From Nemertoderma westbladi (taxonomy: Eukaryota > Animalia > Xenacoelomorpha), in the NCBI GenBank assembly GCA_032718475.1, contig JAUCBJ010008458.1, positions 1 through 64,000 of the forward strand: a stretch of DNA of 64,000 nucleotides. Direction: 5' to 3'. The notes beneath the pieces are model-generated. The model did not search any database. It saw only the letters and a list, made by a program, of their open reading frames with translations, and was not told the origin of the DNA. The position numbers and the translations under genes are program-made. Below are positions 1-64,000 of this stretch, piece after piece (position 1 is the first letter of the stretch; every line of letters starts with the position of its first letter).

Positions 1-184
1 ATCTTCGAGAGGAGTCGATGGCAATACTAACTCCCATTGGGCTGGTGGTTCTTGTTTCCACACTCTAGACTATTTACCACATGATTGGTGGTGGGTTGAT
101 ATTGGGTTTGACGACCTAACCATTGGTCTGGTTAATATCTACAATCGACAGGATTGTTGCGCCTTCCGAATTGTTGGTTCAAGG
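1..184 (+). CDS. Internal exon (truncated by the window start) of an F-type lectin/fucolectin-domain gene
   Basis: Frame 2 reads SSRGVDGNTNSHWAGGSCFHTLDYLPHDWWWVDIGFDDLTIGLVNIYNRQDCCAFRIVGSR. This contains the DGN..C.HT..WW.VD pattern and the fucose-binding H...RxDx4R motif. It ends at a phase-0 donor, AGG|GTAAGT, at 185. Confidence 0.9.
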
Positions 185-900
185 GTAAGTATGTACTTAT
201 ATCGTATAAATCATTTTACAATAGGCCGAGAGTGGTGTACCCACCCAGTACAATTGACATGTAGTACATCTAGCTGCTGCGACACCAAAATCTTGTGGAA
301 TGGCAAACAAGGAGGGTATTTGCCCTGAGAGCTGAGGAGAAATACAAACACTCTTAAGCCTCATTATGGAATACAACAATAATGCGGAAGTCTGATCATT
401 GGGAACCAGTGGAAAAATTATACCAAAATTGCATCACAAGCGCCAGTTATTACCTGATGACCTTTCTTGCCCAAACCCTGGGTCACCAAAGGTACCACGT
501 TGTACGGGGAATAAGGATACTAGAGCTTAAGGATACTCTAACATTCTACTCCAACTCACTCAGCAGTTAGTTGGTGAACATGAGACCTAGTTACTTAACT
601 AGCCTTAACCCTATTAAACCTGGGGGCGGGGGGGTCAATATGACCCACCCCGTGGTTTTTATATTATAATTCTGAAACAAGCGTAGTTGGGAATCTGAAA
701 TTTTATGACTTTTCCTAAAAATCTATTGTCTTCCTAGTAGTAAAAACCGTTTTCAAAAATATTGGGTAGTTTTCGAGTTATATAACCATTTTTTAACCCT
801 ACTTTTGGCACTTTTTTTGAGACGTTTTTTGAAAATTACATTTCATTAAATATTAACTGTAACATCTCTATTTTTGATTTACACCGGTTTTTTGGTGTTA

Positions 901-1181
901 AATAATAAATAATAAATAAATTTTCTTCGGCCACTAGGCCAGGGATTACGCACAAAGTCTGCCGACTTATTTCCAGTGCGGTCCCCCCAGAACTTTACTC
1001 CCCAGAGGAAACTCTAGTACTCATTTAGCTACCACTTAAGGATGCAAGGCAGAGATGCGCCCTGGCTGGTCCCTTTAAAGCATTCGTGCCGAAACGAAAA
1101 CTGCCCTGGCCCATGTGAGGATCGAACCCACGACCTACAGGAGATGTGAATTCAATGCAACCACTACACCAAGGTGGAACC
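901..1181 (-). mobile_element. tRNA-derived SINE with a Nin/Deu-like central domain
   Basis: Minus strand shows A box TGGTGTAGTGG, B box GGTTCGATCC, a central GCCTTGCATCCTTAAGTGGTAGCTAAATGAGTAC motif and an AT-rich simple tail. A 9-bp TSD, TTGGTGTTA, lies at 892-900 and 1182-1190. The insert is absent from MITE copy 2. Confidence 0.85.
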
Positions 1182-1634
1182 TTGGTGTTAGCAATTGGAT
1201 GGAATTCATATAAATTGATTTAGAAATTTCAAACTTGTTTTTTTCGGCGGGTGCCAAATTTTGGTGCCTGCACCAAATTTTGAAATATGTAAATTTTGTA
1301 AATTGATTGTTTGAAACTTGTTTTTTACGCAATTGGGGTTTTTTGGAGTTCTGGTTTCGAAGAAATATATACGAGTTGCACCAAGCGTCTCAAACTTGTA
1401 TTTTTCGGTGCTGTGTGCAAATTTTGGTGCTAGCACGAAATTTTGAAAATCCATTCAATAGATAAAATTGCTTGTGACAATTTATTTCTTGCATTTTAGA
1501 GGTTTATAGCTGTTCTGAATTCAATGGAATATATAATTATCGAACTAGATATCTCAAACTTGTATTTTTCGGAAGTGGGTGCAAAATGTGGTGCTAGCAC
1601 CAAATTTTGAAAACCATCAAATATTTCAATTGAT

Positions 1635-2765
1635 CTCGAAAGGCGTTGGTGGTCAAGTCTGTCACACGCTCTATATGGACAGCTCTGCTGGCCATGCAAG
1701 TGAAGATCAATCCCCAACGTTTTACCTGTACCCTTCCGCGTTTCGCGATTATGGGTCCAAAACAGTCTATCCCTGTCTCAGTGAAAGGGGGTCTAAAAGC
1801 TTGTAATCTCGCTAGTGGTAGTTCACTCATTTCTTGGTGTCCTATCCTCGCGTGCTCCTTCTTACAAATTATACAGTTCCGTGTTACCGAACTCAATGCC
1901 TTGCTAGGCGTAATCAGTACAAACCTCGATCGTAAGTGTGATAGGCAGTGATGTCTACCCACGTGTTTGAGTCGTACATGTGCGACGTGCGTCCAGTATC
2001 ATAGCGCGCTGTAACTCATGGTGTTGCGGTATGATGATAGGATACCTAAAGTCAAGTGCAAAGTCAATGTTCTGGAGTCTGGACTTGTGACAAAGTAAGC
2101 CCCTATAGATATTCGGACTCCAACTCAAAATCGGTGAAGACTTGATCTGTTTACCCTGATTGATCGCTGTGAACTCTCGTGCGAAATATCGCAATTGATA
2201 ATGTCGAATAATATCAACTTCACAAAGACCAACTTCCTCTAAGGTAAGTCTTCTAGGAAAGTCGCGTTTGCCTCTGGCATATTGTCTCAAACGTTTGAGC
2301 CATGCTAACTTGCGGCACGCGTCAGTCCATGATCTAGTTAGGTTTACTATCCTGTCAACGTAAGTGTTAGTGACGTCATCAGGTAAGGTATAGTCGTAAT
2401 GTGGATACTTGTTTGGACTTGGTAGGCCCACGGGCCTTCCGGTAGGTGTCTCCCTTTGTACAATAGGTTTGTCTGAGTCCTCAAGTATGTCAATCTGACA
2501 CGTATGTCAATCTGGCAGTAACGGTTTCAACTCTACAGTGCTAGTGTGTTCCTGTGAGCTCGTAAGCTTCCTAACTTTAGTCACAGGTTTACCTGTAGGT
2601 GGTAAGTCAAGTATTTTCTTTGAGCGGAGTGTGATCGCTGTGGCCACACCTTCGTCGTCCAAAGAAGTCAAATTCGGTAAGTTGTTAATACCTAATGGGT
2701 GTGTACTAGTCCGCTCCAATGAATTCATTGCGTCCTTATAATACACGTTGTTTCTTTCCAATGGA
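1635..2765 (-). mobile_element. BEL/Pao pol fragment (RNase H-integrase linker and start of integrase), without LTRs
   Basis: ORFs 1955-2431 and 1594-1962 carry SRLQN..YPIIIP, a CxxC zinc motif, PFTETGIDCFGP and FTCMASRAVHIE. Confidence 0.85.
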
Positions 2766-3779
2766 TGTTTCTTGCGTTATACGGGTTTGTTAGGGTTCTG
2801 AATTCAATGGAATCAGTAAAAATTTCATAAGAGTTTTCAAACTTGTATTTTTCGCCGGTGGGTGAAAATTGTTGTGCCAGCACCAAATTTTGGAAAATGA
2901 GTAAATTGATCAGTAGATAGTATCATCTTGTTTCTTGCGTTATACGGGTTTATGAGGGTCCTGAATCCGATGGAATCAATAAAAACGGCACTGGGCATCG
3001 CAAACTTGTACTTTTTGGTGATGGGTACGAAATTTGGTGCTAGCACCAAAATTTGCCAAATTACACCGAAAAATACAAGTAGCAATGATCTGGCATATTT
3101 GAAATGTATTCCATTAGAATCAGCGCCATAGAAAACCTGAAAATGTGAATCTATAGCATCGTATAAGTGAATTAAAAATTTTGTGTTCTAACTGAAAAGT
3201 GCTGGTTACTTTTGTTTTAATTTATTGTTTATTTATCGTTATTTTTGTAATTTTGTTCCTACGCAGAGAGGACTAAACAGCCATTTATGGTAATCATATC
3301 ATTTTTAAATCTTTTCCAATGTATTTTGCGCCCCAGAAAACCTGTTTTGAAAAACAATTAGCCGAAAAATGTAACTTTCAAATTTTGTGAAAATTGTGCA
3401 TACATGTAATTTTGGTGCTGCAATATTACCACCCCAGTACATTTTTTCGAAAATTTTTCTTTCGGTCGGATCCAGACTAGTGATACCTACGTACAAACAA
3501 AAAATCAGACGTTTTCGTTAATATTTGTAGATTTTAGAGGGATGGGTCAATATGACCCCCCCCCCCCCCCTCCCCTGTATTTGTACAGCATTTTATAGCC
3601 CGGTACTAATAGGGTTAAACTTAACCTCCTAACACGTTGGCCCTCACTGAAAAATGGCGAGTTGGCAGCTCTGACAGGTATGCTTTGCCTTCACTCAAGC
3701 AGAAGGAGTTCAAGAGCACCAAATTCAGACTGGTGCGGATCTCATTAGAGATACTGGAGGGTGTTGGCGACTTTCCCTC

Positions 3780-4506
3780 ACCATAGAAAACGACAGTGGA
3801 AATGGAGGATTTGGTTTTGTTAATGATTCCTTCCACATGAACCTTTTTATGGACAACATAGACTAAATCACCAACACTGCATCATCAGTTTCCACTTATC
3901 ATCTGTGGAGGACTGGCTAAAAAATAACTAAAGCTGGTTCTGATTGTGTAATATTCACCAAATTGTGTTCCTTAATAACAAAGGTTGGAATTTTCTCGCA
4001 CAATAGTCAAGCAGCTTCATTATGGAGTGGAAAGTCATGTATTCTTCACTTTTCTGTGTGATTTTAAAGCCAGTAAGTGGGATTTAAATTCTCAGCATTG
4101 CTGTTGGACTAAAGCGATAGTGTCAACCAATCGAAATTTAGTCCATCTTCAGGACTTCATCTTGGGAAATTGATAGTAGATCAAGTAGCGAATTTGAATA
4201 CCATGGATAGAACTGGACCCAGTGGTCTTACTACTACTAAACAGGCAATATACTGGTTCATAAAAAATACAGGAGATCTGTACAATAATGCACTAGAATA
4301 CAGTTAACCTCTTATCCCTCTTTGACCTTAGTCTTTTTGGTTAAGGTGAGACTTAATGTCCATGATATCAAATCTAACATTATGCCTTGCCACCACAGCA
4401 TGATCTGTTATCTCCATTACAACAGCTTAGTGTGAGATCGAGCTTCACAATGCAGATGAGCCACAGGTATGAGGCCATTGCCACAGCTGCAGAAACTATT
4501 CCTACA
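3780..4506 (+). mobile_element. Degraded RTE-like LINE fragment (endonuclease region)
   Basis: Clear nucleotide similarity to 16640-17289 and 22084-22215 (for example gtccatcttcaggact and gtgtgagatc..cttcac..cacaggtatgagg), with many stops. Confidence 0.65.
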
Positions 4507-4509
4507 GTA

Positions 4510-5258
4510 TGTATATTCGTTTTATTACTGTTACTAATGGTGTACGACAGGGGAGCCTTCTCAGCCCTCTTCTCTTTAATATCTATATGACGGAATTAAG
4601 TAGACGTTTAAACGACTCTTTTGTTGGTTGCAAAGTAGGTTCCATTATTATTAATAATCTTTTTTATGCAGACGATTTATGCAGTATGAATCAGATATGA
4701 AACGTATAATGTGCTCAATGTATTGTAGGGAAAACCAGATTGCTAGATTATTTTCGAATTGTTAATATGAAGTAAAGTTAACCTTATTTAGATCCTTCAG
4801 TTACAGCATGTACTGTTGTTCACTCTGGTCTATATTTCGTGTTGAGAATTTGCGCAAGGTTAAGGTAGCTTATAATACTGCTTTTAGATCACTTTTCAAA
4901 TATTCTAGAACTGAAGACTCTAGTGAAATTTTTGTAAATAATAGGATCAATACTTTTAGGGCTGTGCAGAGAAGTAATATTTTTTCTTTGCTACGACGTA
5001 TTGATGTTTCACAAAACATCATTATTCGTGCAATTGCTAACGTTTCTCCTCTCTCGGTGTTGCGCAAGAGGTGGTTAGTGGTGCTTGGGGTAACCTAAAT
5101 TTCTGATTTTGTATTTATTATGTTGTCTAGGAAATTTATATAATGTGGTCTGTATACTTCTACTACTTGTATGTATGTAATTAAATATATCTTGTACCTA
5201 CAATGGACCTATAGTGTCAGATTAAACAAAGATAATAATAATAATAATAATAATAATT
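4510..5258 (+). mobile_element. 5'-truncated non-LTR retrotransposon 3' fragment with a (TAA)n tail
   Basis: NGVRQGSLLSPLLFNIY...NNLFYADDL reverse transcriptase motifs, a downstream ORF at 4808-5098 and a (TAA)n tail at about 5233-5258. Confidence 0.8.
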
Positions 5259-6339
5259 AGGGTAGATCGAAAAAAAAAAATTTGGAAATGTAACTTTTCC
5301 CTATGTTAGAAATGTGTGAATTGCCTGAAACCACAAAAAAACATCACTATCCCAATTTTTGACAATGCAAGACCCCCGCACAATTAGTTCAAACAAACAA
5401 CATTTTTTACAAAACTATGTAAAATTAATTCATTTAGAAAGACATTTTTTTTTAAATATGACTTTTCTCAGTTCTAGAAGTGTCTGAAATGGCCTAAAAC
5501 CACAAAAAAACACATCTTTTCAAATTATTGACAATGCAAGACCCCTGCACGCACAAATAGTGCAAACAAACATAATTTTTGCTAAACTACAGTACAAAAC
5601 TATGTAATTATTAACTGTTAGACTGTGAGTAGCAGTTCTTTATTAACCAACCCAAATCCACCATGGCGGGAAATACTCTATACAGTAAATTACAACTTTT
5701 TAACCTCCAAAGACTAGGCCAACCGGAATGTTGAACTGCAAACGGAGCTGTACCTGCTAACACTTTAGAGCCGGCAACAGTACACATTACATACTACATA
5801 CTTATCCATATCCACTCTGACTCCACTTAATTTCAGTCTTAAATATAATTACACTTTATTCGAACTCAAGACAAGATGCTTCTTACAGTCTTAATGAAAC
5901 CCCAACCCACCTACTAGACTACCACTACTAAACCACCTACTAGACTGAGCTGCTAGATATACATTCTAATCATATTTAGACCTACTTCCATCCCCTGCTA
6001 CACTACATACTGTACCTATGTTCTATATTGAATTAAATATATTTTGTAGTGTTTTGGTTATTAATACTCATGACACTATGGAGCGGAATCAGCTTGTGTG
6101 GAAAGTTCAGCCCCACTTCTCTGATCTTGTCTCAGTGGATATATGTGATAGTGCTCCGCTCGGTAAACTTTCTGTTAACAATCGCTAAATAGTGAAGAAA
6201 TATTGTACATCTCTGATACTACTACTACTATAATCGGCCTGCTGCATTGCCGTCTTATCAAAAACATTTTGTCACCACCACCACCATGCAATCCACCAAT
6301 GCATCATGCATTACGAATGCTATGCTAAACGTAAGGGAG

Positions 6340-6800
6340 AGGCATGGGCTGGGGAGTATTGGATGTGCTTTCCAGGATTTGGAAGTCAAACTTCACACAG
6401 AATTCATCGGGAACCTTAGGTCCGATTATTTAGAGCAGCATTAGTTCCAGTACTCCTGTATGGTAGTCCATGCTGGGCTCTAACTGCTGAAGTCACTAAA
6501 TCTCTGGAGGACACTTTTACACGAATGCTACGCCGGATTCATTGTGTCCAGTACAATATACACATCTCCAACCAGACACTATATAACATTGGAGGTGTCC
6601 CATTGGTTCCCCAAGCTTAACACTAGAACAAAGCCACCCCCGCTTTGCAGGACATTGCTTTCGCCGTGAGGACCAGCCTGTGCACAATATTGTATTTTGG
6701 CAGCCCCATGGAGAGAATATGCATGGTGGATGGCCCGTGACTATCGTGAGACCCTGACTTGGATAGCCCATTGGTTGGTGTCAAGTAGATGCTTCGAGAT
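6340..6800 (+). mobile_element. RTE-like LINE 3' fragment
   Basis: Reads RLFRAALVPVLLYGSPCWALT..TFTRMLRRI and RFAGHCFRREDQPV. It is an inverted homolog of 6980-7400. Confidence 0.65.
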
Positions 6801-6979
6801 TCGAGTTAACATATACCTTTCACATGTCCATATAATGCTATGTTTATAAAATGCTTATCGTTTACATTGGGTGACCAAGAAGGAAGGGTCCAACAAGGAG
6901 GGAGGCCAAGGCGAAGGCTCCAAGAAACGAAAAGGACCAAGGAGGCTTCGAAAGAAAGTCATCTCAAGAAAGTCATGGG

Positions 6980-8080
6980 CTGTCCACCATGCTTAATCAC
7001 CCCATAAGGCTGCCAAAGTACAAGATTATGCACTGGCTGGTCCTCATGGGGAAAGCAATGTCATGCAAAGCGGAGGCGGCTTTGTTCTAGTATCAAGTTT
7101 GGGGAACCAATGAGACACGTCCAATAATATATAGTGTCTAATTGGATATCTGTGTGAACTCGGCGTAGCATTCTTGTGAATATGCCATCCAGAGATTTGG
7201 TGTCATCAGCAGTTTTAGCCCAGGATGGACTCCCATAGAGGAGCACTGGAAATACTGCTGCTCTAAATAATTGGACCTTAAGTTTCCGATTAATTCTATG
7301 TGACTTCCAAATCCTGGAAAGCCTATTCAGGGCTGCATATGCCTTTCCCTTGCGTATTCGAAGGTCCTCAACTGACTTCCGGATCCACGATCCTAGTTAA
7401 CAGAAGTCATCCACATGCTCGATCATACTATCCTTTGATCTTATGCTCATCCGATCAGAGACATGCTGAGGACTTTCAAAGTTAACTGTCCAAATTTTGG
7501 TCTTTTTGGAATTAATAAAAAGACCAACACTAGAAGCAGCCAAGGCAGTCATCTCACCTTGTCGCATTGGGGACCCGAGTGTTACAGTGTTAACTGAGGC
7601 TAGTCTAGTGACTTTCCTCAGATTCACCAATGGCTTGGTTGGTCGGGGTGGAATATAAAAGTAGCCTCCAGCTCCTGAATCCCTCTCCCCCTCACAATCT
7701 GGCCTCCCTGGTGAACCAGGTTTTGGGCCAGAAAGGTCATCAGGAAAGGGACTCACGGAATTGTTGGCTGCTCTCTCTCCAGAGAGACAGGCAGCCGGTC
7801 AGGAGATAACTGACGCCTGTGAGGCCAATTGTGTCCGGTAATTCCAGTGGCCTCTAGTGGCCGGTTCTCCGCATTGCTAATGTAATCCATACTGGAGGTT
7901 GGGGGTGCTTTTTTGCCGAGTCAGCTCTTGGGGCAAATACCACACCCTGGTTTGCCACTTCACAGGGTGGGTGTCGCAGTGGAATCAGATATGAGCCATA
8001 TGATTGCATTGGCTATGTAGCTCATCTGCTGGGCCATGCCCTGTACCCCTGCTGCCAGGTGCAGGTCGCAGTTGTGAACT
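6980..8080 (-). mobile_element. Internally deleted RTE-like LINE (5' UTR and endonuclease start fused to the RT C-terminus)
   Basis: ORF 7397-7756 joins RLASVNTVTL (endonuclease start) directly to GLFINSKKTK (RT end), followed by LLYGSPSW..RLRFA. The upstream UTR resembles ~270-600. Confidence 0.6.
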
Positions 8081-8168
8081 TATTTTTTGGAAATTTATGT
8101 ATATTTTTTTATCACTATAATTTAGTTATATTTAATTTTAATGGTATTATTGTGATTATTTACTTAAG

Positions 8169-8375
8169 GTACATGTTGTAAACAGCGTTTCAACGGCTTT
8201 GCTGAACGGCCTAAGAACGAATGGTGAACCTCTGTGCGGTACAGTACCAAATGGCAATGCGTTAACTCAAATTAACTGCAACGGAAAGAGAGGAAGATAT
8301 GTGGTCATTTTCACCGACAATGGTCATGCAATGAACATATGTGAAGTGATGGTTTACGCACACTTTTCCAATTAA
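8169..8375 (+). CDS. Last coding exon of the F-type lectin-domain gene
   Basis: Reads VHVVNSVSTALLNGLRTNGEPLCGTVPNGNALTQINCNGKRGRYVVIFTDNGHAMNICEVMVYAHFSN*, with the C..GRYV..CEV.V lectin C-terminus. 207 bp, phase 0. Confidence 0.88.
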   Translation, partial: VHVVNSVSTALLNGLRTNGEPLCGTVPNGNALTQINCNGKRGRYVVIFTDNGHAMNICEVMVYAHFSN

Positions 8376-8385
8376 TTTTGCTGGA

Positions 8386-8391
8386 AATAAA
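8386..8391 (+). promoter_or_regulatory. Candidate polyadenylation signal AATAAA
   Basis: Lies 10 nt after the lectin stop codon. Confidence 0.5.
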
Positions 8392-9829
8392 CCATTATAC
8401 ACAAATAGCACTCTTTATTTGGTGGACTTGTGTAACACATTTCATGTATCTCATCTTTGGTACACTTACTATATGGTCACTCGCAAATTTTTAGACTCAG
8501 GAGGTTCCGGAGTGAAGCAATGGGATGTTCTGATTGGACAATACTGAACCTCGATAAAACTCGCATAATTGAAATCGAAATTTTTCAATTCCCATTAGGA
8601 TTTGTCCACTACATAGTACTGTAGTTTCTTATTCTGTGAGACTCGAGATTCATTTTGTCAGGGGGTCTAGGAATTGGAAGTCCTGAAATTTTCCAATTCT
8701 CGCTAGGAATATCCCACAACGTATATTCTGTAGACCTACGCTTTGTACTGTAAATTATATAATAATATACTGAAACCAACTATTATTAAAAAGATCAAAA
8801 CTACATTTTCGGTGCAAAATTGTGGGTTTACAACGAGGAAATCGGGAGTTTGTCGCGACTGGAGCTCATATAGAACGTTTGAGAATTGCGTAACGTCATA
8901 TTATCTTGCATTATTTTATTTGATAATATTATAGTGATTTAGGCGTCATATTTTTATGTTAATATTGTTGATTATTTAGTTGAATTATCTCCATAAAGTA
9001 TCTTACATTGATTTATTATATTTATTTATGCTAAAGTTAAATGTATTTTATAGAATGTGTATTTATTAGGGAATATTTGATTTAATGTTTGGTGAGTTTC
9101 TAGTGGTATTTGGCAGTAATATTATTGCTTGGTGTAGGCTTCGTAATTATTGCATTAGTTGAGTATAGATTATTTTGTGTTGTAGTTACATTGAATTTAA
9201 TCATTATTAGCCTCTGGTGGTTGTATGGAGTAATCTGGGGGCCAATATTTTCCTTCTGGGAGTGAGATAGAGAGTGAGCGGGTATATTGGGAGAGAGGGC
9301 TGTTGCGCTGTCAGTCAGAGAGGTAACAGCCCGTGGGGTAAGGATTTACCTCTGGGACCTGTATTAGGCAAAATAGCAGTAGCTGTGTAGGCCCACCAGT
9401 ACTGTGCATGGTACATACACGAAATTTAGCCTACATCTGTAAAGAATACACGGTTTCGCGGTACAAGACCATATGTAAAATGCTCGCGTGAGTTCAGAGT
9501 TGCACAGATGTCAGGATGTGCTGATTCTATATCATGCACTAGGCCTAACGGATTCTGGTAGCCTGGAACTACCACTACAAAAACTGATGCGACAGAGCGA
9601 GGTGCCGTTTAGCCTAACATTTCTTGGCGGCTGGTCCGATAACACTCAACACATTGTTTGTTTGGACATTGACATCACCGGTATTGCATTACAGTGTACA
9701 TTATTACATACTGATTAGTATGGATTGAGAAATTGGATATATTTGGACGTCAATGGATGGATAGGTTTGGTTTGAGAAACTAATATCACGTAGGCCTACC
9801 TAATCATATCTTTGCGTTAATTATTACTA

Positions 9830-10158
9830 GATCCACTGGCCCCCAGCCACCTTCAACAAAGCATCATTGCTGGGGGGCACTCAACTGAGGGGGCGGAGCG
9901 CATTAAAAACTCTAAGTATCGCGACCTAGTGGACCGGGCCATTTCTTTCACCCCGTGGCCTTTGAGACCTTTGGCCGCCCTGGTCCAGAGACATCCACCT
10001 TCCTCCGGGAGATCGGGGCTCGTCTCCACAGTGCCACCCACGAACCGCGGTCACACCAGTTTCTGCTCCAGCGTATGGAGATGGCAATTTTTGTTGGTAT
10101 TGCAGCCTCAGTCATGGGGACAGCAACCACGCCGACCATCGGTCTATTTGGGCACTGA
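9830..10158 (+). mobile_element. CRE-like non-LTR retrotransposon 3' fragment (restriction-like endonuclease C-terminus)
   Basis: Reads AERIKNSKYRDL...AFETFGRPGPE...FLLQRMEMAIFVGIAASVMGT, with a frameshift. Confidence 0.7.
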
Positions 10159-10274
10159 AGAGCCGAAACCAATCGAAACTGTCGAAATGGTTGCCAATGG
10201 AGTCACCAACGGGATAACGGCCGAAGATATTCAATACTCTATCTTATGCAATCTCAAATATTCAATGTTCGATC

Positions 10275-10460
10275 CCTAGATGGGGCAGTACTGTTTGCGC
10301 ACAGTGCTTTAAATGCTGCAGCCTAGCCCAACCCCGGCTTTCATCCTTCAGTGGTCGATTGGGAACCAAGGCAACTTGGGAAACAGAGTGGAAGAAGGGT
10401 TTACTGTGGAAGATCACCCATGGTGGTGAACAGGCATTCCTTGGCTTAACGAGCCTAAAA
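10275..10460 (+). mobile_element. Degenerate SINE fragment with a Nin-like domain
   Basis: Contains ggctttcatccttcagtggtcgat, which resembles the central domain of the SINE at 901-1181. Confidence 0.4.
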
Positions 10461-13400
10461 GATTCTCCCATTCAAATATTCAATTCGGTACTGTACCCTC
10501 AATTCAATATTAGTATTATTTCTGTGCTTCGTTATTTAATAATGTGATTAGATAAAAAAATAAATTACTGAAATATAATTCATCTGTTAATTATTACAAA
10601 AAAAAATCCAACATTATATTAACATTTATATAGTTTTGAATTAAATGTTTCGAAATCAACAGTCATTCAATGAACTATACAGCAGTGTCATATATCGCGT
10701 ATCCCTTGGTTTAATCACTATTCTTTATTCAAGTATAACTGAATCCTGGCCCACCGCCTTCACCCCCCACTGATAATTTAAAATCGTAACTCATTCAATC
10801 TTTGACTAAATTATACCAAACTTGGTAAACATGTAATCTTTGTCTATCGGCTAAAATAAACACAACTTGCTAAAGTTTCCCCTATAATGTTTTTTCCTAT
10901 AGAACAGGATGCAGTTTTATTTTAGAAGTAAACAAGCTGTTCTTTGCGTCGATTTTCACCTGGAGAGGGAAGAATACCTACCTGCAGTTAAGTGAAAATA
11001 TTTCGGCACCATTTAATTTTATTATCACGGTCGCGCATCAAGTAGTCTGTCAAATCAAAACATAACAAAATTAAGTATAATAATTCTAAAAAAAAATATA
11101 AGGCATATTTTCCTAAAGTTAGCTCTTTAGTCTTTAGGTAGCAATCTTATACATTGACATATACATAAAATTGATGTTGAATAATTATTATTAAGATTAA
11201 AATATATTATTAGGAATTCGAAGAAAGCAAATTGTGTTGAGTTTAGTATTGGCAAGTTAATCTCACAAACCAGTCTAGTCTAACTTTACAGTAACCTTGT
11301 TCGCATTGTTCCAGGTTTAGGCCTATAGATTCCACTGTGTTCGTTCCAGGTTTAATACTGTAATAGACTCCGTTATCCATCTCGATCGCTTCGCTATGCA
11401 CCATCTTACTGGGTTTAATAAACTCCATCGCCTTCCTGTCGTTCTCTGTTTTGTAGATTACTTCGCCACCGTCTGATCGCTTTGGTTGCGTATTTAATAC
11501 TGTAATAGACTCCGTCGCCATCGTATCATTCTGGATACATTGAATAGACTCCATTGTCCATCGCGATTGTTTCATTGTTTACGTGTAATTGACTCCGTCG
11601 CCTCCTCGGATTAGGAATCCGGCCGGGTTTCGTAGATTCCGCCAGAATTCCGGCACCGGCACCACGATCAACGATTTCGGAAGTAACAAACTCCGTCAAC
11701 AACACTCGGGGTTTAAAAAATACAACTATCTGGCAACTTGTAACTGGGCGATCATCTATCTGATAATTGAAAAAGACTGTCTGACAGTTGGTATCAGACT
11801 ATCTGATAGTTAGCGCCCCAAGGGTAAATCCTTACCCCATGGGCTGTTACCTCTCTGACTGACAGCGCAACAGCCCCTCCTATAGTATATTGGAGTGCCT
11901 TTGTGGTGTGTTTGCTTCGCTTGTTATTGTATCTATAGTTCTTTAGGTGGAGATGCACTCAGTTGTATTACTCTATTGTCGTAAAGGTCAAACTGGTTAT
12001 AGCCAGCCCGAATGTTTGTAGGAGTAACAGTGCAGTTTATTGCTCGGTTATTAATTAACACATTTTCAGTAGATAATATTGGGTTGGATTTGTTGTATAT
12101 AAACCGATATTCTGGGTTTCATTTCTTCAGTAGCCTACGGAACCCCAGCCAAGCAGAAGGATGTTTTTTATTATTATTATTATTTTAGCAACATAGTTTG
12201 GGCAATTTATATTACGGTTGATTATGCGTTTATTATTATGCCTTAATTATATTATATTCACTATACTGTCATAATATTTTTACTGATTGTATCATCGTAT
12301 TGTAAACCATGATTACCTTAAGTACGTAAATATACAGAACTTTATATAATTGTTTTTATAACGTTATGTTTTTATAACTTTATTTTATTGCCACACCTTA
12401 TTTATTTTATCTACATCCCTACCACTCTGTCAGACACTGTCAGCTAACGGCCGTACCTTTGTTGTCGGCCGATCTCGCTGGCGCCTCTGTAGTCCCCCCA
12501 CGTCCCCATCCTAAACAAAGTGAGGCTCTATAAACCTTACCCTTCCCCCCCAACCCCCACAAAGAATCCTCTTAATTCACACCCCGCGATGTCGCGGGTT
12601 GTCGGTGTGTTTTAGCGCGCACAGAGTTTACCTCGTGTTTTTTCACAATGATAATTAGTTTGCACTGAATAATAAGCTATTTCACTTATGTAACTTGCTT
12701 TTTGGCAGGTAATTGTTATTACACGAACAACACTCACTTATTTCTAAAACATCTTATAAAGATGTATTGCGGTCCCTTACCGTGGCAACGCGGTCGGTGT
12801 GCCTCGCTACTTTACTTCATTCATTATTTATTTGATTCAGTAAATTCAATTATATTATGGGAAATGGGAAATTGTTACACAAGTTTACAAAGTTAATTTT
12901 ACCTACAATTATTTATTTTTCAGTTGTTTTGAGATTTTCGGTTTGGATACTTCACAGTAGTTTTAGGAAATATTAAAGTGGACAGCTAAACACAAGTAGT
13001 TATCATTTTACTTTAGTTTTTATAATAAAAAGCAATTCTAAAATGTTGACGGTGAGGTCTATTAGATAATTCAAATACTTTTAAGTATCAAATTTAATAA
13101 TTCTAGTTAATGATTAAAGTTAATGGGGGGGGGGGGGGGGGGGGGGTGGCTAGCACCCCCAAATGTAACCTCACATTTTGGTTTCTCTCGACCCTAAAAT
13201 TAGGTAAAAATTATTTTTTGTACTACTAAACATTGTCTGGATTGTTTAAGAATAGCCAAACCACATATTTTTAAAATTTTCCCCAAAATGGCTCTGTAAT
13301 GGCCAAAAGTACCTTTTTGCACCAATGGCTATATTTGTACCAAGATTTGTTGGAATTTGTCGAAATTTTGATTATAAGTTCAAAACACCCTTGCATCCAA

Positions 13401-14053
13401 TTTTTCATAAAGTTTTTAACTGAAAATGGACTTGTGCCATTTTAAAAAGGCCCAAAAATGGGCTCTTTGGGCTTTTTTTGTTGAAAAATGGCTCAAGGGT
13501 ATTTCCAGCCAAATTTGTTCAAATAAATCATTGTTGGATTATTTCACTGTTAAGTAGATATCTACAGTACCACGTAAAAAACTTTCTAAATATTATTTAG
13601 CGTATTTTACGTATTTTGCCTTGATTTTTAGTAGTCGTAATATGCCTATTTCCTACAATAGTTAAAATTTCACTGGGGTCTCCATTGGCGCAGTAGTCAG
13701 ATAGGTTAAGGCGTTGGTTACATTCTAGGTAGGTCAGGGGTTCGTATCTGGGTCGGGAAATTTGTATTTTGTGCTGTTAAATTTTCGGCTTCATTTAATT
13801 AGATAAGCCAATGGGGTGCGTACAACACATGGAACGATTAACTATATTATTACTGATTCACTATATTATTACTGATGGCACTCAACATTAGTTACATATA
13901 TTAATTTTATCAAGTTTATAACATAATTAAACAACATTATTCCATTGATACAATGAATAATAAATAATAATAATATAATTAGATTTAAATATTTTTTAGC
14001 ATATGTAGTTGAGTATTGAAAAATTGCAAACAACAACAAAAATATTGCAAAGT

Positions 14054-14338
14054 TTAAATGTTTACATAAGGTAGGGATGCATCATCCACCACACCAGCAC
14101 ATCGCCATACAGAGCGAGAGGACCTAAAGCAGGCACATGTTGCCCTTAAAGTGGCAAAAGAAAGCCTGGCTCTTACCCAGCCCATCACCCGCGGATATGA
14201 TTTGTCCCATTTCTCACTAAGAGATCTAGCAAGACGACGTAGGACTGTGGTGTACTCTCCACCCAGAACTCCATCCACTGTAGTAACCAGGGCTGAAAAA
14301 TCTGCCTGACGTTGACTGCATGCATTGGAGTACTTAGT
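14054..14338 (-). mobile_element. CRE-like non-LTR retrotransposon 3' fragment
   Basis: Reads KYSNACSQRQADFSALVTTVDGVLGGE...KWDKSYPRVMGWVRARLSFATLRATCACFRSSR. Confidence 0.7.
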
Positions 14339-16013
14339 ATTCTAAGATAGGTTGGGCCAATCTTAATAATTTAATAATCTTAATAACTTAATAATTAATT
14401 ACTCCAATGTGCGGCCATAGAATGTTATCGAATGTTCTAGATGATTCCATGGCTAGGATTTGCTATATAAGGGGCAGTTTGTCCTTCGGTTATCACTCGT
14501 CACTAGTTGATCACTAACTAATCACTTAGTTTATTATTCGTACTAATCATTTGTTAATCTCGTCACTAGCTCTCTTACTTTAGTTTAGTTCTTTTGTTAT
14601 TTTGTAAAGTCAAAGTTTGATAAATCTTTGTAATTACGTTAATATACTGCAAACTCTTGACCATGTAGTTTTAACGTATCCATCTTGAGACAGCCAAATG
14701 CTTCGGAGAATGGCTGCCTAAACCATTAGGCCTCAGCAACGCAAATGGGAAGAGATGTCCACGACGCATTAAGGACCCACATTATCTTCGCCCACGCCAA
14801 TTCGAAAGTATGACCTCTTGCCAGAAAGCGCCCACAGCAGAGGAAGGTAAGACTTTGTTTGACGCCCTTGCCCACATTAAGACCTTAGATCAGGGTAAAG
14901 CGTGACGCCATCCTGGGACGCTGTAAAATGTAGGATTAAATATCTCAGATTCAGACAGGAAAAACCCCGGTAAACCTGTATCTCCTGCAGGTGCGAGCTG
15001 TTGCCATTCGTTAGTACGCGCAAGTACACCTTAGGTGCGGATAGCACATGCTCTATAATTTGGTGCTTTGCAGTACTGTGGTGCCACAAAAGGATCTAAC
15101 AGACTTCTGCGCTTCTTAGCAACTGACTTATACCGGTACTGATAATTCAGTAATGATACTGCACTGTTGTCTGTTAGTCAGTAGATTTTTGTAACATTAT
15201 ATTATATTATTTGTGTGCAAGGATTTTTTATGTTGGATTATCCTCGCCCCACAGTACTGACAGTACAGTACCGGTTAGCTTTGTAGGCCTTATAGTTTGA
15301 CTGCCCTGTCTGATTCCAAAATATTCGATCAGGCAAGAGGCAGCTTTCTGCTACCAGCACGAGCACAATGTTTGGCTTATGGAGGTTTACTAACATCCTA
15401 CCGCGCCCTTGCCACGTACTGATAGGTATTTACTGCTAACCACCGCAGTAACAAAGTTCTAGAATAAATTGTATACCTGATCAGCTAACATACGGTAGTA
15501 AATTAACACCTATTCTCTTATCTCACAATCACAATCTCGTATTAGTGCCGATTATGGGTGTAGTTACTAACACCGTATTTTCCTGGTTGAATTGTGAATG
15601 AAGGAGGAGAGAGCGCCAGCCCTTTTGACGTCAGTTTGTAAGTATTGCGCCTACAGCGTGCGACTAGAGAAATGTGTCTGACAATGATAAGAAATTTTAA
15701 ACATGAGCCATAGAGTGAGCCATATTTAAGAATAGTATAAAGTCATTATATATTTAACAAATTTTATCATCTGATAAACAAAATCATGACATTGATCGGT
15801 ACATTGACTATGCAATTATTGTTATCGGTACATTGACTATGCAATTATTGTTATGTATTTATCAAATAATATTATCAAGGCAAGGATGCTATTTAATTAC
15901 ACAGAACTGATATATACAATATATCACTAAGTGGCAATTCTTTATCAGGAAATGGCATACGCCAACGGTAGTTTCCTTTTGTGATGGAAACAGAAGAAAC
16001 AGTGGTGCCTCTT

Positions 16014-16543
16014 CTAAAGAAACCCTCTCCATATCCACGACTGCTGCATGGTGTATGTATGGTAAGCATCATCGATCAATTCGAGCTGAGTCAGAGTCAC
16101 AGTTTCAGTATCCTTCCTCGTCTTTGCAATTAGTACCCACAAGTTTCTATAAGTCAAATATATACAGTTTCCTTTTCTAGGAGTAATTTCTTTAGATTTT
16201 ATCAAGTTTGGTATTGAATACTGTGCAGTGCAGCTACCTTCGACCTCATATGTTTGTTAACTGTCTCTTGTAATATTAAGTCTATTCTCTTAGAATTTAT
16301 TCCACGTTTTAATTCAGACATATAAATTTCAAACTTGAAACAGGTCCAAGAATCTAGAGGGCCATAGCGGGATGCAAATTCAGTTATATGAATCAACATA
16401 TGTACATTAAATGTGTAGCCAGCTTTAGTGTAGAGGTTACCAATTTCGCTGTGAAATTGTAACAGTAGGCGCTCAGAAAAATCTCTATATTCAGATTGCA
16501 CAACAAGTTCTTTTGAGACAAGAATTCTTAGAGCAACATGTAG
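16014..16543 (-). mobile_element. CACTA/EnSpm-like transposase fragment
   Basis: TFNVHMLIHITEFASRYGPLDSWTCFKFEIYMSELKR matches the NVHxLxH...GPL...FxFE motif of this family. Confidence 0.7.
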
Positions 16544-16579
16544 GCTACATGTTGATCTAAGAATTCTTGTCTCAAAAGA

Positions 16580-17289
16580 CTGGACAGACTGTTGAGGTTC
16601 TGATTAAGGACATGGGGGGTGGTTGGTGACTCGCCCTCGCTTCAGCAGATGATAGTGGCAATGGTGGAATTGGTCTATTGATGAATACAACTGCACATGC
16701 AGCATTGGACAAAATAGACCAAATCTCTAACCGCATCATCCGTTGCCATTTCTCATGTTCTGGAAGACTGGCTAAGAAGTTTCCTAAGGTGGTTCTGATT
16801 GTGTGCTACTCTCCAACTAGTGTTGCCCCTGTAGAGGAGGTGGAAAATTTCTACCACAATCTACAAGCAGCTACTGATGGAGTGGATCAGCATGCATTCT
16901 TAACATTCCTGGGAGACTTTAATGCAAGTCTGCATCAATCACCTACATCGCCCTGGGTCTATAGCAATAGTGTCAACCGAAATTCCGTCCATCTTCAGGA
17001 TTTTATCTCTGGAAATGGATTGTTTTCGGCTGGAACCCAGTTCAAGAAGCGAACTGGAAAGCTATGGACTCATAGTGGACCCAGTGGTCACAAGTCCCAG
17101 ATAGACCATATTCTGTTTTGTAGGAAATACAGGAGCTCTATACAAGACTGTAATGCATTTACACTTCGACCCTTCTCCAGTGATCACCGCCTTATTGTGG
17201 CCAAGATAAGACTTAGTCTGCGTGCTAGCAGAACAACGAAATCTGCCTTGCCGCGGCATGACTGGTCCTCTCTGTTGCAACAGCCAAGT
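16580..17289 (+). mobile_element. RTE-like LINE, 5' part (apurinic-like endonuclease), interrupted by a BEL insertion
   Basis: ORF 16678-17319 carries CYSPT, LGDFNA, SQIDHIL and SDHRLI. Confidence 0.88.
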
Positions 17290-17648
17290 TGTCACGAACC
17301 CATAGTGGTTCCGATATAAAAACATTTCAGCAGTTTCAGTATTTAGATATCTCAATTCTGCATTCTAAATTTAGTAGTAATAAGGACCGTGGTACATAAA
17401 AATAATAGCACTACTGCACTACATCAATCTACACCAATCACTGATAACAATATGACAGTACACAGTACTGCAGTATAGCAGTCTGATAGCAACAATAAAA
17501 AAGGGTACAGTAGTAATAATATATTAACACAACCTAATACATCTATCAAAATATAAAGATACTTTCCGACACGAAATAACCCCCCAACACCAAATGTAAT
17601 CTACTAAAATCGTGAATAAGATTAAGTACTTTTATTGAGTTCACGACA
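17290..17648 (-). repeat. 3' LTR of the deleted BEL element
   Basis: Near-identical direct repeat of 21725-22083, with the PPT adjacent. Confidence 0.95.
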
Positions 17649-20057
17649 TTCCCCACCACAGAAGGAGAACAATATATCTGATTGTAACAAATCTCTAATA
17701 CGTTTCTTACATTTAATTGCTGATTCCCTCACTGGTCTATTTGCAATATGTTTGTTACCATCCGAATCGCTTTGATTCTTTTCATTGCTCTTGTTTCGTT
17801 TATCTTCAATTGTGAGTTCCAATGGATATAATAAGCTTATGGGTCGAGTTAGTATTTTCTTTTTGGGGGTCATCACCTGTACAGAACGGATTTCACCATC
17901 TTTACTGTGATTAAGTTCATGAATAATCACAGTTTTCCAGAAACACCTGGAAGTTCCATCTTGTTTTAGTAATACCACTTCTCCAATTGAAGGAATGCTA
18001 CGAATATTAATCTTCTTGTGTTTATGATCGTATATAGTATTTCTCTCCATCAACATATCCAGATAATCTCTATTCCATCGCGACCAAAAGTCATTTAATA
18101 TTTCGTTTTGTTTCTTAAAACTTGTCCTAACTTCCATCACACTTGAGTCTTTCGGTAGATAATCAGTATCATCATCATCATTATGATCTTCAAATAGTTG
18201 AATAAATTTAGTATGTCCTGGAATTAGTAGATCATTTGGAGTAATTACCCTCTTATCATCAATTTCACTAGATATGTAAGTCAAAGGTCTACTGTTGATC
18301 ATATATTCAATTTGACACAATATAGTTTGTAATTGATGAACATATAAAAGTTTCCTTCCTATACTCTTTCTCATAACTGTCTTTACAACTCCAACAAGCC
18401 TTTCATATATTCCACCTTGCCAAGGTGATAGTTCTGGGATGTTCTTCCATTTAATTCTCCGCTTTGTAAGATATCCGGAAAGATCATCGTCTAACATTAA
18501 TTTATCCCAGAAATCATTAAGGACAAGATCAGCTAGAAGGAATTGAGATGCATTGTCAGATAGGATACTTTTAGGATATCCTCTTCGTGAACAGAATCGT
18601 TGAAGGGCTAAAAGGAATTCTATAGCAGACATATCAGGTACCAATTCTAAGTGAATAGCTCTTGTAACCAAGCAGGTATACAAGCATACCCATACCTTGT
18701 CCTTTTCCCCATCTGTTTTATAGCTCTTGGTAAATATATGCCCAAAATAATCTAAGGCAGTCATACTAAAGGGAGGTTTGTAACCCTCCATTCGCTCATC
18801 CGGTAAACGACTAAATACAGGTAGTCTATAGGGACCATTTCCATAATGTTTACATACATAACATGATTTCAATATCTGACGTACTAAGGAGCGTCCTTGT
18901 GGAATCCAATATCTTTTCCGGAGTTCACTTAGAGTATGATTAACTCGTCCATGCATTATCAATTCATGTGTCTCCAGAATAATCAGTTTTGTCACATAAT
19001 CGGATTTTGCCAACAATAGTGGAAAATTGCTTTCTAAGCAACCCTCTGTGAAAGGAAAACGTCCGGAACATCTAAGCATTTTGTTTTTATCAATAAATAT
19101 GCCTAGTTGATTAACCAAAGTGTTTGATTTCTTAGTAATAATATCTTCTATTACATCTTTATAATGTATTCTCTGCATTGTTTTTATCCATAATGCCTCA
19201 GCAATAACAACTTCACTGGTATGAATATTTCTATCTAGTGTAATATGGTTAAACATATTTCTAATTTTAACATTGTTCTTCATCCTTTTTGCTATAAAAC
19301 GCAATGCAAAAGCTGTAACATGCAATAATTGAATGTATGATGAGTATCTGGTAGGATCCATATCTAATGGATATGAGGTTGACAATGCAAATACGTTATG
19401 TATTGAAGTAATATCGGCATGTTCTATTGATATTGCAATTTCAACTTCTTTCTTAATAGGGTTCATACATAATTTTGGCCAAAATGATTCATTCTTAACG
19501 ATCCAGTTGGGACCATTCCACCAAAACTTCATGTTACACAGAGCCTCTGATGTTACACCACGTGTTAATAATAGATCAGCGGGGTTCTGATCAGTTGGTA
19601 CATACTGATAAATTACAGCGGGTAATTTCTTTATTTCTTTAACTCTGTTCGAAACAAATATTTTCATTGGTTTCGTAGATTGCACCCAGTGCAAAGCACA
19701 TTGTGAGTCAGAATACAAATAAATATCAGTGAATCCAAGGTTGGAATGTTTTATCACAAATTGTAAGCATTTAATACCAGTTTCAATTGCTACTAATTCC
19801 AGTCTAGGAGTTGATACTTTGACCTTACCATCTCCAGTAGCCTTTACCTTTGGCAATGGCGCCAAACGCGATTTTGCATAAAGTAAATTAGTTTCAATAG
19901 TTTTGTTACTACACCTTCTAACATAAATTGCTGTCCCATATGCTAAATTTGATGCATCTGTAAAGGAAATCAATTGATATCGTATATCTTTAACTATATC
20001 TTTATCATCACTAAAAATTCTTCGTGGAAATTTGAATCCTACACTTTTCATTGCCAT
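17622..20057 (-). CDS. BEL pol remnant: RNase H and integrase
   Basis: FTDASNLAYG, PRLEL, YSDSQ, NPADL, HHCC zinc finger, LDYFG, SDNASQF, YERLVG. Confidence 0.9.
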   Translation of the reverse strand: MAMKSVGFKFPRRIFSDDKDIVKDIRYQLISFTDASNLAYGTAIYVRRCSNKTIETNLLYAKSRLAPLPKVKATGDGKVKVSTPRLELVAIETGIKCLQFVIKHSNLGFTDIYLYSDSQCALHWVQSTKPMKIFVSNRVKEIKKLPAVIYQYVPTDQNPADLLLTRGVTSEALCNMKFWWNGPNWIVKNESFWPKLCMNPIKKEVEIAISIEHADITSIHNVFALSTSYPLDMDPTRYSSYIQLLHVTAFALRFIAKRMKNNVKIRNMFNHITLDRNIHTSEVVIAEALWIKTMQRIHYKDVIEDIITKKSNTLVNQLGIFIDKNKMLRCSGRFPFTEGCLESNFPLLLAKSDYVTKLIILETHELIMHGRVNHTLSELRKRYWIPQGRSLVRQILKSCYVCKHYGNGPYRLPVFSRLPDERMEGYKPPFSMTALDYFGHIFTKSYKTDGEKDKVWVCLYTCLVTRAIHLELVPDMSAIEFLLALQRFCSRRGYPKSILSDNASQFLLADLVLNDFWDKLMLDDDLSGYLTKRRIKWKNIPELSPWQGGIYERLVGVVKTVMRKSIGRKLLYVHQLQTILCQIEYMINSRPLTYISSEIDDKRVITPNDLLIPGHTKFIQLFEDHNDDDDTDYLPKDSSVMEVRTSFKKQNEILNDFWSRWNRDYLDMLMERNTIYDHKHKKINIRSIPSIGEVVLLKQDGTSRCFWKTVIIHELNHSKDGEIRSVQVMTPKKKILTRPISLLYPLELTIEDKRNKSNEKNQSDSDGNKHIANRPVRESAIKCKKRIRDLLQSDILFSFCGGECRELNKST

Positions 20058-20227
20058 GACACAATTTTTCCATTCTTCTTGATACTCAGATGGTAGTACC
20101 TTATCCCAATAATCATTTTCTTCCTAAGGTCCATGATTTCTGAAATAATAATTTTCCCATTAAGGACGAAGGTGACCATAGGCCAAGTGGATCAAAAAAA
20201 CTAGCTACCATATTTATCAATTTTCGT

Positions 20228-21244
20228 TTAGTATTTATCTAAACATTCAAATAAATCAACCAAAATCCATGGTTCATCCACTTTGTGATCCTTCCAAAGT
20301 TCAATTTTTACACAGTCAGGCAATTTTGCTTGGAATTCCGCTGCTACTAAATCACTTGTATACAAATTATCACCTAAAACATTCAATTGGCGGAATATCC
20401 TCTGTGCTGTGTCTACCATAATTCTAATTGCGGACACTCTTTTACTTGATAGTTTCAATAACCCCCACTCTTTATATAGTGCCGTTTTTTGTAATGTTTT
20501 GCTTCCATACCTTTTATTCAATAATTCAATAGCTTCAATATAGCTTTCTTCATTTAAAGCAAAACCCATTACAACATTGGCTGCACTCCCAGTCAGAGAA
20601 CTTTTCAAATATGAAAATTTCTGTATATTAGAGAGATCAGTTCTGGAACCCACGCATGATTCAAACATTGCCCAATAATCAACCCATTTGTTGATATCAA
20701 CACCCGAAAATTTCGGTAAATCTAATTTAGGCAAGCGAGCATTATGATCTCTACTAAAACTATGTCCATGTCTATCTGCGGGTGGTCTCTGACTCGTACC
20801 ATAAAATACATTACCACTGGCATTGGGGATTTCAACAGGTGTTTGTGATGCAAATGACTGATTTCTGTCAATTGTGCTTAATCTGGCAGTTAAGCTATCT
20901 ATACAATCTTGACCAATTGCTACTATATCTAAATAGCCTTTATCACCCAAAGCAGTTTGTTCATAAATTACGTGTTCATTGTCTGCTTTGGGTAAATCGT
21001 CAAGTAGTTCTAAGAAATCGGTATCATATTGCTGCAGTTGTCCAATCTGTCTTTCAATTTTATTATTTAATTTGAGTATATCTTCTCTTAACACATTATA
21101 CTCATCTATAGTTAGGCCTGATCTGATGCGAATGTCTAGAACAGTTGAACATTCATTAACGTTTTTAATCAAACGTTGTTTTAATGGGCCAATTAATTGT
21201 CTTATTTTCCCAGACATTTTTTCACAATTAACAATTTCGGTCAA
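20228..21244 (-). CDS. BEL gag, N-terminal part (truncated)
   Basis: RLPKLDLPKFSG..KFSYLKSSLTGSA..Y..AIELLNKRYG. The zinc knuckles are missing. Confidence 0.85.
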   Translation of the reverse strand: MTEIVNCEKMSGKIRQLIGPLKQRLIKNVNECSTVLDIRIRSGLTIDEYNVLREDILKLNNKIERQIGQLQQYDTDFLELLDDLPKADNEHVIYEQTALGDKGYLDIVAIGQDCIDSLTARLSTIDRNQSFASQTPVEIPNASGNVFYGTSQRPPADRHGHSFSRDHNARLPKLDLPKFSGVDINKWVDYWAMFESCVGSRTDLSNIQKFSYLKSSLTGSAANVVMGFALNEESYIEAIELLNKRYGSKTLQKTALYKEWGLLKLSSKRVSAIRIMVDTAQRIFRQLNVLGDNLYTSDLVAAEFQAKLPDCVKIELWKDHKVDEPWILVDLFECLDKY

Positions 21245-21724
21245 GTTCAGTTGATAGCAGCCAGTAAACGTTCAGTAGATGTACCGGTACCGGTAGTGGT
21301 AGGCCTAAGCAGGTAGGCAATAATAATATTAATACTATCATCACTCAGTCACTTTACTCACCATTTCCAAATTGCATTTGAATTGCATTATCAATATTAA
21401 ATAACAGAAATAACATGAGGCCTACTGCATTAGGCTGCTTCTTCTAGGGCTAGTTAAGCCGTCTTTATTTATCCATTTCAATTATATCTGACTGTCAGCC
21501 ATATTGTGTCATCATATCAGGCATATTAGCCTATATCTGCAGTATATGACAGTAGGTACATTACCGGTTACCAGTGACCACCAGATTGGTATTCATTAAT
21601 GTTATTATCATGGGTAGGTACCGGCAGTTGGCGATTTTTAAATTCGGAACTGCTGAACTGTCTGACTGTTTGTACCTTGCAGTTTGCAGGTCTGTCCTGG
21701 ATTTCAAAATTTGTCACCGCACCA

Positions 21725-22083
21725 TGTCACGAACCCATAGTGGTTCGGATATAAAAAAATTTCAGCAGTTTCAGTATTTAGATATCTCAATTCTGCATTC
21801 TAAATTTAGTAGTAATAAGGACCGTGGTACATAAAAATAATAGCACTACTGCACTACATCAATCTACACCAATCACTGATAACAATATGACAGTACACAG
21901 TACTGCAGTATAGCAGTCTGATAGCAACAATAAAAAAGGGTACAGTAGTAATAATATATCAACACAACCTAATACATCTATCAAAATATAAAGATACTTT
22001 CCGACACGAAATAACCCCCCAACACCAAATGTAATCTACTAAAATCGTGAATAAGATTAAGTACTTTTATTGAGTTCACGACA
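21725..22083 (-). repeat. 5' LTR of the deleted BEL element
   Basis: Direct repeat of 17290-17648, with the PBS immediately internal. Confidence 0.95.
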
Positions 22084-23230
22084 CAAGTGTGAGATCCAGC
22101 TTCACACTACAGCTGAGCACAGGTATGAGGTTCTTGCCTCTGAGGCGGCAGATCACTGTGAGGGCTATACTGCCTTCACAGAGGCAGTTAAGTTAGCAGC
22201 TGCAGAAACAGTTCCTGTATACCCTCGAAACAGGAAACGGACCCCCTGGACTTACAACAAAATTCAGAAGTGCCGAAATGACCTCTACAAGGCGCAGGAA
22301 GAGTCCCGACTCAAACAGACTACAGCGGCCAAGAATGCGGTTAAGGCTGCATCTAGGTCCCTGAACAGGCAGTACTCTGTTAATTTACAGGAGCTAATAA
22401 ACCAACAGGTTGATGCCATCAATGATGCTGACGACAGCAGGCAATCATCCCAGGCATGGAGATCGATCAACTTGATGCTGGTCGAAAAAGCCAACCAACC
22501 ACCAAGGTTAAGGCTGAATCACCAGCCGATCGCCTCAATGGATGGAAGGCCCACTTTGAAAAGCTCCTCAATAATGACAAGGTATTGCCTGATAACTTTA
22601 TAGAAGTAAAAGTGTCTGAGTCTGTACTCCCAGACATTCCCATTGGTGATATCTCCTTTGCAGAAGTGTACGCAGCTGCATAGAGCATTAAGACCAATCG
22701 TGCCAGTGGAGTAGATGGGGTTCCCCCTGAGGTCTTTAAAATACCTGAGTGTTTAAAGCTCATCTATCCCATCATAGTAGACATGTACCGAACAATAAGA
22801 GTCCCACAAGAAATGAAAACAAAAAAGTTGGTGCCAGTTCCCAAGAAGGGCAACCTAACAATCTATGGTTCTTTTCGGGGAATCTCGTTGATCTCGATTG
22901 CTGCAAAGCTATACAATAGAATCCTATTAAATCGCATCAGGGATCCCATTGAGAGACTGCTCCATGGAAATCAGAATGGGTTCCGTAAAGGTCGTGGGAC
23001 CATGGAGCCCATTTTGGCACTTAGAAGGATAATTGAAGAGTTATCAAAAAAGAAAGACAGGCATCTGGCTGTTATGTTTTTTTACTTCTTCAAGGCCTTT
23101 GATTTAGTCTCTCGCTCACGTATGTTCAGCATACTTTCATTATATGGGATTCCTGATGAAATTATTGCAGCAATCAGATCAGTATACGATGGTTCGACAA
23201 CATTTGTGTCTACTGTTGACGGTGACACAG
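22084..23230 (+). mobile_element. RTE-like LINE, continuation after the BEL insertion (linker and N-terminal RT), 3'-truncated
   Basis: VPKKGNL..RGISLISIAAKLYNRILL..QNGFRKGRG..KAFD. It joins 17289 across the TSD. Confidence 0.88.
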
Positions 23231-23327
23231 TGACACTTAATCAATTAATCGATAGACCCTTATACAGTATGCACTTATTTATCTCTATATCTATTTATTT
23301 TATAGACTCTTTTTTATCTAATTTCAG

Positions 23328-23769
23328 GTTTACCCATTATCAGACACTAACAACACCTCTTCAACGGAGAGCCCAGTGGCTGTGGCACCATCCAAATCTA
23401 TAGGTGTGGAAATTATGTCAAAAATTAACAAGGTGCTTCAGCAGCAAGAATTATTGGGGAAGAAACTGGAAGCATTGGAACACAACCAACTTAAGCTGTT
23501 CTCAATCGTTAAGAACAGTGGCGCATCTGGGGGTACTGAAGTTCAGCTGGATCAAGTGGTGTGACACTTGTAGACGATCCAGCCAGTCAGCTAATCTTTC
23601 CGGCGGTACTATACTATCGAAACAGCCTTTTAAGGATCTGAAAATTAAAAATATAATAGTCCGAGTTCTATTTGACTCCCAGGCACCAAAGTTAAAAGAG
23701 TTTGGAATCACTGGTATTCAGAATTCTATAAAAGATTGGTTAAAGCACGCATCAGTTAGGAAATTTTAG
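23328..23769 (+). mobile_element. Possible CACTA-type accessory ORF remnant (DUF4806-like)
   Basis: A coiled-coil stretch followed by FKDLKIKNII..SIKDWLKHA, frameshifted. Confidence 0.3.
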
Positions 23770-26700
23770 AACTACTGTACGGTACATTATTGAATAGGCA
23801 GGAAATCGGGGGCAGGGGAGGGGGGGGGGGGGGGGGGGTTGGGTTCAATAAAAAATAAATATGTTTTTTGTTTCCCCCCCTTTACTGTCTCAATCCCCCT
23901 CTTCAATAGCTGCTACCCGAAGGTAGGGGGGGGGGGGGGGGGGGGTGCTTCTTCTATCCCAAGGTTTGCTCCCTGTAATTCAACATGGATGGTCGTTTGT
24001 AACGTCCATCCATTCCCAGTTCTACTAGTTCAGAAGGAAGCAATTCGGACAATGTATCCAGAGCTCCAGAGAAGCATTAAAAAGCATGTCCAATCATAAA
24101 GCGAGTGGATTGGTTGAAATCCTTGCAGAGCTATGGAAAACAGGAGTGCTGAACAGACTATTATTGGATGTCTGCAACCAGATGCTGAAAGGGGAAAAGC
24201 CACCACCAATTTGGACTAAAGGCCAACTAAAGCCTCTCCCTAAGAAATGAGAACTCGGTATACCAACAAACTATCGTGGGATCTGTCTGCTTGTGGTAGA
24301 TGCCAAAATATACAATAAAATGATTCTATATAGGATTAGATTTCACATAGAGAATGCTACTCTTTTATGTTTGGGGTACCAGCAATATGTTCTAGAACAT
24401 TTATTTGTATCAAAAATGAAAAATAGCTATTATAAAATGATGTGATACGGCCGTGGCTAAATTAGATTGGATGGAGACGTTATTAAATGCTTTTTAAACA
24501 ATAATTGTAAAGCGAAAATACAAATCTTCTTAAATAGGGAGATATTTTAAATATTAAATAGCGGCGTACATTAAGTATATTACCTGTAAAAGTTACGTAA
24601 CATAACAACTTCGATATAATCGGGTTCCCAAAATAGTTAGGTCTTCACTTCACAAGCTCACTAGTCACTATCTCCCGGATCCAACGGAATCTTCACATTT
24701 CCAGCCAATTCTACGTATCGCGGAAATCTTGTTTCGCAAATGGCAAAAAGGCCTTTCTCAGATTGATATCGCTCCATTTTATCATGCGTTTCCAACTTTT
24801 GGATTTTTTGGATCTATCGACTTACATTCCTCTTCGCAGATAAGGCAATTTTCTCAAAACTATAAATGTCAATATTAATCTCAATTTTTTAATTATGTTA
24901 GACAATTAGACGAAGCAGTCATCGCCTCCAACTATCTTTTCATTGCCTAAATGTAGCCTATTACTGCATTGTTTTGCATCATAAAATTATTAATAATTAC
25001 ATAAAACATAATATTCTAGAATGTTTAATGTTGTTGCTAACACATTCGGCTCTCTTACAGTTTGCCGTGCCACCTATTGCTATAATGGCACGGTAAAGTG
25101 TAATAGGACTGAGGAGCTCTCTTACAGTTTGCCGAGCCACCTATATTCAATATAATTCATAAAAATATAATTGTTATAATTATATAATATATATTTACGC
25201 AAGTGATACCGTAATTTACTCTACGTACAATTACATTTTGTTACGTCTTGTGTAGCTAATGTTTTTATTGTTTGTTACTAAACCGGGTACACTTCCTTGA
25301 CTTCCTTCTAGTTTCCCTAATAATGATATGATAGATTAAAAACTATCATTTTATTATATCAAAAAATTGCTAAAATGGCAAGCTAACTAGTTTTTGTTTC
25401 TTGTTTTTTAAATGTTCTAGAACATTCAATCCATTTCATATAAAAATGTTGTTCTAGAACAAATATTTTTTGTTCTAGAACAAAAAATACAAAGCACTAG
25501 CTAACTTGTTAATTTTTTATTGTATGTTATCTTTGTATAAATTTTTTATACTAGCTATTTTTTTGTTTCTTTTTTTTTTAATGTTCTAGAACATATTATC
25601 TATACATTTAATATAAAAATTTTGTTCTAAAACAAACATTTTTTGTTCTAGAACAAATATTTTAAGATCATTTTATTATATCAAAATATGGCTATAATGG
25701 CACGGTAAAGTGTAAGAGTCCCACACATTAATACATAGCTTAATATTTTTTGACAATTTTGTTATGATTTTACCCTCCAAAGAAACGGCCATTAAAAAAA
25801 TTGCTCAACCTTTCCCAAAGTCTTTATAGCGAAAATTAATTATTATAATGTGGAACAACATCATGAGCAAATAAAATTGCAGTCATACGCTGGAGAACGG
25901 TTCGTCAGTAAAATGTACTGCAAGTGTCTACTCGACTACATTATTAATTTTTTTAAAAGGTATTTTGGGCTGTTTTTGTTTATTGATTTATGCTCTGGAA
26001 CATGTGGAATCATTACATGTAACATTTTGTGGTACCGTAGCTAGTGTTTTGATGGTAGCTATTGTTTTTATACAGTAGCTATGTTAAAAAAAATCGTATT
26101 TTTTTTAATTAATGTTATTTGCTTTATATGCATGGTATGGTGACACAACATTATTTTCTCACACTATTCATTACAACATTTTTTTAAATAGCTATAATAA
26201 TGAAAAAAAAGCTACAGTAACATCAAAAACACTAGCTACCACAAAAATTTATCATGTTGGCCCTAATGAGTCCACAACATGTTCCAGAAGATAAATCATT
26301 AGTCAAAAACAGATATAAAACAGGCAGAATAAAGGTGACACGGGCTACACTACCGTACCGCAGTAGTACCTATCCAATTGGGCCCTATAGGGCTTACATT
26401 AAAGTACATAAGCAGCAATATTTAAAAAAAATCAGTTTTGAACAGTTTAAATACATACTGTACTACTATTAGGCCTACTAACTAGCTACTGTATTAAAAA
26501 ATTAAATATCCATACAAACTACCATAACTAAAATGATGTTAACAAAAAAAAGGTAATATTTTTCTATTTTCAAAAAATACTAGCTAGTAAAAAACCACTA
26601 AGTTACCATAAAAAAGTATCTACTAAGGTTCTAGAACATTCACCATTATCAAAACAAGTACTCAACAACACAAATAAATAAATGGTTAAAAAAATCACAG

Positions 26701-27365
26701 TGAAGTTGTAACGCTACCGGTGACCGGTAACGCATTCCTACATTGTCCTGATAATAGGATACAATTGGAACTAACAGTACAAAAATGGTACAGTTTTCTT
26801 TCAGTTTCTCCTCCGTACAGTACAGTCCATGTCCGGTATACCGGTATCACGCAGGTTTAGTTAATTCCCGCAAATGCGGGAAAAATAATCAATTATTTCC
26901 CGCTTGTAAGTGGGTTGAATGGGGAATAACAATTTTAATAATATTATATATTTTAGTATACCTTACCTTATATTAGTATATAAGTATAATTATATAATTA
27001 CAGAAAGACCGACAGGCTTCAGATATGTGATTTTACTTTAGGTTTTTGGGGGAACACTTATTTATTATATTTATTGACATTTATATATATGGACTCATAT
27101 ATTTATTATATTTATTATTTATTATAAGAGTTAATTTACGCATAGCTAACCCTCAGGCATTTTATTAATAATTAATTATATAATAATTTATAATAAAAGA
27201 CCACACTCTTATTATTTTATTACACAATGCGTAGCTAGTATATTTTGAAATTATAAAAAAAAAAAAAAATTTGTGAAAATATTGATACCTCTGACTCTGC
27301 GTGTCTAATATCTGTTATTTTAATCTACGAATTACGAACTTGATATCTGATTTGTCCAATTAATC

Positions 27366-28199
27366 ATGGGAGACTCTGCAACCGATACGTTTAACAAATG
27401 CCAAGACGCTATTTTATCACTTTTCGCCAAAGTAAAGCAAAAAAAGAGCGTTTCCATCGAGGACGAGAAGCTTATAACGGCGCAACTCCATGCTATGAAC
27501 TCACTGTACATGACGAATCTCGCCTCACTACCCCCAGTTTGGGAGAAATTAGCCAACTGCCAACAGGAACTAATCGAAGCAAAGAACGACCTAATTAAAG
27601 AAGTACGTTGGAACCCAACCACAGCCGGAGAAGGAACTGCCGGTACCGGTACACAAATCGGCCCAGCCCCACGTAACTACAGCAATGCAGTTAGGAACGG
27701 AATTCCTGTACTTCCCCTACCTACGGGACCCGCGATACAGGTAGGGCACAACACTTTACACGCAAATTCAAGACCTCAGTCCACAATCACACGCGGGTGC
27801 AAAGTTGGTGGCCCCCTTCGCGCTGTAGCTTCAGCTTCTGAACGGCATATTAACAAGGAAATTATACCCACAGAAAGGAAGGCTCACATCTGCATAGGCC
27901 GCCTCGATCCAACGACCACAAGTGACGACGTTAAAAACTACCTCAGTAGCGAAAATCTTCCCTATGACGATGTGCTATCCGTGGCGCTACATCCAGACTC
28001 ACAGTATGCTACCTTTCACCTGATATGCAATCAAACTCACCGCAACTCCTTGATGGATCCTGACATCTGGGGGGAAGGGATATCTATTAAAAACTATAAA
28101 ATGTCAAAAGACGAGCGCCAACGCTTTGGCCTGAAGCCCCGTGACAACCGATCACTAGGAAATACAGTCTCTGGTTTGGAACAGCGTGACGTTATGTGA
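27366..28199 (+). CDS. LINE ORF1 (coiled coil and RRM-like domain)
   Basis: Contains HICIGRLDPTTTSDDVKNYL..YATFHL..LMDPDIWGEGISIK and lies immediately upstream of ORF2. Confidence 0.8.
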   Translation: MGDSATDTFNKCQDAILSLFAKVKQKKSVSIEDEKLITAQLHAMNSLYMTNLASLPPVWEKLANCQQELIEAKNDLIKEVRWNPTTAGEGTAGTGTQIGPAPRNYSNAVRNGIPVLPLPTGPAIQVGHNTLHANSRPQSTITRGCKVGGPLRAVASASERHINKEIIPTERKAHICIGRLDPTTTSDDVKNYLSSENLPYDDVLSVALHPDSQYATFHLICNQTHRNSLMDPDIWGEGISIKNYKMSKDERQRFGLKPRDNRSLGNTVSGLEQRDVM

Positions 28200-28211
28200 C
28201 ATACAGCATAC

Positions 28212-31200
28212 ATGGGACTGCAGTGCGCGAGACAGCAGACCTCAACCTCCATGGGACCCGGCACTAACCCCGACGGCATGGTCGCTCCCAGACCCGGCAC
28301 CGACCCCAACGCCACGGTCCCTCCTGGGACCGGCACCGATCTCGAAGGCACGATCCCTCCCAGCACACATCCCCACGGCGTGGTCTCTCCTGGACCCGCC
28401 ACCGACCCCAATGCTGTGGTCCCTACTGGGTCCGGCACTGATCTCGAAGGCGCGATCCCTACCAGCACACACCCCGGCGGCGTGGTCCCTCCCGGACCCG
28501 GCACCAGCCCAAACATTAATCACTATGAGCGAGTCCCAGCAGCTATTATTAAGGTTAAGTTATGGAATGTAGAAGGCTTATCATACATACTCAACTCGAT
28601 TTCAGATGATGAGCTATTTCAAAATTCGGACATTCTCTTACTTACAGAAACATTCTATCTTGGTACAAATCTGGATTGCATCTCAAATTACTACGCATAT
28701 ATACAACAAGCAGAGAAACAAGGACGAGGTCGCCCAAAAGGCGGATTAATGATTCTGGCAAAGCCATGGATTAACCCATCCCCTGTTTTCAAATCAAACT
28801 GTTGCATTATCATAAAATCTGATCTAGCATACTTTTCTGTTTTCTACTTCCCTCCAGATACACCTATATCACATATAACCTTAGAGATCACATCCTCCTT
28901 GACCCAGACCGATAACTCATGCCCAATAGTGGTTGGAGGTGACTTCAACTGTAGAGTTGACTCTGGGGAACGTGGACACCAACTAACAGACTTTCTGACA
29001 TCACTTGGCTTTATTGCTTTAAATTATTCATCATCTCATACCTATATATCACCCCAGGGCGAAAGCACAATAGACTTGATCTTTATAAAATTCACAAATA
29101 CTTTACCTGATTCAACGCCAAAGCCCCAAATAACACTTAACCCCATAAGAAAACACCAAAGCGTGTCAGCTGAAATTCCATTCACAAACAATCCTGTACA
29201 TATGGAGACTCGACCAAAAGCCTTAAGCAGAAAGCTTAACATGTCCTATCTGGAAAACCACCACAACATCCCATCTATGGTTGAAGCAATAGATAACTCC
29301 GACCCCAATAAGGCAACAAAACTATTAGCTGAAATAATTTCCAGTTCAGTTTACCCCAAAGGGAAAAGACTACATAAAGGCAAACCATGGTTTGATCAGG
29401 AATGTTGCAATATAAAACGACAACTTATATCAGCCATACAATCTCGAAATATTTCAGCTGCTCATTCAACTCACTTCTATCAGCTCCGTCGATCATATAA
29501 AACTCTTATTAAAACTAAACGAGCTGCATTTGAAGAAAATTATTTCCTGGAAAGAATCCAAAAGTCAGATATAAACCCCTGGAGTCTTCTTAAAACTAGG
29601 AAACCAACTGTCGCTTCAGTAGATTTAAATAAACTGGAGACACATTTTCGAAACATCATCGGAACTAACAAAGACCCAGCACAGTTACCCGCAGCTGCCA
29701 CTGTAACACAGAGTGAAACCTCCGCGGACTGTTGGTATAACGATAAAATATCAACTGAAGAAGTAACTAGAACTATTAATGAGGCGGGCAATAACAAAGC
29801 CAGTGGTCCAGATCAGCTCTATTATGAGCATTTAAAACAAGTTCCACCAGTGATAATCGCCTTGATCACTATGTTGTTCAATGTGTGCCTCTGCCTAGGG
29901 AAGATACCTGATTTGTGGAAAAGAAGTATAATTGTAATACTTTACAAAGGAAAGGGGTCTCTAATGGAACCTGATAACTATCGTGGCATTGCCCTTCTCT
30001 GTGTGCTGCTTAAAACTCTCACTTCTATTATCAATAAACGAGTGCTCAAACATATTATAAATCGGTTACCAGCTGCCCAGTTTGGCTTCATTCCAGGGAA
30101 ATCTGCACAACAAGCAATTAGGCGTCTTCTTAAGGAAATATCATCAAAACTAACCTCGAAATCGCGCCCAGAACGTAAAGTTTACGCAGCATTTATAGAC
30201 TTTCGTAAAGCCTTTGACTTTGTCAGTCGCGCCATTCTACTCTCAAAATTATATGGGTTTGGTATTAAAGGGAAATTGTATCTATTAATTAAAGATCTGT
30301 TTACTAATAACGTCCAGGTGTTTGATGGTTTACGTCTTTCCGACGTCATAACCCAACTCAGAGGTGTGCTGCAAGGTGACTCCTTCTCACCCACCTGCTT
30401 CGTAGTATTTATCGCAGATCTAGCTATAGCACTGCAGAACGCAGCCCAAGCACTTCGGTTCCTGTTCTATGCGGACGATCTGGTCTTCTATTCTTCAAGG
30501 CGAGAGGATATCCAAACGGGTCTTGATGCACTTTACAACTGGTGCCAGCTCAATGGGATGGAAGTAAATTTAATTAAAACAAAAATAATAAAGTTCAGGA
30601 ACGGGGGGCCATTAGCAAAGGATGACATATTTCTATATAATAACAAACTTGTCCAAATCACTAATGAATATGAGTACCTGGGAATTATTTTACAGCCGTC
30701 ACTATGTTTCGCAAAACATGTCCAACATAAAAAGATAAAAGCCTCGAAAGTTATTGGGTCACTTACGTTCTTGCCTCACATCTCAGTCGATGCAGGTATG
30801 AAGATCTATAAGATGAAAGTTGAACCATTGGTCCTATACTCAATAGCGGAATTTGGCAAGTATCTCACCCTAGCGAATCTAAAAGAACTCGACAAGGTGA
30901 AATCAATGTTCATAAAACGAATGCTCCGGCTGCATCAATCTTCCTCAGCAACACTAGCACATAAACTTGTCAAAGAGTATACGCTTGTGGAAGAATTAAT
31001 CTCAAAATCCCCTCAAATTCTCAACCCTGATGTTGTTGAAAAATACAAGATACATCGTAGAGACAGAGTAGGAAATTTCGAACAGGAGGGTTACTTATCT
31101 GGACCGGCGTTCCAAACGTCTGTATGGCACCAAGCCAACCAAAGCAACCGCCACTTACTCACGCGCTGTACCTCGCACGGGTTCCATCATAAGATTTGCG

Positions 31201-31343
31201 CCCACAACCGCTCATTCCATTCCCCTCAACAGAGCTGCGTGTGCCGGTACTGCGGCCAATCCGCCCACCACCGCTACCACGTATTGGATTGTACCAGCTG
31301 TCCCTCTCTATCCGTCATTGCCCATGTTAATAACTCAGTTTAA
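28212..31343 (+). CDS. LINE ORF2: endonuclease, reverse transcriptase and Cys/His-rich C-terminus
   Basis: WNVEG, LTETF, GGDFN, STIDL, KPWFDQEC, YRGIAL, DFRKAFD, GVLQG, FYADD and a terminal CxxC..H..C. 1043 aa, uninterrupted. Confidence 0.95.
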   Translation: MGLQCARQQTSTSMGPGTNPDGMVAPRPGTDPNATVPPGTGTDLEGTIPPSTHPHGVVSPGPATDPNAVVPTGSGTDLEGAIPTSTHPGGVVPPGPGTSPNINHYERVPAAIIKVKLWNVEGLSYILNSISDDELFQNSDILLLTETFYLGTNLDCISNYYAYIQQAEKQGRGRPKGGLMILAKPWINPSPVFKSNCCIIIKSDLAYFSVFYFPPDTPISHITLEITSSLTQTDNSCPIVVGGDFNCRVDSGERGHQLTDFLTSLGFIALNYSSSHTYISPQGESTIDLIFIKFTNTLPDSTPKPQITLNPIRKHQSVSAEIPFTNNPVHMETRPKALSRKLNMSYLENHHNIPSMVEAIDNSDPNKATKLLAEIISSSVYPKGKRLHKGKPWFDQECCNIKRQLISAIQSRNISAAHSTHFYQLRRSYKTLIKTKRAAFEENYFLERIQKSDINPWSLLKTRKPTVASVDLNKLETHFRNIIGTNKDPAQLPAAATVTQSETSADCWYNDKISTEEVTRTINEAGNNKASGPDQLYYEHLKQVPPVIIALITMLFNVCLCLGKIPDLWKRSIIVILYKGKGSLMEPDNYRGIALLCVLLKTLTSIINKRVLKHIINRLPAAQFGFIPGKSAQQAIRRLLKEISSKLTSKSRPERKVYAAFIDFRKAFDFVSRAILLSKLYGFGIKGKLYLLIKDLFTNNVQVFDGLRLSDVITQLRGVLQGDSFSPTCFVVFIADLAIALQNAAQALRFLFYADDLVFYSSRREDIQTGLDALYNWCQLNGMEVNLIKTKIIKFRNGGPLAKDDIFLYNNKLVQITNEYEYLGIILQPSLCFAKHVQHKKIKASKVIGSLTFLPHISVDAGMKIYKMKVEPLVLYSIAEFGKYLTLANLKELDKVKSMFIKRMLRLHQSSSATLAHKLVKEYTLVEELISKSPQILNPDVVEKYKIHRRDRVGNFEQEGYLSGPAFQTSVWHQANQSNRHLLTRCTSHGFHHKICAHNRSFHSPQQSCVCRYCGQSAHHRYHVLDCTSCPSLSVIAHVNNSV

Positions 31344-31574
31344 ATATATATATTATTAATTTATTTTTATGTCATCACTACCGATTTGCGTTTTATACTT
31401 ACAATTTTAGATTCGATACAGAATATACATTATACATTTTACCCCGTCCGGGGTGTTGATTTAAAAAAAAAAAAAATATGATAATATGTGGATATTTGGT
31501 TACTTCGATGTTGTGTTTCGATATAACAACTGCGGTATAAAGTTTATCTACTGTACTTTATACAACAATTGAAG

Positions 31575-31790
31575 ACACAAGTTGGTTAAATTCGTTGCAT
31601 TCAATTTACATCCTTCTGGTTCGTGGGTTCGATCATATGTGCCATGCATCCCCATTTAAATGTACATAAATGAGTACCGGTGTTTCCTCTGGGGAGTACA
31701 GTTCTGGGGATGGGGGGGGGGGGGACTGGAAATAAGTCGTCAAAATTTGTGCGTCCCTGCCCGAAGATAAGCCGAAGAAAACCTTACTTT
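31575..31790 (+). mobile_element. Degenerate tRNA-derived SINE, same family as 901-1181
   Basis: Shares gtgggttcgatc, taaatgagtaccggtgtttcctctggggagta and ctggaaataagtcg..gccgaagaaa with the 901-1181 copy. Confidence 0.7.
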
Positions 31791-32124
31791 TTCTATTTCG
31801 ACAGACACCAATTAATTATTATTAGATAAGGGATCTATTAGCCAATCATAGCACCCGCTTTAAGACACCCTGCCTTAGGTAATTTCCAGGAAGATTTAAT
31901 TGCGGATTAATAAATAGCTTATAAAAATTACTAGCTATTATATTTCTACCAGAAGGTCAACTATTTGATCTAGAACAAAAATTCAAGATAAAAGACATTT
32001 TCACATGAAAAAAAAATGTGTTAAAAAGTGGTCGTGGCATTGTAATGCCCTGTTCCCAATAATGATTGAGTGAAATAGTTTAAATAAATAAATAAATAAT
32101 TAATTTACGTAATTGTTAAAGTAA

Positions 32125-32430
32125 GGCCCCCCTCACGGAGCAACTTTTTCTGCAATTTGTTTCTGAAACTTGTTGCTAGGCCCCCTCACACACAGAAACA
32201 AGTTGCTGCAACTTGTTTCTGCAACTTGTTTCTGAAACGTGTTGCTAGGCCCCCTCACACACAGAAACAAGTTGCTGCAACTTGTTTCTGAAACTTGTTG
32301 CTGGACCCCCTCACACACAGAAACAAGTTGCTGCAACTTTTTTCTGCAACTTGTTTCTGAAACCTGTTGCTGGACCCCCTCACACACAGAAACAAGTTGC
32401 AGAAACAAGTTGCTCCGTGTGACGAGGGCC
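32125..32430. mobile_element. PIF/Harbinger-like MITE with internal palindromic tandem repeats
   Basis: TAA|GGCCC..CACGGAGCAAC ... GTTGCTCCGTG..GGGCC|TTA termini, with internal AGAAACAAGTTGCTGCAACTTGTTTCT repeats. Confidence 0.7.
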
Positions 32431-32941
32431 TTAAACGCAAAAAAACCACAGCCCCGGTACTATCTATCACGATAAACTACCGGTAATTGTTTTCCTTCAT
32501 TTAACTTGCTTTTGTATTACTAATTCATAGCTATTTTAAAATAAATAAAATATTCCAGAATTCTGTGTATTTATAAAATAGAATAAAATAGCCCAGTGCG
32601 GATGCAAATACATGTAACTTTCAAATTCCCAAATTCCCAAAAAAAATAGCCAAATTCAAATGTTTTTACATTTTTGGAATCCTTGCACGACTAGCTTTAA
32701 ATTAGTACTAACAAATCACAATAAGGTTGAAGAATAACTGCGGTGTGACTGGTGCAATTTCGCCGCAGACACTATTTTCAAAAGCTTGTAGCTAAAGAAT
32801 GAAAGCGAAAATAAAAATTCTGGCTCACCCAGTCAGGTGGTCGGGAGGTGAAACTAAAGTGTCCTGGAATATAGTGTCTTTATTTAGATAGCCCCCCCCC
32901 CCCCCCCCCCCTTTCCTGAATATATTTCTACAAACCTTTAA

Positions 32942-32976
<35 letters not shown>

Positions 32977-33599
32977 ACATCATTTTCGGACAACTCTTCG
33001 ATTTATCACTTTCAGCGTTTCAAAATTGTTTGGTTTTGGCTAAAATTTGTCATATAGGTGCCTAAGATGCTATTCCACATAAAAGGCCAGAAAAGTAATT
33101 TTTTTCTCTATTTAATATTAGTTAATACTAGTTAACAATAAAAAAACCTTGGTTGCGCTTAAAACCCTAAGGCTTTTACAGTTTTGAACCTAATCCCATG
33201 AAAGTTTTTTTATATGATAGATCAAAGATGGGGCAACATAACTATCAGGCAAAATTTTGTGAAAATAATTCTGCACCGCTCGGTGGCGCTGCAAATTTAT
33301 GCGAATTTTTAGGTTTTTTATAAATAGTTTTAAATTTTATTAACAAAAAATTTCGAAACGTTTTCTGATACTTTTATGCAGGGTGGCTATCTAGACACTC
33401 ACAGAAAGTTTCAGACTAATTACTCAAAAATGTGATTACTGTACATGAAATTTGAAACAGAGATAGTTTAACTATAAAGGCATTTTCTCAAGGGAATGCA
33501 ACCACGAAGCTCTATGTACAAAATGATATATTTTTTAATCAAAACATCTGTTTCAGCGGTTTTCATGGAAACTGAAAAATATAACAATGATATATAGTG

Positions 33600-34118
33600 G
33601 TATAATAAAGACCCTCGATAAAGACAGGTTTAAACATATTCTAATCAAAATTGATCTGCCTCCCAGCCTATGCATTGGCCAGTTTCTCAAACTGACACAT
33701 CTCAATGAGCTAGACAAGAAAAAAGCTACCTTCACCAAACGCATGCTAGGCATATGCTTCCTTATTTTTTGACAGATAGACTGACAGACAAACAGACATA
33801 CAAACAGACACAGATAGCCTAGAATTGGTCAGTCGCAAAAACTGACATCAGAAATGAATTCAGAGACCTGGAAAACCCCTATGGCGAATGTTTTTATTTC
33901 ATAATATGCTCTTCCTTATCTTTTGACAGACAGACTGACAGACATACATACAGACACAGACACATACATCCTAGTTTGGTCAGATGTTTTTTTATTACAT
34001 AATATGCTTCATTATTTTTTGACAGACAGACTGACAGACAAACAGACATACATACAGACACAGAGATCCTAGAGTTGGTGAGGTTACTCATGTGGACCAG
34101 GGAGGTTACTCACATAGC
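33600..34118 (+). repeat. Left arm of a long inverted repeat (LINE scrap, (GACA)n blocks, two minisatellite units)
   Basis: Reverse complement of ~37510-38085. Confidence 0.8.
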
Positions 34119-34980
34119 CCATGAAATATTGGATTTAAATACATTAATTACTGAATTAACTTAATTATAATATAATCGGAGGAAAGACCCCAGAAGTTTT
34201 TATTTTATTATACGATTATGTACATTAACTCCTCCCTAAAGGCCGCTTGTCGATTTTTATATATAGTGGTGATATACAAGTTATATAGTGGGGGTAGGGT
34301 TTGGTCCAAAGTCATAATACCTTAAACGTATGCTTCAAATTATCGTTTTATAACTTTGAATATCTGTTTAGCCTGGTTGCTATGGTAACTGGATTTTCAA
34401 ATTAACCTCAATAGGCGCAACTATTGCATTTTCCTTAGCATCGAGTTGAAAAAACCCCAAGATTCGATCTGGTTGTTGTACAAATAGAGTTAATAATATA
34501 GAATTGAATGATATAGACGTTAATAAACTACAGTTACCATGGTAACTAGATATTTCTGAAAGTTTTCTGTTTTACAATAACTTCCAAATAGGAGTCCAGA
34601 TAACACATAGGCCTACCCAGTTTCGGGATTCTATCGTAAAGTGTATGTTCAAAATGAACTATTTTTACGTCAAAACATCTGTTCGCTGCGGTTGCCATGG
34701 ATACTGAAAAATAGAAAAATGTAATTCGGATGCAGAATAAGTGATATAGTAGGGTTAGGGGTTGATCCCAAAAGGTAACTGAATTTTCTAGTTAACATCA
34801 ATCGGCTCTGCTGTGGACCTTATAGTTGAGTTGAGAATCCCCAAGTTTATATCTACTACAGTTTTCCTACAAATAGAGTTAAAAATATTGACTTGAAATA
34901 CATAGACTTATTTTGAAGTCCGTTGCCATGGAAACCAGATTTTCCCAGACATGAGACCTATTCCACACGACGCGCCTTAA

Positions 34981-36534
34981 CCCTATTAGTACCGGGCTAT
35001 AAAATGCTGTACAAATACCGGGAGGGGGTCATATTGACCCCCCCCTCTAAAATCTACAAATATTTACGAAAACGTCTGATTTTTTGTTTGTACGTAGGTA
35101 TCACTTGTCTGGATCCGACCGAAAAAAAAAATTTTCGAAAAAATGTACTGGGGTGGTTATATTGCAGCACCAAAATTACAAGTAGTGCTCAATTTTCACA
35201 AAATTTGAAAGTTACATTTTCGGCTAATTCTTTTTCAATACAGGTTTTCTGGGGTGCAAAATACATTGGAAAATATTTAAAAATGATATGATTACTATAA
35301 ATGGCCGTTTAGTCCTCTCTGCGTAGGAAAAAAATGAAAAAAACAAGTAACCAGCACTTTTCAGGTAGAACACAAAATTTTTAATTCACTTATACGATGC
35401 TATAAATTCACATTTTCAGGTTTTCGAGGGCGCTGATTCTAATGGAATACATTTCTAACATGCCAGATCATTGATACTTGTATTTTTCGGCGTAATTTGG
35501 CAAATTTTGGTGCTAGCACCAAATTTCGTACCCATCACCAAAAAGTACAAGTTTGCGATGTCCAGTGCTGTTTTTATGGATTCCATCGGATTCAGGACCC
35601 TCATAAACCCGTATAACGCAAGAAACAAGGTGATACTATCTACTGATAAATTTGCATATTTTCCAAAATTTGGTGCTGGCACAACAATTTTCACCCACTG
35701 GCGAAAAATACCAGTTTGAGAACTCTTATGAAATTTTTACTGATTCCATTGAATTCAGAACCATCACAAACCCGTATAACGCAAGAAACAAGGTGACACA
35801 ATCAATTGATATATTTGATGGTTTTCAAAATTTGGTGCTAGCACCACATTTTGCACCCACATCCGAAAAATACAAGTTTGAGATGTCTAGTTCGATAATT
35901 ATTTATTCCATTGAATTCATAACAGCCATAAACCTCTAAAACGCAAGAAATAAATTGTCACAAGCAATTTTATCTATCGAATGAATTTTCAAAATTTCGT
36001 GCTAGCACCAAAATTTGCACACAGCACCGAAAAATACAAGTTTGATACGCTTGGTGCAACTCGTATATATTTCATCGAATCCAGAACCCCAAAAAACCCC
36101 AATTGCGTAAAAAACAAGTTTCGAACAATCAATTTACAAAATTGACATAATTGAAAATTTGGTGCTGGCACCAAAATTTGTCACCCACCGAAAAAAACAA
36201 GTTTGAAATTTCTAAATCAATTTATATGAATTCCATCAAATTTCTAACACCAAAAAACCGGTGTAAATCAAAAATAGAGATGTTACAATTCATATTTAAT
36301 GAAATGTAATTTTCAAAAAACGTCTCAAAAAAAGTGCCAAAAGTAGGGTTAAAAAATGGTGCTATAACTCGAAAAGTACCCAATATTTTTGAAAACGGTT
36401 TTCACTACTAGGAAGACAATAGATTTTTAGGAAAAGTCATAAAATTTCAGATTCCCAACTGCGTTTGTTTCAGAATTATAATAAAAAAACCACGGGGGGG
36501 GGTCATATTGACCCCCCCCCCGGGTTTAATAGGG
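34981..36534. mobile_element. Non-autonomous piggyBac-like DNA transposon, copy 2 (uninterrupted, 1554 bp)
   Basis: TTAA TSD at 34977-34980 and 36535-36538, CCCTATTA/TAATAGGG TIRs, subterminal GGGGTCATATTGACCCC hairpins and no transposase. Confidence 0.9.
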
Positions 36535-36644
36535 TTAATGAGAGTAGTATATACATTCAAAGTTTCAGGGTATTTTTAAAGGCTAGATTTGGCCGCAATT
36601 AAAAAAAAACAATTCTGCCCAAACACAAGTTAAAGGGGTAACCA

Positions 36645-37545
36645 CCCTGGTCTATGTGAGTAACCTCCCTGGTCTACATGAGTAACCTACCTGGTCTACA
36701 TGAGTAACTTACCTCGTCCATGTGAGTATCCTCCCTGGTCTACATGAGTAACCTCCCTGGTCTATGTGAGTAACCTCCATGGTCCGCGTGAGTAACCTCC
36801 CTGGTCTACGTGAGTAACCTCCCTGGTCTAGATGTGTAACCTACCTCGTCCATGTGAGTAACCTCCATGGTTCGCGTGAGTAACCTCCCTGGTCTACGTG
36901 AGTAACCTCCCTAGTCTACGTGAGTAACCTCCTTGGTCTACGTGAGTAACCTCCCTGGTCTACATGAGTAAGCTCCCTGGTCTACGTGAGTAACCGAGGT
37001 GTACATGAGTAACCTCCCTGGTCTATGTGAGTAACCTCCATGGTCCGCATGAGTAACCTCCTTGGTCAACGTGAGTAACCTCCCTGGTCTACGTGAGTAA
37101 CCTCCCTGGTCTACGTGAGTAACCTCCATGGTCCGCGTGAGTAACCTCCCTGGTCTACGTGAGTAACCTCCCTGGTCTATGTGAGTAACCTCCCTGGTTT
37201 ATGTAGGTAACCTCCCTGGTCTACATGTGTAACCTACATCGTCCATGTGAGTAACCTCCATGGTCCGCGTGAGTAACCTCCCTGGTCTACGTGAGTAACC
37301 TCCATGGTCCGCGTGAGTAGCCTCCCTGGTCTACGTGAGTAACCTCCATGGTCTACATGAGTAACCTCCCTGGTCTACGTGAGTAACCTCCCTGGTCTAC
37401 ATGAGTAACCTCCCTGGTCTATGTGAGTAACCTCCATGGTCCGCGTGAGTAACCTCCCTGGTCCATATGAGTAACCTCCCTGGTCTATGTGAGTAACCTC
37501 CATGGTCCGCGTGAGTAACCTCCCTGGTCCATATGAGTAACCTCA
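36645..37545. repeat. 22-bp minisatellite (GTGAGTAACCTCCCTGGTCTAC)n, about 40 copies
   Basis: Directly visible tandem array with variant units such as CCATGGTCCGC. Confidence 0.95.
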
Positions 37546-38085
37546 CCAACTCTAGGATCTCTGTGTCTGTATGTATGTCTGTTTGTCTGTCAGTCTGTCT
37601 GTCAAAAAATAATTAAGCATATTATGTAATAAAAACATTCGCCATGGGGGGTTTTCCAGGACGCTGATTTCATTTCTAATGTCAGTATCTACAGCTGACC
37701 AAACTAGGATGTATGTATCTGTGTCTGTATGCATGTCTGTTTGTCTGTCAGTCTGTCTGTCAAAAAGTAAGGGAGAGCATATTATACAATAAAAACATTC
37801 GCCATAGGGGTTTTCCAGGTCTCTTAATTCATTTCTGATGTCAGTTTTTGCGACTGACCAACTCTAGGCTATCTGTGTCTGTTTGTATGTCTGTTTGTCT
37901 GTCAGTCTATCTGTCAAAAAATAAGGAAGCATATGCCTAGCATGCGTTTGGTGAAGGTAGCTTTTTTCTTGTCTAGCTCATTGAGAGGTGTTAGTTTGAG
38001 AAACTGGCCAATGCATAGGCTGGGAGGCAGATCAATTTTGATTAGAATATGTTTAAACCTGTCTTTATTGAGAGCATTATTATAA
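37546..38085 (-). repeat. Right arm of the long inverted repeat
   Basis: Reverse complement of 33600-34080. Confidence 0.8.
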
Positions 38086-38265
38086 TATAAACAACTTGGA
38101 AAATTTTTACTATTTATAATTTTACTATGTAATACGCACTTTATTTTACCCTAAAACACTATATTTTCTATAATAAATTGCCTAATACTTAAACAACGTA
38201 ACTCAACACAAAATAAACACACACATACAAATTATATTTGTGCGGTGCTGTAGGAATGTTAGTAA

Positions 38266-39192
38266 CTACTACTACTACTTACTACTAGGTCGAGCGAACT
38301 CGGACAGTGGAAATGAAATCCTTCCAGGCTTCCCGATTCTCCATAGTTGTCGCAATTTCGTTTCTCCCAAGTTCAGTATCCCTTTCAAGTTGATCTATAT
38401 ATGTTATGGCCGGTCGTCCACGACTACGCTTTCCATGAGTTGGTTACCAGAGAAGTAGATCTGGTATGACCTCGTCTCTACTTCGCCAGCAGTGCCCACT
38501 GAATTTTAATCTGCGTTCACGGAGGGTGGTTGATACAGGTGGTATTGTACCATAAAGTTCGGCGTTTGTCATGTGTTGTCTCCAGCTGATTTTTAGGGCT
38601 GCCCTTAGTAGTTTTGTGTAGCAACCATCAATTCGTTGTTCACGTGATTTAGTCAGTGTCCAGGTCTCACCCCCGTATAAAAATACACTTTCCACTGTGG
38701 CTCGAAAGAACTTAGTCTTCAGGTGCCTGGAGAGATCTGATTTCCAGATGGTATCCATTTTTGATAGAGCTACCCAAGCCTTTGCTTTCCTAACTTATAT
38801 GTCCTTTTTGCTACTCTCTATCCATGATCCAAGGTACTGGAAGTCATCGACCTTCCTTAGTTGATTATTATCAATGGTTGTCAAGTTTCCATCAACATTA
38901 AAGGTCATGAATTCGGTCTTTGTAGCATTTATATGCAATCCAACCTCCTTAGCAGCCCTCTCCACTTTATTTAGTAGAAGCTGTGCATCTGCTAGCGTAT
39001 TAGAGAGCAGGGCGATGTCATCCGCAAAGTCGGTGTCTGTGACTGTAGTTGCCGGATATCTACTACTTCTGCGTTCTTGAAGTGTGAATCCCAGATCTTC
39101 ACCCTTTGTGGCCGTCCTCATTGCGTAATCCAGCACAATTACAAATAGTAATGATGCTAATGTGTAACCTTGCAGTACGCCAGCCAGGATTA
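38266..39192 (-). mobile_element. 5'-truncated RTE-like LINE with an (AGT)n tail
   Basis: GVLQG, DFADDIAL, FQYLGS, LYGGETWTLTK, RRLKFSGHC. An 11-bp TSD, AATGTTAGTAA, lies at 38255-38265 and 39193-39203. Confidence 0.9.
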
Positions 39193-42100
39193 AATGTTAG
39201 TAAAGGAGTAGGTTACAGAGTTGGTTTGGATGAACCAAAACCATAAAAAGAAGTAGATTAAAGCAGGTTAGTAACGGGTTAAAATGGTTAATTACTGACC
39301 CTAGATGGAATTAATTATCCTGGAGGTGAGGAGTATATTGGCTAATAAACGAATTGTCAAACTCAGTAACTTCATGTAATTATAATTCAATATTCAAGTA
39401 AATTAATGTTCCTTCTGAGGATAACAAACAGATTAATCAACTCGATACAAAATGCAGTTGAGGATTTTACATAAACATTCCACCTTATTTGAATTGATTT
39501 TGGTTGATGATTTCCAAAAATTTCCAGCATATTTGATGATTTTTACAAAGAATATATCTATTCTTTTGTAAAAATCATCAAATATGCTGGAAATTTTTTG
39601 TTAAGATAGTAATATCTTTGTGTCTGTTATGTTATATTGTGATATCCGCTAATCCGCTAATAGCCGCTATTGCGCTAATCATTTATAACTAATATAATTG
39701 TTTCGACCAATGTTATTCATAATCAGGATTTTACCTTCATTATATTTTATTTAACCTTATGACAAACATTCCATTACAGAGGTATTTGAGATAGATTATA
39801 TCTCTATAGGAATATACAGTGAACTGGTAACACCAATATTTGTAGATATAAAGTTCAGTTACTAATAACATCATATAGGTGGCATGTGAATCCACAGCGT
39901 CAGTAAACTTTACGCGTCTAAAATCACAGTGTCGCAGAGTCGCTACAATTTATTCAGCTCCAAAGATCCTGACGTAAGAAAAAACTTATCTACAAATAAA
40001 TGTAAGTTTATTACATAGTTCGGTTGCATTAGTTTATTAGCACATAATTAGTCTAACCACCAGCAGTCTGCATACACAGACACATATCATATGTATGTAC
40101 ATACATACATACATACATACATACATACATACATACTTTCATAACTAGGCCCTAAATACCTATCATAATTATTACTTACCAATAATTACTATCCGTTTGT
40201 AATTACTATTATTATTTTAGCTTGATCAACGACACAGAAGATACAGAATACGAAGTGAATATAAACGAACCTCCCCCAGGTAACCAACATTCCGTGTTGT
40301 TCCATCCACTTTCAGCTCCAGAACTTAATAACAGTTAATCAACCCTATGTAAGTTAAACTTTTGTTTTATTCTATAATATTACCTATATTTAAGATTATT
40401 TAATAGATTTTATGAGGAATATAAACAATGTTTAGTCTTCAAGGTAATCGAATCATTTCGAAAAGAGGACCTCTGCACCGAACTCCTATACTTCTTCCTC
40501 ATAGGATGTAGGACTTATGAATTACAGAAGGACTTTATTGAACAGGACAAAACAACATGGCATGTTGTCATGACAACATGACGACATGACAACACAACAC
40601 ATTGTGTTGTTTTTGAAATTCTTTCAGTTTGTTGATACCCTGTTGAGGTAGAGTACCGGTACAGAGCAGACAGCTACCGTTGAGAACACTACCGTACTGA
40701 AATACACTCTAAACACCAACTTCTGTATAGTGGTTTAGTTTGACAGTCATTCTCTAACATTCAGACAGTTTGCGCCTTAGCGTACTTCTATTTTTGTAAA
40801 TTTGGCGCTATACAAATGCATTATTATTATTATTATTATTATTACAGTTCAAAGCTATTCAGTATAGCTACTGTACCTACCGCCGCTCTATTTGTAGATG
40901 TACTGAGGTAGGCCTATACTAAATAATATAGTAATAAAGCCTACCGGTGTGGTACAGGTTTTTGAGCTGTTGAGTTTGATGACAGAAGATACTATATTTG
41001 CAGTACTATCTCAGATAGTGTTCTCGGACAAGGCAGGGAACGGGTCTGGACGGAAAGCCCATCTTGCCTCCTCGAATTAATATTTCGCCTGGGCGATTTA
41101 TCAATGTTAATTATCAATTAATGGAAAGGAGCAGGTAACAGTTGCACGTTATTGTAATCAAAACAATAAAACGAAATCAATAACGCATCTTATAATAAAT
41201 ATTTTTGCGAGTTAGCGTTCTTTGCATCGAAATTCCCCTGGAGATGAATATATTTAGTGTGTGACGAAAGTGCCTGATCTGTCTCTGAATGGGTGGGGTA
41301 TTACTCTTAGCAATGGCAGTAATTTGTAGGAAGGAACTTTCCTATAGCTAAACCAGATAAACATATAGGGGGGGAAACTGGACGCAAATCCCATCTTGGC
41401 GAATTAATAACCTACCTTCATATTAAATTCTCAATTTAGGGAAAAGAGCGGGTTACAGTGGCACGTTATTCTAATTTAGTCAGTTCTGGTATTCTAGTTC
41501 AACGATCAAGAAACCTCCATGCAGCAAAAGCACCCTTCCCCAGTGTTGAGGTACGACTGAATACCCCCCCCCCCCCCCCCCGGATAATATTATATTATCA
41601 TGAAACATTTTACTATTACGTCTACAGGATATCCCATTTTTACCCCAGAAATAAAAAAATAAATTTGGATAACCCCAGATTGTTTCATTGCAAAAAACAG
41701 TAGGATATCTTAAATAAAACTAATTGTAAAATGGGGTATCCCCTAATTAAACACCTTAATTAACACTGATTGCCATAAATATTTGTAATTAGTTACCAGA
41801 TTCGATGGAAGAAATGAATTTACAGTTATTACCAATTCTCTATATTAGTTTTTAAGTTGATATTATATCATTTAAGGAGTTCGGACGGAGTGAGGGTAGG
41901 GAGATCAAATGTCATACTAATTTGGTAACCCGGTCCTAAATTGCCAAATGGGGTGTCGTTTCAGTCTTCCCATAGGGTTAATGTTAAATTAATATTGAAA
42001 ACTTAGTGCCTAGATGTAAAAATTGTACTGTAAATTGTGCTCCAAAATTTAGTTTATTGTTTTGGTTAGAAAAGCCTGCCATAGGTGAATCAACAGAGCG

Positions 42101-42209
42101 AACCAATGAGAGTCAAATAAGAGACAAACTGTTGAGTCAACCGAAAGAATATGTATGAGTATTTTCAGGACTCATTATCCTGAATAATCATGAATATGTG
42201 ATACAATAC

Positions 42210-42452
42210 CCTCGAAGATACGGTCAAATTCTTACTGTTTATAGCGATGTAATTAAGCTCAATATCCTGGTAGAATATAAGACTGGTATTGCCGATAAAA
42301 TAGGAATCGTGTTGATCAAGTTTTTCTATTTGTAAATGTATGTGGTAGTCAGTTACTGTAACTCTTGGTAACAGTAAGTGGGTCCACGGCCCAAAGTAAG
42401 TCTCGTTTCGTTCGTCACCTCCAATAATATCGCATTCGTACAAAGTTAGTTT
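42210..42452 (-). CDS. Probable exon of an M1 aminopeptidase (aminopeptidase-N-like) gene, N-terminal domain
   Basis: PWTHLLLPRVTVTDYHIHLQ..FIGNTSL..NYIAINSKNLTV resembles the M1 pattern PW..RLP....HY.L.L..F.G...I..I.LH...L. Acceptor TTTAG and donor AGG|GTATTG give 243 bp, phase 0-0. Confidence 0.55.
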
Positions 42453-43457
42453 CTAAATTAGTTTTTTTCGTCTCCTGAATATTTCGTCGCTAAAACCATT
42501 TTGTTTTTTATCGAGATATTCTTCAATAAAATTATTTAATAAAAGTCAAAACGTTATGACAATAAAGATGGAATTGTCAATAAAATTTATGCCCTGGCTA
42601 TACTGTACGCTTGGTACTGGTACACAAGATGCTGACTAGTAAGTAAAATATTTAAAAATAATATTTGAAAAATTACACTCGTATCACAAAAATTTAACAA
42701 AGTACGAAATGAACAAAGTCACCGGATGGTCAGCTAGACATAGCCAATGTTATCCATTGATGAATCAGATCAATGAATCATTGATGATTCACTAATCATC
42801 GTTAAAATATGATGTATATTAATGCTAAATTAACGTTAATAATGAACGTTAAAAATTAACATTAAAAAATTTGTGAATGTCAGATCTCTGTTGATTTTTA
42901 ACGTATAATTACAGTAAAAAATTAACGTTAAAAATTAACATTAAAGTTTCGTTAAAAAATATGGTATTGTCAGATATTTGTCTAATTTTGACGTATAATT
43001 ACTGTAAAAATTAACGTTAAAAATTGACAGAATTCTAACGTATATTAACGTAGATTTATGGTTAAATTCTAACTGTCATTTTTTAACGAATATCTAACAT
43101 AAACCCAACGTTAGATTAACGTTGGTGGTTTGCAGGGTATATCGCTCTACATTGTTTCCTACCTAATATGTTACATAATTCCAATACCAAAACTGTTTTT
43201 GTTTAAAATCGTAACATTTAATGTATTTATAAGTAAATAAGACCAAAATCCTGGAGTATTACTTGCAAACAAAATTAGAATCAATAATGCTGTTTTACAG
43301 GAAAAGTCAATTTTGTCATTTAGGTTGTTTGAAAATAAAAGGGACGATACAGTATTACTGTAATATACACTAATAATACCGGTAATATTCATTACGAATC
43401 TGCCTCTTTTCGTGTTCGGTAGGTATAATATAATAACTCAGTATACTTTCCGTTACG

Positions 43458-46400
43458 TGTTAGATACCCGTACCCAGTAGGCCCAGTACTGCACTCCTCA
43501 ATCAGTTACCCAGTACTGCACTCCTGCAACCTCCCTCCTGCTATCAGGCTACCGGTACTAGCAATAAAGAATGTAAAAAATACCGTTAGCCACTACAGTG
43601 CAGAAGTATGTGTTACCTCTCTGATTTCCTTGCCCCCTACACTAAATCGATTTCCTTGCCCCCTACACTACATCCCCCCCTGTTTCTATAGAAACATATA
43701 CAACCAACCACGCTTGTCAATTTTATAGTCGTTTTACTTTCGGTTACCTTGTAGTTGCCTTTCGGCAACTACTTTCAGTTTCGGTTAGTTTGCGTATCCA
43801 TAATAGTCTGGAGGGCGACTCGAGCGACCAGATCTTGTCGTGGTTGTGCCTGGTGTCACATTCTCTACTCCGAGAGGGTTAGGGCCGGTTCCAATCTCTG
43901 GGTTGCTTTCTACCGTAGTACAACTTTCAGACTCTTCGTCGCTGCTTGTCTCCTGATCAATATCGATATTGTTCTGAATGAACGTTTGTAGGCATGAGTA
44001 CTCTCGAGGGAAGCTGGTTTTGCGGACATCCTGGAGGTGCCTGCGAACCCCTTTCACATAGACTGCCCATTGGTCTACCGCATCCACCCGATGTGGACCA
44101 TTCCATGTGGTGGCACATCAGACATGTTGGGCCGGTTTTATGTACACCAAGTCACCAATTCTAATGTTATGTCTAACGTTTTCCTCTTCTTCCGTTGTAA
44201 TTAGGGTGGTAATTAGGTTAATTTTTGTTGACTCCTGGAAGTTTTCTTTCACGTAATGCCATTCCAGCAAAGCACTGTTCCTGGGGGGTCTGCACATGTC
44301 CCTTGCCTTTCACTTTCCAAGAAGACTTGCTGCAGTTGTGTAGTGACTGAGTTTGTTTTCTCATTTGCAACACGTCGGCAGATGGTGTAATTGGTGGCGC
44401 AATCAATTCCCGTCAGATATTTCCGATCCTCATATTCGGTGAAGTCAACTGAGATTCGACTCCAAGGTTCACTAACCTTGGTTGTTCCTTGTTTTAACTG
44501 TACTGGAGCTGGGTCTATACTATTACACTGGTCACACTCACTACATATTTTCTGTATGATTCTCTTTGGCACAGGTTCTCCGGTGCTCAATTGATGGTCT
44601 AACTTACAGAGATCCGCAGTTCGGTCTTCCCCTTGGTGAGCAATACAATGGATTTCGGTCGCACGATTCGTTTTATTTTCATCCATCTCTACCGCGGCTG
44701 CCATCACCTTGTTGTCGAGTGTTTGGTTGATTCCCCCAGCCTTCACCCAGCTTTGCGGAATCCTGGTCAGTGCATTAGCAATATTTTTTCCCGAGGTTAC
44801 ATGATGTGTCCTCACCGTTAAACTGTATTGCCCTATAGTGTTTACCAGCACATCTAGTCGCCTTCCTATAAGTTTCCTTGACTGGCCTTTTGTCTGTACC
44901 CTATGCAAGTTTCTCACTGCTGCCTCTACCCAGCTGTGTGCTGTGACTGAATCTATATAAAGGTCGATTTCATTTAAATTCCAATCTATAGCTAAGTTAA
45001 TACCTTCAATAGCAGCATCCAGTTCTGCTACATTAATATGAGCTGTGTCATTTTCCTTGCGGAGCCACGAGGCATCCTCAACTACATGACCCCCTATCTT
45101 CACCACAACACCTGTGGATATTGCACTCGCATGTGTCCACACCTCTCCTCTTTCACCATTTTCAACCACCCACTTTCCCTTCACTGGGTCTGACTGATTT
45201 ACTCGAGTTAGTGTTTCGGAAACCATTTCTCGCACCTTGATGTTCACTTGATCATCCCAACCAGTTCCTGCACTACATCGCTGCATCCAAGCACAAGCAG
45301 GGCGTAACCAATTCGCAACTGGATAGTGCCCCCGCAGTTGTCTACATATTGAGTGAACCTCTCTCCAGGTTAGATTCTGTGGGGTATCCTTTCTAATTTC
45401 CGTTTTACATTTCCACATTAAGTGTTCCGAAGGTTTATTCTTGGCCATCTGTAGGCCCAGCACTCTGCACCCCCTCATAACTGGTTCTGCCTCTTTAGTC
45501 CTCAATCCATACATTTTTAAGTGGTTGCGCACAGTTTCAGTTGATATTCTGCTCGTATCTGTATAAATGTCACCTCGGAAGTTATTAGTGGCTTCTTTCA
45601 CGTCTACAGCTTGAGCTAATGCAGTTTCAACAATTGTGTCCATGATCTTTGGCGCTGGCCCCAAGCCAAACCCCATGGTCGTAATAACATACCGCTTTCC
45701 TGCATGAACTACTGTTTGGAAGGGAAGCAGCGATGTATCGATTTTGACTTGCATATATGCCCAGCTTAACTCTATTAAGGCTGTATTTTCTCCCATTTTG
45801 CGCCACTTCCACATCTTCTCATTACATACCGCAGCCTCTCTACCAGGGTAATTTTCTATAAACTCATTTAGTTCTCGATAGTCTAGAACTGGTCGGACCC
45901 TACCTTTTTTTAGGCTCAAACTTCGCCATAATTGGGATTGTACCATGTACTATTCCATGAACTGTACGATCATAGGGTACCATCCATCCCTTTTCTTTCC
46001 ACTCTGCTATGGCAGCTTCGAACATGTCTGCATGTTCTGGTCACACTTTATACTGAGTAACCGAGTTTTTCAGTACTGGAAACACACCGTCTTTCAATTT
46101 CCAGGAAGCCATCCAGGTCTCCCCATCGAAGTTTGCTACAAAGTCAGAATCCTCTATACGGATGGTCCTACATTTGGAGTTTGGTTTCTGTAGAATTTTA
46201 GGATTTATATCCTCCACTATCTCCTTTGCTGCTGCTCCAAAAATTACTGTAGAAAACACCGATGCTCCAAGTCGTTTAATAATATCTGATCCTAAGATTA
46301 AGGATCCCCCATTTACCAGCTGCTCAACTACAGCAAAGGTCCATTCCAACTGGCAGTCCTTGTCCGGTACTCTTTCGAAATCTAAGCATTACTTCTCCTA

Positions 46401-47020
46401 TGATCCTCGTTTTGGTATGGCTATCCAACATCGTAATATTGTTTTCTCTGTTATTTTTCTGCTGAATTACTATACCCCATTTCTGACACCATCCTTTTGA
46501 TGCAATACTACACGAACATCCAGTATCTACCAGTGCATCAACGCTCTTCAGTAATGAGGGATAACAGTCGGCGTAGATCGGCCAAATATGTATCTGCATA
46601 TGTATCCATATTTCATAGGCTGCATATGAGGTATCCGCAAAAGCCTCGATCAGTCGTTGCTTGATCAGATTATAATCCTGTTTATTCGCGTCTTCCAATT
46701 GACATACCACATCATGTGCTGCATCTGTTAAACTCAGCTTTAGATACATAGCCCGACTTTCCTCACTGAGTTGTTTCGATTCTTTCCATTGCATGTTAGA
46801 TATGAATATAATATAATATAATATGGTTCAGTTCGTAATTAATCACAGGTACCGGTATGACGTATTACTCACAGGTACCCAGTAGGCCTACTGCACTCCT
46901 CAATCAGTAACCCAGTACTGCACTCCTGCAACCTCCCTCCTGCTATCAGGCTACCGGTACTAGCAATAAAGAATGTAAAAAATACCGTTAGCCAGTACAG
47001 TGCAGAAGTATGTGTTACCC
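43458..47020 (-). mobile_element. Degenerate Gypsy-type LTR retrotransposon
   Basis: Gag remnant, protease LVDTGCS, RT VLDYRELN/MGFGL with YxDD decayed to FRGD, RNase H HINVAELDA, integrase HHCC and SVDF. LTR remnants at 43458-43672 (PPT AGAAACAGGGGGGGA adjacent) and 46794-47020. Confidence 0.85.
44249..45946 (-). pseudogene. Gypsy pol remnant (RT, RNase H, partial integrase)
   Basis: Domain order is RT, RNase H, integrase. Catalytic residues are mutated and the integrase core is deleted. Confidence 0.8.
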
Positions 47021-47598
47021 ATCTAATATTACCATTAACTATATTTTTGTTATCTAAAACATTTACATTTAATATGCGATATTTAGGAAGCAAAAAGTGC
47101 TGATAAGGCTGATAATAGTCTAACAGTTGAGATAGATAAACATGACTAATTATAACTACAGTATATGCTAGATCTTCGTTCATTACTTGATGCTTGACTC
47201 GCCAAATAAAACACAGTTGAGTTAAGTGGGCAATGGGTCTTTGGGCCACTTGACTAATATGGTGGCCCATTACTATCAAGGTCCAAAACTATAATAATAA
47301 ATAACAATGTTTTAAAAATGATACCCATATCGACCACTGTTATTAATTTATTAAACTATTACAATTCTGTTTCAAATGCCCATTCATGTTAATTGTGTGG
47401 TTGAGAACTGAATCGATTTTTAGTAATTTCAGTTACAGTTACAGTATTCAAAATTCCTAATTACAGTTTCAGTTACAGTTACAGTATTCAAAATTCGCAA
47501 AATTACAGTTACAGAGTTACAGTATCAAAAGAATCATCAAAATCATTCAGTTACAGTTGCAGTTACAGTATAATTACAGTTACAGTTCTCAACACTAG

Positions 47599-48116
47599 GT
47601 TAGATTGCCCTTCTTGGGAACTGGCACCAACTTATTTGTTTTCATTTCTTGTTGGACTCTTGTTGCTCGGTACATGTCTACTATGATGGGATAGATGAGC
47701 TTTAAACTCAGGTATTTTAAAGAACTCAGGGGGAACACCAACTACTCTACTGGCACGATTGGTCTAAATGCTCTTTGCAGCAGCCTTCACTTCTGCAAAG
47801 GAGATATCGCCAATGGGAATATCTGGGAGTACAGACTCAGACACTTTTACTTCTATAAAGTTATCAGGCAATGCGCTGTCATTATTGAGGAGCTTTTCAA
47901 AGTGGGCCTTCCAACCATTATTGAGGCGATCGGCTGGTGATTCAGCATTAAGCTTTGGTGGTTGGTTGGCTTTTCCGCCCAGTAAGCAAATTGATCGATT
48001 TCCATGCTTGGGATGATTGCCTGCTGTCGTCAGCATCATTGATGGCATCAACCTGTTGGTTTATTAGCTCCTGTAGATTAACAGAGTACTGCCTGTTCAG
48101 GGACCTAGATGCAGCC
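47599..48116 (-). mobile_element. RTE-like LINE fragment, target site of the large BEL element
   Basis: Close reverse complement of ~22345-22860. Homology stops exactly at GCAGCC|TGTAC. Confidence 0.85.
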
Positions 48117-49314
48117 TGTACGCTGTTTTACGCCTGTTTTGAAGACCTTTAGCAGTTTAACCTGCCAAAATTTATATGTCTTTTGGTTTATAAATAGACT
48201 TTAACATATGACAAGTATTTAATACCAATAAACACAACATTAGCCGAAGCCAGCCTAGTGCGCGTCCATTCACCCGCTGGATATACCCGGGAGACTGGAT
48301 TCGGAGGGCTTAGATTTTATTGCAGTGTAAGCTTACTGTATTATTCGATTGATCGTTAATAAATAATTTCTGACGAATATTATTCACTTTCGGGAAATAT
48401 TAACAGTTCCTTTAGGACGTGGCGCTCTATCTAGGTAAACAGAGATATGACTTATACTAAACACAACGGTAAGACGGTAAGGCTTATGATTCACGTATGA
48501 GGCGCATTCTTTAGGAAATGCTTAGTTATTAGCCACAATCATGCACACTACCGGTACCGCACAATACTGCACACTAATCTGCCGACCGTCAATGAATTTT
48601 ATCATACATAAAGAGAACCGCAATTGACTCATGTAGTGCTTATCAAATAGCATTAAATTCACTACAAACCACGATAATATAAGTCGCAATCGCTATATGT
48701 AACCTGTCTCTCTAACCTGTAGTGTATCAAGAAAATTGGGAAATTTGGGTTATTTATCGATGTTCTCCAAGTAATAATATTCAACCAACTGATACAAATA
48801 ATGACAACAGTAAAAAGCATTAAGACGGTTTATTAAGATTATAACAATGTAAGATTGTACCGCTGACATACAATAATCGCTGATAACAGTTATACGCTCT
48901 ATAATCTAAGCCTACTAATGTTTCTTCTAAAGTCTGAAAACAAATTGACTCCAGAGCCGGTGTTCTTGGCCTAGATAGAAACAACAAAAAACTCTAAAAC
49001 AGTAAGACTGAACACGCCTAGTACGATCTGTAGAATATCTCCACATCTCAAGTAAAAATCGCTCTGATTGGCTGTTAAGCTGAACAAAGAACCATGTGTC
49101 CAACGGCCGTTTCCATGCCAGCAACCAGCTGTTAGATGTCGTAATCTGAATCATCAAGGCTACACTGTGCTAGAGGATTTGACGCATTGCGGGTTTTGTG
49201 TCTTGCCATGTCCTCCAAAGCACACATATAGAAAAACAACTTTTATGTCCGTTAAAACACCCACACGGTACTTTGCGGGCAAGGGGACTGATTATATCCA
49301 CAAAAGCTTTTACA
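48117..49314 (-). repeat. Candidate 3' LTR (~1.2 kb)
   Basis: Minus strand reads PPT-like CTGGGAGCGG|TGTAAA...GTACA, then the LINE resumes abruptly. The partner LTR is not in the window. Confidence 0.6.
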
Positions 49315-49391
49315 CCGCTCCCAGAAAATGGGATTCAAGTCTATAAATATACAAAATCACAGTTTCTAATATACGTAAATACTCTAAACAG

Positions 49392-49871
49392 TTAGTCTTT
49401 CTTGCGCGGACGGCGTTTACGCAGTTTTTTAAAGCTGGCCAGAGTCTTTTTCTCTTTGGGGCGAGCCACTTTACAAGGAGGGCTATAACTCCTGGGTGAA
49501 GGGTGCAATATGATTGCATCAGAGGGTGTAGGATTATGGTCGGTGTATCCGCCGGTCGAAGTGCCGGGTTGGTTGACATCAACGTCGGGGGAGAGGGGTC
49601 TAACGGCCTTTAGAGTGCGTTTTAGGACGGCCGCTCTTACGGGTCCTTTACGAGTGGTCTGAACGAGAGCCGTGGGTGGACCGTAGGCAGTCAGAAACTT
49701 CCTGGGTTTAATGGTTCTTTCCAACTCGCGTTCGCGGGCTCGGTATTCGTAAGGCCGTCGATATACTTCCTGTAACTCGGGGTGTGAGTTAACAAATAAG
49801 TCTCCATAGTCTGGATCCTGACGGATAAAATTGATTAAGTTATAGGAATGAAGGTCGCTAGGATTATACAC
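49392..49871 (-). CDS. Basic C-terminal segment of the accessory frame (or a separate small ORF)
   Basis: Overlaps the 744-aa ORF by 8 nt and ends KKLRKRRPRKKD, which is NLS-like. Confidence 0.5.
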   Translation of the reverse strand: MYNPSDLHSYNLINFIRQDPDYGDLFVNSHPELQEVYRRPYEYRARERELERTIKPRKFLTAYGPPTALVQTTRKGPVRAAVLKRTLKAVRPLSPDVDVNQPGTSTGGYTDHNPTPSDAIILHPSPRSYSPPCKVARPKEKKTLASFKKLRKRRPRKKD

Positions 49872-52098
49872 TCCTGAGAAATTTGCGTACGAATTTGGTT
49901 GAAATACATTCTCCGACGCGCTTCAGTAGTTCGTAACTCGATATGCGTGATTTCTGTTCGACAGAAGCGAATAGATAAGGATGGAATGCATAAACTCCTT
50001 TGTAAGCGCGTCCAGGATAATAGCGATGGCGCGAATCACAATGTAAATCAGCGTTCGCTTCCCAAGCTCTGATGTAACGTAGTGTGATCATTTCATCTAC
50101 GCTTTCCAAATCGCGATTAAAAGGGCAATCGAAACTGGCGTGTCCCTTTAGTTGACAATGGTGACATTGAGTCATAAATTGAGGGCAAACCGCAAAAATA
50201 TGCAAGTTATTGAGTCTGCAATATGCGCAATAAATTTCCATCGCAGGTTGTTCGTGGAAATAGGAACAGCGGACGTTTGTGTCCATGGGCGTAACATGGT
50301 CTCTCGATGCGCACAACCGACAATGTTGCCGAGAAACATAGTTGGCATGGCGATAATCGTACGCAGTGAGACACTGTGGACCTTGATACCATCCTAGGAT
50401 GTAATCGTTGTCGCTGTTCCGGGACGCGATAGGCTGAATCTCCTCAGATTCTAGGCATATTGGTTCGTCTTCCCAGTGCATAGCTGAGGTGGGCGTGTCT
50501 GTCTCTTCAAGGGGACCTATTGTCTGAATTTCCACGACAGAATAACCTGTGGGGATTCGAGGTCTTTGTATAACAGAGGAGTGCAAGTTCGATATACAAA
50601 TCTCTTTGAAAATGGCAAATCCAGCGCTATCTAACTTCTCTGCAGCTGAGTTTCTTAGGCTGAGCTTGGTCAAAGCGCGGTCTTTAAATTGGCTATCCAC
50701 GTTGCGGAACGGGGTTAAAAATCGCCGGAAACATTCGAAGCGGATGAATTTATTATGTTCATCTAGCTTAGCGAGTTTGGTCCCAAGTATTAATGGATGG
50801 GCGCGTATAGTACGACTGCACACATCGGCTAGCCAACCGGAAAGTGCGGTGTTTTCAAAGATCGTGTAGATAGCTAAGGAGGGACAGAGTGGAACACTCA
50901 TGAAGCTATACACGGCGCCAGGTGCGGTCAATGGTCCATCAAAGTATAATCGAGAATAATGGTCTCCGTATACTTGTTGATAGTTGATGGGATTTCCGAC
51001 TTTGAAATTCCATCCGTATTCCTGAAAGGCAAGATGTCCGATGGAAGTTCGTTGCACCTTTGTAATGTTGCTGGACGTATTAGCATACATGGTGCGAAAG
51101 AAACCTCGACCTTCTGCCCAGGGAGCAATCAGCTGCGTATCCATGAAAGGATATGGGATATTTTCCATATTCCGAAAGTCGTTTTGGAGATCTCCATAAA
51201 CAGCTGAGCCGATTTTAAGGATTCTTTCGTTGAACAACATCTCGAGTACGGGCTGGGGTAACATCGATCCATCGATACCCATGGCAGGTTTGCGTTCGGT
51301 GTCAATGACGTAACGCTGCGCGAGTTCGAATTTTCCATGTCGGAGATTCTTTTGCGTTTCGGTGAGAGTTTCAAAGGAATAATCAATCACGTCGGAACAC
51401 GCTCGAGTAAACACGTGGGTAGAACCAGCTAATCCGCGTATGTGGATCATGCGCGTAGTTCCTAGTTCTCCGACCGGAACGCTACCTTCATTATCGTAGG
51501 TGACAACTCCATACATCTCAATGACATTAAGAGTTTCATTCCACTCTTTGGTGGCGTTCTCTAGGGTCATCCCTACTGGATGCCACAAGGTGGCGCATTG
51601 GTTAGCGTCAGGGAGATCACTATACTTCATGTGCCGAGTGGTATACGTCTCCACATTTCCATATCTTTGTATTTTCTCTTCTTCAAATAATACATCTAGA
51701 TTCCAATGGACTAATCGAGTTTTAATAAATCCATCGAGATTATAAGGAGGTTCTATATCCTTCTCGATTCGAGAAATGTTATATGGTTTTCTGAATGAGT
51801 TTACCTTTACTAACTGATCCAGATGTTTCTGCAATTGTTCGAGTTCGACAACGTCTAGAGGATTTATTAGTGGTAGAAACTTTAAATTATGCGTCGGGTC
51901 TTCTGGTTTTACCATATAATATTGAGTCAGATTAACGTAATAAGGGTGGTCTTTGATCCCATAAAACGAGTTCTGTAAAGGTCTAGCGCGTATGTTGACA
52001 TCGTGTACCATACGACGGACAAGATCCGCTCGATTGTCCGGAGGTTCAACGAGTATACCGTCAACACGAGCAGCCTCGATTGGCGGACGCTGTAACAT
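49864..52098 (-). CDS. Accessory protein: DEDDy-like 3'-5' exonuclease domain and three CCHC zinc knuckles
   Basis: ExoI VVTYDNEG (D202/E204), RMIHI..THVF, LPQPVLEMLFNERILKIGSAVYGD (ExoII D303), MDTQLIA, TSIGHLAFQEYG..K, and ExoIII-like SVPLCPSLAIYTIFE. Knuckles are CRLC..H..C, CAYC..H..C and CHHCQLKGHASFDC. Confidence 0.72.
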   Translation of the reverse strand: MLQRPPIEAARVDGILVEPPDNRADLVRRMVHDVNIRARPLQNSFYGIKDHPYYVNLTQYYMVKPEDPTHNLKFLPLINPLDVVELEQLQKHLDQLVKVNSFRKPYNISRIEKDIEPPYNLDGFIKTRLVHWNLDVLFEEEKIQRYGNVETYTTRHMKYSDLPDANQCATLWHPVGMTLENATKEWNETLNVIEMYGVVTYDNEGSVPVGELGTTRMIHIRGLAGSTHVFTRACSDVIDYSFETLTETQKNLRHGKFELAQRYVIDTERKPAMGIDGSMLPQPVLEMLFNERILKIGSAVYGDLQNDFRNMENIPYPFMDTQLIAPWAEGRGFFRTMYANTSSNITKVQRTSIGHLAFQEYGWNFKVGNPINYQQVYGDHYSRLYFDGPLTAPGAVYSFMSVPLCPSLAIYTIFENTALSGWLADVCSRTIRAHPLILGTKLAKLDEHNKFIRFECFRRFLTPFRNVDSQFKDRALTKLSLRNSAAEKLDSAGFAIFKEICISNLHSSVIQRPRIPTGYSVVEIQTIGPLEETDTPTSAMHWEDEPICLESEEIQPIASRNSDNDYILGWYQGPQCLTAYDYRHANYVSRQHCRLCASRDHVTPMDTNVRCSYFHEQPAMEIYCAYCRLNNLHIFAVCPQFMTQCHHCQLKGHASFDCPFNRDLESVDEMITLRYIRAWEANADLHCDSRHRYYPGRAYKGVYAFHPYLFASVEQKSRISSYELLKRVGECISTKFVRKFLRSV

Positions 52099-52212
52099 AG
52101 GGGCGTCAGCGATAAGATTTTGCGATCCTGTACTGATATCAACAGGTTGGGTTGTATCGTCGCGAAAAGTTTGTCTCCGAAATGTGGAACCATCGAGGGA
52201 TGACGGACGGTT

Positions 52213-53625
52213 TTAGAGTAGAGATCTGTCATAAGGATTTGAGCTTCAGGTTGGGCTAAAGCGGCTTCTTCTCTCTCGTCCAATTTAGTGTGTTTCTCCT
52301 CAAGTAGATTTTCCTCCGCTTGTCTCTGTAAGCGTTCATCTAGAAACTCTTGTAGAGAATGCTCGATGTCCTCTTCGAGGTTTTGGATTTCTCTATCGAA
52401 CTGTGGCAAGGCTAACTCCTTCACCGATTGGACTTGTTGTTGTAATTTACGTTTCTCTAAACAATCTTGTGTTCCCTTTCCGATCTTCTGTCGAATAGCG
52501 TCTAAAGCGTTTCTTATAACGCTCTCCTCGACTTCCTTGGCGGGTTGCATCGGGTTTAATCCTGGACGATTGTAAGGATCAAATGGTGATATTAGATGCC
52601 CGCGTCCCAATCCGGCTAAGTAGGATGGGCGAATGTCTAACGAACCCACTACAGGAGCACCACCGATTAATTGTTCGGGTAACACTAAATCTTTGAACAG
52701 GGAATATAGTTCGGGAGGATCAGTGATACTGTTAGGATCAAGAGTTTGAGGTCTCACTAGGGAATGAGGAGGCCTGACCGAGTATTCCGGAACTCTGATC
52801 ATGGGTTTATTTAGTGATCGTTTAAGACGAGCGATCGTAGGTGATACGTCGAACAGGTTTCGCTCGAAACTCCCGTAAGTATAACGCGTAAAGCTGTGTT
52901 TAGCGCAACGTCTCCGCGGATGTTTATGTCTTTCAGTTTGTTGGTTGGGTCTAGGGCATTCGTCACAATAATACCAAAGATGTACGTCCTGTAGAGGAAA
53001 CGCGGGTGATCATTCTCCAGTTTTGCAATATTCTTCCATTTGTTCAAAACTATCCGGGATAACAGGTAGTGGACGGTCGGCGGTAAGATACATCATAGTG
53101 AAATAGAGCCGTTTGAGTTGGGTCATGATGTATACCTTGAGGATATCGAGTCTCTAGGTTCTGCTGACTGGCGATGTTGAGATAAGTTTCTCTCAAAAAT
53201 TCCAGGTAGTCGTTGAAGTCGATGCGTTTATCCGGTTCTTCAACGTTTTCTCTTTCCAGTCTGTTACGAATAGAATTTTCATGTTCTATTCTCGGTTTAT
53301 CGTTACGACTCCGCTGGGTATGATATTTAAATAGAACCATTTCCCTTTCGGTGTCTACATCGTCCGTATCATGTAAATCGATAGGATGGCCGGTAGTTAA
53401 GAAGTCCATATACGTACCATTACGATGCGTATAGCGAGCGGTGAATTTTCGATAGTCCAATTCACGCGTAAGTTGCTCTTGGGACATCGGCGGTTCGATA
53501 TAACGACCATCGTCCTCCGTAATGGTTGGATCGGCTTCACCGCGTATCAAGCTATCCACAAATGCTCGTAAAGGTAGAGTATATCGCTCCCTGATACCAA
53601 GATCATCTTCTATCAACTCCGTCAT
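52213..53625 (-). pseudogene. Disrupted N-terminal part of the accessory frame (acidic region and coiled coil)
   Basis: ORFs 53050-53625 and 51927-52802 connect through a frameshift near 53100 and a TGA at 53010-53012. A frameshift near 52213 links them to the 744-aa ORF. Confidence 0.6.
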
Positions 53626-55245
53626 ATCTGCTATTTGGGTTTATTAATATTATAATGAGTTTATGTTTAGGCGAGCGGGCGTCGCTGCCTATCTTTCTTT
53701 GCCCCCGGACAGTGGGATTCTCAGCGCCGATGTACCGTTGTCGCGGTGTTTACGCCAACATGTAGCAACAGCACGACAACGATAACCGGCACAAGTCACT
53801 CCACTGTCCATCCCAAAGGCTTGAATCCACTTTAGGTTCTTTCTATAGTAGAGTTAGGGTTACTTTCACAATTGCGACTAGCAACTGTAAACACACTTTA
53901 GCAGTAACATTCACCTATAAACGCACAAATTCCACACAACTGTCACCAATTGTACACATACAGGCCATTTGTCCGTTAGTCAGTGCCTTCCAGAATGTCA
54001 CGTTATTACTGTGTGTCCTTGGATACTAACCGTTTGCTATGTATTCTCTATGCTATGCAATGGGACAAGCTTTCTATTGTTCTTTTAACTTGCTTCTAAT
54101 TCTAGCGTGGGTGTTGCTATGGTGACATTATGGAAAGCTAGCGGTAGAATTAGGGTAATTCTCATGCATACAGATCTGGAATGCTATTTAATAGTAATTC
54201 TTTAATTGTCAATATCCTCTTTATGCATGATTTTATTAATTTTATCGGCTATTGACTATATGTTGGAGATTCTCGCACTCTAATACGCTCAATAGGATGA
54301 ATCTCCGCTCCCATGATCTATTAATTAATGGAATTTTGGGAATGTTATAAATTGCACAAAATGACAATTTATGAAATTCATTTAAGATATGAATTTAAAT
54401 TTATTCCCGTGAATTTTATTATTTGATGGTAAAATTGACACAATTTTATTCCAGAGCATGTCTGGGGACCTAGGATCCTTAATTCTATAAAATTGTCTTT
54501 TAAGAGTATCGGTAAGTGCTGCGATATCTTAATTGATTAGAAATTTTAAAGGATCTGTATTTTACAGATTTTAATAAATATTAAATTAATATTTAAGATA
54601 GGCACCGATTTATTCCAGAACTTGTCTGGGGACGTTAACCACTGATTCTAGAATTTGTCTTTCAAGTATATCGGTGGGTGCCGCAATATCTTAATCGACT
54701 AAAATTACAGATGGTCAAAAGGTTTAACAGATTTATTTGCGTTTTACGCTACTGTTATAGGGACATCACGCTACTATATGTATTATCTAATATAAAGTAG
54801 AAGAGAAATATCGCACGAAGCAATGTCAGTGTGAAGAGGCAAGTCGTTTCCAAGGTCTACCCAGAGCTTGGTTTAGCCGAGACACGAGGATCTGAACTTT
54901 GCATTCCTAATACTCTGCCTACCAATAATACTTAAATATAGTAGGAGCTTTATTGTACTTTAATAAGTACTGACATGTCATCTTACTGTAGTCTCGTATT
55001 TATAATATAATACGGACAGTAAGGAAAAAGAAAGAATTATTTCTCGCCGTCATATTAAATATATATTATGTGTAATTACGTAATAAACACTAATATATTG
55101 CACTAACCTACTAAATAATCTAAAATAACATTCTACTAAATAAAATTAAATAAAACGATTATAATAAAGTACATAATAACGTTCGCATATAAAAATATAA
55201 TAAAAATATATAGAATAATATAGTCATGCACCCACTCCAGACGTA

Positions 55246-56290
55246 TCACGTTGGGGAGTCCCTAGATGATTGAGGAATTAGGGAGGTGGTCGTGGTAAGA
55301 GTGTCTTGCCTTCCATAGTTTCCGGAGAGTTCTCGGTCTCTTTCCAGTAAACATAAACGACCAACTGGGCGGTTGAGCTGTTGCGTCTCAAAGATTATGC
55401 CTGGCTTCTTGAAGTTACGCCGCATGACGACGAGTTCTACCGAGCGCACTAAACCATCATCCGAGATGTGAGTCTCGATGATACGACCTGTCTGCCACCG
55501 TTTACGTGGAAGGTCTGAATCTACAATAAGCACCATATCTCCGGCGCTGACGTTTTCTTGCTGCGCAAACCACTTAGTTCGAAGTTGTAGCGTGGGCAGA
55601 TAATGTTTCTCGAAATGGTCAGCGAAACGACGGGATAGCAATTGCATAAGTTGCCAAGTTCGACGGCAGTATTCGTCTCCGTCGGTAATCTCCGATCGTG
55701 GGAGCATGGCTACAGGTTTCTTCAGTAGAAAGTGCGCGGGTGTTAGCGCTTCCAGGGAATCGGGACTCGATGAGACTGGCATAAGTGGTCTCTCGTTGAG
55801 ATAGGCAGCTATTTCCTCCATTAACGTCCGCAAAAGTTCGTCGGTGAGATACGCGCGGCATGGCACTATAAAGTGAAATGCGGTCTTGACACTTCTAATT
55901 AATCTCTCCCAACTTCCTCCCCACCAAGGGCCGTCGGCAGCGTTGAAGGTCCAGCTAGACGCTGTTATCCTTAGCTGATCGTCCACCTGTCTTTGGTTCC
56001 AGTCCTTCACGTAAGCCTGGATTTCGTTGTTGGCACCAATGAAGTTCGTTCCCTTATCCGATCTCATGGTATTACTAGTCCCGAAGCGAGCGATCTGTCG
56101 GCGTAAACTTAAGACGAAGCTGTTGGTAGATAGATCGTTCACCATATTGAGATGGATGGCTCTACAAGTCATGCATACGAAGATGACACACCATCTCTTG
56201 ACTATAGTCCTAGCACGATATACTTCAATAGGGCCAAATAAATCTACACCAGTATTAGTAAAAGGTGGTTCATAGAAGCTTACTCATTCC
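55246..56290 (-). CDS. BEL integrase core and C-terminus
   Basis: PFTNTGVDLFGP, TCRAIHL, RSDKGTNF, WGGSWERLIRSVK, LTPAHFL, DGLVRSV. Confidence 0.92.
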
Positions 56291-58525
56291 CTAGGTAATT
56301 CTGCCTTCTCGCTGTGTTAAAGGCCTACTGAATGCTTTCCTACAGGGTATGCAGTTCCTAAGAACTTGGTTCAGAGCTCTACGGGGTTTATAAAAATAAT
56401 AGCGAGTTCGGATTTCGCTAAGAACTCGTTCTCTACCAGCATGATAAAGTTTACTGTGAACATCTACAATCATCTTGATTTGTACTTCAAGATTTCTAAT
56501 GAGTATGGGGAATTTAGTGTCAAAGGATAATGGCGCATTGGTGAGTCTTCCTCCAACACGTATTAACCCATCGATCATTGTGCTAGAGAAGCGATCCCTT
56601 AAGCGCATCTGCGGATTTCTCAACAACAGGAAATACTTATCGGAATCCTCATAGCATTGCAGGAGTCTCAGTATCTGCTTATTGGTTTCTTCATGCTCCT
56701 GGTAACTGATTTTCTCCTTTAGGAACCGATCGGATGTCTTATATTTGGGTAAATTTTTAATAACATGAACTTGCGCAGATGTCAATGGAGCGGTATCACT
56801 AATGGTCTTCGTCCTGGAGTAGTGATGATGAAAACATCTCCTTAAATATGTGACGGCTTTACAGAGCCGATTCCAGGAACTGTAATGATGCATTGCTCTC
56901 TGCAGCAGGGGTGAGATTCCTTGCGAGACGTCTGGTATTCCAGATTTCCAATCTCCATCTCTAATTTCCACAACAGACTTATTTGTGGCGAGGGATTGTG
57001 GATCCGAAGCATCGTTTCCAGAAGTATGTAATACAGATAGATCGATCGTCGGTTTAAATAACTTCGATTTACTCGCCCGGGTTTTAGGTTTGACTTTCTC
57101 CGCTCCCTTGGCTTGTCTAATCTCCGCCGTAGTAAGGTGAGGAGGCCATTCATCCTCTTCCTTACTCAGGAAGTCGGGTCCACCCAACCAGTCTGGAGTA
57201 TCTATCAGTTCCTGTGGAGTCGCTCCCCTGGAGGCGATATCGGCTGGATTAATCGTACCAGGGCAATGTCTCCATTGATCTATCTTTGTGCGACTAAGAA
57301 TAATAGCTACCCTGTTAGTAACAAAAACGCTGAACTGACAGACTTCATTGGTTATATACTCCAACACGAGTAAAGCGTCGGTCCAATAAACAGTTTTCTC
57401 CAGTGGATAGTCGATTTGTTCTGTTACGTTCCGGCCGATGGCTGTAGCGTATAAAGCCGCTTTTAACTCCGCTCGAGGAACCTTTAACTTGTTGTTAATC
57501 AATGCCTTAGAAGTAACCAAGGCGACTTTGATTCCATCCGGAGTTTCGACTCGCAGATATGCTACTATACCTATTCCCATGTCGCTGGCGTCTCCAAACA
57601 CGTGGAGTTGATAGGAATACGTAGGGAGAACATGACCAAAATATGCACGGGAAATTACAAAGCTCTCGATGGCAGGTAGAGAATCTTCCCATTTCATCCA
57701 CCTCGTTAACAGTTCTCCCTTAAGTGGATCGTCCCATGAGTGGTTTTCAAGCCACATTTGTTGTACTAAACTCCGAGCAATCAATATAACTGGGCTAATA
57801 AATCCCAATGGGTCGAAATAAGTGCTCAGGATACTTAAACAAATCAGTTTGGTCCGAACTGGATTATCTCGCTGTTTTAGCTGAAAAAACAGGATATCTC
57901 TTTCTGTGTCCCACTTCAAGCCAAGCGTCTTGGTTTCTGGAAGATCGTCCTTTATTAAGTCTAGGTCTTTCGTTCCTCGGTCTTCTACCGGTATCGCTTC
58001 CAGAAACTCACGGGAGTTGCTGGTGAATTTCGTCAGTCGAAATCCACCTCTTTCCAAACACTCTACCGTTCCTTTCGCGACATCAATGGCTTCTTCTACT
58101 GATGGAAGGGACTTTAAATTGTCGTCCATGTATATATCGCGCTTGATGTTGTCTATCACCTCTTTGGAGAAGGCGTCTCGGTTGTCATTCGAAGTGGTCC
58201 GCACCACGGAGCAGGCGTTGCAAGGGCTTGATATGATCCCAAAAGCCTGGATGGTCATCCAGTACTCTACCGGTTTCTGGTTGAGATCTCCTTCAGGCCA
58301 CCACAGAAATCTTAGGCTGTCTCTATCTCTCTCCAGCGCCTTGACTTGTAAGAACATTCCTTCTATATCGGAGGCGAACGCGATGGAATATTGTCTTAAT
58401 CTTAAAAGTATTCCCAACAAAGATTGGAGTAAGTTGGGTCCTGGTAACAACTCGGAATTGAGGGATTGATATATAGAGAGCGGATATATAGAGAGCGGAG
58501 CCATCGAATACGACTCGTACTTCAT
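56291..58525 (-). CDS. BEL reverse transcriptase, RNase H and integrase zinc finger
   Basis: GPNLL, SDIEGMFLQV, LRFLW, YMDD, FDPLG, FGDAS, NPADIASRG, H..HAG..CIPC. Confidence 0.93.
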   Translation of the reverse strand: MKYESYSMAPLSIYPLSIYQSLNSELLPGPNLLQSLLGILLRLRQYSIAFASDIEGMFLQVKALERDRDSLRFLWWPEGDLNQKPVEYWMTIQAFGIISSPCNACSVVRTTSNDNRDAFSKEVIDNIKRDIYMDDNLKSLPSVEEAIDVAKGTVECLERGGFRLTKFTSNSREFLEAIPVEDRGTKDLDLIKDDLPETKTLGLKWDTERDILFFQLKQRDNPVRTKLICLSILSTYFDPLGFISPVILIARSLVQQMWLENHSWDDPLKGELLTRWMKWEDSLPAIESFVISRAYFGHVLPTYSYQLHVFGDASDMGIGIVAYLRVETPDGIKVALVTSKALINNKLKVPRAELKAALYATAIGRNVTEQIDYPLEKTVYWTDALLVLEYITNEVCQFSVFVTNRVAIILSRTKIDQWRHCPGTINPADIASRGATPQELIDTPDWLGGPDFLSKEEDEWPPHLTTAEIRQAKGAEKVKPKTRASKSKLFKPTIDLSVLHTSGNDASDPQSLATNKSVVEIRDGDWKSGIPDVSQGISPLLQRAMHHYSSWNRLCKAVTYLRRCFHHHYSRTKTISDTAPLTSAQVHVIKNLPKYKTSDRFLKEKISYQEHEETNKQILRLLQCYEDSDKYFLLLRNPQMRLRDRFSSTMIDGLIRVGGRLTNAPLSFDTKFPILIRNLEVQIKMIVDVHSKLYHAGRERVLSEIRTRYYFYKPRRALNQVLRNCIPCRKAFSRPLTQREGRIT

Positions 58526-61265
58526 GGGGTTTACCGGGTTTGGGAACGTAATGATGTGTTAAGTAATACGTTCTCTCAGTTACTGGTGTTCCTTCCGGTA
58601 CTCGCTCCGCATATCCCTTTGTAATAAATTTCTTCAACTGAGTTTGGTACATTTCTTTAGCTGAAGCATTAGCCGTAAGGCGTCGATGTAATTGAGTGAT
58701 TCTTTTCTCTGCCAAGGGTCTGTTATTTATAAATCTAGGTTCTCGTTTTCGAAATGGTAGGCCGATTTCATATCTACCTTGATCTTTTAAAAAACGTGTA
58801 GTTGTTTCCTGGATTTGCTTGGCTCTTTCTTCTTCTATCGATAGGGCCTTATCGTATGAATTGGGCTCTACCAATTCTTGAGTAAAGAATCGTACGGCGA
58901 GTTCGTCCCGAGTTCTAGCATTGTAGCGCTCTATCTCATCATTTAGTTCGTCATTGTAATCAATGGGTCCCGATGGGCGAATCAGTTGACATAGGTTCAC
59001 CTGGTTTTTCCAAGTTTTGTTTTCTGTAAGTAGGTCGATTGTGTTCTCTTCATCGAAGAGTTGGTAGATGTCGTCATTATCTGAGGAGTATGGTGTTCCC
59101 TCAGTTAGTTCGTCCACCTCACTGCTCTCCACTTCCCAATCATTTACTTGGTATATTCTTTCTTGTGGTAATCTCTCTTTGAGAGTTCTGCGGGAAGGGC
59201 CAGTAAAGTACCAACCTACTCTAGTTCTTACCGCATAGGTTTGTAGTGGCTGCGGTTGAGCAGGCCGTTTCTCCAATGTCTCGAGCGCCTCATGCGCGTT
59301 TTGGCCGATGAGTATTTGCACTCCAGGATAATCTGTCTGGAATCGAGGTATCTTAAGCTGTTGGATGCTCTCGTCCTCGTCCCAGTTATAAGGTTCTACT
59401 TGGGTAGTAGCGAAGTTCTTTATAGCCACCATTTTTACTGACCTTATACTTTGTGCTCCTAATTTATCCTGGGGGGTGGACAACGCACCTACATAGTAAT
59501 CTGCCGTTATGGTAGATTTCCAAACCTGCATAATTCCGGACATATTCAACTTAGTTTGGAATTTGGGTTGTCCAGCAAAGATATCTTCGGCTAGTTCTTG
59601 ATCGATGAATGTTCCTGTGCTGCCAGAGTCAAGGAGGGCGTTCACTATGTAACTTTTGTTAGGACCGTGAACTCTTACCTGCACTACAGGAAATTCTCTG
59701 ATTCCTACGTTGGAAGTTGGATCTTTCCAAGATGGTTGTTTGTCAAAGGTAGTTGGGGGGAACTCATTGTCGGTGTCCTTTTCGTAAGTAAGTGCTCGAT
59801 ATACTGCGGTATTTATTATGTAACAGGATTCGTTGGCGTCGGAGAATTCGTCAGTATAGAATCCTTCCATCTCAGACTCTTGATCAGTGTCATTTACATC
59901 ACTGAATTGGACATGTAGTTCGGGCTCACTTACCTGACTCGGGTTGTTTCGTTCGAATTCACTGTGTAACAAGATGTGATGTTTCGCACCGCACTTTGCA
60001 CACTTTACGTCGGAGTAACAGGTTCGCCGTTGGTGTCCTGGTCTGAGGCAATTATAGCATAACCGCTTATCCCACATGACTTCACGTCTGTCTACCAGGG
60101 ATTTCTTTAGGAATTCAGCACATGCACTCAAACGGTGGGGCCCGTCGCACAGCACACAGTTTGGTTTGATGTTACTCACTTTACCTTGGGTAACGTGATG
60201 CACTCTCGTTCTTTCTTCGGGCTTTCTTCCGTGCATTCTGTTAGGAGACTGAGGAGGAGTCTTGGCAACCTGTTCTCTCCTATCGTTGGTTCGAGCCTTG
60301 TATTTACTTACGTCTTTTGAGGTTTTGTTAACGTAGTAAAATTTGTCAGTGTCTTTTCCGCTGTCCTCTTCTTGAGAAGCTTGGCTTTCGCCGTCGTCAG
60401 TGTAACACACTGGTGTTACTCTTCTCCTAGAGACGGGTTTCTCACTTACCTTATTTTCCGATGTTTTCTCTCTGGACTGCTTTATGAGTTGTAGTTTTAC
60501 TTCACCATCTAAGAAGGACATGAGATCAGCCATGGTAGGGCCTCGTCGTTGCTGCTCATTCATATACAACACTTTCTTATCCCAGCGTGTACATACTCCA
60601 CCCTTTGGTAAAGTAGAGACTACAGCTCCAATAACCATGGAACTCTGATATTCATGAGACTTACCTAACCAGTCCAATTGTCTACAGATCTCCTGAATCT
60701 CATCGGAAAACTCTATAATCCCGCTACTAAGGAAGTTTCGGGGGGCTACTAATTTTGCATACAAATACTTTGCTATGTTATCCTTGTTACCATACCTGAT
60801 GTTTAATCTATCCCAAACTTGTCTTAATCCATCTGGATGTCCAATAAACTTTAACGCCATTAACTTGGGAGGTCCTTCCAAGCATTTGATGAGGAATCTA
60901 AGTTTCTCTCCGTTAGATAGTACAGAGTTCTGTATGCCATCTTTGTAATATTCATTGAAAGGTAACCATTTCATCTCATCTCCATTGAATTTGATGATTT
61001 CTCCCACTTTGACCGCTTGGCGGGCTTCTGTTCTAGCCATCTGACGCGTAAAGCTTTCTTGGGCCATCGTATTATTTAATATCGAATTATCGGTATATAA
61101 ATTTCTCGGATTATTATCAGGTCTATAGGGAATATCATTAACAACAGGTTTATAATCACCCTTAATAGGGTTTGCTATAGGAGTTTCTACTTCACTAGCA
61201 GTATAGATGCGTGTAGGCTCCACACCTTGCGCATGTAATACTTCAGACCTAACAGGTTGACACAA
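58323..61265 (-). CDS. BEL gag (triple zinc knuckle), aspartic protease and RT start
   Basis: KFNGD..KLRFLIKCLEG, CVLCDGPH..C, CYNCLRPGH..C, CAKCGAKHH.LLH, LLDSGSTGTF, VRVVFDGSA. Confidence 0.92.
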   Translation of the reverse strand: MCQPVRSEVLHAQGVEPTRIYTASEVETPIANPIKGDYKPVVNDIPYRPDNNPRNLYTDNSILNNTMAQESFTRQMARTEARQAVKVGEIIKFNGDEMKWLPFNEYYKDGIQNSVLSNGEKLRFLIKCLEGPPKLMALKFIGHPDGLRQVWDRLNIRYGNKDNIAKYLYAKLVAPRNFLSSGIIEFSDEIQEICRQLDWLGKSHEYQSSMVIGAVVSTLPKGGVCTRWDKKVLYMNEQQRRGPTMADLMSFLDGEVKLQLIKQSREKTSENKVSEKPVSRRRVTPVCYTDDGESQASQEEDSGKDTDKFYYVNKTSKDVSKYKARTNDRREQVAKTPPQSPNRMHGRKPEERTRVHHVTQGKVSNIKPNCVLCDGPHRLSACAEFLKKSLVDRREVMWDKRLCYNCLRPGHQRRTCYSDVKCAKCGAKHHILLHSEFERNNPSQVSEPELHVQFSDVNDTDQESEMEGFYTDEFSDANESCYIINTAVYRALTYEKDTDNEFPPTTFDKQPSWKDPTSNVGIREFPVVQVRVHGPNKSYIVNALLDSGSTGTFIDQELAEDIFAGQPKFQTKLNMSGIMQVWKSTITADYYVGALSTPQDKLGAQSIRSVKMVAIKNFATTQVEPYNWDEDESIQQLKIPRFQTDYPGVQILIGQNAHEALETLEKRPAQPQPLQTYAVRTRVGWYFTGPSRRTLKERLPQERIYQVNDWEVESSEVDELTEGTPYSSDNDDIYQLFDEENTIDLLTENKTWKNQVNLCQLIRPSGPIDYNDELNDEIERYNARTRDELAVRFFTQELVEPNSYDKALSIEEERAKQIQETTTRFLKDQGRYEIGLPFRKREPRFINNRPLAEKRITQLHRRLTANASAKEMYQTQLKKFITKGYAERVPEGTPVTERTYYLTHHYVPKPGKPHEVRVVFDGSALYISALYISIPQFRVVTRTQLTPIFVGNTFKIKTIFHRVRLRYRRNVLTSQGAGER

Positions 61266-61303
61266 TGTTACAGGAGGTATTGGTATACCCTTTTGTATAT
61301 TGA

Positions 61304-63136
61304 CTATATTGACGCGATACTTTGCTGCACTTCTTGCAATTCTACCCTACTTTCCCTTACTGTTCCCTTGAGTTGGTGGACAGTCCCTTCTAAATCTCGG
61401 ATCTGCTGTGAGGAACATTCTCGGTGCTCTCTCAGCTGCCCGAGCAAGAGACCCATCTCCCGTCGTCCCTCATCAACCCACTCGACCGCCGAAGCGGGAG
61501 TCGCCAACATAGTAGCGGGCCGACGTGGGACGACGGGAGACAAATCTTGGATTTCTCTCTTGGCGTCAAGAACCGGGACATTCTCTGGGACTGCTCCACC
61601 GGGTGCAAACAGTTTCGTACTGTGTAAAGGGAATTTGGTTGTAGGTTCGGGAAGTACAGGGGCCTCTCTCACCGAAGGGGTGTTTTCGATAACAGGCTTA
61701 ACTATTTCAGGCTCATCTACTATTGTAGGGAGTCTTTTGACCTTAATAATTTGGTCTGTGGGTTCTGTACTACCTAAGTCTGTGCTAGCTAGTTGTCTTC
61801 TAACAGCTGGGGGCAAATCAGGCAATTTGTGACGGTGAGATGTTTTTCTACGCCTGCTTAGACGAGATCTATTTCCTCCGCCTTCAGGATCGGTGGTCTC
61901 GCCTTCCTCCGACGATGTGTATCCTTGGCGCTTGGGAGTAGATCGACTCATCATCTGCATTTGACTAGCAGTTAACTGTTTATTTATGCAGTCTTGCGTC
62001 TCTTGAAGATTTTCCAACTCCAGTTGGGTGGTCTCTTCAGACGCTCTCTGTTCTGCTTCTGCCAATGCCATTGCTGCTGCTGCTTTTGCTGATTCCACTG
62101 CCGCTGCCGCCTTTGCAGCTGCTACTGCCTTTCTGTCCTCTATACGTTTTTTCTTTACTTGTTCTTCTTGGACTCTAGCGAGGCGGAGTTTTTCATCAAA
62201 TTTAGCTTGGTTTGCAGCTAACATTTCCGCATCGATTGAGTCCAACACAAGCTTGGCTCCTTCACTATTGGGGCGAAGTCCAGCCAGTCGTCTCCTCAAC
62301 TCTTCATCACCTAAAAAACGTTGATAGTCTGACAGATAGATGTCGATGGCGTCTCTCGTTCGCGGTCTCTCTGCTGTCATTTCGCTTTCCACTTGAGAAA
62401 AGGTGGCATCGGTTGATTCTTCATAGGTAGGTCGCTCAGCCAGCTGGGATTTCCACTGGGTCGTTTCTTGAACTTTGAGACCTACCCGCTGGAACCAAGT
62501 CTTGACAGCAACTTGCAGCGATGTGTCCTGTCTTCTTTTGGAAGTTTCCTCAAAGGCTGATAGGATTAGTCTAATGCGTAGGGTTCTTTCGCGTACTTGA
62601 TAAAGCAGCTCTTCCTGCTCTTGAGGTCCTTGGGGTTGTCGAAACAGTTGTTCTTCTAATCGCTCTAAGGAGCCGAAGAATCCCTGCACATATCCTGCTG
62701 CCGACCTCTTCCAAACAGCTGGATCCATCGTATCTTTAGTCACTCCCATCCTGTGTATGTCTTCCCAGGTAGCTTCAGATAAGTCTAACGGGGATCCGGG
62801 TCCGGGAAAGTTCCATTGTGACTCGACAATAGACATCAATTCTTCCCTGGCGTATCCCGCATAACTATCTTGGGTCGCTCGCTTACTTCTCGCCCAATCG
62901 ACTTGGTGTTCCTCAACCGCAATCAATATCGTTGTTAGTACTGCGGCAGGAAAAGTGAGAAGGGGATCCGAATAGGCTGTATCCGCCATCTTCACTCCGC
63001 GTTCGGGGGTCAGCTCTACAGTATCCGAACTACTGGAGCTATCGGGTCGCTGGGAACGAGTTTCTTGACTGACTAGGATGTTGCTGCTGTTGGACAGCTG
63101 CTTCTTGGTTCCGTTTGACCTGGGCCCGAGTGCCAA
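61304..63136 (-). CDS. Long N-terminal gag extension (coiled coil, low complexity)
   Basis: 610-aa ORF separated from the gag core only by a small duplication scar at 61296-61313. Confidence 0.75.
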   Translation of the reverse strand: MALGPRSNGTKKQLSNSSNILVSQETRSQRPDSSSSSDTVELTPERGVKMADTAYSDPLLTFPAAVLTTILIAVEEHQVDWARSKRATQDSYAGYAREELMSIVESQWNFPGPGSPLDLSEATWEDIHRMGVTKDTMDPAVWKRSAAGYVQGFFGSLERLEEQLFRQPQGPQEQEELLYQVRERTLRIRLILSAFEETSKRRQDTSLQVAVKTWFQRVGLKVQETTQWKSQLAERPTYEESTDATFSQVESEMTAERPRTRDAIDIYLSDYQRFLGDEELRRRLAGLRPNSEGAKLVLDSIDAEMLAANQAKFDEKLRLARVQEEQVKKKRIEDRKAVAAAKAAAAVESAKAAAAMALAEAEQRASEETTQLELENLQETQDCINKQLTASQMQMMSRSTPKRQGYTSSEEGETTDPEGGGNRSRLSRRRKTSHRHKLPDLPPAVRRQLASTDLGSTEPTDQIIKVKRLPTIVDEPEIVKPVIENTPSVREAPVLPEPTTKFPLHSTKLFAPGGAVPENVPVLDAKREIQDLSPVVPRRPATMLATPASAVEWVDEGRREMGLLLGQLREHRECSSQQIRDLEGTVHQLKGTVRESRVELQEVQQSIASI

Positions 63137-63384
63137 TGATAGACCTACGGTGTTGGATTAGCCTAGGGTCTGATACTACTACTGGAGGGATGACCTTTCT
63201 TTCAGTAGGAGGTCAGCTGAACCCTTTTCTTAATCGCTCCACACTCCTATCTGTGTCACAGATGGTTGTATCGATTAGACTGTCTGACAGGTTTTGCTTA
63301 GTGTCAGACATGCTTAGCTATACAGTTGAATGCTTACTGCTATAGTTACAGTTAAAGCAAGTCTAGTAATTCAGTATGACCGTT

Positions 63385-63662
63385 GGCCTAGTACCGGTAA
63401 TTTATTACAGTATATTAGAATACCGGTATACACTTATAGTATATATAAGTATTGTAGACTAGGTTTGTCGCAGAATACCGGTATATAATTTTAGCACAAA
63501 TATAATATATAATAGGCCTATCGTGAATACCGGTATGCAGCTTACACTTATAGTATATATAAGTATAATTATGAACTAGAATTAATTACAGAATACCGGT
63601 ATGATTTCAGCCCAAATTTATAGAAATAAATATAATAAGCCTATGGTAAATACCGGTATGTC
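63385..63662. repeat. Degenerate tandem repeat built on the TACCGGTA palindrome in the BEL 5' leader
   Basis: AATACCGGTAT recurs at about 63419, 63474, 63526, 63592 and 63649, with alternating ACTTATAGTATATATAAGT blocks. Confidence 0.7.
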
Positions 63663-64000
63663 AATTATTTTAGAATAATTAAATTTCTGAAATTTTAGGG
63701 TTACTTGGTTACCTTAACTTACTTTATTACCGTTATTTAAGCAGTAGTCCAACTGATATTGAGACCTAGTTGTTGTATGACAGGCCTACTCGCTTATAAA
63801 CCTTTGAGTTGATTTATAATAGATATATATATATGTATATACCCGTATGATTTTGTTACAATATTGAAATAGATGTTACTATTTCTGGGAAATAATCACT
63901 ACACAGAAGCTGTGCGCTCTCAGTGAAGTGCTACTTATTGGACACTAAAACAGATAATTCTACTTCCTAAGTTACTTATCTACGAATTACTTATGATACT

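Follow-up and report, generated by a model that had tools for sequence, protein, structure and literature searches.

A candidate RNase D-related exonuclease and zinc-knuckle gene in the env position of a large BEL/Pao retrotransposon from Nemertoderma westbladi

Results

Gag-pol genes of the element

The analysed window is a stretch of 64,000 nucleotides from Nemertoderma westbladi (assembly GCA_032718475.1, contig JAUCBJ010008458.1, positions 1 to 64,000). Its minus strand carries a gag-pol of the BEL/Pao type at 63157-55246. The first gag-side frame (61304..63157, 617 codons) shows no family match. It is followed by the frame 58323..61346, which encodes gag (DUF1759 and zinc knuckles), the protease and the start of the reverse transcriptase (PF03564, E 4e-12; PF13650, E 0.007; tblastn). 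The frame 56291..58558 encodes the reverse transcriptase and the RNase H region, recognized by the Peptidase_A17 model (PF05380, E 7e-35), and the integrase zinc finger (PF17921). In this copy it is out of frame with both neighbours, and tblastn places the frame switches near 58500 and 56305. The integrase core and DUF5641 (PF18701, E 6e-21) are encoded at 55246..56283. All of these frames lie on the minus strand, and they make up the gene set of the Belpaoviridae, a DUF1759 gag with zinc knuckles followed by protease, reverse transcriptase, RNase H and integrase of the BEL/Pao type. Since all core enzyme regions are present in pol, the gene located downstream of it is regarded as accessory. 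The pol product has 233 relatives with E values up to 0.001. The 120 listed share 27-42% identity with it, and none of these 120 contains an RNase D-like region in its polyprotein, the part compared.

With a length of 15.7 kb or more, the element falls within the range of 2.2-22.8 kb (median 7.4 kb) reported for BEL/Pao elements (PMC3118150) and exceeds the 4.2-10 kb given for Belpaoviridae in the ICTV profile (PMC8742986). The region 47.7-64 kb is multicopy throughout, with read cover in all four public runs, the read-depth figures not being copy numbers. The contigs listed diverge from the window copy by up to 7-11% in this region. Of 12 variable differences between copies that were listed, 11 are synonymous, against an expected fraction of 0.335 (P 5e-5); for the third-gene frames alone the count is three of four, which is not significant (P 0.11). 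No Rfam match was obtained in 47.5-64 kb.

Reading frames of the third gene

Downstream of the integrase and on the same strand as pol, the frames of a third gene occupy about 4.2 kb (53625-49392); beyond them come a tract of purines and an end resembling an LTR. Frame A (53050..53640, first Met at 53625) has no family match. Frame B (51927..53009), which also lacks a family match and gave no atlas match above 0.88, contains a charged, helical-looking stretch that is likely, judging from its sequence, to be a coiled coil; the frame is likely to be coding only down to about 52200. Frame C (49864..52212) has 782 codons, 744 from the first Met, and encodes the protein P0001 with an exonuclease-like domain and zinc knuckles. 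It lies between the BEL/Pao integrase and a purine tract with TGT after it, and its position bears out the initial annotation, which had placed a same-strand coding region between the integrase and the candidate 3′ LTR. Frame D (49392..49922, 176 codons) encodes a basic C-terminus, shows no family match and may represent the end of the third gene or else a separate, fourth one. None of the 122 proteins compared matched frame A, B or D. All four frames are on the minus strand.

The window copy is dead, with frame breaks in both pol and the third gene, a point missed in the initial annotation; the exonuclease domain itself is uninterrupted. In working copies, frames A to C, and perhaps D, probably constitute a single gene. 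The 744-residue core described earlier is correctly counted from the first Met, but it is likely to be a fragment of a longer gene, now split among four frames, with a length of probably 1,250-1,400 codons and not 744. A codon log-odds track follows frames A, B, C and D in turn. This track mostly reflects the open frames and is not proof of linkage, because a test using only synonymous codon choice, with the frame D row left out, gave no signal tying the third gene to pol.

The best 19-residue hydropathy windows range from 0.17 to 1.47 across frames A-D, the value of frame C being 1.47. No transmembrane-like or long hydrophobic segment and no env family match was found in these frames, in agreement with the earlier view that the protein is not env-like.

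In some other copies of the element, a segment of 2,783 bases (50473..53255, minus strand) that includes the entire exonuclease domain is deleted, as seen in runs X1, X4 and X5. The deletion joint has a 5-base microhomology and lacks GT-AG ends, and the interpretation of the 2,783-base skip as an intron was ruled out on these grounds. The occurrence of an exonuclease-less derivative in three runs fits a product that is supplied in trans.

The exonuclease-like domain

The RNase D-related, DEDDy-like domain of P0001 is encoded at 50815..51567 (minus strand) and contains the residues D239 (51493-51495), E241 (51487-51489), D340 (51190-51192), Y448 (50866-50868) and E452 (50854-50856), numbered along the P0001 frame. 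By sequence, its closest profile match is RNase D. The RNase D profile scores 16.9 bits on P0001, whereas the best of 500 shuffled sequences reaches 4.0 (none of the 500 attains the score). HHalign against RNase D gives a probability of 91.7 with E 7.7e-7, the best of 60 column shuffles reaching 3.0. P0001 also matches TIGR01388 (E 0.003), 26 of its 30 ESM matches belong to PF01612, and one weak exonuclease family appears in PHROGs (E 0.35). The significance of the likeness to RNase D stems from the ExoII region only. The search with Pfam DNA_pol_A_exo1 (PF01612), named as a check in the initial annotation, returned no match for P0001; its relative P0002 reached only E 0.2. A profile built from 20 short bacterial PF01612 proteins misses the domain (-2.5 bits, HHalign 0.9%), sequence searches against solved structures matched no exonuclease, and no HRDC domain was detected in the third gene.

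All motifs quoted in the initial annotation are present in the sequence, including the Asp codon at 51493-51495, which reads GAT and corresponds to D202, followed by E204, in Met numbering. ExoII contains D340, and ExoIII is formed by PL..Y448..E452. The DTQ motif comes after ExoII and is not ExoIII, and the position of ExoI depends on the alignment. D340 is present without exception in 31 of 31 rows and keeps its place in every alignment trial. Two of four alignments bring D239/E241 into register with P0002 and RNase D, and their placement shifts with the settings; a D-T-E at 303-305, 37 residues from ExoII, outscores them as an isolated block. D239/E241 are the best reading of ExoI that the sequence offers. 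The assignment of the motifs to the DEDDy type, supported by the profile scores, needs modification at the fourth acid. The canonical ExoIII Y-x3-D is not found, as Y448 is kept and the Asp is replaced by Glu in both P0001 and P0002; their sites read D-E-D-E instead of DEDD, and the domain is accordingly termed DEDDy-like and not canonical. The His that precedes ExoII in RNase D is Gly in P0001. We consider it reasonably probable that the D-E-D-E site would be active.

P0002, from a 9.4-kb contig, was the one database relative of P0001 found in a full HMMER scan. The two proteins share 30% identity over 171 aligned residues, and they have in common the D, E, D, Y and E residues, the knuckles, part of the tail and the same exonuclease-plus-CCHC layout. 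Taken alone, P0002 obtains 12.4 bits from the RNase D profile, against a maximum of 5.5 among 500 shuffles. Homologue searches with P0001 (4,766 candidates) and with the P0001/P0002 pair alignment (5,277 candidates) found nothing, and no related loci were found in metagenome contigs, viral contigs or phages.

Three Cys/His knuckle-like motifs are encoded at 50125..50322 (minus strand), the last of which is a canonical CX2CX4HX4C (PF13917, E 0.024, below the cut-off). Two of the three align with P0002. The motifs resemble the RNA-binding knuckles of nucleocapsid and Air2 (E values of 0.002 to 0.17). The substrate of the protein would quite probably be RNA.

A structure model obtained from an RNase D-seeded alignment has a mean pLDDT of 57.9, with 69-93 in the core block, and superimposes on E. 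coli RNase D with Z 11.1 and an rmsd of 3.6 over 154 aligned residues. RNase D, Nibbler, WRN and Rrp6 all match it to much the same extent. By their titles, the 50 listed structural matches are DEDD-type nucleases or polymerases bearing such a domain, with Egalitarian and EXD1 among them. The alignment was picked so that the motifs lined up, and the fold search is therefore not independent evidence. The unseeded, single-sequence model (pLDDT 29.8) has no usable fold.

Boundaries of the element

Between the integrase and the third gene lies an AT-rich spacer of 1.6 kb (53641..55245, minus strand). It opens with a tract rich in purines plus TG (55238-55229), immediately behind the integrase frame, and contains a duplication of 162-164 bases. 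Beyond the third gene, a candidate polypurine tract (49315..49322) is followed by TGT and by a candidate 3′ LTR of about 1 kb (48280..49314), both on the minus strand; the latter has two AATAAA motifs, near 48830 and 48320, and its far end lies somewhere within 48120-48300. No similarity between the spacer and the candidate 3′ LTR was found. The 5′ end of the element lies beyond base 64000, so that the primer-binding site expected after the 5′ LTR would fall outside the window. Since the window contains no LTR pair, the 3′ LTR is only a candidate; no target-site duplication was found in the window either. None of the contigs listed joins the integrase to the third gene. Even so, it is quite probable that the third gene lies within the LTRs of a BEL/Pao element. 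The claim of a BEL/Pao element with a nuclease and knuckle gene in the env position is thus supported by the profiles, the multicopy coverage and the distant relative of the same layout, but not by paired LTRs in the window.

Discussion

Proposed function of the third gene

We propose, with a probability of roughly 0.55, that the region 53625-49392 belongs, as third gene, to a large BEL/Pao retrotransposon present in many copies and encodes a non-envelope, exonuclease-like and CCHC protein with a predicted RNA-trimming role in counter-defence. The protein, with its RNase D-related D-E-D-E domain and CCHC knuckles, would bind RNA and trim RNA 3′ ends in trans. The most likely effect of the trimming would be to weaken RNA silencing by the host, or its surveillance of the element. 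As to the job itself, counter-defence holds the largest single share, short of even odds, ahead of a part in maturing the RNA or primer of the element. A further-reaching version can be offered only tentatively and is rather unlikely: a BEL/Pao lineage would have placed in its env slot a giant RNase D/Rrp6-plus-zinc-knuckle protein, a machine for RNA decay in one chain by which silencing RNAs of the host are trimmed or destroyed, and this would represent, together with the rotifer cases discussed below, an old nuclease cassette captured or traded by unrelated LTR superfamilies as an anti-silencing weapon. Few counter-defence genes are known from animal retrotransposons. An anti-silencing cassette, if true, would help explain the high copy number of this element family. 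The uninterrupted exonuclease domain could be assayed directly, and a family of many copies, some of them lacking the domain, lends itself to a natural comparison.

The same gene could instead mature the 3′ end of the element's RNA or primer inside the particle, which we hold to be unlikely. The knuckles resemble nucleocapsid fingers, RNase D and Rrp6 trim structured RNAs (PMC5408684), and such a maturation role was already put forward for the rotifer DEDDy genes. A domain of this kind is however absent from the polyproteins of all 120 listed BEL/Pao pol relatives, and exonuclease-less derivatives exist, though supply in trans would permit them. An improbable reading is that the domain has lost catalysis and binds RNA in order to sequester or localise it, in the way the fold is used by Maelstrom, EXD1 or Egalitarian-type proteins. 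This would account for the Glu at the fourth acid, for the Gly in place of the RNase D His and for the presence of Egalitarian and EXD1 among the structural matches, but both known members, at 26-30% identity, retain four acidic positions along with the Tyr of ExoIII. Proofreading of reverse transcription of a long genome appears very improbable. The length of at least 15.7 kb against a median of 7.4 kb and a fold common to the WRN and Pol I exonucleases would suit such a role, yet the best sequence match is an RNase, the gene is separate from and unfused to pol, elements of up to 22.8 kb are on record (PMC3118150), and the listed contigs differ from the window copy by up to 7-11% in the region.

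The BEL/Pao element might also end at the spacer (55.2-53.7 kb), which would then be the true 3′ LTR, with the exonuclease unit a separate repeat alongside. This arrangement, which we judge distinctly unlikely, is suggested by the purine tract and TG immediately after the integrase frame and by the read depth. The spacer is 1.1-2.4 times as deep as pol in most bins, the third gene is shallower than pol in three runs (ratio 0.34-0.42; 1.45 in the fourth), and in run X5 the depth rises at 54.1-52.9 and 50.6-48.8 kb to 4-15 times that of the flanking stretches. Against this, no terminal repeats bound the exonuclease unit itself, which lies on the pol strand, no cover gap occurs at the boundary, and no strong loose end is found there among the 24 listed of 3,578. 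Relative to pol, the depth holds steady across three runs that come from three studies, one gag bin is as deep as the spacer, and the distal purine tract precedes a canonical TGT.

Comparison with known systems

Malik, Henikoff and Eickbush may have noted in 2000 an exonuclease-like accessory domain in nematode Cer elements. No exonuclease gene of a BEL/Pao element was found in the literature searched. With the PF01612 proteins RNase D, Rrp6, WRN-exo, EXD2 and Nibbler, P0001 shares the ExoII Asp, DTQ and the ExoIII PL..Y, probably also the ExoI D-x-E and, in the seeded model, the RNase H-like core. It differs from them in the Glu as fourth acid, in two insertions of about 30 residues and in a score below the Pfam cut-off; its identity to the RNase D set is 10-22%.

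Known BEL/Pao elements with env-like third genes are Tas, Cer7, Cer13 and Atlas (PMC8742986, PMC9094657, PMC554778). They share with the present element the set and order of pol domains and the extra gene between integrase and polypurine tract, but their third gene encodes an envelope protein and not an exonuclease-like one. The searched parts of these three texts make no mention of an exonuclease.

The nearest precedent, overlooked in the initial annotation together with its identical functional guesses, is provided by Juno and Vesta, LTR retrotransposons of bdelloid rotifers with a DEDDy ORF3 that is also common to Terminons (Rodriguez, Kenefick and Arkhipova 2017, PMC5408684). In that study, the rotifer DEDDy genes did not depart from neutrality and were not linked to copy number, which counts against the reading proposed here. 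ORF3 is likewise an RNase D-like 3′-5′ exonuclease gene after pol, in the env slot and without a transmembrane segment, and the roles proposed for it are those proposed here. Juno and Vesta belong to other LTR clades and not to BEL/Pao, and their motif is DEED where D-E-D-E is found here. The present gene, at probably 1,250-1,400 codons, further differs in its long N-terminal part with a likely coiled coil and in its three knuckles. DEDDy third genes as such were already known from rotifer LTR elements. With an RNase D-like nuclease in the BEL/Pao env slot, the cargo of the rotifer elements would also occur in a separate superfamily, an argument for its being useful rather than accidental.

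Organization of the BEL/Pao element

The element is encoded on the minus strand, and its gag-pol region is distributed over four open frames at 63157-61304, 61346-58323, 58558-56291 and 56283-55246. Pfam matches in this region comprise DUF1759, protease, Peptidase_A17, integrase zinc finger and DUF5641. When longer proteins were searched, 233 pol relatives were obtained, the best 120 of which are single polyproteins of 1,327-2,344 residues with 27-42% identity. The alignment of the best relative to the window changes frame near 58500 and again near 56305, which indicates that pol is broken in this copy. A 1.6-kb spacer separates gag-pol from four further frames on the same strand: A (53640-53050), B (53009-51927), C (52212-49864) and D (49922-49392). 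Frame D is followed by a candidate purine tract (49322-49315) with TGT after it and then by about 1 kb of LTR-like DNA. A repeat search within the 64-kb window found no second copy of either this LTR-like DNA or the spacer. The 5′ end of the element is located beyond base 64000, outside the window; its length would be at least 15.7 kb, which is long, yet inside the range of 2.2-22.8 kb on record for BEL/Pao elements (PMC3118150, file 9). The 5′ leader (63400-63660) contains tandem 55-60-base repeats with the palindrome TACCGGTA, the number of which differs between copies, and the spacer contains a 162-164-base duplication at 54430-54706.

The window holds further repeats. A second, young BEL/Pao element of about 4.7 kb (17290-22060), with LTRs that start with TGT and show 99% likeness across 300 bases or more, carries RT/RH-IN sequence on the minus strand (20232-17808) and is probably internally deleted. 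Non-LTR retrotransposon-like pieces are located at 47599-48117, directly adjoining the candidate 3′ LTR, at 22344-22859, which is an inverted copy of the former beside the young element, and at 38444-39196. A third BEL/Pao pol fragment (1624-2413, minus strand) lies inside DNA bounded by long inverted repeats (644-3564 and 35020-36501; 92-96% alike, 163-base units). A second inverted pair (33614-34123 and 37501-38072) surrounds a 22-base tandem array; both pairs are possibly large DNA transposons or foldback elements. A small LTR-type element at 43487-47027 has direct repeats of 139 bases (96%), and its pol-like frame contains DUF7047.

The exonuclease-like domain of frame C

The protein of frame C, P0001, had no exonuclease match in Pfam. 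The NCBIfam RNase D model matched the domain with E 0.003, and PF01612 accounted for 26 of the 30 ESM atlas matches (best score 0.94, 170 shared features). A scan of 1.84 billion representatives returned a sole relative, P0002 (648 aa, E 5e-9), in which exonuclease-like domain, CCHC knuckles and tail follow one another as in P0001. The 30 top bacterial PF01612 loci, most of them RNase D as judged by length, were made into a profile that scored 16.9 bits on P0001 and 12.4 bits on P0002, with maxima of 4.0 and 5.5 bits, respectively, in 500 shuffles. HHalign of the P0001 and P0002 pair against this profile gave 91.7% (E 7.7e-7) in a 60-column region around ExoII, compared with 3.0% for the best of 60 shuffles. 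A second profile, built from 20 short bacterial members of the family, failed to recognize the domain in frame C.

D340, the ExoII residue, was aligned in all alignment trials; Y448 of ExoIII was aligned in most of the localpair ones. At the fourth acidic position both proteins have E (E452 in P0001). The initial annotation had assigned ExoI to D239/E241, a pair aligned under some settings only, and a rival D-T-E at 303-305 had a higher isolated-block score. The rival lies 37 residues from ExoII, against a corresponding spacing of 66 in P0002, and in both P0002 and RNase D it pairs with sequence located further downstream. For these reasons D239/E241 is retained as the probable ExoI. No transmembrane-like segment occurs in any of the frames A-D. 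Judged by its sequence, frame C encodes a real, divergent RNase D-related domain, predicted to be a D-E-D-E variant and not a canonical DEDDy enzyme.

Single-sequence structure prediction of the domain gave no usable fold. A seeded model (core block pLDDT 69-93, mean 57.9) matches RNase D, NrnC-type, Nibbler, WRN, EXD1, Egalitarian and Rrp6 structures with Z 8.5-11.2; its alignment range was chosen for lined-up motifs, so that it is not independent of the RNase D likeness. The model is compatible with a DEDD-type fold and is not independent proof of it.

Copies of the element

Parts of the stretch are present in six public runs. In all four runs mapped to 46.5-64 kb (X1, X3, X4 and X5) cover is unbroken from 47.7 to 64 kb. 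The exonuclease region is 370-fold (X1), 1,253-fold (X3) and 39-fold (X5) deeper than the first flank bin, which is empty in X4, and its depth relative to pol is 0.35, 0.42, 0.34 and 1.45 across the four runs; the values describe contig depth and do not give copy numbers. Three runs contain a joint (50472 to 53256) that deletes the entire exonuclease domain, and its 5-base microhomology is consistent with template switching by reverse transcriptase. Other derivatives, found in three or four runs, lack parts of pol (55369-57093 and 57282-59071) and have short unrelated letters at their joints. Two stretches of X5 (54091-52924 and 50587-48836), which the exonuclease deletion brings together, exceed the depth of the rest several times over; either an amplified short derivative or a deleted copy's subgenomic transcript would fit.

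Forty of 3,144 differences between the copies and the window were listed. Twenty-eight lie inside frames and 26 were analyzed, leaving out one that affects a stop codon and another upstream of the first Met. Among those analyzed, 14 are common to nearly all copies (6 synonymous, 8 not), as expected if many represent the decay of this copy. The remaining 12 vary among copies; 11 of these are synonymous, compared with an expected share of 0.335 (P 5e-5), namely 8/8 in gag-pol and 3/4 in frames A-D (P 0.11). At the A/B boundary the window departs from the sequence of other copies, and across the B/C boundary two X5 contigs exceed it by 13 bases. This suggests that the frame breaks are peculiar to this copy and that A-C would together make up a single gene of about 1,250 codons, with D raising the count to about 1,400.

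Probable association of the third gene with the element

We consider the exonuclease gene to be linked to the BEL/Pao element with a probability of roughly 80%. It lies between the integrase and the distal purine tract on the same strand as pol, the third-gene unit has no termini of its own, cover is unbroken, and the depth ratio to pol is steady in three runs. Against the linkage count the lack of a paired LTR within the 64-kb window and of an integrase-to-third-gene contig among the contigs listed, a second purine tract with TG directly after the integrase, the spacer being deeper than pol, and the deeper unit of X5, which spans 54.1-52.9 and 50.6-48.8 kb only. Synonymous codon use of the third gene versus pol was uninformative. 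We regard it as the probable third gene of a BEL/Pao family that has been amplified and is represented here by a dead copy.

Proposed role and comparison with known third genes

None of the 120 listed pol relatives has an RNase D-like domain within the polyprotein. Since the pol enzyme set is also complete, the exonuclease gene is regarded as accessory. The knuckles of frame C are like those of nucleocapsid and Air2, and in combination with an RNase D-type domain they point to single-stranded RNA as the predicted substrate. The predicted protein may act in trans, which would be consistent with the exonuclease-less derivatives, and might trim or destroy host silencing RNAs or surveillance marks. 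We tentatively favor this job as the likeliest single option. Ranked after it are a predicted maturation of the element's own RNA or primer, a putative dead domain serving as a binding module, and predicted proofreading.

The ICTV profile of Belpaoviridae lists gag, pol and env only (PMC8742986), and the word "exonuclease" is absent from the main texts of PMC3118150, PMC2774666 and PMC9094657. Literature searches for precedent found no BEL/Pao exonuclease gene. An exonuclease-like domain may have been noted in nematode Cer elements, reportedly by Malik et al. 2000. The 2017 rotifer study, which cites Malik 2000, states that no such exonuclease had been reported before (PMC5408684). In that study, Terminons and the rotifer elements Juno and Vesta carry RNase D-like DEDDy third genes with the motif DEED, whose functions are guessed and whose activity is not demonstrated (Rodriguez et al. 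2017, PMC5408684); these genes recur in reviews (PMC5718144, PMC6431247, PMC6338049). The guesses at function there are the same as for the frame C gene. By position and predicted fold the frame C gene is comparable with the rotifer genes, without being assigned to their family, and the predicted motif of P0001 is D-E-D-E in place of the rotifer DEED.

Follow-up and report, generated by a model that had tools for sequence, protein, structure and literature searches.

The window, i.e., the whole 64-kb stretch of DNA that was analysed, carries on its minus strand a BEL/Pao gag-pol (55246–62989) that is broken about four times (near 61348, at 58325–58558, by a stop at 56293, and near 56272). Its domains follow the BEL/Pao order, with Pfam matches to DUF1759 (E 4e-12), Peptidase_A17 (E 7e-35), Integrase_H2C2 (E 3e-7), and DUF5641 (E 6e-21), and an aspartic protease match (E 0.007) between the first two. 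Downstream, from 53625 to 49392 on the same strand, lie four open frames, A, B, C, and D, and we will use the term ORF3 for the gene that they form when joined. The non-coding spacer between pol and ORF3 (53626–55245, minus strand) has no ORF of 100 aa. It contains an imperfect repeat of ~100 bp (54445–54545 and 54609–54706), and its length varies among copies at 53631, 53692, 53694, 54386, 54434, and 54441. The AG right before the Met at 53625 is a weak candidate for a splice acceptor.

A candidate polypurine tract (49322–49315), followed by the TG of a presumed 3′ LTR at 49314 on the minus strand, follows 78 nt past the ORF3 stop and is the sole match to the purine-tract-plus-TG pattern in 55400–48000. 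A second, looser purine-rich stretch with a TG is located at about 55240, directly after pol. The candidate 3′ LTR has no partner in the 64-kb window, and the 5′ end of the element lies outside it. Because the 5′ LTR is thus outside the window, the link between ORF3 and gag-pol is one that we infer, and we regard it as likely that the two belong to the same element. The carrier, a high-copy BEL/Pao LTR retrotransposon, would then be at least 14.7 kb long without its LTRs.

Frame A is open from 53640 to 53050, with its Met at 53625. Frame B is open from 53153 to 53013, is interrupted by a lone TGA (53012–53010), and is open again from 53009 to 51927, while frames C and D are open at 52212–49864 and 49922–49392, respectively. 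Four breaks suffice for the minimum-break path from 53625 to 49395; first-order Markov resamples need at least 28 in 100 of 100 cases (mean 37.9), and the opposite strand needs 36. The joined ORF3 has 4,231 nt and 1,410 codons, at the upper end of the ~1250–1400 aa that a preliminary description of this DNA had proposed for a single protein reconstructed from several ORFs. The frames and stops, including the single TGA, are as described there, but the Met-Met peptide given as the start of frame B sits inside the joined gene and is no start. Piece A (53120–53625, 168 codons) is an acidic N-terminal region with a net charge of −14, for which Pfam and NCBIfam searches returned no match below E 0.2. 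Piece B (52149–53119) holds the premature TGA, a Cys/His motif (52896–52967), a proline-rich stretch, and, at about 52262–52517, a charged helical segment that resembles a coiled coil (crude heptad count 6/10). Piece C (49868–52148, 760 codons) contains a nuclease-like domain and zinc-knuckle-like motifs. Piece D (49392–49867, stop at 49394–49392) is a basic C-terminal tail with a net charge of +16, which ends in a Lys/Arg cluster that is a possible nuclear signal.

The breaks have been compared site by site with other copies of the family, taken from public contigs of runs X1–X5 (that X4 is an RNA run is a guess); contig depth is not read as copy number. The preliminary description had named retention of the stops and shifts in other copies as the result that would speak for separate ORFs or a non-coding 5′ region; its reading of one gene is supported, since other copies deviate at every one of the four breaks. 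The TGA site (53012) differs in 95%, 98%, 100%, and 100% of the depth in four of four runs (54, 19, 2, and 2 contigs), and the C/D break (49867) is missing from all covering depth, also in four of four (8, 12, 3, and 1 contigs). At the B/C site, 666 of 688 depth differs in X5, together with the single contig of X4, one contig of X3, and 10 loose ends in X2. The A/B site differs in 1,211 of 1,474 depth in X5 and in two contigs of X4, with 12 loose ends in X2 and 11 in X3. In X2, these two gaps appear as gaps in only 1,931 of 273,722 depth (A/B) and 0 of 16,315 (B/C), and few contigs show them in X3, because short contigs are clipped there, so that the X2 and X3 figures give no share of copies with these breaks. 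Taken modulo 3, the gap sizes of the bridging contigs are such that adjacent pieces come to lie in one frame; the A/B gap length differs by one letter between two tabulations of contigs.

Since the other family copies differ at each break, the four frames probably derive from a single accessory gene that is broken in this copy, and active copies very probably carry one continuous ORF3 frame. Both frameshifts of the preliminary description that link A to B and B to C are present, but the other copies place the length differences at 53118–53119 rather than 53100 and at 52148 rather than 52213; its suggestion that the basic ORF may be a further frameshifted tail is supported, with the C/D difference at 49867. 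The lesion density is compatible with that of gag-pol, as had been proposed (4 in 4,231 nt versus 4 in ~7,670 nt, binomial p 0.47), with the gag-pol breaks counted in this copy alone and the ORF3 breaks compared with other copies. No single contig among the public contigs of the runs spans the entire ORF3. Length variants of the copies cluster just outside ORF3 (49344, 49352, 53631, and 53692). A one-letter length variant at 50424, inside the gene, is present in about half of the depth in X1 and X2, and no compensating change has been found for it among the variants listed.

Purifying selection acts on all four pieces of ORF3. The variant test used 64 rows inside ORF3 from the variants listed (40 of 1,244 and 40 of 79), leaving out rows beyond ORF3 and the stop site. 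Among these listed variants, 37 of the 49 that segregate are synonymous in the joined frame (A 4/4, B 19/29, C 7/7, and D, the tail, 7/9), and 34 of the 49 fall in third codon positions (p 3e-7). The four listed variants in 51930–52148 leave the amino acid unchanged when read in frame C but change it in frame B. None of the listed segregating variants introduces a stop codon into the joined frame, whereas stops do arise in other frames; the listed near-fixed rows alone are not significant (8/15, p 0.09). The study of bdelloid rotifer DEDDy ORF3s found no clear deviation from neutral evolution inside genomes, whereas here purifying selection extends along the whole gene, and the element therefore needs ORF3.

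A predicted DEDDy-type 3′–5′ exonuclease domain (50800–51540, minus strand) has been identified from weak, concordant matches. The preliminary description had called this frame an exonuclease; the label has no Pfam support, no profile reaching the cut-off of the PF01612 clan, but the weaker evidence is concordant with a DEDDy-like domain. The NCBIfam RNase D model scores 17 bits (E 0.0028), far below its curated cut-off, and 11 of 1000 shuffles align equally well with RNase D of E. coli. ESM Atlas language-model features reach 0.93 to PF01612/Exd1-like clusters, with 26 of 30 matches bearing PF01612. The sole phmmer match among 1.84 billion representatives is P0001, a distant relative of 648 aa from a 9.4-kb ENA contig, with a nuclease-like domain 30% identical to that of ORF3 (E 5e-9). 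Like ORF3, P0001 has the pattern D-x-E, D, Y-x3-E, then a linker, and then three knuckles; unlike ORF3, it is below half the length, and none of pieces A, B, and D finds a counterpart in it. Two structure models of the nuclease region (pLDDT 29.8 and 29.1) are unusable.

The DEDDy motifs are named ExoI (D-x-E), ExoII (D), and ExoIII (Y-x3-D). In ORF3, the candidate acidic residues are encoded by the codons at 51495 (D), 51489 (E), 51192 (D), and 50856 (E, with Y at 50868). The ExoII region aligns with RNase D, P0001, and the PF01612 protein of a metagenome locus, L005, which was chosen by the shared motif and is therefore a biased comparison. ExoIII reads Y-x3-E in both ORF3 and P0001. The alignment of the first motif with P0001 does not reach significance (597 of 2000 shuffles are as good), MAFFT put this motif elsewhere, and an insertion of about 30 residues follows it. 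I-D-T-E was rejected as the first motif, and Y-S-F-M-S, a dead site, was replaced as the third by Y-T-I-F-E after the P0001 alignment. A DEDDy fold is highly probable for this domain. Whether it would be catalytically active is an even question, as the four acidic residues are read from motifs and the last is a Glu, as in P0001.

Three Cys/His zinc-knuckle-like motifs, the last of which is a canonical C-x2-C-x4-H-x4-C, have been found by pattern scan at 50125–50322 on the minus strand. They align with the three knuckles of P0001 (1 of 1000 shuffles is equally good), and zf-CCHC_3 matches the region below its cut-off (E 0.0046); the ESM Atlas value of 0.81 is a lead only. Searches of PDB sequences found no nuclease, and the P0001 knuckles match nucleocapsids there. 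Word-index homolog searches with ORF3 gave no matches, and the metagenome search for ORF3-like loci kept 0 of 46 candidates. For short matches, 2 of 237 were kept, L005 and L004, the latter with no ORF matching ORF3. Viral contig searches kept 0 of 4, 0 of 468, 0 of 16, and 0 of 4 candidates, and the best phage tblastn match has only E 9. As predicted from its sequence, the product of ~1,410 aa would have an acidic head, a coiled coil, a DEDDy-like 3′–5′ exonuclease, three Cys/His knuckles, and a basic tail.

A gene located after pol with a coiled-coil-like stretch could be Env-like, and env-like genes occur in some belpaovirids (PMC8742986). Hydropathy windows over all ORF3 pieces reveal no membrane helix, signal peptide, or membrane anchor (highest 19-residue value 1.47; 0.41 at the N-terminus), and the product is therefore not Env; the basic tail and the nuclease and knuckle signals also make this reading, which was rejected, extremely improbable. 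It is very unlikely that the pieces stand for two or more separate genes, or that programmed frameshifting, readthrough, or splicing joins them in the living element. P0001 holds only the nuclease and knuckle part, and a subfamily might have its frame split by the 50424 variant, but this explanation is largely refuted by the DNA of other copies, which differs at each break; programmed frameshifting was rejected. Around the first two shifts there is no slippery heptamer at a distance of up to 60 nt, and one occurs at 49884, near the third. Somewhat less remote, though still improbable, is that ORF3 is a single frame but belongs to another mobile element, or lies in a very long LTR, behind the BEL/Pao pol. 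The absence of a 5′ LTR from the window, the purine-rich stretch directly after pol, and internally deleted copies that join 50472 to about 53254 are consistent with this, as are the rotifer DEDDy ORFs, reported as common to unrelated retroelements (PMC5408684). On the other hand, ORF3 has the strand of gag-pol and a similar decay, no terminal repeat or target duplication has been found between pol and ORF3, family sequence is present in each of the 30 bins spanning 49000–54500, and a purine tract with TG follows the ORF3 stop.

The rival with the best prospects, though a minority one, accepts a single ORF3 and takes the nuclease domain to be dead, the product being an RNA-binding adaptor or decoy like EXD1 or Maelstrom, which have been described as inactive DEDD derivatives (PMC5408684). 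The Exd1-like clusters among the Atlas neighbours, the Glu as fourth acidic residue, the insertion after the first motif, and the profiles that all stay below cut-off point this way. Against it, ORF3 has D-x-E, D, and Y-x3-E complete, and acidic residues in P0001, at 30% identity, match all of them.

We consider it probable that the four frames constitute one ORF3 of ~1,410 codons in a high-copy BEL/Pao element, with an RNA-binding 3′–5′ exonuclease as predicted product, whose action on RNA would benefit the element. ORF3 would be translated from a message of its own that is probably spliced. The knuckles and basic tail may bind RNA and carry it into the nucleus, oligomerisation may be the role of the coiled coil, and the nuclease domain may trim or shield RNA 3′ ends. 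The nuclease could tentatively serve in blunting host small-RNA silencing or, with equal tentativeness, in finishing the element's own RNA. A bolder and doubtful proposal is that an unusually long and highly successful BEL/Pao lineage encodes a nuclear protein of 1,400 residues that suppresses piRNA silencing, its DEDDy-type nuclease being active and, together with the knuckles, attacking or trimming small RNAs of the host; the gene would belong to an old, scattered nuclease-knuckle accessory family. The unbroken nuclease domain makes the role of ORF3 nucleases testable.

DEDDy-exonuclease ORF3s are already known from bdelloid rotifers, where the Gypsy-type LTR retrotransposons Juno1/2 and Vesta2/5 and the Athena/Terminon elements carry them (PMC5408684), and spliced transcripts are reported as the source of their expression (PMC5408684). 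As predicted for ORF3 here, the rotifer gene is a non-Env third gene after pol for an RNase D-like 3′–5′ exonuclease, whose acidic residues are retained with one Asp-to-Glu change, and its function is only predicted. The rotifer proteins have the residues DEED, compared with a Glu read at the fourth place here, and lack coiled coils according to that report (PMC5408684). Our ORF3 also differs in its BEL/Pao carrier, ~1,410 codons, three knuckles, and basic tail; the rotifer sequences were not among the matches of any homolog search. RNase D, EXD1, Mut-7/Nibbler, and the DEDDy domain of Dada DNA transposons (PMC3706591) share the predicted fold and the central motif, but ORF3 has no full-domain profile match and a different architecture, and EXD1 is described as inactive.

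The Belpaoviridae are described as ranging from 4.2 to 10 kb and having one to three genes, the third being env-like (PMC8742986; PMC3118150). The present element resembles them in Gag (DUF1759), protease, RT, the RNase H region (Peptidase_A17), and integrase with DUF5641, has a candidate purine tract ahead of the putative 3′ LTR, and would differ in its size and its non-Env third gene. No BEL/Pao element with a DEDDy ORF3, nor a BEL/Pao carrier of this size, has been found in searches of the open-access literature. If the gag-pol link holds, exonuclease cargo extends from rotifer Gypsy-type elements to BEL/Pao, ORF3 is the largest such gene in that literature, and both the size range and the gene complement described for Belpaoviridae are widened. 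Extra 3′ ORFs are also present in some nematode Cer elements.

Behind the broken BEL/Pao gag-pol, four minus-strand frames have been identified: A (53640-53050, open), B (53009-51927, open, with an upstream part at 53153-53013 that is also open and then meets a single TGA), C (52212-49864, open) and D (49922-49392, open). Joined as ORF3 from Met 53625 to 49395, they make 4,231 nt, or 1,410 codons, in a reading path that needs four breaks, against 28 or more in 100 resampled sequences and 36 on the opposite strand. The preliminary description had placed the frames and the TGA correctly, and its four breaks exist, with the A/B and B/C junctions corrected to 53118-53119 and 52148. It had also called the lesion density similar to that of gag-pol, and the two are compatible (4/4,231 nt and 4/~7,670 nt along the respective reading paths, p 0.47).

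Six public sequencing runs contain the stretch wholly or partly, and five, from four studies, have been compared as contigs in two sets (X1-X4 and X2-X5; X4 is labelled as another organism). The public runs hold short contigs in thousands at 80-100% identity to the stretch, which is a large family. The premature stop (53012-53010) differs in 95%, 98%, 100% and 100% of the depth of four runs (54, 19, 2 and 2 contigs). At the C/D junction (49867) the length differs in all covering depth in four of four runs (8, 12, 3 and 1 contigs). At B/C, the length differs in long contigs of X5 (666/688 depth), X4 (1/1) and X3 (one contig); in X2 there are 10 loose ends, and gapped contigs are absent. At A/B, it differs in 1211/1474 of the X5 depth and in two X4 contigs; gapped contigs number two in X2 and one in X3, with 12 and 11 loose ends, and the X2 and X3 counts at these two junctions give no share of copies with the breaks. 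The A/B gap is one letter shorter in one tabulation than in another, which is read as a split gap. In bridging contigs the gap totals fall in the modulo-3 class that joins neighbouring pieces into one frame; none of the contigs compared spans the whole of ORF3. Thus, on the question of whether the stops and shifts are kept elsewhere, the public contigs of other copies differ at all four breaks.

Further variation has been observed among these contigs. In the linker that separates the nuclease-like domain from the knuckles, about half of the X1 and X2 depth differs in length by one letter at 50424, and a long X4 contig crosses the site without a gap. Long contigs of other copies carry an in-frame length difference at ~52361, in the coiled-coil-like stretch. 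Contigs from three runs join 50472 to 53252-53256, which suggests internally deleted family members that have lost most of ORF3.

The substitutions were drawn from a best-supported subset of 64 listed rows inside ORF3, the stop site being left out; 49 of the 64 segregate among copies. Third codon positions hold 34 of these 49 (p 3e-7). Read in the joined frame, 37 leave the amino acid unchanged (A 4/4, B 19/29, C 7/7, D 7/9). None of the listed variants creates a stop in the joined frame, and other frames do take stops. Where B and C overlap, the four variants on the lower-numbered side of 52148 are silent when read in C but change the protein in B. One variant on the higher-numbered side is silent in B and would give a stop in C; this switch confirms the corrected junction. 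The basic ORF, earlier suggested as a further frameshifted tail, belongs to ORF3, given the length difference at 49867 and the mostly synonymous variants of D. Length variants among copies lie just outside ORF3, at 53631 and 49344-49352, and fit ends at Met 53625 and stop 49392. The family has one selected frame, which was broken in this copy after the copy died. The differences in other copies and the variants support the original interpretation of the pieces as one accessory gene.

Gag-pol (62989-55246, minus) contains DUF1759, aspartyl protease (weak), Peptidase_A17, Integrase_H2C2 and DUF5641, in order, and is separated from the ORF3 frames by a 1.6 kb spacer without long ORFs. Its N-terminal Gag region (61304-62989, minus) is unusually long (~560 codons) with an Ala-rich helical part, and Pfam gives nothing below E 0.05 there. 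Close to one of the gag-pol breaks, the RT region has a perfect 15-bp tandem duplication (58468-58499). Downstream of the four frames, a purine tract followed by TG (49322-49314, minus) is the sole match to this pattern in 55400-48000. No LTR pair for the element with ORF3 is seen within the window, because the 5' end of the element lies beyond 64000. We infer that the joined frame is the ORF3 of this element and has a message of its own. Just upstream of Met 53625 stands an AG that lacks a clear pyrimidine tract; according to PMC5408684, rotifer ORF3 messages are spliced. That ORF3 belongs to a separate carrier element is the second rival explanation. Published descriptions give Belpaoviridae a length of 4.2-10 kb and, optionally, an env-like gene (PMC8742986; PMC3118150). 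DEDDy ORF3s are described in the rotifer Juno and Vesta elements and in Terminons (PMC5408684, PMC6431247, PMC5718144 and PMC6338049). A BEL/Pao element with a DEDDy ORF3 was not found in the literature searched, a scope outside which Repbase and supplements fall.

The predicted ORF3 protein has an acidic head (A), a Cys/His motif, proline-rich part and charged helical stretch (B), a nuclease-like domain with three Cys/His knuckles (C) and a basic tail with a terminal Lys/Arg cluster (D), and no membrane segment. Pfam does not recognise the nuclease-like domain. Its language-model features score 0.93, with 26 of 30 matches in PF01612-bearing clusters, Exd1-like included, PF01612 being carried by 28-39% of members in the top clusters matched. 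An RNase D profile model matches it at E 0.0028, and 11 of 1000 shuffles align as well to E. coli RNase D. The single relative, P0001 (a 648-aa protein from an ENA contig, with a weak PF01612 signal of its own, E 0.2), matches the domain at E 5e-9 (30% identity over 171 residues) and has the same three knuckles (1/1000 shuffles as good).

The main rival explanation is that the nuclease domain is dead and works as an adaptor. By motif reading, D-x-E, D and Y-x3-E occur in both ORF3 and P0001, the alignment of the first motif alone being not significant (597/2000 shuffles); neither of two structure predictions of the domain gave a usable fold. ORF3 is predicted to be an oligomeric, RNA-binding and possibly nuclear protein whose 3'-5' nuclease would trim or shield RNA ends. 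It might act against host small-RNA silencing or on the RNA of the element itself. That ORF3 is a retrotransposon-encoded suppressor of small-RNA silencing is rather unlikely.

The window DNA is repeat-rich, and its elements point to an invertebrate animal as the probable source. A second, young BEL/Pao element of 4.8 kb (17290-22083, minus) has 359-bp LTRs (99.2% identical) and gag, RNase H region and integrase matches; it is probably internally deleted, since it is only 4.8 kb long and has no RT match. A 1,047-codon frame of a LINE (27351-31343, plus) encodes endonuclease and RT, and ahead of it lies an ORF whose 36/102-bp repeats are rich in Pro/Gly; 44249-45949 (minus) is a pol fragment of another LTR element, with DUF7047. 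Satellite-like arrays of 163 bp (1182-3218 and 35338-36501) are inverted to each other and 95% complementary. A 22-bp minisatellite has 41 copies (36638-37544), and a 521-bp inverted pair (22344-22859 and 47599-48117, 93% identical) overlaps a LINE fragment with RT.
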